The notes under the pieces are model-generated. The model worked only from the letters and a program-made list of their open reading frames with translations, was not told the origin of the DNA and did not search any database. Source: Chloroflexota bacterium (lineage in GTDB: Bacteria; Chloroflexota; Dormibacteria; Aeolococcales; Aeolococcaceae). From it: a stretch of 43,161 bases of DNA. This document shows, piece by piece, positions 1 through 43,161 of this stretch (within the stretch, counting starts at the first letter, position 1; the number at the start of each line of letters is the position of its first letter). The stretch covers positions 1 through 43,161 of the forward strand of contig JAQBPH010000285.1 in assembly GCA_028287625.1 (NCBI GenBank). Reading direction: 5' to 3'. The translations under genes were made by a program, and so were the position numbers.

Positions 1-827
1 CCTCGCTGCGGCTCATGCTCAGCGGCGGCTCGGCGGTGCCGCTGATCCTGCAGCAGCGCTTCCACGAGCGGCACGGCATCACCGTCATGCAGGCGTGGGG
101 GATGACCGAGACCAGCCCGATCGCCGCCGTCTCCCGTCCCCCGAAGCACGGCGCTCCCCAGGACGAGTGGCGGTACCGCGGCAAGTCCGGCCGCCTCGCC
201 GCGGGGGTCGAGGCGCGCCACGTCGCCGACGACGGCACGGTGCTGCCCTGGGACGGTGTGGCGGTGGGGGAGATCGAGGTGCGCGGCAACTGGATCACCG
301 GTGCCTACCACCGCGACCCCGCTCCCGACCGCTTCGACAGCGGCTGGCTGCGCACCGGCGACGTCGGCACCATCGACGAGCGGGGGTTCATCCAGCTCAC
401 TGATCGTGCCAAGGATGTCATCAAGTCGGGTGGCGAGTGGATCTCCTCGATGGACCTCGAGGCGGCGATCATGGCCCACCCCGCGGTGGTCGAGGCGGCG
501 GTGATCGCGGTCAGGGACGAGCGCTGGGACGAGCGCCCGCTCGCCTGCGTGGTCGTCGACCCCAACCGCTCCGTGACCGTGGAGGAGCTGCGCGGGTTCC
601 TCGACGGCCGGGTCCCGAGCTGGTGGGTGCCGGAGCGCTGGGCCTTCGTGAGCGAGGTCCCCAAGACCAGCGTCGGCAAGTTCGACAAGAAGGTGCTGCG
701 CGCACGGCTCGGGGAGGGTGCGCTGGACATCCTCGGCGACGAGGGCGGTGGTCGCGAGCATCACGAGGCGATGCCCGCGACCGGACGGGGGGAGTTCCCC
801 CCTCAGAAGGACGTGGCGAGCCGCTGA
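1..827 (+). CDS. AMP-dependent acyl-CoA synthetase/ligase (FadD-like), C-terminal part; 5' end lies outside the window
   Basis: The frame is open from the window edge (in frame from nt 3) to the stop at 825-827. The translation contains WLRTGDVGTIDERGFIQLTDRAKDVIKSGGEWISS and PKTSVGKFDKKVLR, the hallmark C-terminal motifs of adenylate-forming (ANL) enzymes. Confidence 0.9.
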   Translation, partial: SLRLMLSGGSAVPLILQQRFHERHGITVMQAWGMTETSPIAAVSRPPKHGAPQDEWRYRGKSGRLAAGVEARHVADDGTVLPWDGVAVGEIEVRGNWITGAYHRDPAPDRFDSGWLRTGDVGTIDERGFIQLTDRAKDVIKSGGEWISSMDLEAAIMAHPAVVEAAVIAVRDERWDERPLACVVVDPNRSVTVEELRGFLDGRVPSWWVPERWAFVSEVPKTSVGKFDKKVLRARLGEGALDILGDEGGGREHHEAMPATGRGEFPPQKDVASR

Positions 828-935
828 CGGGCGGCGGCCGTGAGCGCACCCGCGAGCACGGCTTCGCGCTGCGCGGGTGCGTCCACGGCATCGCCGTTCA
901 GCACCGGCGAGGCGGTCGCGGTCTGACCGGACCGG

Positions 936-1226
936 TCAGCGCCGGAACGCGGCCGTGGCCCCCGTACCGCCACTCCTGCCACGCCCAAGCCTGCGCAGCA
1001 CCGCGAGCAGGAGGCACGCTCCGACGAAGGCCACGATGCACTCGCCGATGAAGCTGCCCGCCACGTCGCTGCGGGTGAGGGCGTGGAGGAGGAGGCCGCC
1101 GATGAACGCCCCCACCAGGCCCACCGCGATGTCGCCGAGGATGCCGAAGCCGCCTCCCTCGACGACGCGGCCCGCGAGCGCTCCCGCGATCAGGCCGACG
1201 AGCAACCAGGCGATCAGATGACCCAT
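936..1226 (-). CDS. GlsB/YeaQ/YmgE-family (transglycosylase-associated) small membrane protein
   Basis: 96 aa with three hydrophobic, Gly-zipper-rich helices (LLVGLIAGALAG, GILGDIAVGLVGAFIGGLL, IVAFVGACLLLAVL). This is typical of the family. Confidence 0.85.
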   Translation of the reverse strand: MGHLIAWLLVGLIAGALAGRVVEGGGFGILGDIAVGLVGAFIGGLLLHALTRSDVAGSFIGECIVAFVGACLLLAVLRRLGRGRSGGTGATAAFRR

Positions 1227-1266
1227 CGGGATTCCTCCGTGAACGGTGTTGCGGTGATGTCGGTGC

Positions 1267-1974
1267 TCACGCCTGTCGCTGCTCGAGCCACCGGCGTGCC
1301 TCCTCGCTGAGCTCGCGCCCGGTGCTGCGGCCGGTCAGCTCCGTGGCCGCCGCGCTGCCGTTCCCGCCGGGCGCGGGCGGATGGCCGGCCACGCTCTCCT
1401 TGAGCAGCCCGATGTCCTCCTTGACCATCGCGACGTCCTCCTTGACGGTCTCGACGGTCTGCCGGGGCACCGGCGGGAAGGCCTCCTTGACCTTGGCCTT
1501 CAGGGTCTCGACGTCCTGCTTCAGGGTGCTCATCGTCTCGGCGGGCAGCAGCGGCATGGCGGCGCGCAACCGGCCCACGCCGGTCATGGCCAGCACGGCG
1601 GTGAGAACGAGGAGGAGCACGGTCACGACCAGGGCGGCGGTCCACACCGGCAGCCAGAGGGCGAGGACCGTGGTGAGCGTGGCCGCGACCATCCCGAGGG
1701 CGATCAGGGCGACCACCCCCGCGACGGCGAGGGCGGCGGCGCCGATCGCCATCGTCCTGCCCTTGGACTTCACCTCCCGGCCGGCGAGGGCGAGGTCCTT
1801 CCGGGCCATCTCGGCGGCCGCCGGGGCGACGTCCTTGACCCTGCCGACCTTCTGGCCGACCTCGGCCTTGGCCAGCTCGATCTCCTGGCGGACGAGGGTG
1901 CTCCCCTCCTCCGCGAGCTGCTTGAGCAGCTCGGGCAACGACTGATCCTGCGGAGTTGCGGCTCGATCGCCCAT
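1267..1974 (-). CDS. DUF1469 / 'actinobacterial holin-X'-like membrane protein
   Basis: 235 aa. An N-terminal amphipathic helix (LVRQEIELAKAEVGQK) is followed by a pair of long hydrophobic helices and a charged, coiled-coil-like tail. An SD GAAGGAG lies 9 nt upstream of the ATG at 1974. It is co-directional with the GlsB-like gene 41 nt downstream. Confidence 0.7.
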   Translation of the reverse strand: MGDRAATPQDQSLPELLKQLAEEGSTLVRQEIELAKAEVGQKVGRVKDVAPAAAEMARKDLALAGREVKSKGRTMAIGAAALAVAGVVALIALGMVAATLTTVLALWLPVWTAALVVTVLLLVLTAVLAMTGVGRLRAAMPLLPAETMSTLKQDVETLKAKVKEAFPPVPRQTVETVKEDVAMVKEDIGLLKESVAGHPPAPGGNGSAAATELTGRSTGRELSEEARRWLEQRQA

Positions 1975-2023
1975 GCCCAGCTGCTCCTTCTCACCGCCGT
2001 CGCACCGGACTGGGGGCGACGCC

Positions 2024-2058
2024 TATCACGATATGGCAACTATCATATTATATGCACC
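2024..2058 (-). promoter_or_regulatory. AT-rich island with a perfect TATAAT (minus strand, 2047-2052); candidate promoter/operator for the holin-X-like gene
   Basis: The plus strand reads TATCACGATATGGCAACTATCATATTATATGCAC in otherwise ~70% GC DNA. The reverse complement contains TATAAT about 70 nt upstream of the ATG at 1974. Short repeats TATCA..GATA / TATCAT flank it. The -35 element is weak. Confidence 0.3.
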
Positions 2059-2106
2059 CCTGCTGGAGTGAAAGCCGAGTCAGTGGTGGGCGCCCGCCTC
2101 CCCGAC

Positions 2107-3132
2107 TCAGCGCTGCGGGAGCGCCGTCCCCAGGCTGGCGCCGGCGAACTCGCGGACCCGGCGGTTCACCTCGTCCGCGGCCTCCAGGGGGAGCATGTGG
2201 CCCGCGCCGGGCACCAGCACCAGGCCCGCGGGCCGGGGTAGCGAGCGCTCCAGCCGCCGCGCGTGCGAGGGCGGGGTGAGCCGGTCGCGCTCGCCGGCCA
2301 TCACCAGCGTGGGGACGGTCAGCCGGTCGACCGCGCTGCCGAGATCGAGGCGGCCGAGGACCCTGCCCCAGCCGACCCAGGTGTCGGGGCGGCAGGAGAC
2401 GACGAGGTCGCAGCAGAAGGCCACCTGCGCCGGGGTGGCGGCGTCCCCGAGGGTGATGAACCGGACGCCGCGGCGCGAGATCGGGGCCAGCAGGGAGAGG
2501 GGGATCGGGGGGGCGGTGAGAATCGCCGCGCCGGCCAGCCGCCGGGCGCGCACCAGGGTGCGGGGGATGGGGAGCAGCCGGGACTCGGTGACCAGGTCGC
2601 CGATGCCGGTGCTCACCAGCACCGCGCCGGCGGCGCGCTCGACCTCGGCGGGATGGCGCCCGGCCCAGGCCAGCACCGCCATCGCGCCCATCGAGTGCCC
2701 CATCAGCACCGCCCGCTCGCCGGCCGGGAGGCAGGCGGCGAGCACCGCGGAGAGGTCGTCGGCGAGCGCGTCGGTGGAGAACTCGCCCGGCCCGCTGTCG
2801 CCGTGGCCTCGCAGGTCGAAGGCGACGACGCGGAAGTCGCGGGAGAGCTCGACGATCTGCGGATGCCAGAAGCGCCGTGAGCAGGTCCAGCCGTGGAGGA
2901 GCACCAGGGTGGGGGCGGTCTCGGCGCCGAAGACCTCGGCGTGGAGCCGGGTGCCGTCGCGCGACACCACCGTCCGCGGCCGGCCCACCAGGCGGCGGCT
3001 GAGCTCGACGTACTCCGGGTCGTCGAGCAGCCGGTGCTGCTCCCTCCTGCCCGCCCGCGCCACCCCGGCCAGGGCGGCGGCGCCGGCGAGCGCGGTCGCG
3101 CCGAGCAGCGCGGTGGTGCGCGATCCGACCAT
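2107..3132 (-). CDS. alpha/beta-fold hydrolase with an N-terminal signal/anchor
   Basis: 341 aa from the internal ATG at 3132 of the 674-aa track ORF. Motifs: HGW oxyanion region (LVLLHGWTCS), nucleophile elbow GHSMGA and a C-terminal GAGHMLPLE His motif. The upstream part of the track ORF is antisense to the LLM gene and is not counted. Confidence 0.85.
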   Translation of the reverse strand: MVGSRTTALLGATALAGAAALAGVARAGRREQHRLLDDPEYVELSRRLVGRPRTVVSRDGTRLHAEVFGAETAPTLVLLHGWTCSRRFWHPQIVELSRDFRVVAFDLRGHGDSGPGEFSTDALADDLSAVLAACLPAGERAVLMGHSMGAMAVLAWAGRHPAEVERAAGAVLVSTGIGDLVTESRLLPIPRTLVRARRLAGAAILTAPPIPLSLLAPISRRGVRFITLGDAATPAQVAFCCDLVVSCRPDTWVGWGRVLGRLDLGSAVDRLTVPTLVMAGERDRLTPPSHARRLERSLPRPAGLVLVPGAGHMLPLEAADEVNRRVREFAGASLGTALPQR

Positions 3133-3192
3133 GGGTCCCAGGCTATCCGAACGCGCGACGGCCCTGTTCCCGCGATCGAATACCCTTGTCGC

Positions 3193-4101
3193 ATGAGACT
3201 GGGACTTCAGGTACCGAGCTTCACCTGGCCGGACGGCCACGAGCACATCGGCGAGAACTTCGCGCGCATCGCCGAGCGCGCCGAGGAGGCCGGGCTCACC
3301 AGCCTGTGGGTGATGGACCACCTCTTCCAGATCCAGATGATCGGGCCGCCCGAGCAGGAGATGCTGGAGGGCTGGACGGCGCTCGCGTTCGCCGCCGCGC
3401 GCACCAGCCGCATCCGCCTGGGGACGATGGTCACCGGGGTCACCTACCGCTATCCCGGGGTGCTGGTGAAGATCGCCACCACCCTCGACGTGCTCTCCGG
3501 CGGCCGCTCCTACTTCGGCATCGGCGCCGCCTGGAACGAGGAGGAGCACCGCGGGCTGGGCATCCCCTACCCCCCGCTCGGCGAGCGCATGGACCGGCTC
3601 GAGGAGACCCTGCAGATCGCCCGGCAGATGTGGGCGGGCGACGACCGGCCGTACCACGGGAAGCACTACCAGCTGGAGCGCCCGCTGTGCTCGCCCCCGT
3701 CGATCCAGCGCCCGCACCCGCCGATCCTCGTCGGCGGCGGCGGCGAGCGCCGGACGCTGCGGATGGTGGCCCAGTACGGCGACGCATGCAACCTCTTCTC
3801 CTTCGGCGACCTGGCCCTGCTCGACCACAAGCTGGCGGTGCTCCGCGGGCACTGCGAGGCGGTGGGGAGGCCCTACGCCGACATCGAGAAGACCAGCCTC
3901 GGCACCATCCACCTCACCCGCGACGGTCGCGACGGCAGCATGGACGCCGCCGCCGCCATCCAGTACTTCGAGACCCTCGCCGAGCGCGGCATCGACCACG
4001 CCATCTTCAACATGCGCAACGTGACCGAGGCGGAGCCCTTCGAGGTGCTCGCCGCCGAGGTGATCCCCGCGGTCACGAAGCTGCCGGTGGCGGGGCGGTA
4101 G
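3193..4101 (+). CDS. luciferase-like monooxygenase (LLM) class F420-dependent oxidoreductase (Rv1855c-like by eye)
   Basis: 302 aa starting MRLGLQVPSFTWPDG, with LWVMDHLFQ, GTMVTGVTYRYPGVLVK and FGIGAAWNEEEH as in LLM/F420 enzymes. It is divergent from the hydrolase across a 60-nt spacer. Confidence 0.85.
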   Translation: MRLGLQVPSFTWPDGHEHIGENFARIAERAEEAGLTSLWVMDHLFQIQMIGPPEQEMLEGWTALAFAAARTSRIRLGTMVTGVTYRYPGVLVKIATTLDVLSGGRSYFGIGAAWNEEEHRGLGIPYPPLGERMDRLEETLQIARQMWAGDDRPYHGKHYQLERPLCSPPSIQRPHPPILVGGGGERRTLRMVAQYGDACNLFSFGDLALLDHKLAVLRGHCEAVGRPYADIEKTSLGTIHLTRDGRDGSMDAAAAIQYFETLAERGIDHAIFNMRNVTEAEPFEVLAAEVIPAVTKLPVAGR

Positions 4102-4199
4102 CCGCTCAGCCGAGCTCGACGAGCCGGCCACCGGCGCAGGATCCAGGGGGGTGGGACGTTCTACCCTGGGGACCGGACTGGCGGCTCATTGGGACGGAC

Positions 4200-5255
4200 A
4201 TGCACAGAATGCGGACGTACGCCGTCGGGATCCTGCTGGCCTGCGTCCTCGGCGGCTGCGGCGGGGGCTCGGCGAGCCACGACGTCGTCGTCTACCGGGC
4301 GGGCCAGCGCTCGGTCACCGACCATCCCGGCGGGGTGGGGATCACCGCCGCGGGCGTCAGCGTGCCGGTCAGCGTCGACTACCGCGACACCGTCACCGAC
4401 GTCAGCGTCAAGCCCGGCATGACGGTGCACAAGGGCCAGCCGCTGATCACGCTCGATCCCACGCCCTTCCAGGCGCAGGCCGCCGCCCTGCACAGCAAGC
4501 AGCAGCTGATCCAGACGGAGATCCAGAACACCCAGGGCCGCATCGCCGTCGCCCAGGCGAGAGGCGACGGCCAGCAGGTCGCCGCTCTCAACGCCCAGAT
4601 CAGCAGCTACCAGGGCCAGTACGTGATCGTGCAGCAGCAGATCGAGATCGCCCAGGGCCGCGGCACCCAGCTGCTCGCTCCCATGGACGGCGCCATCGGC
4701 GAGGTGAGGATCCTCCCCGGAGCCGTCGCCGCCGCCGGGGCGGTGCTGCTCACGGTCGTCGACAACGCCCACATCCAGGTCACCGCCAGCCTTCCCATCA
4801 GCGACCGCCAGTTCGTCACCGTGGGCATGCCCGCCGACATCAACGTGACCCCGTCGCCGGGCAGCACCACCTCCGGCCCGGTGCTCACCGGCACGGTGGT
4901 GCAGATCGCCGCCGGTGCCAGCGGGGCCGGCCAGGTCTTCCAGGCCACCGTCGACGCCCCCAACACCGCGGACCGCGGCGTGCTCCCCGGGCTCCAGGCG
5001 TACGTGCGCGTCAGCGTCAGCCGCTCCAGCCCGGTGGTGGTCTCGACGCTGGCCGTGCTCCAGGTCGACAGCTCTCCCACCGTCTGGGTGGTCGACGGGC
5101 AGGTGGCGCATGCCCGCAGCGTCCAGGTCGGCATCTCCGACGGCGGCTACCTCGAGATCCTCAACGGGCTGAAGCCCGGCGACCTCTGCGTCATCGTCGG
5201 CAGCCAGCTGCTCAACGACGGCAGCCCGGTGCGCGTCACCCGGACCATCGGCTAG
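4200..5255 (+). CDS. HlyD-family / efflux membrane-fusion (periplasmic adaptor) lipoprotein
   Basis: 351 aa with a signal peptide and lipobox (LLACVLGGC). It has a lipoyl-like hairpin (VKPGMTVHKGQPLITLD ... APMDGAIGEVRILPG), a Q-rich coiled coil and a C-terminal beta-barrel (VWVVDGQVAHARSVQVG...GLKPGDLCVIVG). Confidence 0.8.
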   Translation: MHRMRTYAVGILLACVLGGCGGGSASHDVVVYRAGQRSVTDHPGGVGITAAGVSVPVSVDYRDTVTDVSVKPGMTVHKGQPLITLDPTPFQAQAAALHSKQQLIQTEIQNTQGRIAVAQARGDGQQVAALNAQISSYQGQYVIVQQQIEIAQGRGTQLLAPMDGAIGEVRILPGAVAAAGAVLLTVVDNAHIQVTASLPISDRQFVTVGMPADINVTPSPGSTTSGPVLTGTVVQIAAGASGAGQVFQATVDAPNTADRGVLPGLQAYVRVSVSRSSPVVVSTLAVLQVDSSPTVWVVDGQVAHARSVQVGISDGGYLEILNGLKPGDLCVIVGSQLLNDGSPVRVTRTIG

Positions 5256-5456
5256 CCGCCGGCGAAGGCGAGGCTCAGGCGGGGATCGCCGCCGCCGGTG
5301 GGGACCGCCGCGCCGGCCGGTGCCGCCATCCCGCCTCGCGACCGGGCAGCTCGACGACGGTGACCACCGGCCGAGCCCCTATCCCAAGGAGGCCCAGGCC
5401 CGGCGCGAGCAGGTGCTGCGGCATGGAGCTCGCCCGGATGCGCAGCCTCGCGCTTC

Positions 5457-5729
5457 GTGCGCCAGTGGCTCGGCGCGCTGATCGACTACGACGAGGGCAG
5501 GGGTGCAGCGGAGATGGTGCTCACCCTGAGCCGCCACCTGGAGTGCGGCGGCAACCACGATGCCACGGCGAGCGCGCTGAAGGTCCACCGCAGCACCCTG
5601 AGGTACCGGCTGCAGCGCATTCGCGAGATCTCGGGGCTCGACCTCGGCGACCCCCAGACCGCGTTCAACCTGCTGCTCGCCTCTCGGGCCCGGCAGACCC
5701 TCGCGGCGGTGCGGGGCGAGCACGCCTGA
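5457..5729 (+). pseudogene. isolated PucR-type C-terminal HTH fragment (truncated regulator remnant, or a standalone mini-HTH protein)
   Basis: 90-aa frame with a GTG start and no SD. It aligns by eye over its full length with the last ~80 aa of the regulator at 41507-43161 (FVRQWLGALIDYDE..HRSTLRYRLQRIREISGLDL versus FVREWLGKLIDYDT..HRSTVKYRLQRVREITGFDL). An in-frame stop lies at 5361-5363, and no PucR body is visible upstream in any frame. Confidence 0.5.
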
Positions 5730-5768
5730 GGATCGTGGTCGCCGCCGCGGAGCATCCGGCCACCGGGA

Positions 5769-6332
5769 CTACCTCCCGAGGAGCCCGGCGACCGCCGTGG
5801 CGACGGTGACCGCGACCACCACCACCGCGAGGGTGATCAGCCGGCGAGCCGCGCCGTCGAGCCGCGCCGGCCGGTGGCGGGCGAGGATGCCGCCCGCCGT
5901 GATCGGCGCCGCGGCCAGGATCATCAGGGTGATCCCGAACACGAAGAGGGGGGGACGTCCCGGCTCGCCGAGCCCGATGCTGAGGGCCCCGAGCATGAAG
6001 GCGAAGAAGCCGCCCAGGAAGAGCCCGGTCCCCGCCAGCGGCAGGAGCCCGGCCAGCCCTCGGGTCGGATCCGTCCGGCCCACGGAGGCGGGTCTCCGCC
6101 AGGGCTCGACCCCGACGATGGCGGCTGGCTGGAGCACATCGAGGCGCTGCAGCCGCCGGGCGAGGGCGGCCGCGCCGGTGGCGGGACGCTCGGCGAGCGC
6201 TCGCAGGATCCGGCGACCCTCCTCGTCCGCGCTCAGCCACTCGACCACCCGTCGAGCCAGCTCGGCATCTGCGCCGGCGCCGTCGTCCCCGCGGTCAACC
6301 GGCCGGAAGACGGCCTGCAAGGTCGGCTCCAC
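5769..6332 (-). CDS. hypothetical membrane protein (soluble N-terminal domain plus 3-4 TM helices)
   Basis: 187 aa with a GTG start at 6332 preceded by AGGAGGG at 7-nt spacing. It shows high third-position GC and a hydrophobic C-terminal half (LFLGGFFAFMLGALSIGL, LFVFGITLMILAAAPI, ITLAVVVVAVTVATAVAGLL). Confidence 0.55.
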   Translation of the reverse strand: MEPTLQAVFRPVDRGDDGAGADAELARRVVEWLSADEEGRRILRALAERPATGAAALARRLQRLDVLQPAAIVGVEPWRRPASVGRTDPTRGLAGLLPLAGTGLFLGGFFAFMLGALSIGLGEPGRPPLFVFGITLMILAAAPITAGGILARHRPARLDGAARRLITLAVVVVAVTVATAVAGLLGR

Positions 6333-6507
6333 GCTGTTCCCTCCTGCTCTCGACAGACAGTTGATGCCCGACGGCCCCTCCCCGTCAAGGGTTTCCGGGC
6401 AATGCCTGCAGCGACCATGAGACCTTAACCGGGGCTTTTCACCGCCCTCATCACTCGTCAGGTGATCTCGGTCACCCGCCGGCCGGCCGGCCTGGCAGCG
6501 ATGATCG

Positions 6508-6885
6508 TCAGCCCCTCCGCCGGGAGAGGCGCGGCGTTGCCGACGAGGGCGGCGGTGAGGAGGACGGCGACGGTGCCCGCGGCAGCGTGGAGGCGGACCG
6601 TCCGACCGAGAGGGACCAGGTGTGGGACAGCAGACCGGTCTGCGGATCGACGCCGAAGGCCACCCACCAGTTGGCCACGTACGCGGCCGCCGCGAGCATC
6701 ACACCCAGCGGCAGGGTCACGGGGAGCGCGGGGAGCAGGCGGAGCGCTCGGCGCAGGGAGAACCGGCTGACAGAGATCCTTCCCGTCCTGGCGTGCTCGG
6801 CGACGAGCAGAGAGCTGATGAGATCGCCGCTGAGGACGAAGAACCGACCATCGACGGGCGGGGTGTCCCGTCGGTGCTCGGCGGT
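6508..6885 (-). pseudogene. fragment of a membrane acyltransferase family 3 (OafA-type) gene
   Basis: The minus frame reads VDGRFFVLSGDLISSLLVAEHARTGRISVSRFSLRRALRLLPALPVTLPLGVML...LLSHTWSLSV (core 6604-6855). This matches the GVD.FFVLSGFLI, R.LRLLPA and H.WSLSVE motifs. There is no start codon, and an in-frame TAG lies at 6886-6888. The expected EEQFY motif and the remaining TM helices are absent after WSLSV. Confidence 0.6.
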
Positions 6886-6964
6886 CTACGTGTCGACGTA
6901 CAGGTTTTTTGTGTCCACTGGTACGCATACCGAACCGCAATGACGTCGTACGGTCTGCATCACA

Positions 6965-7168
6965 GTGAACTACCCTGACCTCCACTGCAGCAGCTGCGGC
7001 CGGCCCTTTGGACGCGTCGAGAGCCACCTCTGCCGTTACGATCCCAGCGGCCGGCTGGTCTGGCGGATACGGAAGTCAGCCGCCCGGGCGGTGGCGGCGG
7101 CCCTGGACGGACCGCGGCCAGCCAACGTCGCCAGTGCTGACAACGACCTCGACCCCGTCACATTCTGA
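6965..7168 (+). CDS. small hypothetical protein (67 aa, CxxC plus C/H)
   Basis: GTG-start ORF with high third-position GC. It reads LHCSSCGRPFGRVESHLCRY. No homolog is recognised. Confidence 0.3.
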   Translation: MNYPDLHCSSCGRPFGRVESHLCRYDPSGRLVWRIRKSAARAVAAALDGPRPANVASADNDLDPVTF

Positions 7169-7360
7169 GCGTGGATCGACTGCACCCGAGAGGGGCGGGA
7201 CCCAAGCGTGCGGGCTACGGCGGCTCGGCCTCCAGCTTCCCGCCCGGGCCCCAGTGGATCCGGGCCAACCCCGCAGCCGCCGTCTGATCCTGGGCGCACC
7301 ACGCGGTCGCCGCGTGCCCGCGGCGCCCTGCCGACGCCGCGGGCTGAACCGGGACGTCCC

Positions 7361-7678
7361 TCAGGGGAGCTTCGATGCCAGGACGTCAGCGGGAAGGATC
7401 TCTGGAGGTGCGGCAAGGAGTCGCTCGGCGTTCGCCATGAGCGCTGCGGCGATCGGCCCGTTGATGTGGGTCTGGCGATCGGTCTCGGACGCGAACGCGT
7501 CGACGATCCAGAAGGTGGTCTGGTCGGTGCGCAGCGCGAACCAGACGAGCGTACCCGCCTCGTCGTTCGCGAGTTGGACTGCGCTCGCCAGGAACGCGCC
7601 GACCTCGTCGCAGGTGTCGGCCTTGGCCACGATCCGGGCGACGAAGGCTACCGAGAGGGTTGGTGTGGTCGTTGCCAT
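7361..7678 (-). CDS. antibiotic-biosynthesis-monooxygenase (ABM) / YgiN-like quinol monooxygenase domain protein
   Basis: 105 aa, a single ferredoxin-like ABM domain pattern (VARIVAKADTCDEV..FLASAVQLANDEAGTLVWFALRTDQTTFWIVDAFASETDRQTHINGP). An AGGAGG lies 5 nt upstream of the ATG at 7678. Confidence 0.8.
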   Translation of the reverse strand: MATTTPTLSVAFVARIVAKADTCDEVGAFLASAVQLANDEAGTLVWFALRTDQTTFWIVDAFASETDRQTHINGPIAAALMANAERLLAAPPEILPADVLASKLP

Positions 7679-7788
7679 TGGGGCCTCCTGGTGAACGGTC
7701 CGCCGGGTGCAGGACCTGAGGCAAGGCTACGCACGCCGGGGCAGGGTTGAGAAGTGGCGGATGCGAACGTTTCCCTATCATTTACGCC

Positions 7789-8024
7789 ATGCGCATCGGG
7801 CTGCTGGCCCAGGAGGGGTTCGGTCGCGGATCGCAGCCGCGTGCACCGGCGTGTTCCCGCTCGCCGAGACCGGGATTCTCGACGGCCGACGGGTCACGAC
7901 GACCTGGTTCCTGACCCCGACCTTCCGCGCCAGATATCCGACCGTGTCAGCCGACCTCGACCGCATGGTCGTCGCCGACGGCCCGATCCTCACGGCCGGC
8001 GCGGCCTTCGCCCACGTCGATCTC
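7789..8024 (+). pseudogene. frameshifted fragment of a GlxA-type (DJ-1/PfpI domain, AraC-family) regulator
   Basis: The ATG at 7789 opens [11 protein letters not shown] but the frame closes after 41 codons. Another frame (7824-8024) reads [65 protein letters not shown], the nucleophile-elbow region of DJ-1/PfpI domains. No AraC HTH follows. Confidence 0.6.
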
Positions 8025-8050
8025 AGGCCGCCTTTCTCAGCTTCGCCAAG

Positions 8051-8191
8051 CGCTGGGCAGACTTCGGAGAGGCCAATGCCTTCCTCTGCGGTGCCGCTCT
8101 CATGGTCGATGCCTGTGAGAGGAGGCTGCTGGCCCTCGGCGTCTCCCTGGACCGCATCCTCGCCGACCGCTTCGTCGCCACGTGGAGATGA
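8051..8191 (+). pseudogene. about 45-aa C-terminal remnant resembling an FAD/NAD-binding ferredoxin-reductase-type oxidoreductase
   Basis: A third frame ends [39 protein letters not shown]-stop. This resembles the '..CGP..M......L...GV....I..E.F' C-terminus of that family. No upstream body is present. Confidence 0.4.
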
Positions 8192-8301
8192 GGGCTCAGC
8201 GGGCTCTTGCGCACCAAGCTTGCGCTTGGTAGGCTAAGCACGGCTAGCCTCCCGCCCTGTGCTCCTGACGGGAGTGATCATCGCAACGGAGGGCCTGTGA
8301 A

Positions 8302-8595
8302 ATGGAGCGGCTACAACGCGCGGTCGACACAGCCGAGAACATCACGATCTCGCAGTACCGAGCCCGCCACGCCACCGTGTCGACGCCCAGGGTTTCGGTG
8401 GAGTGCGGAATGTGTGGCGCTGTGCAGTCGGAGCGTCCGCGTCCAGGTGCGCGCTGGATTGCGATGGACTGCAGGCGGTGCGGTCTACGCAGCCTTGCGC
8501 AGCTGATGGATAGGCCGGATGAGGAACCGACGCCCGGACCCGACGGCGATTGGTGGGACGGGCTCGACTCTCGTGGCGTCGGCGATGGTGCCTGA
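8302..8595 (+). CDS. hypothetical zinc-ribbon-like protein (97 aa)
   Basis: The ATG is preceded by GGAGGG at about 8 nt. Two CxxC pairs are present (CGMCG ... CRRCG). GC is moderate. No family is recognised. Confidence 0.45.
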   Translation: MERLQRAVDTAENITISQYRARHATVSTPRVSVECGMCGAVQSERPRPGARWIAMDCRRCGLRSLAQLMDRPDEEPTPGPDGDWWDGLDSRGVGDGA

Positions 8596-8979
8596 GCTGA
8601 CCTGAGTGGCGGGGCCTACCGTGCGTCAGCTGCCGAGGGTGGGCGGCTGACGTCGTACCGGCAGATGGACCCGCAGGCCGTCGTGGAGGACCACGGAGAC
8701 CAGCGCGTGGCCGCGGGCGCCGGCGCGGTCGGTGGCGGCACGGGGCTCGTTGCAGTGGAGGCCGACACGGGGGCCGTCGTGGGGGACTCGCGGCCGGCGG
8801 ACCCGGGGCCGCGTCGGTGGTCGTCTGCATCCCCGCATCGGACAGCGACGCCTCGCCGAGAGCCCTCGGAGGGCTTGCCCAGCGCTCCGTACTGGCTCAG
8901 GCCAAGGCCCGTGGCCACGGTGCGGCGTAGGCCGACCGTCTGCACTGATGAGCTCGGGGGTGGCGTATCCTCGGCGGGC

Positions 8980-9153
8980 ATGAGCCGCTCCCGCCCGATC
9001 CTCTACTCGTTCGCAGCCTTCTTCGCGGTCATCGCCGTCGTGGACCTGGCCGTCCGGCCGACGCACTACCAGCGGTCGCTGGCGCTGTCGCTGGTGCTCG
9101 CGGTCATCCTCGGCGGCATGGGCGTGGTCCGTGGGGGGCGGCCAGGCGGCTGA
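8980..9153 (+). CDS. small two-TM membrane protein (57 aa)
   Basis: MSRSRPILYSFAAFFAVIAVVDLAV..SLALSLVLAVILGGMGVV. An internal ATG of a longer track ORF gives a positive-inside topology. Confidence 0.35.
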   Translation: MSRSRPILYSFAAFFAVIAVVDLAVRPTHYQRSLALSLVLAVILGGMGVVRGGRPGG

Positions 9154-9186
9154 CCCCGCTGCTCCCAGGTTGCCACCCGCGCCACG

Positions 9187-9345
9187 TCAGCGAGCTGGTG
9201 GGCGTCGCCCTCGGACGACGGCGACAAGGCCGGCGATGGCAGCAACCGCGACGACGAGCACCACGAGCACCGTGGCCCAGGCAGGCCATCCCGAGCCGTA
9301 CGTCGTCGGCGGGGAGCCTCCCACGACAGCACCTCCAACCCGCAT
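9187..9345 (-). CDS. small single-TM protein (52 aa; below the ORF-track size cutoff)
   Basis: Hand translation gives MRVGGAVVGGSPPTTYGSGWPAWATVLVVLVVAVAAIAGLVAVVRGRRPPAR. It is a clean TM helix followed by basic residues. Confidence 0.3.
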   Translation of the reverse strand: MRVGGAVVGGSPPTTYGSGWPAWATVLVVLVVAVAAIAGLVAVVRGRRPPAR

Positions 9346-9595
9346 CGGAGCCGTTCAAACGTCTCGGGTTTCCGGCCGGAGCTCGAGCTCCCAGCGGAAC
9401 CGCCCACCCAGTATACCGACGGTGCGAACGGGCGAAGACCTCTCCCGACGCACTCTCTGTGCCCTCATCGTATGGCCGCTCAGGACAGAAGGCGACGTGT
9501 CGAATTGTCTCGCGGGGACGGATGCTCATCGACCGATGATCGCTACGCTCCTCAGCATCGACGGGTCGGTTCACCCACACAGGAGGAGCGGTCGC

Positions 9596-9769
9596 ATGAA
9601 GAGATGGATCCTGCTGGCCGGGCTGGCCGTCGCCACCTCGTCGGTCGTCGCCGCTGCACCTCGGTCACACGTGCCCGCGAAGCCGCCTGCTCCCGTGTGC
9701 CAGCTGAGCAGTGACAGCGCAACTGTCGCCGCCGCGGACGGGTGCCCCTACACCGGCGGCGGCTACTGA
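9596..9769 (+). CDS. small secreted peptide (57 aa, signal peptide, 2 Cys)
   Basis: An AGGAGG (9581-9586) lies 9 nt upstream of the ATG at 9596. The sequence is MKRWILLAGLAVATSSVVAAAP followed by a 35-aa mature part with C..C ending YTGGGY. Confidence 0.5.
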   Translation: MKRWILLAGLAVATSSVVAAAPRSHVPAKPPAPVCQLSSDSATVAAADGCPYTGGGY

Positions 9770-10027
9770 TTCGATCGGGATCGGCGGTCGCGGGAACGAG
9801 CCGGGGCACGAGCGCGTGATCGGCGAATGGGGCAAAGGCCGCGCCCCGTGAGCAGCGTGCGCTGCACGCGCCTGTCATGTCAGAGGGTCAGACACATGGT
9901 CGCAGAGTGGCTCAAACCGCAGGGGCGGCGTGGGACCGCATTGGCGGCCTCTCGGAACGGACCGGGAGCCGCTGGTCTCCGCCACCCTGATGGGCACGAT
10001 CTCGGGCGTCGATGCTACACGAGGCTC

Positions 10028-10312
10028 ATGGATGCGGTTGACACCGTCCTCGACAACCTCGAGGAACTCCACCTCCGCGACCGTCACCAGGTGCCCACCG
10101 CCTACACGGCATATCTGGAGCACCTCACCGCCATGCTCCCGGCCGACGTGCGATGCGAGCTACGAACCGGCATTCCGATCGTGCGCCTCATGGAGACCCT
10201 GTACGACATCCAGGGGAAACTGATGGCCCGCAGATCAGAACGGATGGTGGACCGAGTGGCATCGTCACGCCGGCTGGAGCGTCCGGCGTCCATCCCGGGA
10301 TTCGTTGGTTGA
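10028..10312 (+). CDS. hypothetical protein (94 aa)
   Basis: Internal ATG of the track ORF 9827-10312. It has a helical, balanced composition (MDAVDTVLDNLEELHLRDRHQVPTAYTAYLEHL...) and lies in the lower-GC region. Confidence 0.4.
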   Translation: MDAVDTVLDNLEELHLRDRHQVPTAYTAYLEHLTAMLPADVRCELRTGIPIVRLMETLYDIQGKLMARRSERMVDRVASSRRLERPASIPGFVG

Positions 10313-10424
10313 CGCCCGGACGTCTCCCGTATGTGAAGAGCGGAATCCCTGTCACATCCTGCCGCCACCGAGGGTAGTACCTGGTAGAAGCTGACGTCGG
10401 TCGCACACGGAGGGAGCCGCACGG

Positions 10425-10910
10425 ATGGGGATCGAGAGCTTCGAGGCCCTCATCCAGCCCCTGTACAGGGAGGCCTTCCGCCTCGCCTTCGCAATGCTCC
10501 AGAACGTCGCGGACGCAGAGGATGCCGTGCAGGACGCGACGATCCGCGCGTGGAGGAGCCTCCCTCGCTTCCGTGCGGGCGAGGACGTCCAGCCCTGGTT
10601 CCTGACGATCGTCGCCAACCGTTGCCGGACCCGACGCCGGGCCGCGCGCGCTCGCCTCCGCGAACTGGCCGGCGCGAGCTACGAGGATCGGTGGCCATCC
10701 TGGCTGGAGGAGCGAGGAGACCTCCATCGGGCAATTCGCAGCCTGGACCCTGTGTCCCGCCTCGTCGTCGTGCTTCGCTACTACTGCGACCTTTCCTACG
10801 ACGACGTGGCCGCCATCTCGGGCCTGTCGACCACCGCGGCGCGCGCGCGCGTGTCGCGAGCTCTGCGACGGCTTCGTGGCCACCTCATTGTGTCGGGGGT
10901 GACCGCGTGA
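10425..10910 (+). CDS. ECF-type RNA polymerase sigma-70 family factor
   Basis: 161 aa. Region 2 (AEDAVQDATIRAWRSLPRFRAGEDVQPWFLTIVANRCR) and region 4 (LDPVSRLVVVLRYYCDLSYDDVAAISGLSTTAARARVSRALRRLR) are both present. Confidence 0.9.
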   Translation: MGIESFEALIQPLYREAFRLAFAMLQNVADAEDAVQDATIRAWRSLPRFRAGEDVQPWFLTIVANRCRTRRRAARARLRELAGASYEDRWPSWLEERGDLHRAIRSLDPVSRLVVVLRYYCDLSYDDVAAISGLSTTAARARVSRALRRLRGHLIVSGVTA

Positions 10911-12151
10911 TGGACAACCTCTACGACGAGGCCGTGCGGGCTGCACTGCACCGGACGCTCGACGACATCACACCGCGACCGGACGCGTTCGGGCGCGCGA
11001 TGGCGGCGGTACGAGCCGAGGCCGCTCGTTCGAGGGTCTCGGTCCGACCCTGGCGAGGTGCACGTCCGCCACTGTGGCGTTGCTTCCGCCCTCTCGTCGT
11101 CGCGCTCCTCCTCTCGGTGGCGGTGGGTGGTGTCGGTGCCGTCCTGGGGATGCACGGTCGCCTCGGCGAGCGTGGCATCGGCGCCGGGGGCCCTTGGAAC
11201 GGCACGACCAGGAGCACACCGACGCGCCACCGCTCGATGATGGCGTACGACCCTGGACGAGGGTACGTCGTCATGTTCGATCCCACTGGCAACGGAAGTG
11301 CACAGACCTCGATCTGGGACGGGTCGCGCTGGCACCGTCAGCTGCCGCAGACGTCTCCGCCACCCTCCAGGGCGGCGCTGATGGCGTTCGACCCGACCTC
11401 GGCGACGGTGATCCTCTACCTGGATGAGGCGCATTCGAGCTCCTGTCCCGTTCCCGTGCCCTCCGGCCCCGCGGGGGGTCACCCCAGCAGCCACCGCGAC
11501 GGCTGCGCTGGACCCGAGACCTGGAGCTGGGACGGGAACAACTGGCAGCAGAAGGACCAGGCTTTCGGACCACCCAGCACCGGTGTCGAGCTGGCGCTCG
11601 ATCCCACCCTCAAGAGTCCGGTTCTGCTGACCGACTCGGGTTCATGTGCCACCACGGCCTGGCGGTGGACCGGAGCCACCTGGACCAGGGCGACCACTGC
11701 TCCCGGCCCCGCACGGAGCGCGGCAGAGGACTTGATCACGGATCCCGCATCCGGGCACCTGGAACTGATCACGACGAGCTATTCGGGCTACGGCCCGATC
11801 GGCGATGGGCCTCCCGAACCGTGCAACGCGCCGGCGTCGACGTGGCAGTGGAATGGATCGTCCTGGCATGAGCAACCCTTCGGCCCACCGGGCCCCACCG
11901 GCCCGTTCATCGGTGCCACGGACGACGTCTCGGGGCAGATCGTGGTGTTCACCGACAGCGGAGAGACGTGGACGTCGGACTCGGGCACCTGGGTGCGGCA
12001 GCACCCACGTCATGCTCCCACCGCGCGAATCAGCCCTTCCATGGTGTTCGACGGTGGGCATCACGAGGTGCTGTTGTTCGGCGGAGTCGATGGACACGGA
12101 CCGCTGGAGGACACCTGGACCTGGGATGGATCCGACTGGACTCAGGAGTGA
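10910..12151 (+). CDS. putative anti-sigma factor: short cytoplasmic N-terminus, one TM helix, extracytoplasmic six-blade Kelch-like beta-propeller
   Basis: The ATG overlaps the sigma-gene stop (TGATG). The TM helix is LVVALLLSVAVGGVGAVLG. Six repeats have a W.WDG..W signature (IWDGSRWH, WSWDGNNWQ, WRWTGATWT, WQWNGSSWH, WTSDSGTWV, WTWDGSDWT). No zinc anti-sigma HxxxCxxC motif is present. Confidence 0.75.
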   Translation: MDNLYDEAVRAALHRTLDDITPRPDAFGRAMAAVRAEAARSRVSVRPWRGARPPLWRCFRPLVVALLLSVAVGGVGAVLGMHGRLGERGIGAGGPWNGTTRSTPTRHRSMMAYDPGRGYVVMFDPTGNGSAQTSIWDGSRWHRQLPQTSPPPSRAALMAFDPTSATVILYLDEAHSSSCPVPVPSGPAGGHPSSHRDGCAGPETWSWDGNNWQQKDQAFGPPSTGVELALDPTLKSPVLLTDSGSCATTAWRWTGATWTRATTAPGPARSAAEDLITDPASGHLELITTSYSGYGPIGDGPPEPCNAPASTWQWNGSSWHEQPFGPPGPTGPFIGATDDVSGQIVVFTDSGETWTSDSGTWVRQHPRHAPTARISPSMVFDGGHHEVLLFGGVDGHGPLEDTWTWDGSDWTQE

Positions 12152-12435
12152 GGCGCCACCCATCCACCCAGGGACTCCACCGATCTCCAGAACTCCACAC
12201 ACAGGCCCGAGGGTCGGTCCCGCCGCCCTCGGGCCTTTCCTCCATCGCCGGCCGCTCAGCGAGGCGATGGTCCGAGGGGATCCGCTCGCCGAGCGGCTGC
12301 AGACGGTGCCGGCCAGGCTGCGTCGGAGCTGATCGCGCCAACGCGGGACCGATGCGGCACCATACCCGGCGGAAGCCAAACTGGAGACCGACAGGCAACC
12401 GGGATGCGCCTCGATGGCGGGGCGAAGGAGGCAGG

Positions 12436-12912
12436 ATGAAACGGATCATTCAGGTCGTCGTGGTCATGGCGGTGATGCTCGTCGGGTTCGGATCAGCGGC
12501 GCTCGCCACCGCCGGACAGGGCGACGTTCAGCGAGTCGACGTCGGGCGCGGCACCCATCCGAACGGCGGAAGCATCAGGTTCGACGCGGGCCATCAGACG
12601 GTCGTCTACACGGCGACGTTCGCGCCCGGGGCCACCTCCGGATGGCATCGCCATCCGGGGGCGGTGATGGTGGTCGTCAAGTCCGGCACGCTGACCACCT
12701 ACGGCCTCTCCCATCCCCCCTGTGTGGCCCAGGACATCCCCGCCGGGCAGACGTACTTCGAGCAGGACGCTTCCACCGCACCCTGGCCGCACTTCGTGCG
12801 CAACCGCGGGACGGTTCCGACGGAGATCGCGGTGGTCGCCTTCAACGTCCCCATCGGGGGGCCTGCACGGGTCGAGGCGGATGCTCCCAAGGAGTGTGTC
12901 AACCCGGCATGA
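12436..12912 (+). CDS. secreted cupin-domain protein
   Basis: A GAAGGAGG SD precedes the ATG at 12436. It has a signal peptide (MKRIIQVVVVMAVMLVGFGSAALATA) and a cupin metal motif region (GATSGWHRHPGAVMVVVKSGTL). Confidence 0.8.
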   Translation: MKRIIQVVVVMAVMLVGFGSAALATAGQGDVQRVDVGRGTHPNGGSIRFDAGHQTVVYTATFAPGATSGWHRHPGAVMVVVKSGTLTTYGLSHPPCVAQDIPAGQTYFEQDASTAPWPHFVRNRGTVPTEIAVVAFNVPIGGPARVEADAPKECVNPA

Positions 12913-12947
12913 CGCCGGGCCTTCTGTCGCGCATCTGGTGGTGAAGG

Positions 12948-12964
12948 ACGGGCGGCGCCCGTTT
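12948..12964 (+). terminator. weak intrinsic-terminator-like hairpin after the cupin gene
   Basis: ACGGGC-GGC-GCCCGT followed by TT. The stem is short (6 bp). Confidence 0.2.
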
Positions 12965-13034
12965 GGTGCTGGCCCCGCGCACGGGCTGTGAAGATGTCCG
13001 AATCACGCTCCGTAGAAGGAGAGATCGCGTCGGA

Positions 13035-14366
13035 ATGCACAGCCCGTGCGCCCTCGGTGCCGGTCAGGCTCTCCTCGCAGCCGCGGCGGGCGCTCTCACG
13101 GTGGCGGGGGGAGCGGTACCGGTGACCGCCGCTCACCCGTCGCCAGGAGCCGGCCTCTCGTCACCGCCGGGATGCGTGCTCTCGGCGCCGGCGGCATCGA
13201 CGAAAGGGCCGTCGTCGCGCGATCAGACGGGTCTCACCGGTGATCTCTGCGATCGCATCTACGCCGTCAACAACGTCAGCACCGACGGGGCCAGCTGGAC
13301 GGTCAGCGTGATCGATCCGCGAGCGATGACCGTCGTCGAGAACATCCCTGTTCGACCCCATCCCCATCACATCTACCCCGTCCCGGGCCGCAACATCGCC
13401 TATATCAGCTATCTCACCAGCCGGCACCTGGACGTCCTCGACATGGTGAGCAACAGCGTGGTGGCGCACATCCTCACGGGTTTCGGGCCCCGACATCTGG
13501 AGTTCAGCCCGGATGGTCGCCTCGCCTACACCGACGATTTCGTCGGTGACACGGTCACGGCGATCGACACCGCGGCCGGGCGCACCGTCGGCGTGGTGCG
13601 GGTGGGGCGTCATCCGAATCACAGCGTCCCCTCGGCCGACGGTCGGTTCCTCTTCGTCGCCAACAGTGGCGAGAGTTCGGTCAGCGTCATCGACACTCGG
13701 GTCCTCCGGGTGGTGGACACCGTCACGGTCGGGCTCGACCCCCCGGCGAGGCCGTCGCGTCCATTCGATCTGGCCCTCAGTCCGGATGGCACCCAGGTGA
13801 TCGTCACCGGTGCGGGCGACAGCTCTCTCTCCTTCATCAACGCGCAGACCAGGACCGAGGTGGCATCGGTCCCCACCGGCAGCCCCCGCACCACCCTGCC
13901 GGGGAAGGACCTGGACCCGCAGCTCAACGTCCGTCTGACACCTGATGGCAGCTTCGCCTGGGTTGGCAATCAGTCCGACTCCACCTGGAGCGTGGTGAGC
14001 CTCGCGGGGCACCGGCTGGTCGCCGAGCTCCCGGCCGGACTGGGAGCGGACATCCTCTTCCAGCCACCGGCGGGGCCGGCCGCGGGGCTCGGGATCGGAA
14101 CTGCGCGGCACTCCGGTCGCATGGCCGTCGTCGACCCCCTGCACCCCGCCCTGCTGCGCACGGTCGCCACGGCTGCGGGATCGCACATCATCACCTTCAA
14201 CCGTGACTGGACGCTGGCCTTCGTCTCCTGTCGCCCCGGCAACGCGGTCTCGGTGATCGATCTCAGAACGTGGACCGACGTGCGTGACATCCCTGTGGGC
14301 GTCTTCCCCGACGGCATCGTCTACGTCTGGTTCGTACTCGGCCAAGCACAGACCCACTCCTCCTGA
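13035..14366 (+). CDS. YVTN-family beta-propeller repeat protein, exported
   Basis: An AAGGAGAG precedes the ATG at 13035. It has an N-terminal signal-like region. Repeated ~40-aa units carry PHHIYPVPGRNIAYIS / PRHLEFSPDGRLAYT / PNHSVPSADGRFLFVAN..SVSVID / FDLALSPDGTQVIVT signatures. Confidence 0.85.
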   Translation: MHSPCALGAGQALLAAAAGALTVAGGAVPVTAAHPSPGAGLSSPPGCVLSAPAASTKGPSSRDQTGLTGDLCDRIYAVNNVSTDGASWTVSVIDPRAMTVVENIPVRPHPHHIYPVPGRNIAYISYLTSRHLDVLDMVSNSVVAHILTGFGPRHLEFSPDGRLAYTDDFVGDTVTAIDTAAGRTVGVVRVGRHPNHSVPSADGRFLFVANSGESSVSVIDTRVLRVVDTVTVGLDPPARPSRPFDLALSPDGTQVIVTGAGDSSLSFINAQTRTEVASVPTGSPRTTLPGKDLDPQLNVRLTPDGSFAWVGNQSDSTWSVVSLAGHRLVAELPAGLGADILFQPPAGPAAGLGIGTARHSGRMAVVDPLHPALLRTVATAAGSHIITFNRDWTLAFVSCRPGNAVSVIDLRTWTDVRDIPVGVFPDGIVYVWFVLGQAQTHSS

Positions 14367-15441
14367 GCCGGAGCGAGGAGATCGACCCGCTCGACGGCGC
14401 TGTCACGGTCATTGATCGAGGCAGCGTGAAGCTGATCGTCACCGAGCCGGCCGTGCCCGGCTTGCTCGTGGTGAAGGACACGCCGGTGGCGGCCGTCTCG
14501 ACAAAGCTCGAGCCACCGCCACCCCCGCCGCCGTCGCCGGTGCCGAGGATGCCGTCACCGCCGCCGCCCCCGCCGACGAAACCGCCGCCACCGCCACCTC
14601 CGCCGCCGGCGTAGAGATTGCAACAGCCACCGGCACCGCCGGTACCGCCACCGCCGGGGACGCCGTCGCCTCCCAGGCCACATCCGCCGAGGCCGGCAGA
14701 AGCGCTCTGACCCCCCATGACGCCACCCGGGAGACCGGCTCCCAGGGAGCCGAAGGGACATCCGCCCCTCCCACCGTCACCGGTTCCGCGCGCGACCCCT
14801 GCGCTGCCACCTCCGCCTCCGACGTCGCCGCCGCCCCAGCCGCCGCCCCCACCGCCCCCGCCGGCCACCACGAGGGTGGTGGCGGCGGTGAAGGGGCATG
14901 GTGCACAGGCTCGCAGGTCGGACTCCCCACCACCGCCACCGCCGCCGGCACCGCCACCACCGCTGCTGGTGGGACCAAGGCCACCACCGGCGGCACCGTT
15001 GCCACCACGGCCGCCACCACCAGCGCCTCCCGCGCCGCCGATGTACCCGTTGACGCTGCGGCCGGGAGATCCCACATTCACGATGAGGGTGGTCCCCGGG
15101 GTGACCGCGATATCGGCGGTGATCAGGGCGCCGGTGCCTCCAGGACCACTGCTGCCGCCAGGGCCACCGCCGTCGCCGCCCAGACCACCGCTGCCACCGT
15201 CCGGGAGCTGGCCCCCATCACCGCCCGAGGCACCGATTACCACCACGTGCAGGGTGGGAACCCCAGCCGGGACGGTGAAGGTGTCATCCCCCGGCCTGGT
15301 GTACGTGCACGTCGGCGGCGAGCCTCCGAGGGTTCCGCCGCTGCCACACCCGACGCTGGCGCGCGCCTGCCCCAGGGCAGTGACGGGCGGTCCGACCACG
15401 GCGGCCAGCACCACCGCGAACGCGACCGTCGATGGGTGCAT
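14263..15441 (-). CDS. secreted glycine-rich protein (resembles the bacterial/ALK-type 'glycine-rich domain' family)
   Basis: 392 aa from the ATG at 15441. It has a signal peptide (MHPSTVAFAVVLAAVVGPPVTALGQARA), then TFTVPAGVPTLHVVVIGASGG, ITADIAVTPGTTLIVNVG and TLVVAGGGGGGGG blocks separated by poly-Gly. The 3' end overlaps the convergent YVTN gene by 104 nt, so the true stop/3' end is uncertain. Confidence 0.7.
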   Translation of the reverse strand: MHPSTVAFAVVLAAVVGPPVTALGQARASVGCGSGGTLGGSPPTCTYTRPGDDTFTVPAGVPTLHVVVIGASGGDGGQLPDGGSGGLGGDGGGPGGSSGPGGTGALITADIAVTPGTTLIVNVGSPGRSVNGYIGGAGGAGGGGRGGNGAAGGGLGPTSSGGGGAGGGGGGGESDLRACAPCPFTAATTLVVAGGGGGGGGWGGGDVGGGGGSAGVARGTGDGGRGGCPFGSLGAGLPGGVMGGQSASAGLGGCGLGGDGVPGGGGTGGAGGCCNLYAGGGGGGGGGFVGGGGGGDGILGTGDGGGGGGGSSFVETAATGVSFTTSKPGTAGSVTISFTLPRSMTVTAPSSGSISSLRLRRSGSVLGRVRTRRRRCRRGRRPQGCHARRSTF

Positions 15442-15601
15442 CCATCCCGTGATGCACTTCCGGCAGCTCCTGTCCACTCCCGTCGCCCCCTGTCGATCCA
15501 GCCCCTCCGAGTGTCGACAGGAGAGCCACAGAGCGCCCCCTGTGGCGCCCCACCGAGGTTCGCCACCCGAAGCATATCGAGGCGACGCACTGCGGCGACT
15601 G

Positions 15602-15772
15602 GTCCCAGTCGGCCAAAGAGGGGCCGACATCCGCGACTCCGGGGACAGGGCTCCAGGCGGGAGCGTCATCCCATGATGGCATCCATCCCCGAGGCGGACA
15701 ACATGGGGTGGCAAAGTTTGTCCAGAAGGACATGACCTCACAATTTGCGTTCCCCTAATCTCGCGATCACCC
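15602..15772. repeat. copy 1 of a ~170-nt conserved intergenic element (core 15696-15737)
   Basis: It aligns with 38565-38736 in the same orientation. The core is 36/42 identical, including the exact 16-mer TGTCCAGAAGGACATG. It contains the inverted repeat TGTCC-AGAA-GGACA plus an upstream GGACAAC. Confidence 0.7.
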
Positions 15773-16033
15773 AGGGAGAACCGCAGGTCCCAGGGAGAGC
15801 ACAGCGAGACGACCTTCGCTCACGTTGCGTGCGTGAGACGAAGCCGCATCGGGGGTCACGGAGGTTCTGTGTATTCGGAGGCAGGCTCAGTTGTGACGAC
15901 AGTCGTGGCAGCCCAGGTGGGTATGGAGGTGGCTACTGAGAAATAGCGACTCCGAACGTCGAGCCAGAAGCCACCTGCGCGCAAACATCAGACGTTGCGC
16001 TTTAGGCCGAACTGACAAGGAGGCGGGATAACA

Positions 16034-17722
16034 ATGGAGCGTGCGCACAGACGCACCCTCTCGGTACACGGGCGCTGGGCCGTCGCAGGGGCGGCCCTGG
16101 CCATTGCGGCCGCTGCGTGCGGCGGCGGTAATGGTTCCGCGTCCCTGACGGGTCAGGGTACGGGACGGGGTCAGTACAGCAGCGGCGGTGCTCAGGGGGC
16201 TCCCGGTGCCGCAGAGGCGGCCCCGGCTGCTCCGGGTGCCCCGGCCCCGGCTGCTCCGGGAGCAGCGCAGGCGGCCCCGGTTGCCCCAGGTGGCGCGGCC
16301 GGATACGCTGCACCAGGCAGCTCTGTCCAGGGTGCTGCTCCGGCGGCACAGCCCGGTGCGGCGAAGAATCAGCTGCCCAACCCGGTCGGTGGCCAGGGGG
16401 CCGCAGGCGCGGCTGGCAGCAAGGCCAGTGCACCCGGCGCCTCTGACGTCGGCGTCACGGCAGCCACGATCACGCTGGGTCGAATCGACTTCGAGTCCGC
16501 GACCCGGAGCCTGGGCTCGATCATCGCTGAGCCGAGCACCGTCGTCGAGCAGGGCATCGTCGACTGGATGAACCAGCAGGGTGGGATCAACGGCCGCAAG
16601 CTCGTCCTGCTCAAGTGCGACGACGGCGGTGACATGACCCGCGCGGTGGCCTGCTACCAGAAGATGAAGAGCCAGGTCTTCATGTTCATGCCCTCCGAGA
16701 CGTGGCTCACCGAGATCGCCCACCAGTATGTCGACCGGGACAAGGTCCCGATGATGACCTGGGGGTGGTTCCTCAGCGAGTTCACCGATCCCTACATGTT
16801 CCCCTGCCACGCCAACGGGGAGCACGAGGCCGTTGCCGAGACCAACTGGGTCCTCGCCCACAAGCAGATCAAGACGGCGGGCATCGTGTACCTGAACGTG
16901 ACCGAGGACATCAACGCGGCGAACGCGTCGGCGAAGATCCTCGAGGATCACGGCGTCAAGGTCGTCCAGAAGATCCCCCAGGAGTGGGACTCCCCGGACG
17001 AGTCGCAGCATGTGCTGGCGCTGCGCGTCGCCAATCCTGATATCGTCTTCGGCTTCAGCTGGCCGGGACCGAATGCCAAGCTCCTGCACGACGCGGATGA
17101 GCAGCACTGGGCTCCCGCCAATGGCTACTATCTCAATCATCTGACCCTGGATCCGGGCTACGGTCCCGTGTACGGGAGCTACATCAAGGGCAAGGTCACC
17201 GCGATCACGTCCTTCGTATACCCGCCCGATGCGGCTCCCGGCAACAGCTTCTGGGAGATGATCACCAAGAACTTCGGCGGATACAACCTCGAGGGCCTCC
17301 GCTGGAAGTATGCGGCCGGGCACCACGTCACCCAGGGCTCGGTGGCCTGCATGCGGATCGCATTCAACGTCCTCAAGGAGCTGGGGCCGAACCCCACCCG
17401 TGCGGCGTTCATCGACTACCTCGAGTCCCACCAGTTCGACTCCGGCATGGGTATCGTCATGCGCTGGCCGAAGGGCAACCACAACATGGACCCCTACGCC
17501 TACAACCGTGAGTACCTGTACCAGTGGGTCGACAGCACCGTCGCGGGCCCCGGCGGCAACGGCGGCTACGACGAGCAGCGGATCCTTCCCGACCCGGTCT
17601 ACCGGCCGGAGATCGAGCCGTGCAAGTCCCCGAAGGTCGAGGAGTGCCGGCCCATGCAGGAGCCGGGGTCCATCCTCCACGGAGCAGGGCTCTACTACCA
17701 CGATCAGCCGTACTACAACTGA
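16034..17722 (+). CDS. Liv/amide-type ABC transporter substrate-binding lipoprotein (type-I periplasmic binding fold) with a long Ala/Pro/Gly linker
   Basis: AAGGAGG lies about 8 nt upstream of the ATG. It has a signal peptide and lipobox (LAIAAAACGGG) and a ~120-aa low-complexity A/P/G linker. The binding domain follows (ITLGRIDFESATRSLG.., GGINGRKLVLLKCDDGGD, GIVYLNVTEDINAANASAKILEDHGVKVV). Liv-type permease genes follow. Confidence 0.9.
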   Translation: MERAHRRTLSVHGRWAVAGAALAIAAAACGGGNGSASLTGQGTGRGQYSSGGAQGAPGAAEAAPAAPGAPAPAAPGAAQAAPVAPGGAAGYAAPGSSVQGAAPAAQPGAAKNQLPNPVGGQGAAGAAGSKASAPGASDVGVTAATITLGRIDFESATRSLGSIIAEPSTVVEQGIVDWMNQQGGINGRKLVLLKCDDGGDMTRAVACYQKMKSQVFMFMPSETWLTEIAHQYVDRDKVPMMTWGWFLSEFTDPYMFPCHANGEHEAVAETNWVLAHKQIKTAGIVYLNVTEDINAANASAKILEDHGVKVVQKIPQEWDSPDESQHVLALRVANPDIVFGFSWPGPNAKLLHDADEQHWAPANGYYLNHLTLDPGYGPVYGSYIKGKVTAITSFVYPPDAAPGNSFWEMITKNFGGYNLEGLRWKYAAGHHVTQGSVACMRIAFNVLKELGPNPTRAAFIDYLESHQFDSGMGIVMRWPKGNHNMDPYAYNREYLYQWVDSTVAGPGGNGGYDEQRILPDPVYRPEIEPCKSPKVEECRPMQEPGSILHGAGLYYHDQPYYN

Positions 17723-17733
17723 GTAGGAACACC

Positions 17734-17806
17734 GGGACTCTCTGAATCCTCACATCCCAGAGTCCCTCGCCTCAAACATCCGGGGGAGCATCCGCTTCCC
17801 CGGATG
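17734..17806 (+). promoter_or_regulatory. two intercistronic stem-loops between the SBP and permease genes
   Basis: GGGACTCT-N17-AGAGTCCC (17734-17766) and CATCCGGGG-N12-CCCCGGATG (17777-17806) lie in the 141-nt gap. Such hairpins commonly uncouple SBP and permease expression. Confidence 0.35.
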
Positions 17807-17863
17807 CCAGGCGACAACGGCCTGGGCATCATCAACAAGTGAAGGGTTGAAAGGAACTACTAC

Positions 17864-18748
17864 GTGGCAATCCTGATCTCCGCCTCGTTCATCGGGCTGA
17901 TGTTGGGCACCGTCTATGCCCTCATGGCGTTCGGAATCGTTGCGTGCTATCGGATCAGCCGTGTCGTGAACCTGGGAATAGCTGGGATTGCGGCGTGGTG
18001 CGCCGGTGCGTATTGGTGGATGGCCGACAAGTGGGGGGCGCCCCTCGTGGTCGCGCTCATCGTGGCGATCCTCATCGGGACGGCGATGGGCGGGCTGTTG
18101 GGCGTGATGGTGGTGCGCATGAAGAGGTGGCCGGTGGGCCTGCTCATGATCATCACGCTGTCCGTCAGCCTTCTGCTCTTCTGGCAGTCCGACACCTGGC
18201 TGCCGTCCTTCAACCCCACGGTCCCCTCACCCTTCGGAGAGGGCGGGTTCAGCCTGTTCTATGCGCAGGTCAACTGGTCCGACGTGGGGACCTTCCTGAC
18301 CTGCCTGCTGGTGGTGGGCCTGTTGACGGTGCTCATGCGCATGACCCGCTTCGGACTGTTCACGCGGGCCATCTATGACGATCCGCCGGGAGCGGCGACC
18401 CTGGGGATCCCCTTCAATGTGGCGGTCGTCGGCATGTGGGCCCTGGGTGGGGCGCTGGCGGCGCTGGGAGGGGTGCTGGTGACGCATCGCAGCCTGCTGC
18501 AGTCGGACCTGCTCCTCTTCATCGCCGTGTGGGGGCTGGCGGCTGCAACGCTCGGTGGGCTGGAATCGTTCGTCCTGGCCTTCGTCGGAGGGCTCTCGCT
18601 CGGCATCGCCGAGGGGGTCGTGGGCGGAGACTTCGGCTCGTCGCTGCCGCCGGGCGTCGAGAACCTTGCCTCGGTGGCGGTGATGGCGGCTGCGGTTCTG
18701 TACGCGGGCATCAAGCGTCGCGGTCAGATTACGGAGGTGACGGCGTGA
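17864..18748 (+). CDS. branched-chain-amino-acid-type ABC permease, LivH-like
   Basis: 294 aa with a GTG start. It reads GTVYALMAFGIVACYRISRVVNLGIAG, MRMTRFGLFTRAIYDDPPGAATLGI and GGLESFVLAFVGGLSLGIAEG. Confidence 0.9.
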   Translation: MAILISASFIGLMLGTVYALMAFGIVACYRISRVVNLGIAGIAAWCAGAYWWMADKWGAPLVVALIVAILIGTAMGGLLGVMVVRMKRWPVGLLMIITLSVSLLLFWQSDTWLPSFNPTVPSPFGEGGFSLFYAQVNWSDVGTFLTCLLVVGLLTVLMRMTRFGLFTRAIYDDPPGAATLGIPFNVAVVGMWALGGALAALGGVLVTHRSLLQSDLLLFIAVWGLAAATLGGLESFVLAFVGGLSLGIAEGVVGGDFGSSLPPGVENLASVAVMAAAVLYAGIKRRGQITEVTA

Positions 18749-19890
18749 AGACCTCGACGGTCGAACCGGGCACCGCGCCCCATACCGACACTGTGAGTGC
18801 GCCGCCAGCGAGTTCGGCGGTGGCGAGCCGTGCTGCCGGTCTCAGGAACTTCACCGATCGCCTGGACCGCCGGCTGGAGCGCCTGCGCCGGGGCCATTCG
18901 TGGACAGAGCTGCGACTGCCCATTCTCTGCGTGGTCCTCGCCGTCGGGGGCTTCCTCCTCCTTCCCGACGATTTCCTGTACGCGGGTGCGACAGCGCTGT
19001 CGTCCGGCGTCATTGGGATCGGCCTCTTCTTTCCCATGGCCACGCTGCGTGAGCTGTCGCTCAACGCCGCGGGACTGGCGGGGGTGTCGGCGTACACCTA
19101 CGCGCACCTCGCATCGAGCGGCACGGCGTCGAAGGGCGTCGGTGGGATCATCAACGGCCTGATCGTGGCCGTGCTCGCCGTGATGAGTATCTCGGTGATC
19201 GGCGGTCTGGCGGCGCTGGTGGTGACCGGGCTGTACTTTCTCGTCGCGTCGCTGGTCATCCAGGCGGCGATCGAGAAGGTGGCCTTCTCCATCTCCGGGT
19301 TCACCGGTGGTGCGGCCGGCTGGTTCGTGCCCCAACCCGATCTCGGCACCGGCTGGTTCGACACCAGCCGGGCGGTGTACCTCATCGTGGCGGCGGTGAC
19401 GCTGGCGGCGACGTGGATCACCTACCGTGTGTTGCGGTCGCGGTTTGGCATGCACGCGACCGTGGTCGGCCAGGTGCCCGAGGGTGCCACCGCCGTGGGG
19501 CTGCGGAACTGGCTGCTGAAGCTCTCTGTGTTCGCCTACGCGGGTGCGCTGATCGCTCTGGGCGGCATTCTGCTCGCCTTCTCGAATGGCACCCCGCCGG
19601 CGACGGCCCGGTTCGGTCTGGTGTGGTCGGTCATCTACCTGGCAATCCCGATCGCCAGCGGCCTGAAGGATCTGTCCGGCGTGTTGCTGATGGCGGTGAT
19701 CTTCACCGTCACCCCCATCGTGATCGAGCCGTGGAATGTCGCGCCGAACCTGGTGTCGGGAATGATCCTCCTGGTGGCGACGATCCTCGGCTTCTACCGC
19801 GGGCGGTGGTGGACGATCATCAGGGACACCTACTGGAGGATTCGTGGGGTGACCCCGGCTGCGGCGACGGCCGCGGTGGAGGGCGCATGA
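18745..19890 (+). CDS. branched-chain-amino-acid-type ABC permease, LivM-like
   Basis: The GTG overlaps the LivH stop (GTGA). 381 aa. It reads LNAAGLAGVSAYTYA, FSISGFTGGAAGW, RSRFGMHATVVGQVPEGATAVGL and LSVFAYAGALIALGGILLAF. Confidence 0.9.
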   Translation: MKTSTVEPGTAPHTDTVSAPPASSAVASRAAGLRNFTDRLDRRLERLRRGHSWTELRLPILCVVLAVGGFLLLPDDFLYAGATALSSGVIGIGLFFPMATLRELSLNAAGLAGVSAYTYAHLASSGTASKGVGGIINGLIVAVLAVMSISVIGGLAALVVTGLYFLVASLVIQAAIEKVAFSISGFTGGAAGWFVPQPDLGTGWFDTSRAVYLIVAAVTLAATWITYRVLRSRFGMHATVVGQVPEGATAVGLRNWLLKLSVFAYAGALIALGGILLAFSNGTPPATARFGLVWSVIYLAIPIASGLKDLSGVLLMAVIFTVTPIVIEPWNVAPNLVSGMILLVATILGFYRGRWWTIIRDTYWRIRGVTPAAATAAVEGA

Positions 19891-19891
19891 G

Positions 19892-21271
19892 ATGGCGAAG
19901 GCATGGCCATCTCACTGTGAGGTCTGCGGGGGGTGGCATCAGATCGGCCCCGTCTGCCCCAATGCTCCGGCCCCTTCCATGAGCAAGGACGTTGGTCTCG
20001 AGGCCGGTCTCGACCAGGAGGTGGTCAAGGTGGTTGCCCAGGAGATCGCGATCGTCCGTCAGGAGGTGGAGCGCAGCAGGAGCGAGCTGCTCGAGCGCAT
20101 CGACAGGCTGGAGGGGCACGGCGGCCCAGTCGAGCGGGGGGGTGATGGCCTCGGCATCACCGAGACGATGGGAGGGTGGCTGGCGGTGTTCGCCGTGGCG
20201 GCGCTGGCCTTCTCGGTGATCATGGCGCTGGCGCAGTCCATGGATGTGTGGGCGGGCGCCCTCATCGTTGCCGGGTGCTTCGCCGCTCTGTGCGCGGCGG
20301 CGCTCGTCGCGGAGCGTCTGCTGGGAATCGACGTGTCGGAGGCGGTCCGTCGGACGCTTCGGACCGGAGACGGTCCGTTGGCGCCCGACTCATCCGATGG
20401 TCAGAAGTGGTCGCGCCGGGTGACTGAGCTGCGTCCGACCGGGGCCGCCGCCGGCAGCAACGGCGGCGACAGCCACGGACATGGCATGGGGACGACGACC
20501 CTGATCGGCCGAGCCGAGACACGACGGCTCGCGCGAGAGCGGATCGGCCAGCCTCAGGGTCTTCAGGGCGAGGGGATCGTGGTCAACTTCGGCGGCGTGC
20601 GCGCCGTCGACGACGTGAGCATCCGACTTGCTCCGGGGGAGCGCTTGGGAATCGTGGGCGCGAACGGCGCCGGGAAGACCACGCTGTTCAATGCCCTGAC
20701 CGGCTTCGTGCCCCTCGATCAGGGACGGGTGTCCCTGGGGAGCCAGGACATCACCGGGTGGCCGAGCTTCGTGCGGGCGCGAGCGGGGATCCGTCGCACC
20801 TTCCAGAAGCCGCGGCTGTCGGACACCCTGACGATGGAGCAGAACATCGGCGTGGGGCATCGCGACATCCCCCAGGCGCAGTGGAACGAGCGCGTCGGGT
20901 TTCTGCTCGAGCGTTTCCATCTCGCCGACAAGCGGGGTGTGCCGGTGGGCGCGCTCCCGTTCGGCCAGCGGCGCGAGGTGGAGGTGATGCGTGCACTGAC
21001 GCGCACCCCCCACGTGCTGATGCTGGACGAGCCGGCCAGCGGACTCGAGGGGCCGGAGGTCGAGGGGCTCCTCGAGACCCTCATGGAGCTCCAGGCGGAC
21101 GAGGGCTGGGGGCTGATCGTCATCGAGCACGACCTGCAGTTCATCACCACCCTGGTGCAGAACCTCATGGTGATGGAGGACGGGATCCTGATCATGGAGG
21201 GGCCGACGCACGACGTCCTCACGGATCGCCGGGTCCGCCGCATCTACCTCGGGGAGGCAGTGGGAGCGTGA
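19892..21271 (+). CDS. LivG-like ABC ATPase with an atypical ~210-aa N-terminal extension (Cys/His knuckle, coiled coil, two TM helices)
   Basis: The ATG lies 1 nt after the LivM stop. The C-terminal 250 aa carry Walker A GANGAGKTT, the Q-loop, the signature region FGQRREVEVMRAL, Walker B VLMLDEPASGL, the H-loop IVIEHD and a Liv-type tail RRIYLGE. The N-terminus reads HCEVCGGWHQIGPVC, VRQEVERSRSELLERIDRLE, WLAVFAVAALAFSVIMALA and AGALIVAGCFAALCAAALVA. No stop separates the two parts. Confidence 0.9.
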   Translation: MAKAWPSHCEVCGGWHQIGPVCPNAPAPSMSKDVGLEAGLDQEVVKVVAQEIAIVRQEVERSRSELLERIDRLEGHGGPVERGGDGLGITETMGGWLAVFAVAALAFSVIMALAQSMDVWAGALIVAGCFAALCAAALVAERLLGIDVSEAVRRTLRTGDGPLAPDSSDGQKWSRRVTELRPTGAAAGSNGGDSHGHGMGTTTLIGRAETRRLARERIGQPQGLQGEGIVVNFGGVRAVDDVSIRLAPGERLGIVGANGAGKTTLFNALTGFVPLDQGRVSLGSQDITGWPSFVRARAGIRRTFQKPRLSDTLTMEQNIGVGHRDIPQAQWNERVGFLLERFHLADKRGVPVGALPFGQRREVEVMRALTRTPHVLMLDEPASGLEGPEVEGLLETLMELQADEGWGLIVIEHDLQFITTLVQNLMVMEDGILIMEGPTHDVLTDRRVRRIYLGEAVGA

Positions 21272-22128
21272 TGAGCCACTTCACCATGGCGGGCTCGCAG
21301 CCAGAGACCACCGCGGCCACCCAGGCCGTCCACGCAGGCCTGGTCGTGCAGGACATCCGAGTCTCGTACGGTGCGGTGCCGGCAGTCCGCGGGGTGACCC
21401 TCGAGTGCCGGCCCGGGCAGATCATCGGAGTGGTCGGACCCAACGGGGCGGGGAAGACCAGCCTGCTGACGGGGATCGCCGGCATCGCGCCGATGCTGGG
21501 CGGCTCGGTGTCGGGCTCCGTCTCCCTCGACGGCCGCGACCTGACCCGCTGGGCCGGGCACCGGCGGGGTCAGGCGGGCATCGTCTACATGGCCGAACGG
21601 CGGCGGGTATTCCCCTCGCTGTCGGTGCGAGAGAACCTCGAGGTGGGCGGGTGGGGGCTCGACAAGACGGAGGTGAAAACCCGCGTCGAGAACATCTATC
21701 GCATCTTCCCCCGGCTGGCCGAGCGTGCGGGCGTGCCGTCGTACCGGCTGTCGGGCGGCGAGCAGCGCATGCTGTCCATCGGACGGATGTTGTTGAGCGG
21801 GGCACAGTGCCTCCTTCTCGACGAGCTCTCGCTGGGCCTCGCCCCGCGCATCGTCTCGGAGCTGATCGGCACCATCCGCTCGGTGGCGGCCGAGGGGCGG
21901 ACAGTGATCATCGTCGAGCAGTACCTCGGGGTGCTTCTCCAGATGGCCGACCTCATCCATGTCCTGCAGCGTGGGAGGTTCGAGTTCTCCGGAGCGGGAC
22001 AGGAGGCCCAGGACTGGCTCGAGCACCATGGGTTCTCGGTCCATGCCGCGACGGCCGCCGCGCGTGCACAGGCGACGAACATGTCGAGCTGGAATGCTCA
22101 TGTGCAGGAAACGGGAGGATTGAAGTGA
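21271..22128 (+). CDS. LivF-like ABC ATPase
   Basis: The ATG overlaps the LivG stop (TGATG). Motifs: GPNGAGKTS, LSGGEQRMLSIGR, LLLDELSLGLAP and IIVEQY. It has an unusual C-terminal tail, DWLEHHGF.... Confidence 0.9.
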   Translation: MSHFTMAGSQPETTAATQAVHAGLVVQDIRVSYGAVPAVRGVTLECRPGQIIGVVGPNGAGKTSLLTGIAGIAPMLGGSVSGSVSLDGRDLTRWAGHRRGQAGIVYMAERRRVFPSLSVRENLEVGGWGLDKTEVKTRVENIYRIFPRLAERAGVPSYRLSGGEQRMLSIGRMLLSGAQCLLLDELSLGLAPRIVSELIGTIRSVAAEGRTVIIVEQYLGVLLQMADLIHVLQRGRFEFSGAGQEAQDWLEHHGFSVHAATAAARAQATNMSSWNAHVQETGGLK

Positions 22129-23495
22129 AGAGCTTGGGGCGCGTCACCAGCAGGATATTGCTGGTGACGGTGGGCGTCGGGCTGATCGTGGGAGGCGGGC
22201 CGCTCTGGCACGCCGTCGCCGACGACAGCGTCGCGGGCGGCGACTGCATCACCGACTACCATGCCCAGGGGTGGACCCTGGCGGTCGGAGAGGGGCTGGA
22301 GATTCCCGCGGAGAACGTGGCGGGACAGCCGTACGTGCTCGGCGGTCTGATCGACCAGCCGGTGTCCCACGCACGGGCGTCGAGCGGCTACCCCGGGTAC
22401 ATCGGGGAGGCGGTGTACTCGCTGGCCTCGGACAAGGCGCCGCCGTGGCCGGAGGAGGCGGAGGCCTTCTATCCGAAGCCGAGCAGTGGCTTTGACGCCG
22501 ATGCCCACGACTACGGGCCGTTGATGTACAGCAAGGCGATCACCAAGCCCACCTCGCTCCTGGCGGAGGCGAGCGTGGGGAGCGTCGGTGCGCTCCCCGG
22601 CGTCGGGAATGTCGGCCCTGCACTGGCGCACATCGACCAGACCTACGACGGGCAGAGCATCCATGGGCTCCAGCAGGCGGTGGCCTACGACGTGGCCGTG
22701 GGTCCGCTGCACATCGGCCAGATGACGTCGGTGCTCAAGTGGACCAACGATGGGACCGAGCACGGCACGAACGAGACCTGGACCGTCAAGTTTGACAATG
22801 TCGAGGCGAACGGCCAGGTCGTCTCGTCCGCGTCCGGTGACGGCTTCTCGTTCCAGGGCGGGCAGCCCCAGCCGGGGCCCCAGGCGCGGGAGCAGACGGT
22901 GGCGGCGATCAAGCAGCTGGACGATGCACTGATGAAGGCGGGGGTGGGAGCCATCGACATCCATTTCGGCCCCGCCCGCCACGACGTCTCGGCGGGTCAC
23001 ATCGACCTCAACGGAAGTGCGGTGACCATCCGTCTCGCTGATGAGGCCAAGAAGGGCACCATCGGTCAGGCGGCCTCCCTGCAGTTCGGGCGCACCCAGC
23101 TCGAGGTGCTCGCCGGTCGGGGCTCATGCGACAACGCCAAGGAGGCGAACAACGACTACAAGCCAGGCGATCTGCCCACCGGGCCCAACATCCTCCTCAC
23201 CCCGGAGCCGGAATCTGCGCATTGGATGCCGGGTCTGCCGGCGGTGGGCGCGAGGGGTGCGCCCGCAGTGACCACGCATGCGCCTGCGGTCACGCCCACG
23301 CGGGTACAGGGCGCTGCGCCCACGACGTCCACGGGCGTGGCGGCACTCCCGGTGGCGCCACTGGCGCCTGAATCGCCGGTTGTGGACAGGGTCCGCCAGA
23401 TCATCCTCCCGGCTCTGCCTCCCCCGGGTGCCGACGCTCCGGGAGCACCGGTGCAGCAGCCCGACCTGGAGGGCGGTGGCGGTCTGATGCCATGA
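22125..23495 (+). CDS. hypothetical membrane-anchored extracytoplasmic protein (456 aa) with a Pro/Ala-rich tail
   Basis: The GTG overlaps the LivF stop (GTGA). The N-terminal anchor is ILLVTVGVGLIVGG. A ~330-aa globular region shows no motif I recognise. The C-terminus is P/A/T-rich. Confidence 0.7.
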   Translation: MKSLGRVTSRILLVTVGVGLIVGGGPLWHAVADDSVAGGDCITDYHAQGWTLAVGEGLEIPAENVAGQPYVLGGLIDQPVSHARASSGYPGYIGEAVYSLASDKAPPWPEEAEAFYPKPSSGFDADAHDYGPLMYSKAITKPTSLLAEASVGSVGALPGVGNVGPALAHIDQTYDGQSIHGLQQAVAYDVAVGPLHIGQMTSVLKWTNDGTEHGTNETWTVKFDNVEANGQVVSSASGDGFSFQGGQPQPGPQAREQTVAAIKQLDDALMKAGVGAIDIHFGPARHDVSAGHIDLNGSAVTIRLADEAKKGTIGQAASLQFGRTQLEVLAGRGSCDNAKEANNDYKPGDLPTGPNILLTPEPESAHWMPGLPAVGARGAPAVTTHAPAVTPTRVQGAAPTTSTGVAALPVAPLAPESPVVDRVRQIILPALPPPGADAPGAPVQQPDLEGGGGLMP

Positions 23496-23511
23496 TCTGG
23501 AGGAGGCGAGC

Positions 23512-25086
23512 ATGCGCAGCGCGCGCAGGAGCAGGAGCATGAGCAGCACACGGAAGTGGTTGCGCATCGCGCTGGTGGGCGGCCTTGGTGCCGTTGGACT
23601 GGCGCTGGCACTCCAGCTCGCCGCCCCCCACCGGGTGCAGGCGCACGCCCGACTGACGGGCGTGCAGCCTGCCCCCAACTCGACCGTGCCAGGACCCCTG
23701 AAGCAGGTGCTGGTCCAGTACAACGAGCCCGTCGACAAGGACCTGTTCCGCGCCGAGGTGGACGCGAAGGAGGGGTCGGCGTTGGCGGGAAAGCCCGTCT
23801 TCGTCGACCCCAGGACGGTCTCGCTCCCGCTGCGCAGCGGCGTGTCGGGGGCACTGGTGGTCACCTGGCTGGCGGTGGGCCTCGATGCGCATCCGGTCCA
23901 GGGGCAGTTCCTGCTCGGTGTCAGTGCCCCGGGTGGGGCGGCGGCACTCCAGAAGGACCTCACATCGGCGGCGTCGCACCTCGGCGATTTCGAGAGCGGT
24001 GCCGGCAGCGGGGGTCTGCTCGCCGCCATCGAGGCGGGGAGGGCGGTGGAGATCGGCCTGCTCTACCTGACCCTTGGCATCGTGGCGCTCGGAATCCTGA
24101 CACTGGGGCCGCGCCGCCGCGCCAGGGGCGCCCCGTCCGGTGCGATGAGGATGGCCAGCGTGGGTGCCATGAGCATCGTGGTCCCCACGGTGCATCGAGG
24201 GTACCGAGCCCTGCTGGCCGCGAGCGTGGGCTCGGCGCTGCTGATGCCCCTCCTCTTCGCCCTGTATGCAAGCCGGCTCACGCAGGTGATCTCCGGAATC
24301 GGCGTCGGGCGCGTCATGTTCTCGTCGATCGGGGTGCAGTGGACGGTCAAGCTGGTTCTCTGGGCAGCCCTGGCTGCGGTGGTGACCGTGGGGATCCGAC
24401 ACACAGCGCAGGGGCGGCAGCTGGACCGCCGGCTCATCCTGGCCCCGGTGGTGCTCGCGCTGGCGCTGGCCGGGGCCTTCGTCAGCGGGACCCACGTCGG
24501 CACCGGGAGCGCCGACCCGAGCCTGCTGTACATCCCCGTGATGGCCGGCCACATCCTGCTGACCGCATTCTGGGCGGGCGGGCTGTTCGCCCTGCTGGTG
24601 CTGGTCTTCCCGATGGGTGACGCCACGTACGTCTGGGCGGTGATCGGTCGCTTCTCCCGGGTCATGACCGTGACCGCGGGAATCATGGTGGCGAGCGGGG
24701 TGGTTGTCCTGGTGAGGCTGCTGGCGAACTTCAACGCGCTCTGGTGTACCGGCTACGGGGTGACGGCGGGCTTCAAGGTGCTGATCGTGACCCTGGCCCT
24801 GAGCGTTGGGCTCGTGAACAACCGGCTCGTGGCTGCTCACCGGAACTACGAGGCACTCCCCGCCGTGACCCGCCAGCGGCTGCGGCGAGGCGGACCGTCG
24901 CTGGTGCTGATGCGGCGTGTCGTCCTCTGCGAGGCAGCCCTGCTCCTCGGCGTCCTCGTGCTGGCGGCGGTCCTCGGGGAGTCTCAGCTGCCGCCGCTGT
25001 TGAGAAACGTCTACCTCCCCGGCGAGGGGCAGGACGCCGGGTATGTCACAACCTCCGGGCTGTTCGGATCAGGCTGCATCAGGTAG
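23512..25086 (+). CDS. CopC-CopD fusion protein (YcnJ-like copper-handling membrane protein)
   Basis: GGAGGAGG lies 6 nt upstream of the ATG. The signal peptide ends VQA/HARLTGVQPAPNSTV, the CopC N-terminal His start, followed by an Ig-like domain. About eight TM helices follow, with CopD-like HILLTAFWAGGLFALLV and FSRVMTVTAGIMVASGVV. Confidence 0.85.
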   Translation: MRSARRSRSMSSTRKWLRIALVGGLGAVGLALALQLAAPHRVQAHARLTGVQPAPNSTVPGPLKQVLVQYNEPVDKDLFRAEVDAKEGSALAGKPVFVDPRTVSLPLRSGVSGALVVTWLAVGLDAHPVQGQFLLGVSAPGGAAALQKDLTSAASHLGDFESGAGSGGLLAAIEAGRAVEIGLLYLTLGIVALGILTLGPRRRARGAPSGAMRMASVGAMSIVVPTVHRGYRALLAASVGSALLMPLLFALYASRLTQVISGIGVGRVMFSSIGVQWTVKLVLWAALAAVVTVGIRHTAQGRQLDRRLILAPVVLALALAGAFVSGTHVGTGSADPSLLYIPVMAGHILLTAFWAGGLFALLVLVFPMGDATYVWAVIGRFSRVMTVTAGIMVASGVVVLVRLLANFNALWCTGYGVTAGFKVLIVTLALSVGLVNNRLVAAHRNYEALPAVTRQRLRRGGPSLVLMRRVVLCEAALLLGVLVLAAVLGESQLPPLLRNVYLPGEGQDAGYVTTSGLFGSGCIR

Positions 25087-25095
25087 GCGACGAGG

Positions 25096-26265
25096 ATGGC
25101 GAGGAAAGGCTCCGGTTGGAAGCGCCGGGACAGGCAGAGGGAGAGGCAGGGGGCGCCTCCAGCACCGCCCTCGACGGCAGAGGCAGCAGCGCCCGAGCGC
25201 CGCCATCGCCGGAGCGCGGTGGCGGCTGCGATCGCAGGAGCCCTCGCGGTGGTGGGCCTGAGCGTCGTCCTCATCGTGCGCGGGACCACCCGCCAGGACG
25301 CGGTCCCCGGATCGCCAGGCGCTGCGTCGGCGGGCTCGTATCGCGTCGTCTACCGGGTGGACGACAGCGTGGACTCGCAGTCCCAGGCCCAGACGGAGAC
25401 CGATGTCCTCGACGTGGAGCGACCCGATCATCTGCGCCTCGAGCATCGTGAGGGCCCGCCCCCCGGTGGCCGTCTGCTCGGGGGCAGCGTGGTGAACCGG
25501 CAGGACAGCATGAACCTGCCCGACGATTACGCGGTATCGGCGACACCCCGGACCATCCCCAACGAGCTGCAGATCTACTCGGAGCCGGTCCTGCGGGCCG
25601 CGGTCCAGGCGGGAAAGGCGGAGAGCCTGGGGACGGCGACGGTGATCGGCCGCCAGTGTATCCGGTATCTGTATCGGAACTTCGGGAACGAGGCCCTGAG
25701 CAGGGGGAGTGACCAGGACCATGTGGAGACCTGCGTCACCACGGACGGCGTCATGCTTCGCGAGGCGATCACCGCCGGCGGCCGCCAGGTGCGCCTGCTG
25801 CAGGCGGTCGACCTCGATCGGGCACCGCACTTCGCATCGGACACCTTCCTCTCGACGGACAAGAAACCGAACCCTCTCGCCGACACCGAACAGGTCACCG
25901 AGGGGCCACCAGACAGTGAGGCCAAGGTCGTGCGCGGGCCGGCACCCACAGGATTGCAGATGGACTGGAACGTGACCGAGGTCCTTCGAGACAGCGGGCA
26001 GGGCCTGGCGCTGCCCTTCTACATGGAGCGCTTCACCAACGGTGCAGACTTCGTGGTCACTGAGCAGTCTCTCCATGGTGTGGCCGAGGTGCCCTGGACC
26101 ACGACCGGCGGAGACGAGGTGGACCTGGGTGGCGGCAGAAGGGGCAGGCTCCTCTATCACACCGGCTACGTCGAGGTGCAGACCGCCGTCTCCAATTCCG
26201 CGGTCCGTGTCCTCGCCTCTCGTCCGGACCTGGCTCTCTACGAGGCCGAGAGGCTTCACACGTAG
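25096..26265 (+). CDS. hypothetical membrane-anchored protein, paralog 1 (389 aa)
   Basis: It starts 9 nt after the CopCD stop. It has a basic N-terminus, the TM helix AVAAAIAGALAVVGLSVVLIV and an extracytoplasmic domain. It aligns with the next gene (YRVVYRV..TETDVL[DE]VERPD[HR]LRLEHREG.PPGGRLL.GS.VN ... GKAESLG ... LYHTGYVEVQT...VRVLASR..LAL.EAERL.T). Confidence 0.7.
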   Translation: MARKGSGWKRRDRQRERQGAPPAPPSTAEAAAPERRHRRSAVAAAIAGALAVVGLSVVLIVRGTTRQDAVPGSPGAASAGSYRVVYRVDDSVDSQSQAQTETDVLDVERPDHLRLEHREGPPPGGRLLGGSVVNRQDSMNLPDDYAVSATPRTIPNELQIYSEPVLRAAVQAGKAESLGTATVIGRQCIRYLYRNFGNEALSRGSDQDHVETCVTTDGVMLREAITAGGRQVRLLQAVDLDRAPHFASDTFLSTDKKPNPLADTEQVTEGPPDSEAKVVRGPAPTGLQMDWNVTEVLRDSGQGLALPFYMERFTNGADFVVTEQSLHGVAEVPWTTTGGDEVDLGGGRRGRLLYHTGYVEVQTAVSNSAVRVLASRPDLALYEAERLHT

Positions 26266-26313
26266 TCAGAGCATCGCGCGGTCCGCAGAAGGTGTCGCTG
26301 AGGAGTGGACAGA

Positions 26314-27288
26314 GTGCCCCCTGCTGATGGACATCCACGCCGGAACATCGGTGCCATCCTCTGCGTTCTCATCACCGCGAGCGGCCTGTGCCTCGCGGTC
26401 TTCCTTCTCCTCATCCGCCAGGGTGAGGAGGACCCGGAGCGACCGGCGGTGACTCCGGCGCCGGCGTATCGCGTCGTCTACCGCGTGGTCGACAGGGTGA
26501 GCGTTGATCAGCGGGTGCGGGGCACCACCGAGACGGACGTCCTGGAGGTGGAACGACCGGACCGGCTCCGTCTCGAGCACCGTGAGGGTCTGCCTCCGGG
26601 TGGGCGCCTGCTCGAGGGGAGCATCGTGAACGGGCGGTTCACCATGACCTTCCCCGACGAGGTCGCGCACGCCTTCTCCCCTCTGACGGTGCTCTCGGAG
26701 CCGAGGCTGTTCTCGGAGCCGGCGCTCCGCGCAGCGGCCGATGCGGGGAAGGCGGAGAGCCTGGGCCGGAGCTCGATCATGGGGCAGCCGTGCAATCGAT
26801 ACCGCTATCGCCATTTCGGAGGCGAGAGCCTGAGCGAAGGCGACGGACAGGAGCACGTGGACACCTGTGTCACTCCCGACAGCATCATGCTGCGGGAGGC
26901 GATCGAGTTCTCCGGCCGTGAGGTTCGCGTGAGCGAGGCCGTTCAGCTGGACCGTGCGCCCCACTTCGCGCAGGACACGTTCGTCGCCACCGGTGGCCAG
27001 GGGGATTTCCATGGCCAGCTGACGTGGCCGTACTCCATCGAGAGGTTCACCAGAGGGGGAGAGTTCGTCGCGTCGGAGCAGTTCCTCGTCCGCGATGTGG
27101 CCGGACACGTCTGGGACAGCACGGGCTCCTCCCCGATCGATCTGGGGATCGTGAAGGGCAGCATTCTGTATCACACGGGGTACGTCGAGGTACAGACGAG
27201 CGTCGATGGTGCCCAGGTGCGAGTGCTCGCCTCACGACTTCAGCTGGCTCTCAACGAGGCTGAGAGGCTCTACACCCGAGGGCGGTGA
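26314..27288 (+). CDS. hypothetical membrane-anchored protein, paralog 2 (about 324 aa)
   Basis: The GTG at 26314 lies 8 nt after AGGAG; the track start GTG at 26305 is the alternative. The TM helix is IGAILCVLITASGLCLAVFLLLI. By eye it is roughly half identical to paralog 1 but lacks a ~60-aa internal segment. The 3' end overlaps the convergent gene by 38 nt. Confidence 0.7.
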   Translation: MPPADGHPRRNIGAILCVLITASGLCLAVFLLLIRQGEEDPERPAVTPAPAYRVVYRVVDRVSVDQRVRGTTETDVLEVERPDRLRLEHREGLPPGGRLLEGSIVNGRFTMTFPDEVAHAFSPLTVLSEPRLFSEPALRAAADAGKAESLGRSSIMGQPCNRYRYRHFGGESLSEGDGQEHVDTCVTPDSIMLREAIEFSGREVRVSEAVQLDRAPHFAQDTFVATGGQGDFHGQLTWPYSIERFTRGGEFVASEQFLVRDVAGHVWDSTGSSPIDLGIVKGSILYHTGYVEVQTSVDGAQVRVLASRLQLALNEAERLYTRGR

Positions 27289-28690
27289 TGACCGTCTCCG
27301 CAGCCTCCCTGGCGGCGCGTTCGTCCGACTCGAGGAGTGGGTCGATGCCGTAGCGCGCGTGGCGGTACGCCTCCGTGAGCAGGGACAGCGGTACAGCGGA
27401 ACCGTTGTCGTCGACGAGATGGGCGATGCGGTGTTCGAACTCGTCGGCGGTCTCGGCAGGATGGCGCCCCAGCTGCACCGAACGGGCGGCGCTGAGGAGA
27501 TCGCGGTAGGCGAGCCGGACAGGGGAGAGCGAGGCCGCAGCAACAGGGGGGCCGTCACCGCCGCCGGATCGCCGCCAGGCCAGCCGGCGCCGCATCTGCT
27601 CGGCCAGACGCTGCCAGCTGAACACTGAACTGAGCTCCTCGTCGACCGCCGCCGAGGGGTACCGGCGGAACCACCGGGGAGCGAGGAGTGGAGCGGCGAC
27701 GACGATGCCCAGGAGGCCGACGGCGGCCAGCACCCACGCGACCACCGGGGGATCGGTGGACAGGTCCAGCGACTGGGGAGAGGGCTGGGGCGGGGTCGTG
27801 TACCTTGGGGTGGCGGGGTGGAGATGCATCTGGTACCAGCCCGTGGGTTGCTGCGAGAAGACTCTGCGGATGGCGGCGGTGATGCCGTCGATGACGGATC
27901 CGATGGGGTTCGTCGCAGGGGCGACCGCCCACCTGATCGCCGGTGCCGCCAGGGCGCCGATCTGTACCAGCAGCAGCGCGCCGCCGGTGACGGCGAGCAT
28001 CGGGACCGCCAGGACGGCGACCCATGCGAGGCTGGGGCGCGAGGTGGCTCGGAGCAGGACCTTCCGCTCGAGGTCCCGCTCGTGGACGACGGCGAGCACC
28101 GCTGCGGCGGCGGGGCAGAAGAACACGAACAGCAGGCCGGCCGAGCCGGTGCCACGGTGCAGGGCGAGGTCATCGCTGCTGGCCATCGCGGTGAAGAGAA
28201 GAACGAAGGCCCCGAACGACAACCCCATCGACCGCATGACGTGGGCGAACGACGCGTCGACGGTGCCCAGGCCCGTGCCCCGTGCCCAGACGAGGATGGC
28301 GACGACCCACCCGAGAGCGGCCGCGGTCGAGGCGGGAGGATGACCCGCGGTCGTCCAGGGGGCGAAGGCCGCACGGCCGAATGACCCGGTGACCGCGAGC
28401 TCGCTGGTGAGACCCGCGGTGATGGCCGCGCCGACGAGCACAACCGGCGCCACGGTTGCGCTGCGGCGCCACCACGCCCATCCGTATCGGCGGCACACAC
28501 CGGATGCGCCGGCAGCGACCATGGCGGGGACCGCGAAGAGTGCGTAGGGGATGTCGACTCCGAAGCTCGGCGAGGCATTGGCAACGACCGCCATCCACAG
28601 GAAGATCCAGGTCATCTCCGCCGCCGCCCAGAGGACCGGGACGGCGACGCTAGACAGCCAGTTCCAGGCTGGTCCTGCTCTTCCAGTCAT
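27251..28690 (-). CDS. polytopic membrane protein with a C-terminal DUF4129-like domain
   Basis: About 479 aa from the ATG at 28690, overlapping the DUF58 stop by 41 nt; an alternative ATG lies at 28615. It has at least 8 hydrophobic helices. The C-terminal soluble domain carries ETADEFEHRIAHL...LLTEAYRHARYG, the DUF4129 signature. No transglutaminase Cys-His-Asp core is recognisable. Confidence 0.7.
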   Translation of the reverse strand: MTGRAGPAWNWLSSVAVPVLWAAAEMTWIFLWMAVVANASPSFGVDIPYALFAVPAMVAAGASGVCRRYGWAWWRRSATVAPVVLVGAAITAGLTSELAVTGSFGRAAFAPWTTAGHPPASTAAALGWVVAILVWARGTGLGTVDASFAHVMRSMGLSFGAFVLLFTAMASSDDLALHRGTGSAGLLFVFFCPAAAAVLAVVHERDLERKVLLRATSRPSLAWVAVLAVPMLAVTGGALLLVQIGALAAPAIRWAVAPATNPIGSVIDGITAAIRRVFSQQPTGWYQMHLHPATPRYTTPPQPSPQSLDLSTDPPVVAWVLAAVGLLGIVVAAPLLAPRWFRRYPSAAVDEELSSVFSWQRLAEQMRRRLAWRRSGGGDGPPVAAASLSPVRLAYRDLLSAARSVQLGRHPAETADEFEHRIAHLVDDNGSAVPLSLLTEAYRHARYGIDPLLESDERAAREAAETVITALGCRASQPR

Positions 28691-29885
28691 CGCTGAACCT
28701 CGCGAAGAGACGGGCGTCGACGGACTCAGGAGGCGGCGGAACCCCTTTGTCGGAGACCACGGTGACCGCGGTGACCGAGCGGCGGCGCCGCAGATCGTTG
28801 AGAGCGATGAGGGTCGCCTCGGGGAAGTCGGCGGCGACGACGACGACGCTCGTGCCGTGGGGCAGACCACCGGCGTGCAGGGTGATCAGCTCGGCGAGCT
28901 GGAGCGAACCGAGGGGTGAGGCCCGAGCCAGCAGCTCGAGGAGATGAGAGAGTGTGTCGGGTGAGCTCATCGGAGCGCGCGCGATGGCGTACCCGTCGAC
29001 GGTGCCGGTGGAGAACAACCCCGTGGCGATCCCTCTCCCGGTGAGCTCCGCGGCGATGGATGCGGCGACCGCGATGGTGAACTCCAGTCGGGGTCGGTCG
29101 ATGGTCCATCCTCGCAACTCGGTCACGTTGGTGTCGAGGAAGATCGCAGCCCGCAGACGGGCCGTCGGCTCGAACTTGCGAACCAGGAGATCGTTGGTCC
29201 GCGCCGTCGCCCGCCAGTGGAGATGGCGAAGGGGGTCGCCGGTTCGGTACTCGCGCACCCCGGAGAGCCTGCTCGGATCGCCGAGAAGCCTGCCGGCAGC
29301 CCGGTGCTCGCCCAGCAGCATCCGTGATGTGGCCGCGACCGGTGCGAGTGCAAAGATCTTCGGGAACACCAGCAGCTCCTGAGACTCCGATTCCCTTCTG
29401 CTGCGGCGGCGATATCCCAGAGGGTCACCCGACTCCAGCTCCGCGGGGCCGAAGGTGTGCGCCCCTCGCTCGTCACAGACGATGGTCATGCGCCCGGTGA
29501 GCCGCTGGTAGGGGAGCATGGGCACCAGGTGCGGCAGCGTGCGGACCAGGCCCGACCGCCCGGGGGCGAGCGTCCCCCCGCGGAACGTCAGCTCGCGAGG
29601 CACGATGTCCTCGATGTGAAGCCAGGGCAGCGGGAGCAGCTTGTCGTTGATCAGCTCGACCTCGAGCAGCACCTCGTCGCCGAAGAGCGCGCGTCGCTGG
29701 CTCAGTCTGCGGTGGTAGCTGACGCCGACCAGACAGTCCCTCTGCCAGAGGTACAACAGCCCGGTGGCCGCCATGCCGAGCATCCCCGCGAGTGCAAGGA
29801 GGCTCGAGCGCACCGACCACCCGGCAATGGCCAGGACCAGGGAGCAGGCAGCCAGCCACGCGTCCCTCCCCAGGCGGCGCCTCAT
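28650..29885 (-). CDS. DUF58 domain protein (MoxR-associated)
   Basis: 411 aa with two N-terminal TM helices. The hallmark GVREYRTGDPLRHLHWRATARTNDLLVRKFE is present. Its ATG overlaps the MoxR stop (ATGA). Confidence 0.9.
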   Translation of the reverse strand: MRRRLGRDAWLAACSLVLAIAGWSVRSSLLALAGMLGMAATGLLYLWQRDCLVGVSYHRRLSQRRALFGDEVLLEVELINDKLLPLPWLHIEDIVPRELTFRGGTLAPGRSGLVRTLPHLVPMLPYQRLTGRMTIVCDERGAHTFGPAELESGDPLGYRRRSRRESESQELLVFPKIFALAPVAATSRMLLGEHRAAGRLLGDPSRLSGVREYRTGDPLRHLHWRATARTNDLLVRKFEPTARLRAAIFLDTNVTELRGWTIDRPRLEFTIAVAASIAAELTGRGIATGLFSTGTVDGYAIARAPMSSPDTLSHLLELLARASPLGSLQLAELITLHAGGLPHGTSVVVVAADFPEATLIALNDLRRRRSVTAVTVVSDKGVPPPPESVDARLFARFSDDWKSRTSLELAV

Positions 29886-30889
29886 CTCATGGCCGCGGCG
29901 GTGGTCGTCGCGGTGATCTCCTCCTCGACGGGCACCGGTACTTGCCCGAGAAGCCCAGCGATCACGCCGCTCGCGGTTTCCCCGCGCAGACGGGCATGGG
30001 CCGTCAGCGTCAGGCGATGGGAGAGAACGGGGCCTGCCAGGGACTTGACGTCGTCGGGGAGTGCAAACCGCCGGCCATGCAGAAGCGCCCGGGCCTGGAT
30101 GGCGCGGTGAAGGGACAGGGCCGCTCGGGGGCTCGCTCCCAGGACCACCCGGTCGTCGTTTCGGGTGGCACGAATGACCTCGAGCAGGTAGGCTCGCACG
30201 GGAGCGCTGACCGTGACCTGGCCCCGCTGCTGCTGCCAGCTCAGAATCTCATCGGGGGTCGTCACCGGGCCCAGGCGCTCGAACGGATCGTCGTCCTCGA
30301 ACCGGGTGAGGATGGTGTTCTCCTCGTCGAGGGTGGGATATCCGATGGCCACCCGCACAAGGAAGCGGTCGAGCTGGGCCTCCGGCAGGGGATACGTTCC
30401 CTCCAGCTCGACCGGATTCTGGGTGGCGAGCACGAGGAACGGGAGGGGCAGCGCCATGGTGGCTCCGTCGACGGTCACCTGGCGCTCCTCCATCGCCTCG
30501 AGAAGGGCCGACTGAGCTCGCGGCGTGGCCCGGTTGATCTCGTCCGCCAGCAGCACCTGCGTGAATACGGGACCAGGGCGGAACTCGAAGTCGGCGATGC
30601 GCTGGTTGAACACGCTCGATCCGGTGACATCGGAGGGCAGCACGTCGGGGGTGAACTGGATCCGCCGGAACGCGCATCCCATCGCCGCCGCCAATGAGCG
30701 GGCAAGCAATGTCTTGCCCACCCCCGGAACGTCCTCGACGAGGACATGGCCGCCGCACAGCATGGCGATGAGCATCCTCTCGAGCGCCTCCTCTCTGCCG
30801 ACCACCACGGCGCTGACCGCAGCACGGACGCGCCCGACGGAATCGACGAGACTGGACAGCTCGCGTTCGGGCGTGCCTGCTGTGGTCAC
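29882..30889 (-). CDS. MoxR-family AAA+ ATPase
   Basis: Motifs: Walker A VPGVGKTLLAR, Walker B LLADEINRATPRAQSALLEAMEERQVTV and the C-terminal lid. The start is set at the GTG at 30889 (GAGGAG 8 nt upstream, 335 aa). The track start at 30979 would place a 30-nt perfect palindrome inside the coding region. Confidence 0.9.
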   Translation of the reverse strand: MTTAGTPERELSSLVDSVGRVRAAVSAVVVGREEALERMLIAMLCGGHVLVEDVPGVGKTLLARSLAAAMGCAFRRIQFTPDVLPSDVTGSSVFNQRIADFEFRPGPVFTQVLLADEINRATPRAQSALLEAMEERQVTVDGATMALPLPFLVLATQNPVELEGTYPLPEAQLDRFLVRVAIGYPTLDEENTILTRFEDDDPFERLGPVTTPDEILSWQQQRGQVTVSAPVRAYLLEVIRATRNDDRVVLGASPRAALSLHRAIQARALLHGRRFALPDDVKSLAGPVLSHRLTLTAHARLRGETASGVIAGLLGQVPVPVEEEITATTTAAAMR

Positions 30890-30960
30890 TGGCCGCACTC
30901 CTCGTACCGCCGCTGCTGTCGGAGAGACCCGCGGTGTCACCGGACCCGCGGCGGCGACCG

Positions 30961-30990
30961 GCTGTCCGGACGTGACCACGTCCGGACAGC
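30961..30990. terminator. 30-nt perfect palindrome (14-bp arms, 2-nt centre); terminator/operator between the Cys-rich gene and moxR
   Basis: GCTGTCCGGACGTG-AC-CACGTCCGGACAGC, verified base by base. It lies 50 nt downstream of the stop of the 31041-31316 gene and about 70 nt upstream of the preferred moxR start. No U-tract follows. Confidence 0.5.
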
Positions 30991-31040
30991 GCGCATCACC
31001 GCAGCTGGACCGAGGCGGCGGTACTACAGCAGGCTGGAGC

Positions 31041-31316
31041 CTACTCCTCGCACTTGCCGTTCGAGTCCTTGTGCTCGCAGCCCTTGGTGGGGCATCCGGT
31101 GAGGATCGCCACGTTGTTTCCCTGATTGATGTCGATGCCCTGCATTGCAGTCGCCAGCGGGCAGATCCCGGGAACGACCGGCTCCGCCGGGCGCACCAGC
31201 GAGTGCGCCAGGGCCACAGGAGGCGCGGAGCCCGCGACGGGGCCGGTCGCCACCAGGCCCAGTGCGGGAGCGAGAGAGGCCGCGGCCAGGCCCACGGGCA
31301 ACATCCACTTCAGCAT
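31041..31316 (-). CDS. small secreted Cys-rich protein (91 aa)
   Basis: GGAGGAG lies 8 nt upstream of the ATG. It has a signal peptide (MLKWMLPVGLAAASLAPALGLVATGPVAGSA). The mature C-terminus is ICPLATAMQGIDINQGNNVAILTGCPTKGCEHKDSNGKCEE (4 Cys, 1 His, acidic end). Confidence 0.6.
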   Translation of the reverse strand: MLKWMLPVGLAAASLAPALGLVATGPVAGSAPPVALAHSLVRPAEPVVPGICPLATAMQGIDINQGNNVAILTGCPTKGCEHKDSNGKCEE

Positions 31317-31457
31317 GTGACAACTCCTCCTGCGACCGCCGGGGATCCCACGCTCGTCCCCTCGGCCTACCTTGATGCAGCAGGATAGTCATGTCCGGTT
31401 GGAGTAGCACCTGTCCAGCCAGTCAATGCGAGGGCGCGGGTTCCGCCCCACGGACAG

Positions 31458-31485
31458 TTGACGTTTGCGCCGGTCACGTGCTAAT
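31458..31485 (+). promoter_or_regulatory. candidate sigma-70-type promoter for the second Liv unit
   Basis: TTGACG (31458-31463), a 16-nt spacer, then GCTAAT (31480-31485), about 125 nt upstream of the ATG at 31610. This is a pattern match only. Confidence 0.2.
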
Positions 31486-31609
31486 GGGCCGCTCTGCCGA
31501 AGTGGCCGAGAGCATACCACGCCAGAATCGGACGTCACTCCGCCATGGCCCGTCGGAGTAAACACCGGTCCGGAAATTGGCGGGAGGGGACAGGTATTCC
31601 GCCTGCTCG

Positions 31610-32506
31610 ATGGATAGGCTCGACCGGGTGTCCATCTTCCTGTCGGCTCTGATCATCGGCCTGACATTCGGTGCCGTCTACGGGCTGATGGCCTTCGGCA
31701 TGGTCGCCTCCTACCGGATCACCGGTATCATCAACATGGGCCAGGCGGGCATCGCAGCTCTGAGCGCCGCGCTCTACTGGAAGGTGGCCGCGGTCTGGGG
31801 CGTCCCCAGGATCGTCTCCGCTCTCGGCGCGATCGTCATCGGCGGGCTGCTGGGGGCGATCATCGGCTACATCGCCCTCAAGGTCAGCTGGCCGAAGGTC
31901 GTCACCATGATCTTCACGCTGGCGATCACGTTCCTGCTCTTCACGTGCTCGGAGCTCACCACCACCCTGTACAACCAGTCCGGGGCGACGGTGTTCGGGG
32001 ACAGCGGGTTCGACGTCGGCTACACCTACGTCACGCTGGATCAGATCGGCAGCTTCATGACGTGTCTGGTCGTGGTGCTGCTGACCACATGGGCGCTCCG
32101 CAGGACGCGCTTCGGCCTGTTCGTGCGCGTGATCTACGACGACCCCGTGGTGGCGGCGACATTGGGCATCCCACTGCCCGGCTATGTCGTCAGGGTGTGG
32201 GCGATCGCAGGGTGCCTCGCTGCGCTGGCGGGGATGCTGGTGAGCATCCGCACCTCCCTTGATCCCACCATGATCCTCTTCGTCATGGTGTGGGGGCTGG
32301 CCAGCGCCGTGCTCGGCGGTCTGGAGTCCTTTGCCCTGGCGTTCGCCGGTGGGCTGACCCTCGGTATCTCACAGGGACTCCTGGGCGGCATGCTGTCCGG
32401 AGTTCTCGGGCCGGGGATGGAGAACCTGACCGCGATCCTGATCGTGGCCATCGGGGTGCTGTACATGGGCAGGAAACGGCGACATCTCGCTCACCTGCAG
32501 AACTGA
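31610..32506 (+). CDS. LivH-like ABC permease, paralog B
   Basis: 298 aa from the ATG at 31610; a TTG at 31577 is also possible. It aligns along its length with the 17864-18748 product (GAVYGLMAFGMVASYRITGIINMGQAG, RRTRFGLFVRVIYDDPVVAATLGI, GGLESFALAFAGGLTLGISQG). Confidence 0.85.
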   Translation: MDRLDRVSIFLSALIIGLTFGAVYGLMAFGMVASYRITGIINMGQAGIAALSAALYWKVAAVWGVPRIVSALGAIVIGGLLGAIIGYIALKVSWPKVVTMIFTLAITFLLFTCSELTTTLYNQSGATVFGDSGFDVGYTYVTLDQIGSFMTCLVVVLLTTWALRRTRFGLFVRVIYDDPVVAATLGIPLPGYVVRVWAIAGCLAALAGMLVSIRTSLDPTMILFVMVWGLASAVLGGLESFALAFAGGLTLGISQGLLGGMLSGVLGPGMENLTAILIVAIGVLYMGRKRRHLAHLQN

Positions 32507-32515
32507 GGAAGGTCG

Positions 32516-35083
32516 GTGACTCCCCAGTCGATCCCCGCCCTCCTCGTCGCGCTGCTGGGGGTGGGCGCCTTCTTCCTCCTTCCGGACTACCTGCTCTACG
32601 CCGCGTCCGCGGCCCTGGTGTCCGGGCTCATCGGTCTGGGCCTGTACCTGCCCATGGCCTCTCTTCGGGTGATGCCCCTCAACACCGCCGGCACGGTGGG
32701 GCTGGCGGCATTCCTGTTCGCCCAGTTCACATCCCATGGCGGGGTGGGGAGCTACGTGCTCGGCGCCATTCTCGGGCTGGGATCGGCGGTGGGCGTCTCG
32801 ATGCTCACCGGGCTGGCCTCGCTGGCGGTGACCGGCCTCTACTTCGTGGTCGCATCGCTGGTGGTCCAGCTGGGCATCGAGAAGGTGGCGTTCTCGATCC
32901 CCAGGATCACCGGAGGGGCCGAGGGGTGGACCGTGGGGCAGCCCGTGCTCGATGGCTGGCTCGACACCCAGCGTGCGATCTACCTGATCACCGGCGCGGT
33001 GGTGCTGTGCATCGCGCTCACGGTGCGGGCCTGGATGAGGACGCGGTTGGGCTTCCAGGCCATGCTCGTCGGCCATCAGCCTGACGGCGCCTCGGCGGTG
33101 GGGCTGCGCAACTCCCTGATCAAGTTGCTCGTGTTCGGCATCAGCGGGCTGGTGATCGGTCTCGGCGGGCTGCTCACCGCCTTCGTGAACGGGACGCCGC
33201 CGCCATCGGGGATCTTCTTCGGTGTGATCGTCTCGGTGATCTACCTGGCGATCCTCCTCGCCAGCGGGATGCGTCAGCTGTCCTCGATCTGGCTCGTGGC
33301 AGCGGCGTTCACCGCCATCCCCATCCTGCTCGAGCGCTTCCATCTATTCCCCGACTTCGTGGTCGGCTGCATCCTGCTCAGCGCGATCCTGTTTGGCCAG
33401 AACCAGAACTGGATCGCCATCCAGGCCCGGCGCCTGGGCCGGCGTGCACGCCCGGTCGGGACGGCCCGCGTGGCGGCCCGGGACTTCGTCACGCTCGACC
33501 GGACACGGGTGAGCCCCGGACCTCCGGAGACGGAGGCCGATCGGCTTCCACTCGTCGCGCTCGAGGGCAGGGACATCACCGTGGACTTCGGCGGTGTTCG
33601 CGCCCTCGACGCGGTGAGCGTGCGCGTGCTGCCCGGGCAGCGGGTCGGCATCGTGGGAGCGAACGGTGCAGGCAAGACCACTCTGGTCAATGCTCTGACC
33701 GGCTTCGTATCACCGCAGCAGGGAAGAGTGCTGCTCGGTTCCCGAGACATCACCACCTGGGCGCCCCGTGCTCGCGCCCGCGCCGGCATCCTGCGCACCT
33801 TCCAGTTCCCGACCCTCGCGGACGTGCTCACCGTGGAGCAGAACGTGGTCTGCGTGCACGGGTACGACAAGGCGCGCCATCGCGATCGCGTGAGCTGGCT
33901 CCTGGAGAGGTTCCAGCTCGATGCCCGCCGCGCCACGCCGGTGGCGGCGCTCTCCTTCGGCCAGCGGCGCAAGCTGGAGCTCGTGCGTGCGCTGGCGACG
34001 AGTCCCCAGGTGCTGATTCTCGACGAGCCGACCGGCGGGCTCATGGACGAACAGGCCGACAACCTCGCCGAGGTCCTGCTCCAGCTGCAGGCGATCGATG
34101 GCTGGGGACTGCTCATCATCGAGCACAATCCCCGAGTCCTCACCGCACTGTCCCAGCATCTCATCGTGCTCGAGAACGGCCGGCTGCTCGTCGAGGGCCC
34201 CACCGACGCGGTCATCAGGCAGGAGGAGGTGCGGCGCGTCTATCTCGGCACGAACGTGGATGAGGTCCGGGCACCTCGGCACGCAGCCCTGGCTCCGCGG
34301 GCGGAGACGCGGGTCTCGGTCACGTCCGCCGTCAGGGGGACCGCGGCCGGGCACGAGGGCGGTGGCCTTCAGGTCCGCGATCTCCACCTGAGCTACGGCC
34401 CGATGCCGGTGCTGCGCGGTGTGAGCCTCGACTGCCGCCCGGGACGCATCGTCGGGGTGGTCGGCGGGAACGGCGTGGGCAAGACCAGCCTGCTGTCAGG
34501 GATCGCCGGTGTGGTGAGGACGTCCGCAGGGTTGGTGCACCTGGACGGAGAGGACATCTCGCACTGGCCCGCGTACCGCCGTGGCCAGGCCGGCATGGTG
34601 ATGATCGCTGAGCGCCGCCGCGTGCTCCCGTCGCTGTCCGTCAGGGACAACCTCCATGCGGGCGGCTGGGGCCTCGACAGGGCCGAGGTGGAGGCGCGCG
34701 TCGACCGCGTCCTCGAGCTGTTCCCGCCCATCGCCGAACGCCTGACGGTGCCCTCGTATCGCCTCTCCGGTGGCGAGCAGAGAATGGTCTCCATCGGCCG
34801 TGCCCTGGTCACCGGCGCCCGTTGCCTCCTCTTCGACGAGTTCTCCCTGAGCCTCTCGCCGCGGATGGTCGGCGAGCTCACGGAGATCATCCAGGCCCTG
34901 GCCGACGAGGGTCGGATCATCCTCCTCGTCGAGCAGTACATCGGGGTGCTGCTCGAGATCGCCGACACGATCCACGTGCTCGAGCGGGGGCGGTTCGTGT
35001 TCGGTGGTCCCAGCGAGGAGGCCGCCCAGTGGCTCGAGCATCACGGCTACCTGGCTCAGGCGCAGGGCGAGCCGATCCGCTGA
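32516..35083 (+). CDS. single-ORF LivM-LivG-LivF triple fusion (permease plus two ABC ATPase domains), 855 aa
   Basis: A GTG follows GAGGAAGG. Residues about 1-330 are LivM-like (FSIPRITGGAEGW, RTRLGFQAMLVGHQPDGASAVGL). Residues about 350-600 are LivG-like (GANGAGKTT, FGQRRKLELVRAL, LILDEPTGGL, IIEHN, RRVYLG). Residues about 625-855 are LivF-like (GGNGVGKTS, LSGGEQRMVSIGR, LLFDEFSLSLSP, LLVEQY, QWLEHHGY). All lie in one frame with no stop. Confidence 0.85.
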   Translation: MTPQSIPALLVALLGVGAFFLLPDYLLYAASAALVSGLIGLGLYLPMASLRVMPLNTAGTVGLAAFLFAQFTSHGGVGSYVLGAILGLGSAVGVSMLTGLASLAVTGLYFVVASLVVQLGIEKVAFSIPRITGGAEGWTVGQPVLDGWLDTQRAIYLITGAVVLCIALTVRAWMRTRLGFQAMLVGHQPDGASAVGLRNSLIKLLVFGISGLVIGLGGLLTAFVNGTPPPSGIFFGVIVSVIYLAILLASGMRQLSSIWLVAAAFTAIPILLERFHLFPDFVVGCILLSAILFGQNQNWIAIQARRLGRRARPVGTARVAARDFVTLDRTRVSPGPPETEADRLPLVALEGRDITVDFGGVRALDAVSVRVLPGQRVGIVGANGAGKTTLVNALTGFVSPQQGRVLLGSRDITTWAPRARARAGILRTFQFPTLADVLTVEQNVVCVHGYDKARHRDRVSWLLERFQLDARRATPVAALSFGQRRKLELVRALATSPQVLILDEPTGGLMDEQADNLAEVLLQLQAIDGWGLLIIEHNPRVLTALSQHLIVLENGRLLVEGPTDAVIRQEEVRRVYLGTNVDEVRAPRHAALAPRAETRVSVTSAVRGTAAGHEGGGLQVRDLHLSYGPMPVLRGVSLDCRPGRIVGVVGGNGVGKTSLLSGIAGVVRTSAGLVHLDGEDISHWPAYRRGQAGMVMIAERRRVLPSLSVRDNLHAGGWGLDRAEVEARVDRVLELFPPIAERLTVPSYRLSGGEQRMVSIGRALVTGARCLLFDEFSLSLSPRMVGELTEIIQALADEGRIILLVEQYIGVLLEIADTIHVLERGRFVFGGPSEEAAQWLEHHGYLAQAQGEPIR

Positions 35084-35401
35084 CGCGGGTTTCTGCCGCT
35101 TGGGGCGGCTGCTCACCACGACGGGTTTGGGTGCGGCGGGTTGCTCGGTGCGGATGCCCGGCGGGAATGCGCGACGCGCTCTCGTGGCGACAGGAGTTGA
35201 CTACTCACTTCTGACTGGTAGGGATGCGGCAGTTGAGGGCAGGACAGCCTGGATGTACAAAGGGGCGAACGAATCGTCATGTCCCCGTCGCACCAGGGCC
35301 GTTCCGCTCTACGCGATCGTGGCGACGGTTGTGCTTTCGTGACAAAGCCGCGGCTTGGAAGCACGTGATAGCCTACAGGCCCCCTTGGAGGAGAGAACCT
35401 G

Positions 35402-35800
35402 ATGCCGCTCCGCGAGACGTCCGACCGAAAGCGTGCTGCCGCCTCGGTGAGGCGAAGCGCCGAGGTGCCGCATGACAAGGCCCGCACCGCCGGCGCAGGA
35501 TCCACATCCCTGCCACTGATGCTCATCTCCACGCCGGGTACGCTGGACGCCGCCTCGTCCCATGCGGGGCTGCTCGACGTCGCCCGCACTCTCCTCTTCC
35601 ATCTCCAGTGCTGCAACCGCTGCCCCGAGCGCGAATACCTCGTCCTCAAGGCATGCGTTGTTCGCCTCGACGCTGCGCTGGCAGTCGGGGTCTATCCCTA
35701 CCTGCTCGACATCTGCGCCGACGATCTGGCGGCGCAGATCAGTCGCATCCGAACCGGGGGATTCCCGTGCTCCGCCCGGCGGTTGCGCCGGGTCGGATGA
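35402..35800 (+). CDS. hypothetical Cys-rich protein (132 aa)
   Basis: GGAGGAGAG lies about 7 nt upstream of the ATG. There is a strong third-position GC bias in this frame. It reads HLQCCNRCPEREYLVLKACVVRLDAALAVGVYPYLLDICADDL. No family is recognised. Confidence 0.45.
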   Translation: MPLRETSDRKRAAASVRRSAEVPHDKARTAGAGSTSLPLMLISTPGTLDAASSHAGLLDVARTLLFHLQCCNRCPEREYLVLKACVVRLDAALAVGVYPYLLDICADDLAAQISRIRTGGFPCSARRLRRVG

Positions 35801-36013
35801 CGTCTGCTCCGCAACTCTCGGTGCCCCGCCGCGTGGAGAGTAGGGCCTGACCGCACCCACGCGCCGATGGAGGTGCCGTCTGTGGCAGCCTCCGGTCCCC
35901 GAGAACAGGTGCGTCGCATTCTTGTCTTCGCAGGACGAAGCACCTGGTGCCGCCCGCCAGCATGATGGGGTCGGCTGGAGCGACGTCCGGTCGCCAGGGG
36001 CAATCATCGAACG

Positions 36014-36595
36014 ATGGCGGATGGGAAAGGTGCCATGGACGACGTCGCGACACCAATTGTTGGATTCAGGTGTTGGATCCTGGAGCTCGGCCGACCGGTT
36101 CTGAGGAGCGTCGCCATGCGGTCTGTGTGGCCTGCGGGGCAGGTTGTGGAGGCGGCGTGCATGAGCTCCGCATACGAACCGCCGACGCACCGCGCTCCGC
36201 TCGACGGGTGCAGGTGCGGGCTGTATGCACGGACCACTCTCGACGGCTGCTTCGACGAGTACCCATACTATCCCGTGTATGGGTACAGCATGCCCACCAG
36301 AGCGTTCATGGCGACCGGCGCAGTGCTCATGTGGGGGATCACTCTGCGGGGACGGCGCGTCATCAGGTCTCAGTACTCCAGGGTCCTCTGCTTGACGGAG
36401 AGGCCCGACATCTGGGCATCCCGGACGGGTCCCCTCTTCCCGTCGGCGATCGTCACCGAGACCGTGGCGGCGCGTCACCAGACACTGGAGGCCATCTGTC
36501 GGGAGTACGGGGTGCCGATGGTCCCGTTCAGATCCATGGAACGCTATGTCGCCGAGTTCGGCGAGCTGAGTGAGAGGCCCGATGCCGCCGCCTGA
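36014..36595 (+). CDS. hypothetical protein with GFRCW ... CRCGLYA motifs (193 aa)
   Basis: Good coding statistics. The conserved-looking Cys/His pattern is VGFRCW, VWPAGQVVEAAC, HRAPLDGCRCGLYA. The start is ambiguous (ATG at 36014, or ATG at 36035 after GGGAAAGG). Confidence 0.6.
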   Translation: MADGKGAMDDVATPIVGFRCWILELGRPVLRSVAMRSVWPAGQVVEAACMSSAYEPPTHRAPLDGCRCGLYARTTLDGCFDEYPYYPVYGYSMPTRAFMATGAVLMWGITLRGRRVIRSQYSRVLCLTERPDIWASRTGPLFPSAIVTETVAARHQTLEAICREYGVPMVPFRSMERYVAEFGELSERPDAAA

Positions 36596-37472
36596 TCGAG
36601 TCCGAGGATGGCGATGGCCCCGCGGTGCGGCCGTCCTCATGGTGATGATCACCGGGACGATGCTCAGTGGGTGTGGTGGAGGCGGTGACGCCGGCGCATC
36701 GTCGAACCCGGTGCCTTCAGCGAACGGGCCCGTGTTTCCCTTCAGCCGTGTCCAGGTCGGCACCTTCACCTTCGAGGCCGACCCATCCCGCTCCGATCGC
36801 GCCATCTTTCACGTCCGGACCGCTCAGCCGATGATCTGCGCGGTGGTATGGGGACCGACCGAGAAGTTCGGTCACTTCAACAACAGCCTGAACATGGACG
36901 GGACCGGCCTAATTCGGCACGACGTGTATCTGCCTGGTGCCCAGTCCGGTGTCGCGTACAGGTTCATCGTTCAGGGCACCACCGCCGACGGGACGCTGTA
37001 TCGATCGCCGGTCGGGAGCTTCAACATCACAGCGCGGAGCACGGGCTCGGAGCCGGGGGCCACCACCTATGGTGCCAATCTCGCTCGCTCGGCGCATGTG
37101 ACCGCCTTCAGCTCCGAGTACTCGGCGTCGTTCGCCGCCTCCAACGCCATCGACGACAACCCCAACACCGAATGGGCGAGCAAGGGGGACGGGAACGGGG
37201 CGTTCATCACTCTCGACCTCGGCGCACCGACGAGGATCGCCGCTGTCGAGTTCCTCACCCGATCCATGGCGGACGGCACCGCGATCACGTCGACGTACAG
37301 CGTGACAGTTGACGGGGCCCACACGTTGGGCCCGTTCCCCGCCGGTACCCTGGTGGATCCTCGACCGTCGGCGGTGAGCGTCACCGGACGCACCCTCCGA
37401 TTCCAGGTGACAGCATCCAGTGGTGGGAATACCGGAGCGATCGAGATCCGGGTGCTCGCGCCCCCGGGCTGA
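36582..37472 (+). CDS. lipoprotein with a C-terminal F5/8 type C (discoidin) domain
   Basis: The lipobox is MITGTMLSGCGGGG. The C-terminal half reads SNAIDDNPNTEWASKGDGNGAFITLDLGAPTRIAAVEF...GAIEIRVLA, typical of discoidin carbohydrate-binding modules. It overlaps the previous gene by 14 nt. Confidence 0.8.
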   Translation: MPPPDRVRGWRWPRGAAVLMVMITGTMLSGCGGGGDAGASSNPVPSANGPVFPFSRVQVGTFTFEADPSRSDRAIFHVRTAQPMICAVVWGPTEKFGHFNNSLNMDGTGLIRHDVYLPGAQSGVAYRFIVQGTTADGTLYRSPVGSFNITARSTGSEPGATTYGANLARSAHVTAFSSEYSASFAASNAIDDNPNTEWASKGDGNGAFITLDLGAPTRIAAVEFLTRSMADGTAITSTYSVTVDGAHTLGPFPAGTLVDPRPSAVSVTGRTLRFQVTASSGGNTGAIEIRVLAPPG

Positions 37473-37483
37473 TGACGGTGCGC

Positions 37484-38002
37484 TCATCGTAGCGGCTCCG
37501 AGCTGTCCCCCGTGCCGCTCCACCCTGTGATCAGGCCGGCCACGGGCTGTGAGCGGCCATCCTGTGCCGATCCGACGGCCGCTCCGTCCCGGTCGCCATG
37601 CAGCAGCCGCAGGCAGGCCACCCGATTCACCGCGACCGAGCAGTTCGTCGCTGCCTCTCGGGATTGGACGAGGGCGCTGCCGCTGTTCATGCGGACGATG
37701 TAGGTACTGCCGGTATCGTGGCTCGACGAGTCGGCGTGAAGGACGACGATTTCGGTCGTGCCTCCCGCGGCACTGGCGGTCAGCGCGTCGCTCTGGCTGG
37801 AGGCCGCCGACCTCCCTCCCACCGCGTCCGCATCGCTTCGTGCGTCTCCGGCGCTGAGGTGGAGCAGGCTGGGATCGACGAGGACCAGGTCGGCCAGCGT
37901 CGCCTCCGTATGAGCGCCGGACCTGGTGTCGGAGGCCCAGCTTCTCACCTGCCAGCGGTCGATCGCCAGACGCAGGAGCGGATTGGCGGGAAGAGAGACC
38001 AT
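37484..38002 (-). CDS. hypothetical protein (172 aa)
   Basis: ATG-start ORF with reasonable third-position GC. It has no signal peptide and no recognised motif. It is convergent with the discoidin gene across an 11-nt gap. Confidence 0.4.
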   Translation of the reverse strand: MVSLPANPLLRLAIDRWQVRSWASDTRSGAHTEATLADLVLVDPSLLHLSAGDARSDADAVGGRSAASSQSDALTASAAGGTTEIVVLHADSSSHDTGSTYIVRMNSGSALVQSREAATNCSVAVNRVACLRLLHGDRDGAAVGSAQDGRSQPVAGLITGWSGTGDSSEPLR

Positions 38003-38165
38003 GGCGCCATCGTCGTATCCGTTGGCAGGAGCCTGCCCTTCGTAGGCCGGCTCACTGAGCAGGCGCGTTCCGCGGGCCTCCCCACCAGACTGATTCGGCT
38101 CGTGTCAGAGCCCTGTCATGGGCGGTGGGAGCCAGGCGCGATTCCCTGTCCTCCTGGACAGCGGA

Positions 38166-38199
38166 CGAAGGAGGGCCCGAGCGTTCGGGCCCTCCTTCG
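38166..38199. terminator. strong GC-rich hairpin (15-bp perfect stem, 4-nt loop) downstream of the Pro-rich gene
   Basis: CGAAGGAGGGCCCGA-GCGT-TCGGGCCCTCCTTCG lies 25 nt past the stop at 38224. There is no U-tract, as is common in high-GC actinobacteria. Confidence 0.55.
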
Positions 38200-38223
38200 C
38201 GTTGCGAGGAGAGACGTTCAGTG

Positions 38224-38454
38224 TCAGTGCGCCTGGTATCCCCCGGGGGAAGGGCTGGGGCTTGGGATGCTCGGCCCGGCCGGAAGGGGAAGGGGAAGCG
38301 GCGGCGGATCCTGGGGCGACGCGGGCGACGCCTGCGCCGCCGCGGCCGGAACGGCGTGATCCGTGAACATCCGCGGAGAGACGGGAGCGATGAGCAGGGC
38401 CCCCGCGACAGCGCCCACGACCAGAGAGCGAACCCGGAGATGTCGGTGAGTCAT
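38224..38454 (-). CDS. small secreted proline-rich protein (76 aa)
   Basis: AGGGAGGAAGG lies 7 nt upstream of the ATG. It has a signal-like N-terminus (RSLVVGAVAGALLIAPVSP) and the mature part SPASPQDPPPLPLPLPAGPSIPSPSPSPGGYQAH. Confidence 0.55.
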   Translation of the reverse strand: MTHRHLRVRSLVVGAVAGALLIAPVSPRMFTDHAVPAAAAQASPASPQDPPPLPLPLPAGPSIPSPSPSPGGYQAH

Positions 38455-38564
38455 CGAAAACCTTCCTCCCTGCAGAGTCGCCCCGCCGTCAGGTCAACTC
38501 CTCCCAGCCCTCGACGTTGATATCGGCGGGTTTCAGTATCGGCGCCCCGGAAGGCCACAGGCTA

Positions 38565-38736
38565 GTCCGACAGGGCCAAGTGTGGGGCCGGCCTCGCGTA
38601 CCCCAGGGACAGGGTGCGCGACGGTGCGGTCGCGTGTCCGACAGCACCCATCCCACAGGGGACAACGTGGGAGGGGAAAGTCTGTCCAGAAGGACATGCC
38701 CCCCTGATCTCGCATCGCCTACTTTCGCGATCGCCC
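38565..38736. repeat. copy 2 of the ~170-nt conserved intergenic element (core 38660-38701)
   Basis: See copy 1. It has the same orientation and the exact 16-mer TGTCCAGAAGGACATG. Relative to copy 1 it carries a 15-nt insertion and lacks a 14-nt segment. Confidence 0.7.
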
Positions 38737-38771
38737 TCGAAGTGACGCGCACACGTGGAGGCGTTGACGGC

Positions 38772-39860
38772 ATGAAGGCGATTCCCTGTCCTGTGTGGCG
38801 AGGCGCGCACCGGCAACTCCCGATGGGGGTGGTGGCACTGGGTGTGGGGGCGCTCGTCGGTGCGTGCGGAGGCGACACCAGCGTGGACACCCCAGGGACC
38901 TCGGCGGCGCAGAGCACCAGCGCGATGATGTCGACGAGCAGCGGTCCGGTCGTCAACCACGTTCACGGCGCCGTCATGGGTGTCACGCCAAGCCAGATCC
39001 TTCTGGGGACGCATTACGGCCTCGAGGTCAGCAACGATCTGGGGACGACCTGGCAGCCCGTCCCTTCGGTGGCAGGCGACTCGGTCGCCGCCATCATCAG
39101 GCTTCCCACCGACTACGTCGGTGCCTTCGAGCCCATGAGCGCGACCGGCCGGATGGCGGGCCCGGCATATGTCATGTACTCGAGCGATGGCCAGAACTGG
39201 ACACGAGCGACGGGCCTCGCTCCCGGCTCCATCAGCAACCTGGTGGCCGCGGACAGTGGGCTGGGAGCCTGGGCATCGGTCACCAACGTCGGTATCTTCC
39301 ACAGCGTCGATGGGGGTCACACCTGGAGCGTCGTGCTTCCCACGACCAAGATCCTGACCGCTCTCGAGCAGGTTGGACGGAACCTGGTCTTCACGACCCA
39401 GGACGGGATCGAGGTCACCTCCAGCACCGGCGCGAGCATGCCCGCGAGCCCCGTCCTCACCCAGGCGATGAACGACATGTCTCCCTGGTCGGCGTGCCCG
39501 ACCTGTCTCCTGGCCACGCTGGCCAGTGGGGACATCGCCACGAGCCGGGACGCGGGCCACACCTGGGAGACGACCAGGACCGGCCACGCGTTCGACAGGG
39601 TCACATCGTTCCCTGGTCTGGGCACGACGCTCTTCGGCATGGTCGCAGCGCCGGTCGCGACGGATCAGGGGCTGTGGCGGTCGACGGACACAGGCCACAC
39701 CTGGACATCGGTGATCAAACAGCCCAACGTCGACGGGATGCTCGACGTCCGAGGCTCGGCGCCGGCACTGCTCGCCTTTCAGTGGGGCATCACGGTGTGG
39801 CGGTCCGCGGACGCGGGTGCGACCTGGGCCAGGCTCTCCTCGCTGACGGGTGCGATGTGA
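38772..39860 (+). CDS. BNR/sialidase-like (Ycf48-like) beta-propeller lipoprotein
   Basis: GGAGG lies about 10 nt upstream of the ATG at 38772. The lipobox is GALVGACGG. Repeated S.D.G.TW units are present (SNDLGTTWQ, SSDGQNWT, SVDGGHTWS, SRDAGHTWE, STDTGHTWT, SADAGATWA). The propeller starts with an HVHG motif. Confidence 0.8.
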   Translation: MKAIPCPVWRGAHRQLPMGVVALGVGALVGACGGDTSVDTPGTSAAQSTSAMMSTSSGPVVNHVHGAVMGVTPSQILLGTHYGLEVSNDLGTTWQPVPSVAGDSVAAIIRLPTDYVGAFEPMSATGRMAGPAYVMYSSDGQNWTRATGLAPGSISNLVAADSGLGAWASVTNVGIFHSVDGGHTWSVVLPTTKILTALEQVGRNLVFTTQDGIEVTSSTGASMPASPVLTQAMNDMSPWSACPTCLLATLASGDIATSRDAGHTWETTRTGHAFDRVTSFPGLGTTLFGMVAAPVATDQGLWRSTDTGHTWTSVIKQPNVDGMLDVRGSAPALLAFQWGITVWRSADAGATWARLSSLTGAM

Positions 39861-40603
39861 CCCTCCACCTGCCCGGCCAGATGTTCGACCCCGAGGAGTC
39901 GGGCCGTCCCCTCGACCTCCTCGACATTCTCGACGTCACCGAGATCGAGATCGGGGAGGACACGCGCCACACCGAGGTGGTGACGCGAACCGGGCTGCTG
40001 GGGTTGATCTGGCACGGCCGGCCGGACGAGACCGGCCGCGTTGTCGTCACCTGTGGGGGAATGTTCGGAGGGTTCCACGGTCCGGCCCGGGGACTGTTTC
40101 GAGACCTGGGTGTCACGCTGGCGCAGGTCGGGGTGTGCACCGTCCGCGTCGACTATCGGCTGCCCGGGCACCTTGCTCCGTGCACCTTCGACCTCGGGGC
40201 GGCGATGGATCTCGCCACCCGACGAGGCGCCGAACGGTTCGTGACGGTGGGGCACTCCTTCGGAGGGGCCGTCGCGATCGGCGCCGCCGTGCAGATGCCC
40301 ACGCTGGTCGTCGGCGTGGTGGCTCTCGCCAGTCAATCGGCCGGGGTCGTGCCGATCCCGCAGGCGCCTGGGGACGGGCACGCGAGACCCCTTGGCGACC
40401 GGCCCTTTCTCCTTCTCCACGGCGACCGGGACGAGGTCATCCCGCCGGAGGTGAGCGAGACGCTGCGTGAGTTCGCCGGCCACGGTGAGGTCGTCCGGCT
40501 GGCGGGTGCGAGCCACCGGCTGAATGAGGCCGCTGACGAGCTGCGCAGCCGGTTGCCGCCGTGGCTGGTGATGGCATTGGACAGTGTGCAGCGGACGTTC
40601 TGA
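39857..40603 (+). CDS. alpha/beta hydrolase (dienelactone-hydrolase-like)
   Basis: The GTG overlaps the upstream stop (GTGA); an alternative ATG lies at 39881. It has the nucleophile elbow GHSFGG and the C-terminal LLLHGDRDEVIP...ASHRL. Confidence 0.8.
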   Translation: MTLHLPGQMFDPEESGRPLDLLDILDVTEIEIGEDTRHTEVVTRTGLLGLIWHGRPDETGRVVVTCGGMFGGFHGPARGLFRDLGVTLAQVGVCTVRVDYRLPGHLAPCTFDLGAAMDLATRRGAERFVTVGHSFGGAVAIGAAVQMPTLVVGVVALASQSAGVVPIPQAPGDGHARPLGDRPFLLLHGDRDEVIPPEVSETLREFAGHGEVVRLAGASHRLNEAADELRSRLPPWLVMALDSVQRTF

Positions 40604-40886
40604 AGGGTGGACCCGCCCCGGTCTGATGGTGAAGTCCACCGCCGATCCTGACGGGTGCGCAGGGCATACGCGAATTCGGACCTGCTCACCCTTACACGCC
40701 CTGACATGCTTCCGCCGTCGTGGCGAGGCGGAGCGCAGGCGATCTGATACACATCCGGTCGTCCTGACCCGCTCGGGCCAGACGTCGCGAAACATTCTGT
40801 ACCTGGAGGACAGCCTCACGGCTCCTCAGCGAGCCTATGCTCCAGACTGCCGCCGTAGGAGACGACGGGTGGGTGGGAGAGCCGGG

Positions 40887-41501
40887 ATGAATAGATCCGT
40901 CCCCTTCGGGATCACGGGGATGGACGTGGGTCCTGGGGACCACGTCTGTGCGTTCTATCGGGGTCTGCCCGAGCGAGACCGGGTGCTGCTCCCCTACCTG
41001 CGAGCGGGGCTGATGGCGGGGAACAAGTGCATCTGTGTGGTCGATGCCACCGCGCCCGACTCGGTGCTCGCCGATCTGACCGGCGGGGTGGACAGCCACG
41101 CGCATCGTGCGGACGGTCAGTTGAACTTGCTGGCGTCCCGTGACGCCTACTTCCCCGGGGGCGGATTCAGCGCCGACGTGATGCTCGATTTCTGGGATCA
41201 GAACGTGCGCAGGGCGCTGCACGAGGAGGGGTTCGATTTCGTCCGCGCGGTGGGGGAGATGACCTGGTCGCTGCGCAGCATCCCGGGCGTGGACGAGCTG
41301 GTCCGGTACGAGGCGGCGTTGAACAAGTTCTCCCGGCGGTACCCCCAGGTGATCCTGTGCCTGTACGACCTGGAGCGCTTCAGCGGGGAGATCATCATGG
41401 ACATGCTGAAGACCCATCCCAAGGTGCTGCTGGGCGGAACCATCTACGAGAACCCGTACTACATACGGCCTGAGGAATTCCTGGCCGTTCTCGGTTCCTG
41501 A
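40887..41501 (+). CDS. MEDS-domain (DcmR-like sensory) protein
   Basis: 204 aa. It reads GDHVCAFYRGLPERDRVLLPYLRAGLMAGNKCICVVD, ...VRAVGEMTW... and ILCLYDLERFSGEIIMDMLKTHPKVLLGGTIYENPYY, matching the MEDS pattern. Confidence 0.8.
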   Translation: MNRSVPFGITGMDVGPGDHVCAFYRGLPERDRVLLPYLRAGLMAGNKCICVVDATAPDSVLADLTGGVDSHAHRADGQLNLLASRDAYFPGGGFSADVMLDFWDQNVRRALHEEGFDFVRAVGEMTWSLRSIPGVDELVRYEAALNKFSRRYPQVILCLYDLERFSGEIIMDMLKTHPKVLLGGTIYENPYYIRPEEFLAVLGS

Positions 41502-41506
41502 CCGGG

Positions 41507-43161
41507 ATGCTCACCGCGCTGGCCACCACGGTTCCCGACAGCACCCTGCGGGAGCAGCTGTCGAATCTGCGGAGCCTGCACATGCTCTCCATCCTGATGA
41601 TGGAGAGCCGGCGCGAGGAGCAGATCCTCCATCTGGCGAGCACCTGCGTGCCCGCGATCGCGAGCTGTCATTTTCGAGCGATCACGGTGGACGGCCGGAC
41701 GCTGTCGGAGCCGGCGCGCTCCGGGGGCGCCACGTCGGCCGACCTGGAGGCCGAGATCGCCACCCTCGACAATCCCGGGGGCCCGGTGCATCTGGTGGGG
41801 GATGAGTGGGCCTGGGCGTACGGGCTGGGCGGGCTGAGCCGGAGCGGGTTCCTGGTGGTCGGCGGCGACGCCGAACCGCCGGATCACGAGACCTTCCTGC
41901 TGCGTGTGCTGGCCCAGCAGACCGGGGCGGCGCTGGCCAGTGCCCGGCTGCACCTCCAGGAGCATGACACCGCCGAGCAGCTGGCCCAGCTCAACGGCGA
42001 GCTGGAGACCACCGTCCAGGCGCTCAAGCGCAGCATGGACATCCACAAGCGGCTCACCCAGGCGACGCTGCACGGGCAGGGGCAGGAGGGGATCGCCAAG
42101 GCGATCTTCGAGCTCACCAGCTACCCGGTGGCGGTGGAGGACCGCTACGGCAATCTGCGCGCCTGGGCGGGCCCCAATCGGCCCGAGCCGTATCCGAAGG
42201 ATCCTCCGGCCAAGCGGGAGCAGCTGCTGCGACGGCTGTTCCGTGACCCTCGGGCGATGCGCGACGGGGGACGGCTGCTGGCGCTGGCGCGGGCCCGTGG
42301 TGATCTGCTCGGGGTGCTGGTGCTCATCGATCCGTCGGGGACCGCCGGGGAGCACGAGCTGGTCGCGCTGGAGCATGGGGCGACGGTGCTGGCCATGGAG
42401 CTGGCGCATCTGCGCAGCGTCGCCGAGAGTGAGCTGCGGCTGCGCCGGGATCTGGTCGAGGCGCTGCTCAGCGGGACGGAGGAGGAGAGCGTGCTGGCGT
42501 ACGCGCAGGGGTTGGGCTACGACCTGCAGCGGCCGCACTGGGTGGTGGTCGCCGAGGGTCGAGGGCGAACCCGGGACGACGAGTTCTTCTTCCACTCCAT
42601 CCGGCGAGCAGCCCGGGAGATGACGGTGGGCGAGCTGGTGGTGACCAGGAAGGGTGCCGTCGTGATCCTGGCCAACCGCCAGGTGGACTGGGAGGAGTTC
42701 CGCCAGACCATCCTGCGGGAGCTGGGCGGGGGGCGATGCCGGCTGGGGATCGGTGCCCAGGGACGCAGGCCCGCGGACTTCGTCCGCTCGTACCGCGAGG
42801 CTCTGCTGGCGCTGAAGATGCTGCGCTCCTATTCGCACGACGACCGGAGCCTCGCCTTCGACGCCTCGGGCGTGTACCGCCTGCTCTGCGGGGTGGAGGA
42901 CCTCGCCCACGTGGACGGCTTCGTGCGCGAGTGGCTGGGGAAGCTCATCGACTACGACACCCAGAAGGGCAGCGACCTGGTGAAGACGCTGTCGCACTAC
43001 CTCGAGTACGGCGGCAGCAGCGACTCCGCGGCCGCCACCCTGTTCGTGCACCGGAGCACGGTCAAGTACCGCCTCCAGCGCGTGCGCGAGATCACCGGTT
43101 TCGACCTCAACGATCCCAACGTGCGCTTCAACCTCCAGCTCTCCACCCGCGCCTGGCAGAC
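41507..43161 (+). CDS. PucR-family transcriptional regulator with an N-terminal GAF-like sensory region; 3' end lies outside the window
   Basis: It is not in the ORF track because it has no stop. Hand translation from the ATG at 41507 (5 nt after the MEDS gene stop) gives an uninterrupted frame to the window edge. The frame ends ...FVREWLGKLIDYDTQKGSDLVKTLSHYLEYGGSSDSAAATLFVHRSTVKYRLQRVREITGFDLNDPNVRFNLQLSTRAWQ, the PucR C-terminal HTH. Confidence 0.9.
   Translation, partial: MLTALATTVPDSTLREQLSNLRSLHMLSILMMESRREEQILHLASTCVPAIASCHFRAITVDGRTLSEPARSGGATSADLEAEIATLDNPGGPVHLVGDEWAWAYGLGGLSRSGFLVVGGDAEPPDHETFLLRVLAQQTGAALASARLHLQEHDTAEQLAQLNGELETTVQALKRSMDIHKRLTQATLHGQGQEGIAKAIFELTSYPVAVEDRYGNLRAWAGPNRPEPYPKDPPAKREQLLRRLFRDPRAMRDGGRLLALARARGDLLGVLVLIDPSGTAGEHELVALEHGATVLAMELAHLRSVAESELRLRRDLVEALLSGTEEESVLAYAQGLGYDLQRPHWVVVAEGRGRTRDDEFFFHSIRRAAREMTVGELVVTRKGAVVILANRQVDWEEFRQTILRELGGGRCRLGIGAQGRRPADFVRSYREALLALKMLRSYSHDDRSLAFDASGVYRLLCGVEDLAHVDGFVREWLGKLIDYDTQKGSDLVKTLSHYLEYGGSSDSAAATLFVHRSTVKYRLQRVREITGFDLNDPNVRFNLQLSTRAWQ

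Follow-up and report, generated by a model that had tools for sequence, protein, structure and literature searches.

A twice-repeated intergenic element in a soil metagenome contig as a candidate bidirectional promoter/operator of an EtnR-like regulon

Two copies of an intergenic element and their relatives

The window, by which we mean the whole stretch of DNA that was analysed, was a complete contig of 43,161 bp with a G+C content of 69%, belonging to a soil MAG labelled "Chloroflexi bacterium". The closest protein relatives of the window genes were actinobacterial, despite the Chloroflexi label of the MAG. Two segments of the contig, at 15602-15772 and 38565-38736, could be aligned with each other in the same orientation and are called copies A and B here. 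To the right of copy A lay the plus-strand gene for a Peripla_BP_6 substrate-binding lipoprotein (PBP; 16034-17722), followed by genes for two BPD_transp_2 permeases, two ABC ATPases, an unknown protein, a CopC-CopD fusion (23512-25086) and two paralogous unknown proteins, and to its left was a minus-strand gene for a Gly-rich secreted protein (ATG at 15441). The right-hand neighbours of copy B were genes for a BNR/sortilin-like lipoprotein (38772-39860) and an alpha/beta hydrolase (39857-40603), with a MEDS protein gene and then a CdaR/PucR-type regulator gene beyond the hydrolase, up to the end of the contig; on its left was a minus-strand ORF of 76 aa for a Pro-rich secreted protein (38224-38454). 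Both copies therefore occupy divergent intergenic regions, as an earlier note on this DNA had described. The DNA-binding proteins detected in the window were an ECF sigma factor (10425-10910) and the CdaR/PucR-type protein only.

The 42-nt cores of the two copies (15696-15737 and 38660-38701) were identical at 36 of 42 positions, with 6 differences, and had TGTCCAGAAGGACATG in common. A degenerate pattern of the core matched the window twice, at copies A and B only, where shuffled sequences gave an expectation of 0, and a sequence-only model built from five homologous copies scored A and B at 72.6 and 68.8 bits, with the next match in the window at 7.6 bits. The two-copy repeat reported in the earlier note was thus recovered, with its orientation, its core identity and its restriction to two copies in the contig. 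The indels that the note had placed in the flanks fared less evenly. The upstream half (15602-15695) does align with indels, of 1-2 nt only, but 15696-15772 and 38660-38736 gave a gap-free alignment with 75% identity, and as this gap-free downstream register was also retained in two orthologous copies (L034 and L002), the downstream indels of 14 and 15 nt are best regarded as an artefact of the alignment register that had been chosen.

The lineage is rare, with only 10 homologues of the BNR protein among 5.8 billion proteins. Related contigs from soil metagenomes carried orthologous copies of the element in front of the same pair of operons. In L034 the element lay 298 nt upstream of the gene for an 82%-identical PBP and had as its left neighbour a 50%-identical homologue of the 76-aa ORF. 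In L002 it lay 186 nt upstream of the gene for a 67%-identical BNR protein, with the BNR-hydrolase-MEDS-PucR synteny retained; here a plus-strand Gly-rich gene ended ahead of the element, with no minus-strand gene present, and the position of the element between this gene and the BNR gene indicates that it travels with the plus-strand operon. A further contig, L001, represents a 98%-identical strain in which the element was the same as copy B, and the near-identical strains L045-L050 contributed no extra variation. Together with an intergenic match from a metagenome scan (L033), this gave five distinct homologous copies for comparison (A, B, L034, L002 and L033). The palindrome described below was not found in the more distant orthologues L003, L004, L006, L035, L036 and L038. 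A small ORF in the core, which reads MGWQSLSRRT and a stop in copy A and in copy B stays open into the BNR frame, was considered and rejected, being stopped in copy A and L033 and having substitutions that were not codon-like.

The presence of the repeat twice in one contig would also be expected of a dispersed repeat of the REP/MITE type, or of what is left of a recent segmental duplication, neither of which would have a role in regulation. We consider this extremely unlikely, as the 43 kb contained no more than two copies, neither terminal repeats nor target duplications were seen, and copies stood upstream of orthologous operons in other genomes. The scans for further copies, in two collections that do not include the MAG itself, pointed the same way: an exact-pattern scan with AAGTYTGTCCNGRAGGACAT across 185,579 species genomes, from which the source lineage is absent, returned 21 matches where about 17 were expected by chance, all 21 of them in unrelated low-GC taxa, and a metagenome scan with GGACA-N13-AAGTNTGTCC-N4-GGACA returned three matches of which at most two were related (L033 a clear homologue, L031 doubtful, and L032 coding or a chance match). 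Conservation within the element was moreover patchy rather than uniform, being concentrated in boxes and a hexamer at fixed spacing.

Invariant boxes at a fixed distance from predicted -10 hexamers

Across the five homologous copies the arrangement GGACA-N18-TGTCC-N4-GGACAT was invariant (5/5), while most other positions varied. The second and third of these boxes form the palindrome TGTCC-N4-GGACA, which in both window copies reads TGTCC-AGAA-GGACA (15719-15732 in copy A and 38683-38696 in copy B); its half-sites were invariant in the five copies, and its 4-nt spacer was variable (AGAA, AGAA, GTGA, TGGA and GTTG). The upstream GGACA of this arrangement is found on the plus strand at 15696-15700 in copy A and at 38660-38664 in copy B, in each case 32 bp, or three helical turns, upstream of the promoter-proximal GGACA. 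A further plus-strand GGACA box lies at 15643-15647 in copy A and at 38607-38611 in copy B, 41 and 42 bp respectively from an outer GTCC box.

Downstream of the palindrome, on the plus strand, a hexamer TANNNT occurred in copies A, B, L034 and L002 at an offset of exactly 28 nt (TAATCT, TACTTT, TACGCT and TACGCT), the offset being taken from the first base of the promoter-proximal GGACA, such that the hexamer occupies positions 29-34 counted from that base. In copy A the predicted -10 hexamer TAATCT (15756-15761; first base of GGACA at 15728) faces the PBP/ABC/CopCD operon that starts at 16034, and in copy B the predicted hexamer TACTTT (38720-38725; first base of GGACA at 38692) faces the genes for the BNR lipoprotein and the hydrolase. 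Between GGACATG and the hexamer, 21 nt of sequence diverged among these four copies. In L035 and L036, which carry more distant PBP orthologues, the palindrome was absent and GGGCATGG-N21-TA(C/G)GGT was kept, and the T, A and final T of the hexamer were invariant throughout A, B, L034, L002 and L035/L036. L033 had the boxes and no TANNNT at the 28-nt spacing. Judged from the sequences, this joint conservation of box and hexamer bears the signature of a putative -10 hexamer and a protein-recognition box kept at constant spacing.

The -35 position read ATGACC, ATGCCC or ATCCTC, and a scan of both regions for consensus sigma-70 promoters found no canonical promoter. A strict pattern that combined box and hexamer (GGAC[ACT][AT]G-N21/22-TANNNT) gave 7 matches in 252 kb, made up of the window and the loci compared with it, on both strands, against an expectation of 0.13 per 43 kb; all 7 were intergenic and oriented toward a gene. 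The distance from box to start codon ranged from 80 to 306 nt.

Two further sites in the window resembled parts of this arrangement. An isolated perfect TGTCC-N4-GGACA palindrome (TGTCCTCCTGGACA; 38147-38160) had no box-to-hexamer partner. On the plus strand ahead of the MEDS gene, at 40796-40841, TGTACC-TGGA-GGACAGC was followed by TATGCT 28 nt from the first GGACA base; with a model score of 6.2 bits (E = 0.47) this site was not significant alone, and that it may be a degenerate third copy is suggestive at most.

A mirror arrangement was seen on the minus strand. In copy A the outer box GGACCAG (15599-15605, minus strand), whose complement is the GTCC at the left end of the alignment in the earlier note, precedes the predicted -10 hexamer TATGCT (15571-15576, minus strand), a strict-pattern match that faces the Gly-rich gene. 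In copy B the corresponding pair is made up of GGACTAG (38562-38568, minus strand) and the predicted -10-like hexamer GATACT (38535-38540, minus strand), facing the 76-aa Pro-rich ORF. The outer box was GGACTAG in copy B, in L034 and in Nocardioides JS614 (see below) and GGACCAG in copy A, its spacing to the hexamer was 21-22 nt in A, B and L034, and the architecture GGACTAG-N21-GATACT was identical in copy B and L034. Give or take a few bases, the element of about 170 nt thus coincides with the stretch that separates two divergent predicted -10 hexamers, and if the predicted starts are right it would be untranscribed on either strand. The distances between successive GGAC/GTCC boxes (41, 53 and 32 bp) were close to whole helical turns, so that one face of the DNA could accommodate a multimeric regulator.

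The minus-strand genes bear on a suggestion of the earlier note, that the conserved bases might form a minus-strand ECF promoter (TGGACA-N16-GTTGTCC). Read by the ECF sigma factor encoded at 10425-10910, such a promoter would drive the secreted low-complexity proteins. Such a sigma factor is indeed encoded in the window, GGACA-N18-TGTCC is invariant and both window copies have a minus-strand gene on their left. The triplet that would serve as the ECF -10 was, however, not conserved over the five copies (GTT, GTT, CTT, CCT and CGT), in L002 the minus strand runs into the 3' end of a plus-strand gene and so offers no target, and the housekeeping-type box-to-hexamer promoter predicted about 125 nt further left already explains the minus-strand genes. 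This use of the element thus appears very unlikely.

A cis-regulatory RNA had also been proposed, in which a TGTCC-loop-GGACA hairpin in the 5' leader would compete with pairing of the same TGTCC to the upstream GGACA, as in an attenuator or riboswitch. Each helix is possible in all copies (100% of cells paired), and the fold of copy B was somewhat better than those of shuffled sequences (z = -2.5). The helices are only 5 bp long, and they were invariant in five copies while the loop varied, giving a covariation score of 0 over 10 pairs and an unfavourable covariation term in RNAalifold (+1.16); the lack of covariation follows from the fact that both proposed helices never vary. Single-sequence folds of both strands of both copies were unremarkable (z from -0.9 to -2.5), and the copies folded differently. 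Rfam gave no match at gathering score in the whole window and only noise at E values up to 10 in the two regions. The terminator scan of both regions found none after either copy, and no sequestration of a ribosome-binding site was found after the copies, where the distance from box to start codon is anything from 80 to 306 nt. An unrelated terminator-like site was seen on the minus strand at 15947-15966. The conserved TANNNT, finally, lies downstream of the hairpin, which means that the predicted plus-strand transcript would not contain it. We consequently regard an RNA switch as highly improbable. The statement in the earlier note that the element is no described riboswitch, sRNA or operator held as far as it could be checked, as there was no Rfam match and a literature search with the motif string returned no papers.

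The remaining suggestion of the earlier note, that the repeated pieces are operator half-sites, gained support from these comparisons and can be widened: the GGAC/GTCC boxes form an array whose spacing to the predicted -10 hexamers is fixed on either strand. That the element acts at the level of DNA, as a promoter/operator, we consider very likely.

EtnR1/EtnR2-like regulators and Petn-type intergenic regions

The two genes that follow the hydrolase encode relatives of a described pair of regulators. The MEDS-domain protein (40887-41501, plus strand), a candidate sensor, was 48% identical over its full length to EtnR2 of Mycolicibacterium chubuense NBB4. The CdaR/PucR-type protein (41474-43159, plus strand), a candidate DNA-binding activator with GGDEF_2 and HTH_30 domains whose ORF continues to the contig end, was 50% identical over 543 aa to EtnR1 and 54-55% identical to paralogues on pMYCCH.01 and on pNOCA01 of Nocardioides JS614. 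The helix-turn-helix was nearly the same in the window regulator and EtnR1 (HRSTVKYRLQRV and HRSTLKYRLSRI, respectively). EtnR1 is an activator, and EtnR1 and EtnR2 are both needed in a system that is responsive to ethylene oxide and already in use as an ethylene-oxide biosensor (PMC11197473). Their target, Petn, is a divergent intergenic region of 167 bp on plasmid pMYCCH.02, located 4 kb upstream of the regulators, in which the binding site of EtnR1 was still undefined (PMC11197473).

When Petn of NBB4 was inspected for the box-to-hexamer architecture, the catabolic genes were faced by GGACATG-N21-TACCGT and the CoM genes by AGACAAA-N21-TACCGT, and the relatives of Petn on pMYCCH.01 and JS614 pNOCA01 had the same layout. 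Among Petn and these equivalents from pMYCCH.01 and JS614, the only conserved blocks were G(G/A)GACATGG and TA(C/G)CGTTC. The MEDS gene of JS614 had GGACTAG-N21-TAGCAT upstream, and two more intergenic regions adjoining MEDS/PucR genes contained GGACATG-N22-(G/C)A(C/T)GCT. Pairs of GTCC and GGAC 41-42 bp apart were present in the window copies, L034, the Petn regions of NBB4 and JS614; on pMYCCH.02 the upstream member of the pair was a degenerate GTCT. The architecture thus recurred specifically beside EtnR1/EtnR2 homologues, in three lineages.

The published truncations of Petn can be read against this layout. An 80-bp truncation from the 5' end costs 80% of activity (PMC11197473), and this truncation removes exactly the TGTCT box that lies 41 bp upstream of GGACATG. 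The -100 truncation is inactive (PMC11197473); it retains GGACATG-N21-TACCGT, and for this reason the model fits only if the upstream boxes are needed for activation. The authors of that study placed the -35 and -10 of Petn at TTGTCT-N9-AATAAT (PMC11197473).

The resemblance had clear bounds. An 87-nt model of the window lineage (R1), run against the Etn plasmids, gave nothing significant, with a best E value of 0.15 in a coding region and the JS614 site at E = 2.6; since Petn-type promoters escape this model, it is the 7-nt box and its spacing that tie the element to EtnR. The Etn promoters have a poor left half of the palindrome, (A/G)(C/T)CC-N5-GGAC. The MEDS promoter of L002 itself was without the box, and the intergenic regions at EtnR1-like genes of Streptomyces and Arthrobacter (33-42% identity, beside dnaK operons) were without a strict-pattern match.

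These bounds leave some room for a different binder, with the same promoter/operator DNA recognised at its palindrome by another regulator, for example a copper- or envelope-responsive one, and the EtnR-like pair a coincidental neighbour. A CopC-CopD fusion stands towards the end of the operon facing copy A, in L005 CopD and a cupredoxin flank a BNR homologue, a MEDS gene is present in L035 without the palindrome, and the full-length model does not find Petn. Known copper operators, among them the C4/G4 palindromes of CsoR, TACAnnTGTA of CopY and the MerR-type sites between -35 and -10, are unlike TGTCC-N4-GGACA; in L005 a CsoR-like box was seen instead. Apart from the CdaR/PucR-type protein the ECF sigma factor was, moreover, the only DNA-binding protein detected in the window, and the box-to-hexamer architecture was specific to the surroundings of EtnR1/EtnR2 homologues in its three lineages. 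On balance we find another binder unlikely, though it carries more weight than the RNA, ECF and repeat explanations given above.

Proposed regulon and comparison with known systems

The explanation that we favour, with a probability of roughly 0.6 and on the strength of sequence comparison, is that the repeat is a bidirectional, activator-dependent promoter/operator of an EtnR-like regulon, marked by an array of GGAC/GTCC boxes. Each copy would be an untranscribed spacer between two divergent sigma-A-type promoters and would carry the recognition boxes of the activator. With a predicted start about 7 nt past the hexamer, the palindrome would fall at about -49 to -36 with its centre near -42, a position that follows from GGACATG starting exactly 28 nt before TANNNT. 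From there a dimeric activator could contact RNA polymerase at a promoter with a poor -35, in a class II-like manner, and the mirror box (GGACCAG or GGACTAG), at the same spacing to its -10-like hexamer, would serve the secreted-protein gene on the left. The likeliest binder is the EtnR1-like CdaR/PucR regulator, whose gene lies 2.8 kb beyond copy B, with the MEDS protein as its EtnR2-like partner; given the homology of the regulators and the recurrence of the boxes beside them, the chances that the EtnR1-like protein binds the boxes seem to us about even. One regulon would then take in both plus-strand operons (PBP/ABC/CopCD and BNR-lipoprotein/hydrolase) together with the divergent genes for the two secreted proteins, and its signal would be a small organic ligand. 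The repeat, its conservation in orthologues, the invariant boxes, their fixed spacing to TANNNT, the homology of the regulators and the recurrence of the layout in Petn-type regions were all observed; where transcription starts, that the regulator activates and does not repress, which protein binds and what the ligand is are matters that we infer.

A wider reading is possible, if somewhat short of probable. The GGAC/GTCC array may represent the recognition code and the bidirectional promoter layout used throughout the EtnR1/EtnR2 (CdaR/PucR plus MEDS) family, whose members are actinobacterial sensors of small molecules; an outward GGAC(W)(W)G would stand 28 nt from the -10 and be paired with inner boxes at a distance of 41 bp. 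In that case the core promoter published for Petn would have been mis-assigned, and in this uncultured soil bacterium the sensor would couple an epoxide-like or hydrocarbon-like signal to a CopCD copper importer, an ABC importer and secreted proteins. If the favoured explanation is correct, the element is not a new RNA class, and the array would provide the first explicit operator/promoter model for EtnR1/EtnR2-type regulators, with a directly testable motif that could guide the redesign of Petn. Prediction of regulons would become possible for many uncharacterised MEDS/PucR pairs in Actinobacteria, and an EtnR-type sensor would be linked to copper import (CopCD) in an uncultured soil lineage. 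There would also be a lesson for annotation, in that a conserved intergenic repeat bearing a palindrome can be fully explicable as promoter DNA.

Three known systems invite comparison. The presumed binder of the window boxes shares its helix-turn-helix family (HTH_30) with PucR of Bacillus subtilis, whose box shows no sequence similarity to the GGAC/GTCC boxes. That PucR box (WWWCNTTGGTTAA) is the only defined operator of the PucR helix-turn-helix family cited in the Petn study, where it was reported to be absent from Petn (PMC11197473).

In their predicted geometry the window copies resemble class II promoters of the FNR/CRP type: a dimer-sized inverted repeat with a 4-bp spacer would stand about 42 bp upstream of the predicted start, where it would overlap a weak -35 ahead of a good -10. 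Class II sites of this type are 5-N4-5 palindromes at -41.5, for example TTGAT-N4-ATCAA. The half-site sequence differs from that of the window, which also adds the in-phase boxes and the bidirectional layout, and no CRP/FNR-family protein was found in the window, so that the likeness is one of mechanism only.

The closest counterpart is Petn itself. Like the window copies, it is a short divergent intergenic region located a few kb upstream of a MEDS and CdaR/PucR pair, with GGACATG on the plus strand 28 nt before TANNNT, a mirror-image box and hexamer on the minus strand and, 41 bp upstream, a GTCC-like box. Unlike them, it lacks both the TGTCC-N4-GGACA palindrome and the GGACA 32 bp upstream, and its published -35 and -10 differ from the assignment made here. 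The targets also differ: Petn serves genes of alkene/epoxide catabolism and coenzyme M, whereas the window copies face an ABC/CopCD importer and a BNR lipoprotein.

Gene boundaries at copy A and the isolated palindrome

The Gly-rich gene lying to the left of copy A of the GGAC-box element, the intergenic repeat read here as promoter/operator DNA, was called by JGI on the identical contig in other samples as a 455-aa gene starting from ATG 15630, which would place its start inside the element. On the minus strand, ATG 15441 is where a signal peptide starts, and the shorter gene from this ATG, rather than the one from ATG 15630, is favoured by the -10 predicted for that strand at 15571-15576. 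The 3' tail of the Gly-rich gene and a convergent YncE-like gene overlap by ~100 nt.

An isolated perfect TGTCC-N4-GGACA palindrome was found to the left of copy B (38147-38160), and also in the 98%-identical strain L001. No -10 hexamer was found on either strand at the 28-nt spacing, counted from the first base of the GGACA box. The palindrome lies directly past a strong G+C-rich hairpin (38167-38198), itself 3' of a 76-aa ORF on the minus strand, and ~145 nt upstream of a 172-aa gene with no assigned function (37484-38002).

Relatives of the downstream operons

The predicted leader of operon A, the PBP/ABC/CopCD genes right of copy A, is ~265 nt long (15773-16033) and its counterpart in L034, the contig with an 82%-identical PBP, is ~258 nt; the two share little similarity outside the surroundings of the ribosome-binding site. 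In L035 (4768-14417) an orthologue of operon A with 59% identity comprises PBP, ABC, a protein without assigned function and CopC/CopD. Immediately behind it come a MEDS gene and the alpha subunit of a soluble di-iron monooxygenase (Phenol_Hydrox), an arrangement that connects the transporter/CopCD module with genes for hydrocarbon oxidation. In L005 (4077-6949), a BNR/sortilin-like homologue is flanked by CopD and a cupredoxin-like gene, and upstream a CsoR-like C/G palindrome, TTGTCCCTAGGGGTCAA (~3660-3700), replaces the GGAC-box element.

A second ABC module of branched-chain type is present on the contig at 31577-35083; it is paralogous, with 70-75% DNA identity in stretches (18510-19729 versus 32271-33335), and CopCD is followed by two tandem paralogous genes of unassigned function (25096-26265 and 26305-27288). 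No GGAC-box element was found upstream of this second module or of the tandem paralogues (25096-27288).

The MAG is labelled Chloroflexi/Chloroflexota by NCBI. This label may be wrong for the contig: among named homologues, its PBP is closest to proteins from Actinomycetota/Acidimicrobiia MAGs, and its regulator to proteins encoded on Mycolicibacterium and Nocardioides plasmids.

Comparison with Petn and distant EtnR1-like regulators

The published core promoter of Petn in M. chubuense NBB4 (L039 4467-4633, NC_018023.1), TTGTCT with a 9-bp spacer and AATAAT, is not kept in the equivalents on pMYCCH.01 and JS614, whereas GGACATGG-N21/22-TA(C/G)CGT is kept across all three, and the minus strand of Petn reads AGACAAA-N21-TACCGT. 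On these grounds TACCGT (4605-4610) may be the true Petn -10.

More distant EtnR1-like regulators (33-42% identical) are encoded on Streptomyces and Arthrobacter plasmids (L042, L043 and L044), one of them adjoining a MEDS gene. The Arthrobacter regulator/chaperone spacer contains a GGACC-N5-GGTCC palindrome. These regulators are divergent to a plasmid-borne dnaK-grpE-dnaJ-cbpM-clpB chaperone operon, a pairing which suggests that this branch of the EtnR1 family has a quite different regulon.

Follow-up and report, generated by a model that had tools for sequence, protein, structure and literature searches.

Organisation of the gene string

The window analysed here is a stretch of 43,161 nucleotides from a Chloroflexota bacterium. 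Between positions 16034 and 27288 it carries a string of co-directional genes, all on the + strand, which a preliminary description of the sequence had presented as a ten-gene operon. There are nine genes, since the eight junctions of the string define nine; the junctions listed in that description were all correct when the sequence was re-checked. The genes encode a binding protein (SBP), LivH, LivM, LivG, LivF, an orphan exported protein, a CopC-CopD fusion (CopCD) and two paralogous proteins, A and B. GTGA overlaps are found at 18745 (LivH/LivM) and 22125 (LivF/orphan). LivF starts either at the GTG at 21268, with a 4-nt overlap, or at the ATG at 21271, with a 1-nt overlap; for the close relative L005 the JGI gene call takes the ATG. 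Four junctions have short gaps, of 1 nt (at 19891), 16 nt (before 23512), 9 nt (before 25096) and 48 nt (before 26314). GGAGG-like ribosome-binding sites precede seven of the nine starts; at the other two, LivH and paralog A, the sites are weak. No promoter-like sites were found inside the operon, and the count of terminator-like sites inside it is not above the shuffled expectation.

The only larger gap, of 141 nt between the SBP and LivH genes, does contain a hairpin as described. This region (17723..17863, + strand) is made of GC-rich hairpins without a U tract and folds at -60 kcal/mol (z = -4.1). A strong hairpin lies at the same position after the SBP gene in 11 of 11 loci tested, with z from -3.2 to -7.4. 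Such a hairpin after the binding-protein gene is a common device in ABC importer operons for producing the SBP in excess, and here the hairpins most likely lift the production of the SBP above that of the membrane components. The SBP gene is preceded by about 290 nt without a called gene (15742..16033, + strand), a long 5' leader or promoter region that ends in an AAGGAGG ribosome-binding site and has no Rfam match. Leaders of more than 250 nt at this position are conserved within each synteny group.

The ABC importer proteins

The domain calls made earlier agree with Pfam, which finds Peripla_BP_6, two BPD_transp_2, two ABC_tran, CopC and CopD. The SBP gene (16034..17722; Peripla_BP_6, 1.8e-33) encodes a lipoprotein composed of a lipobox, an A/P/G linker of about 120 aa, a divergent LIVBP-type domain and a Cys/Tyr tail. 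It scores far under every NCBIfam Liv cutoff, and its PDB relatives are only remote (4RU0, E = 3e-8). The lipobox reads AAAC GGG in the window and VAAC or AAAC GGG in most orthologues, and the motifs CDDGGD, WGWFxSExxDP[YW]MFPCHANG and QEWDSPDESQHVL are kept in orthologues.

The LivH-type permease (17864..18748; BPD_transp_2, 2.1e-25) is 50-58% identical to those of other loci, and is followed by a LivM-type permease (18745..19890; BPD_transp_2, 9.7e-13). In the LivG-type ATPase (19892..21271) the ABC_tran domain occupies residues 240-382, behind an N-terminal extension of 220 aa with a CxxC...H...C motif, a coiled region and two hydrophobic helices (residues 96-114 and 121-139); residues 92-141 give a weak Holin-X-like match. 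At every locus except the window and L005, LivM and LivG are fused. The LivF-type ATPase (21271..22128; ABC_tran) reaches 162-164 bits with the UrtE and LivF models, below their cutoffs. Its subfamily-specific WLEHHG[YF] tail, already noticed in the preliminary description, is real and is kept in all 13 orthologues compared. These four proteins form a distinct subfamily, with a LivG tethered to the membrane by fusion to LivM or by helices of its own and a WLEHHG-tailed LivF. Of the atypical ABC features pointed out previously, the Cys/Tyr-rich SBP tail and the free-standing self-anchored LivG occur only in the window and in L005. Together with the second paralog, they are lineage-specific and not properties of the system.

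The window also contains a second, partial copy of the same ABC subfamily (31562..35083, + strand), in which Pfam identifies LivH and a LivM-LivG-LivF triple fusion, without SBP, orphan, CopCD or paralog gene. The LivF domain of this cluster shares 69% identity with L001 but only 56% with the LivF of the nine-gene string, and its tail is retained as WLEHHGY.

The proteins encoded downstream of LivF

The orphan gene (22125..23495) encodes an exported, beta-rich protein of 456 aa without a match in Pfam or NCBIfam. It has a signal peptide and an AxA site, a pair of conserved Cys and a tail rich in Pro. Its relatives number 3-5 among 5.8 billion clusters and 39 among 1.84 billion representatives. 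The two Cys, C41 and C335, are kept at every locus except for one apparent frameshift. The protein had been described as membrane-anchored; because its single N-terminal hydrophobic segment is followed by an invariant AxA site, it is more likely secreted. The alignment reveals no invariant His set that would mark a cuproenzyme, and no invariant His, Met or Cys cluster as expected for a copper enzyme or chaperone. Structure prediction and Foldseek, which had been proposed for the proteins of unknown fold, yielded a fold for the paralogs and, for the orphan, a low-confidence AF2 model (pLDDT 34) with no recognisable fold.

The CopC-CopD fusion (23512..25086; Pfam CopC 3.6e-10, CopD 1.2e-9) carries the canonical Cu(II) ligands of CopC, an N-terminal His and DxH, in 14 of 14 aligned CopCD. 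Invariant in the same alignment are AxA|H-[AP]-R, D-A-H-P, TH328, M344xxH347, WC412 and a C-terminal GLFGSGC. The N-terminal His and DxH are what defines a C0-1 CopC, and YcnJ depends on them for its function (PMC12154828; PMC13344008). With the CopC ligands, the TH and MxxH of CopD and the C-terminal Cys all invariant, the link to copper is more than a domain label.

Paralog A (25096..26265) is predicted to be a membrane-anchored protein with one transmembrane segment (residues 42-60), and paralog B (26314..27288), 52% identical to it, is a tandem duplicate with an internal deletion and one transmembrane segment (residues 15-33). At the locus level paralog B is found only in the window and L005; three close protein homologues exist besides (P0008-P0010). 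Neither paralog, nor the orphan, has a Pfam match, and the paralogs match neither the MucB_RseB nor the LolA sequence models. Listed before as unknown proteins, they nevertheless model as two-domain proteins of RseB/MucB-like, LolA-superfamily fold. The AF2 core of paralog A has a pLDDT above 90, and Foldseek returns RseB/MucB (E = 1e-10), then VioE and LolA (1e-4). TM-scores are low (0.25-0.36 for RseB, 0.4-0.5 for LolA), and the predicted likeness is one of domain fold, not a close structural match. The family has 22 homologues in 5.8 billion clusters, some with lipoboxes, and is characterised by the signature EH[RH][ED]GPPPG and two invariant Cys; three members weakly match DUF2092.

The LolA-superfamily fold binds acyl chains in RseB, LolA and mycobacterial LprG/LppX. 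Among contigs long enough to judge, a member of the paralog family lies outside the operon context once only, at L004, where the same cluster contains Ldi, alcohol and aldehyde dehydrogenases, a CoA-transferase and a MaoC hydratase. This context fits hydrophobic-substrate binding by the family.

Conservation of the gene order

The adjacency is not unique to this genome: at least 15 distinct loci have the order SBP-LivH-LivM/G-LivF-orphan-CopCD-paralog (same gene order at L001, L005, L006, L008, L010, L012-L014, L016-L021 and L027-L033), where LivF, orphan, CopCD and paralog are preceded by LivH, LivM and LivG and usually also by the SBP. The core module consists of eight genes, and the junctions are short at other loci too. 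The conserved loci come from MAGs of Dormibacterota, "Chloroflexi", Actinomycetota and Acidimicrobiia and from soil metagenomes, with protein identities of 28-70%. Two copies of the operon exist in single MAGs (DATKEY, DATARS and VBHE01). The operon is rare but well conserved, in uncultured soil bacteria.

No consistent metabolic clue comes from the flanking genes, which vary from one synteny group to another. LivH, LivF, orphan, CopCD and paralog have correlated distance matrices (r = 0.79-0.96, Mantel p <= 0.0005). Vertical inheritance in the same genomes would give such co-divergence for any genes.

A natural variant without CopCD is found at L011 and, in a metagenome, at L026. The loss is clean, all other genes being retained, so that copper handling is not indispensable for that copy. 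The MAG of L011 also has a second copy of the operon, with CopCD (L014/L031).

Comparison with known systems

The importer resembles LivJHMGF and UrtABCDE (HAAT, TC 3.A.1.4) by its Peripla_BP_6 SBP, its two BPD_transp_2 permeases, its LivG- and LivF-like ATPases, the order of these genes and the hairpin after the binding-protein gene. It differs in that none of the five proteins comes near the NCBIfam equivalog cutoffs for Liv and Urt, the solved LIVBP structures are only distant relatives of the SBP, LivG is membrane-tethered, LivF has the WLEHHG tail and the unit continues with three or four further conserved genes, whose products are extracytoplasmic or membrane proteins. We found no description of such an extension of HAAT systems in the literature.

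B. subtilis YcnJ (ycnKJI) and E. coli YobA-YebZ-YebY share with the window the C0-1 Cu(II) ligands in an extracytoplasmic CopC (PMC12154828, PMC13344008), the joining of CopC to a polytopic CopD with conserved His, and other exported proteins in the same operon. Unlike them, the window has no YtkA domain, no YcnI/DUF1775 or YebY/DUF2511 partner and no YcnK/CsoR-type regulator nearby; its CopCD gene sits within an ABC importer operon and encodes the GLFGSGC tail that is invariant in the CopCD of this operon.

The paralogs recall RseB/MucB and LolA by their predicted two-domain beta architecture, the N-terminal domain resembling an unclosed LolA barrel, and the family members are extracytoplasmic and membrane- or lipid-anchored. 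They differ by the lack of a sequence-level match other than the weak DUF2092, the low TM-scores and a signature of their own, and the operon is free of sigma and anti-sigma genes. Finally, actinobacterial mce operons offer an analogy of organisation only: within one operon, the genes for the ABC membrane components precede several that encode anchored extracytoplasmic proteins, and in mce these proteins presumably pass a hydrophobic substrate on to the permease. Mce permeases are YrbE instead of LivH/M, there is neither a LIVBP-type SBP nor CopCD, and a Pfam search found no sequence similarity between the window proteins and Mce proteins.

A candidate envelope system

The linkage of importer, CopCD, orphan and paralog genes is real, and a functional coupling of the importer and accessory proteins may be proposed from it. 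The explanation that we place first, though tentatively, is that the nine genes form one operon for one envelope system, in which accessory proteins for copper handling and for hydrophobic ligands join a divergent HAAT-type importer, and that a few soil lineages, Dormibacterota and some Actinomycetota/Acidimicrobiia, have inherited the eight-gene core as a whole. A prior description of such a combined system was not found in the literature.

A possible but less probable alternative is that one transcript serves two independent functions: a divergent Liv-type nutrient importer (SBP to LivF), and a self-contained module for copper acquisition or cuproprotein maturation (orphan, CopCD and RseB-like protein), analogous to ycnJ-ycnI or yobA-yebZ-yebY, their linkage reflecting shared regulation or an ancestral accident. 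CopC-CopD systems elsewhere indeed act alone, with small extracytoplasmic partners such as YcnI and YebY (PMC12154828, PMC13344008, PMC8689200), and the second ABC cluster of the window has no accessory genes. The CopCD-less loci cut both ways: the ABC part and the other accessory genes persist there without CopCD, but what stays with the ABC genes is precisely the orphan and the paralog. A YcnI-like N-terminal His is absent from both families, as is any other invariant set of copper ligands. Moreover, two of three remote orphan relatives checked (L022, L023) adjoin Liv-type ATPase genes, with no CopCD match on those short contigs, which links the orphan with the transporter and not with copper. 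Even where the accessory proteins share 28-40% identity, the genes keep their order and close packing, across phylum-level labels and in within-genome duplicates.

It is rather improbable that the system handles a lipid or very hydrophobic envelope component and not a nutrient, the ABC part powering extraction or insertion, the LolA/RseB-like anchored proteins and the beta-rich orphan acting as carriers across the wall in a layout like Lol, Mla or actinobacterial Mce, and CopCD being a passenger or serving a copper-dependent modification step. The predicted LolA-superfamily fold of the paralog and the several anchored extracytoplasmic proteins encoded 3' of the ABC genes, as in mce operons, would suit this, as would an SCP2 gene nearby in one synteny group. 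LivG also matches LptB models at 146 bits, but this is below the cutoff and such scores are typical for any LivG/LivF-type ATPase. A lipoprotein SBP of LIVBP fold with BPD_transp_2 permeases marks solute importers and not known lipid-trafficking ABC systems, and no lipid-biosynthesis genes recur in the flanks of the synteny groups.

A chance or genome-specific juxtaposition of unrelated genes is ruled out by the synteny, for such rare families, the orphan family never being found outside the operon among contigs long enough to judge; nothing was found in its support, and what is genome-specific is confined to the variable flanks and to the extras of this lineage (the second paralog and the SBP tail).

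Returning to a single envelope system, the binding-protein-dependent transporter would import an organic substrate other than the usual ligands of Liv or Urt systems, probably one that dissolves poorly or complexes metals. Outside the membrane, this substrate would be captured, shielded or passed on by the LolA-like protein and the orphan. CopC would take up Cu(II) at the surface and pass it to CopD, so that copper acquisition would be coupled to substrate uptake. Such a coupling could make sense if the substrate comes as a copper chelate, or if its processing needs a copper enzyme.

Organization of the operon

Translation of the gene string, in a window whose G+C content is about 69%, gives nine ORFs, all on the + strand, and not the ten genes of the preliminary description. 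They encode, in order, a substrate-binding protein (SBP, 16034-17722, 562 aa), LivH (17864-18748, 294 aa), LivM (18745-19890, 381 aa), LivG (19892-21271, 459 aa), LivF (21268 or 21271 to 22128, 285/286 aa), the orphan protein unk456 (22125-23495, 456 aa), a CopC-CopD fusion (CopCD, 23512-25086, 524 aa), and two related proteins, paralog A (25096-26265, 389 aa) and paralog B (26314-27288, 324 aa). The overlaps and short gaps first listed for the junctions agree with the translated coordinates: GTGA overlaps lie at 18745 and 22125, the overlap at 21268/21271 is of 1 or 4 nt, and the gaps are of 1, 16, 9 and 48 nt. Ribosome-binding sites of the GGAGG type precede most of the starts. A consensus scan found no promoter-like sites inside the gene string, and terminator-like sites within it were not above the shuffled expectation.

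Pfam assigns to the operon Peripla_BP_6, BPD_transp_2 (twice), ABC_tran (twice), and CopC plus CopD. The orphan protein and paralogs A and B, described at the outset as three unknown exported proteins, have no Pfam match; by hydropathy the three are alike in having a single N-terminal hydrophobic segment.

In ABC importer operons a hairpin 3' of the SBP gene commonly serves to boost SBP relative to the membrane parts. A strong GC-rich hairpin without U tract occupies the gap between the SBP gene and livH in 11 loci (z -3.2 to -7.4), with sequences that differ by group; most likely it would raise SBP output over that of the membrane components.

The leaders of the SBP genes (window 15742-16033; other loci: L014 1400-1660, L016 1300-1559, L021 1300-1562, L027 4215-4480) exceed 250 nt, are very well conserved inside their synteny group and contain a hairpin with compensatory changes (alignment A5). 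Searched against Rfam for riboswitches and other known RNAs, the leaders of the window and of two other synteny groups gave no match. The leader could be an unrecognised regulatory RNA, or just a terminator and promoter region.

Conservation of the gene order

We gathered contigs encoding relatives of the orphan protein or of the paralogs, scanned in addition one genome per GTDB species and the JGI metagenome collection, the latter with a 7-member orphan alignment, and mapped the proteins of the window onto every locus by tblastn. The adjacency is not unique to this genome, since the order SBP - LivH - LivM/LivG - LivF - orphan - CopCD - paralog recurs in at least 15 distinct loci. Leaving out the near-identical L005, a close relative of the window, identities to the window are 44-53% for SBP, 50-58% for LivH, 61-70% for LivF, 28-40% for the orphan, 39-58% for CopCD and 34-47% for the paralog. 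The loci are labelled Dormibacterota, "Chloroflexi", Actinomycetota and Acidimicrobiia or come from forest and grassland soil metagenomes, and three MAGs have two operon copies each. Independent gene calls agree that the junctions are short in other loci too, where they run from slight overlaps to some 50 nt. For LivH, LivF, the orphan, CopCD and the paralog, pairwise distance matrices are correlated (r = 0.79-0.96, Mantel p <= 0.0005), a co-divergence that fits inheritance as a unit and is also the pattern expected of any vertically inherited genes.

Exceptions to this order are few in kind. The SBP gene of L008 is found downstream, not upstream, of the paralog gene. L011 and L026, its counterpart from a metagenome, lack CopCD and keep all else, a clean loss between the orphan and paralog genes (L011 9586-9767, L026 7083-7753); the MAG of L011 has a second operon copy, which appears frameshifted in the MAG contig (L014) and has an intact CopCD in a metagenome contig (L031). 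Lastly, a stray paralog-family gene is found in L004 (identical to L015) between genes for a CoA-transferase and a MaoC hydratase, in a cluster that also contains Ldi, SnoaL, MEDS, PucR, and alcohol and aldehyde dehydrogenase genes. Paralog B is present at locus level only in the window and L005, with three further close protein homologues (P0008-P0010) in the alignment. The core of the operon is eight genes.

The ABC importer

The SBP matches Peripla_BP_6 at 117 bits (cutoff 31.7), which places it in the LIVBP fold. Two BPD_transp_2 permeases with a LivG-like and a LivF-like ATPase make up the HAAT gene set, and the same set is present in all related loci. The scores do not support orthology with LivJHMGF or UrtABCDE: all five ABC components fall far under the NCBIfam equivalog cutoffs, LivH scoring 49 bits against UrtB (cutoff 250), LivG 158 against UrtD (304) and 155 against LivG (362), LivF 164 against UrtE (286) and 162 against LivF (441), and the SBP 17 against the Liv SBP model (477). 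The SBP is distant from every characterised LIVBP; its solved relatives are remote, uncharacterised structural-genomics matches and gave no lead to a ligand. That His, Cys and Asp are enriched among the invariant SBP residues was not taken as evidence, being within the norm for these residue types.

Several components had been called atypical, and this stands in part. The long low-complexity linker of the SBP is kept in other loci, along with its lipobox, several motifs and four invariant Cys, and so is the WLEHHG tail of LivF; the Cys/Tyr-rich SBP tail and a self-anchored LivG are confined to the window and L005. LivG has a 220-aa N-terminal extension with two hydrophobic helices by hydropathy, and only in the window and L005 are LivM and this LivG separate genes. 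Every other locus encodes a LivM-LivG fusion (615-701 aa), so membrane tethering of LivG is a trait of the subfamily, and what is special here is only how the tethering is achieved. The two helices (LivG residues 92-141, 20165-20314) give a weak match to Holin-X (PF07332, E = 1.3e-4); a bona fide gene of that family lies elsewhere in the window (1267-1938, - strand).

At 31562-35083 lies a second Liv-type cluster, made up of LivH and a triple fusion of LivM, LivG and LivF; it is of the same ATPase subfamily and has a WLEHHGY tail. Its LivF domain shares 69% identity with that of L001 but only 56% with the window's own LivF, and the cluster has neither SBP nor any accessory gene. About 1 kb downstream, 36146-36595 encodes a small cytoplasmic protein, rich in Cys and unmatched in Pfam, whose homologues (190 aa) lie upstream of the complete operon, in divergent orientation, in L001, L010, L011 and L012.

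The orphan protein

Relatives of unk456 are very few: 3-5 among 5.8 billion protein clusters and, by exhaustive HMMER scan, 39 among 1.84 billion representatives. Ten of these 39, checked by Pfam, have no domain save a spurious Fn3-repeat match, and Pfam on 26 members at E <= 1 returned nothing recurrent. Profiles of 7 and 26 members gave chance-level (E >= 1) or no matches against PDB sequences. An AF2 model from a 6-sequence alignment has a mean pLDDT of 34, and Foldseek with this low-confidence model found no match at E <= 0.001. A common origin with the paralogs was rejected (hhalign probability 0.1%).

The protein had been described as anchored. An invariant A-x-A (A30, A32) follows its N-terminal hydrophobic segment, and on this sequence evidence it is probably secreted after signal-peptide cleavage. 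C41 and C335 are conserved, as are the motifs W-x-x-DGT-x-x-GT and GDGF...PG, ahead of a variable Pro-rich tail. H128 and H196 are conserved in Dormibacterota-type loci and not in Actinomycetota loci; as no His is invariant across all loci, a cuproenzyme is unsupported. Three remote relatives come from short contigs; two of them are encoded immediately next to a Liv-type ABC ATPase gene, and CopCD gave no match on those contigs, which associates the family with the transporter and not with CopCD.

The RseB/LolA-like paralogs

The paralog family has 22 relatives in the search of 5.8 billion protein clusters; the named relatives of orphan and paralogs come from Candidatus Dormibacteraeota MAGs. 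Family members conserve two Cys and an EH[RH][ED]GPPPG motif, and some have a lipobox in place of the transmembrane anchor. The paralogs too had been listed as unknown, a view that structure prediction changes. The AF2 model, from 23 sequences (mean pLDDT 70, core >90), has two beta-rich domains behind a disordered, membrane-anchored N-terminus. Its best Foldseek matches in the PDB are RseB/MucB (2V42, 3M4W, 6IN9; E = 1e-10, probability 1.0, both domains aligned), followed by VioE and then many LolA structures. TM-scores are low (0.25-0.36 for RseB, 0.4-0.5 for LolA-normalised comparisons), and on the predicted model the assignment is to the LolA superfamily at fold level, in a two-domain layout like that of RseB, and goes no further. 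At sequence level the fold is almost undetected: Pfam MucB_RseB matches none of the 23 family members, and three members have weak DUF2092 matches. RseB/MucB work with a partner anti-sigma factor (RseA/MucA) and sigma-E, whereas here the operon and its flanks contain no sigma or anti-sigma genes, which makes an RseB-type regulatory role unlikely.

CopCD

In all 14 CopCD sequences aligned, a signal peptide ending in AxA is followed by H-[AP]-R-[LI] and, about 80 residues on, by D-A-H-P. With the cleavage site predicted from sequence, the 14 thus have the mature N-terminal His and the DxH that define the C0-1 class of CopC as Cu(II) ligands (PMC12154828). Mutating these ligands abolishes the function of YcnJ in B. 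subtilis (PMC12154828, PMC13344008). No orthologue has a Met cluster, as in a Met-rich Cu(I) site, in its CopC domain.

The CopD domain scores 38.9 bits (Pfam gathering cutoff 32.1) and this half is polytopic, with about eight hydrophobic segments by hydropathy; its invariants are T-H328, M344-x-x-H347, W-C412 and a C-terminal GLFGSGC. A conserved transmembrane His in the CopD domain is required by YcnJ (H295) and YebZ (PMC13344008). H328 and H347, invariant here, are only possible counterparts of H295. YcnJ has a C-terminal YtkA domain, in contrast to the CopCD of the window by Pfam, and Pfam on the neighbouring genes gave no YcnI (DUF1775), YcnK, YebY or copper regulator near the operon. Because the C0-1 ligands are intact while YtkA, YcnI, YebY and the regulator are absent, CopCD is a credible Cu(II)-handling protein, and not a YcnJ-type system.

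Surroundings of the operon

Upstream, 14263-15741 (-) encodes a Gly-rich protein with no Pfam match. This product has a hydrophobic N-terminal segment, then several hundred residues of Gly-rich repeats, and its ORF was not picked as coding by the codon-usage score. Farther upstream is a beta-propeller gene (12963-14366, +), and a stretch of about 3.5 kb (around 6400-10000) is nearly devoid of ORFs that share the codon bias of the neighbouring genes, and has neither tRNA nor Rfam matches. Downstream, a convergent DUF4129 / DUF58 / MoxR-AAA cluster (27251-31309, -) runs 38 nt into the 3' end of paralog B, leaving no room for a terminator; the convergent overlap recurs in L005, where it is of 54 nt. 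A MEDS sensor and PucR regulator pair ends the window (40887-43159). Such a pair also occurs at L004 4322-6696, beside the only paralog-family gene found outside the operon, and PucR-type regulators flank the operon in L008, L010, L011 and L012.

The flanks were rejected as a metabolic clue to the substrate, as neighbours differ among the three synteny groups without a consistent theme. One group has a large AAA-plus-LuxR regulator, PucR, alcohol dehydrogenase and Ldh; another has a Fer2-FAD-NAD reductase, GH18, a response regulator, SCP2 and aldehyde dehydrogenase; the third has a histidine kinase.

Discussion

The reading that we favour, tentatively and as the most economical, is that the genes encode a single envelope system coupled to copper. 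Its core would be a divergent SBP-dependent importer of the HAAT type, and its conserved partners a secreted orphan protein, a CopCD predicted to bind Cu(II) and an anchored protein of the LolA type. Domains of this type generally bind hydrophobic ligands; such a partner, together with the catabolic context of the stray paralog gene in L004, suggests that the substrate is a poorly soluble organic compound. The intact CopC site suggests in turn that uptake or delivery of copper may be coupled to this substrate.

The main rival, rather less likely in our view, is that a nutrient importer and a copper module of independent function are joined on one transcript: the variant without CopCD (L011/L026) and the autonomy of CopCD systems elsewhere speak for it, but two remote relatives of the orphan lie next to Liv-type ATPase genes on short contigs where CopCD gave no match. 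The most far-reaching possibility, with a small chance of being right, is that the Liv-type transporter has CopCD, the orphan and the RseB/LolA-like protein as genuine subunits or indispensable partners, in a new class of copper-coupled uptake. A possible substrate would be a Cu(II)-organic chelate, such as a chalkophore-like compound or a complex with humic matter or amino acids, from which CopC would strip the metal for CopD to take in while the ABC part imports the ligand; the two orphan families would then be new extracytoplasmic factors of capture and hand-over. More doubtful still is a role in lipid trafficking, with which the types of SBP and permease fit poorly despite the LolA-like fold. 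Chance adjacency of the genes is refuted, the linkage being too conserved and in families too rare.

Bacterial copper import is poorly understood, and CopC-CopD proteins such as YcnJ and YebZ are being characterised only now. To our knowledge, no earlier CopCD is consistently co-inherited with a binding-protein-dependent ABC importer. The preliminary description knew of no system combining these parts, and our literature search likewise found no description of an operon of Liv-type ABC and CopCD genes; its coverage being incomplete, this is weak evidence of novelty. Apart from the orphan, the domain families were known before; neither their combination, nor its conservation, nor the two rare families were found in this incompletely covered literature. 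The arrangement would be unexpected to a specialist of ABC transport or copper homeostasis, and is not revolutionary on the present basis.

If the linkage is functional, metal acquisition would be coupled to the uptake of an organic substrate, outside current transporter classifications. Two very rare families, an RseB/LolA-like one and one whose fold could not be recognised, are defined here, are almost confined to the operon and are given a genomic context. The host lineages, Dormibacterota and related uncultured Actinomycetota of soil, abound there and have hardly been studied physiologically. Since its host lineages are so abundant, an uptake system that they conserve and sometimes duplicate may mark an ecologically relevant substrate.
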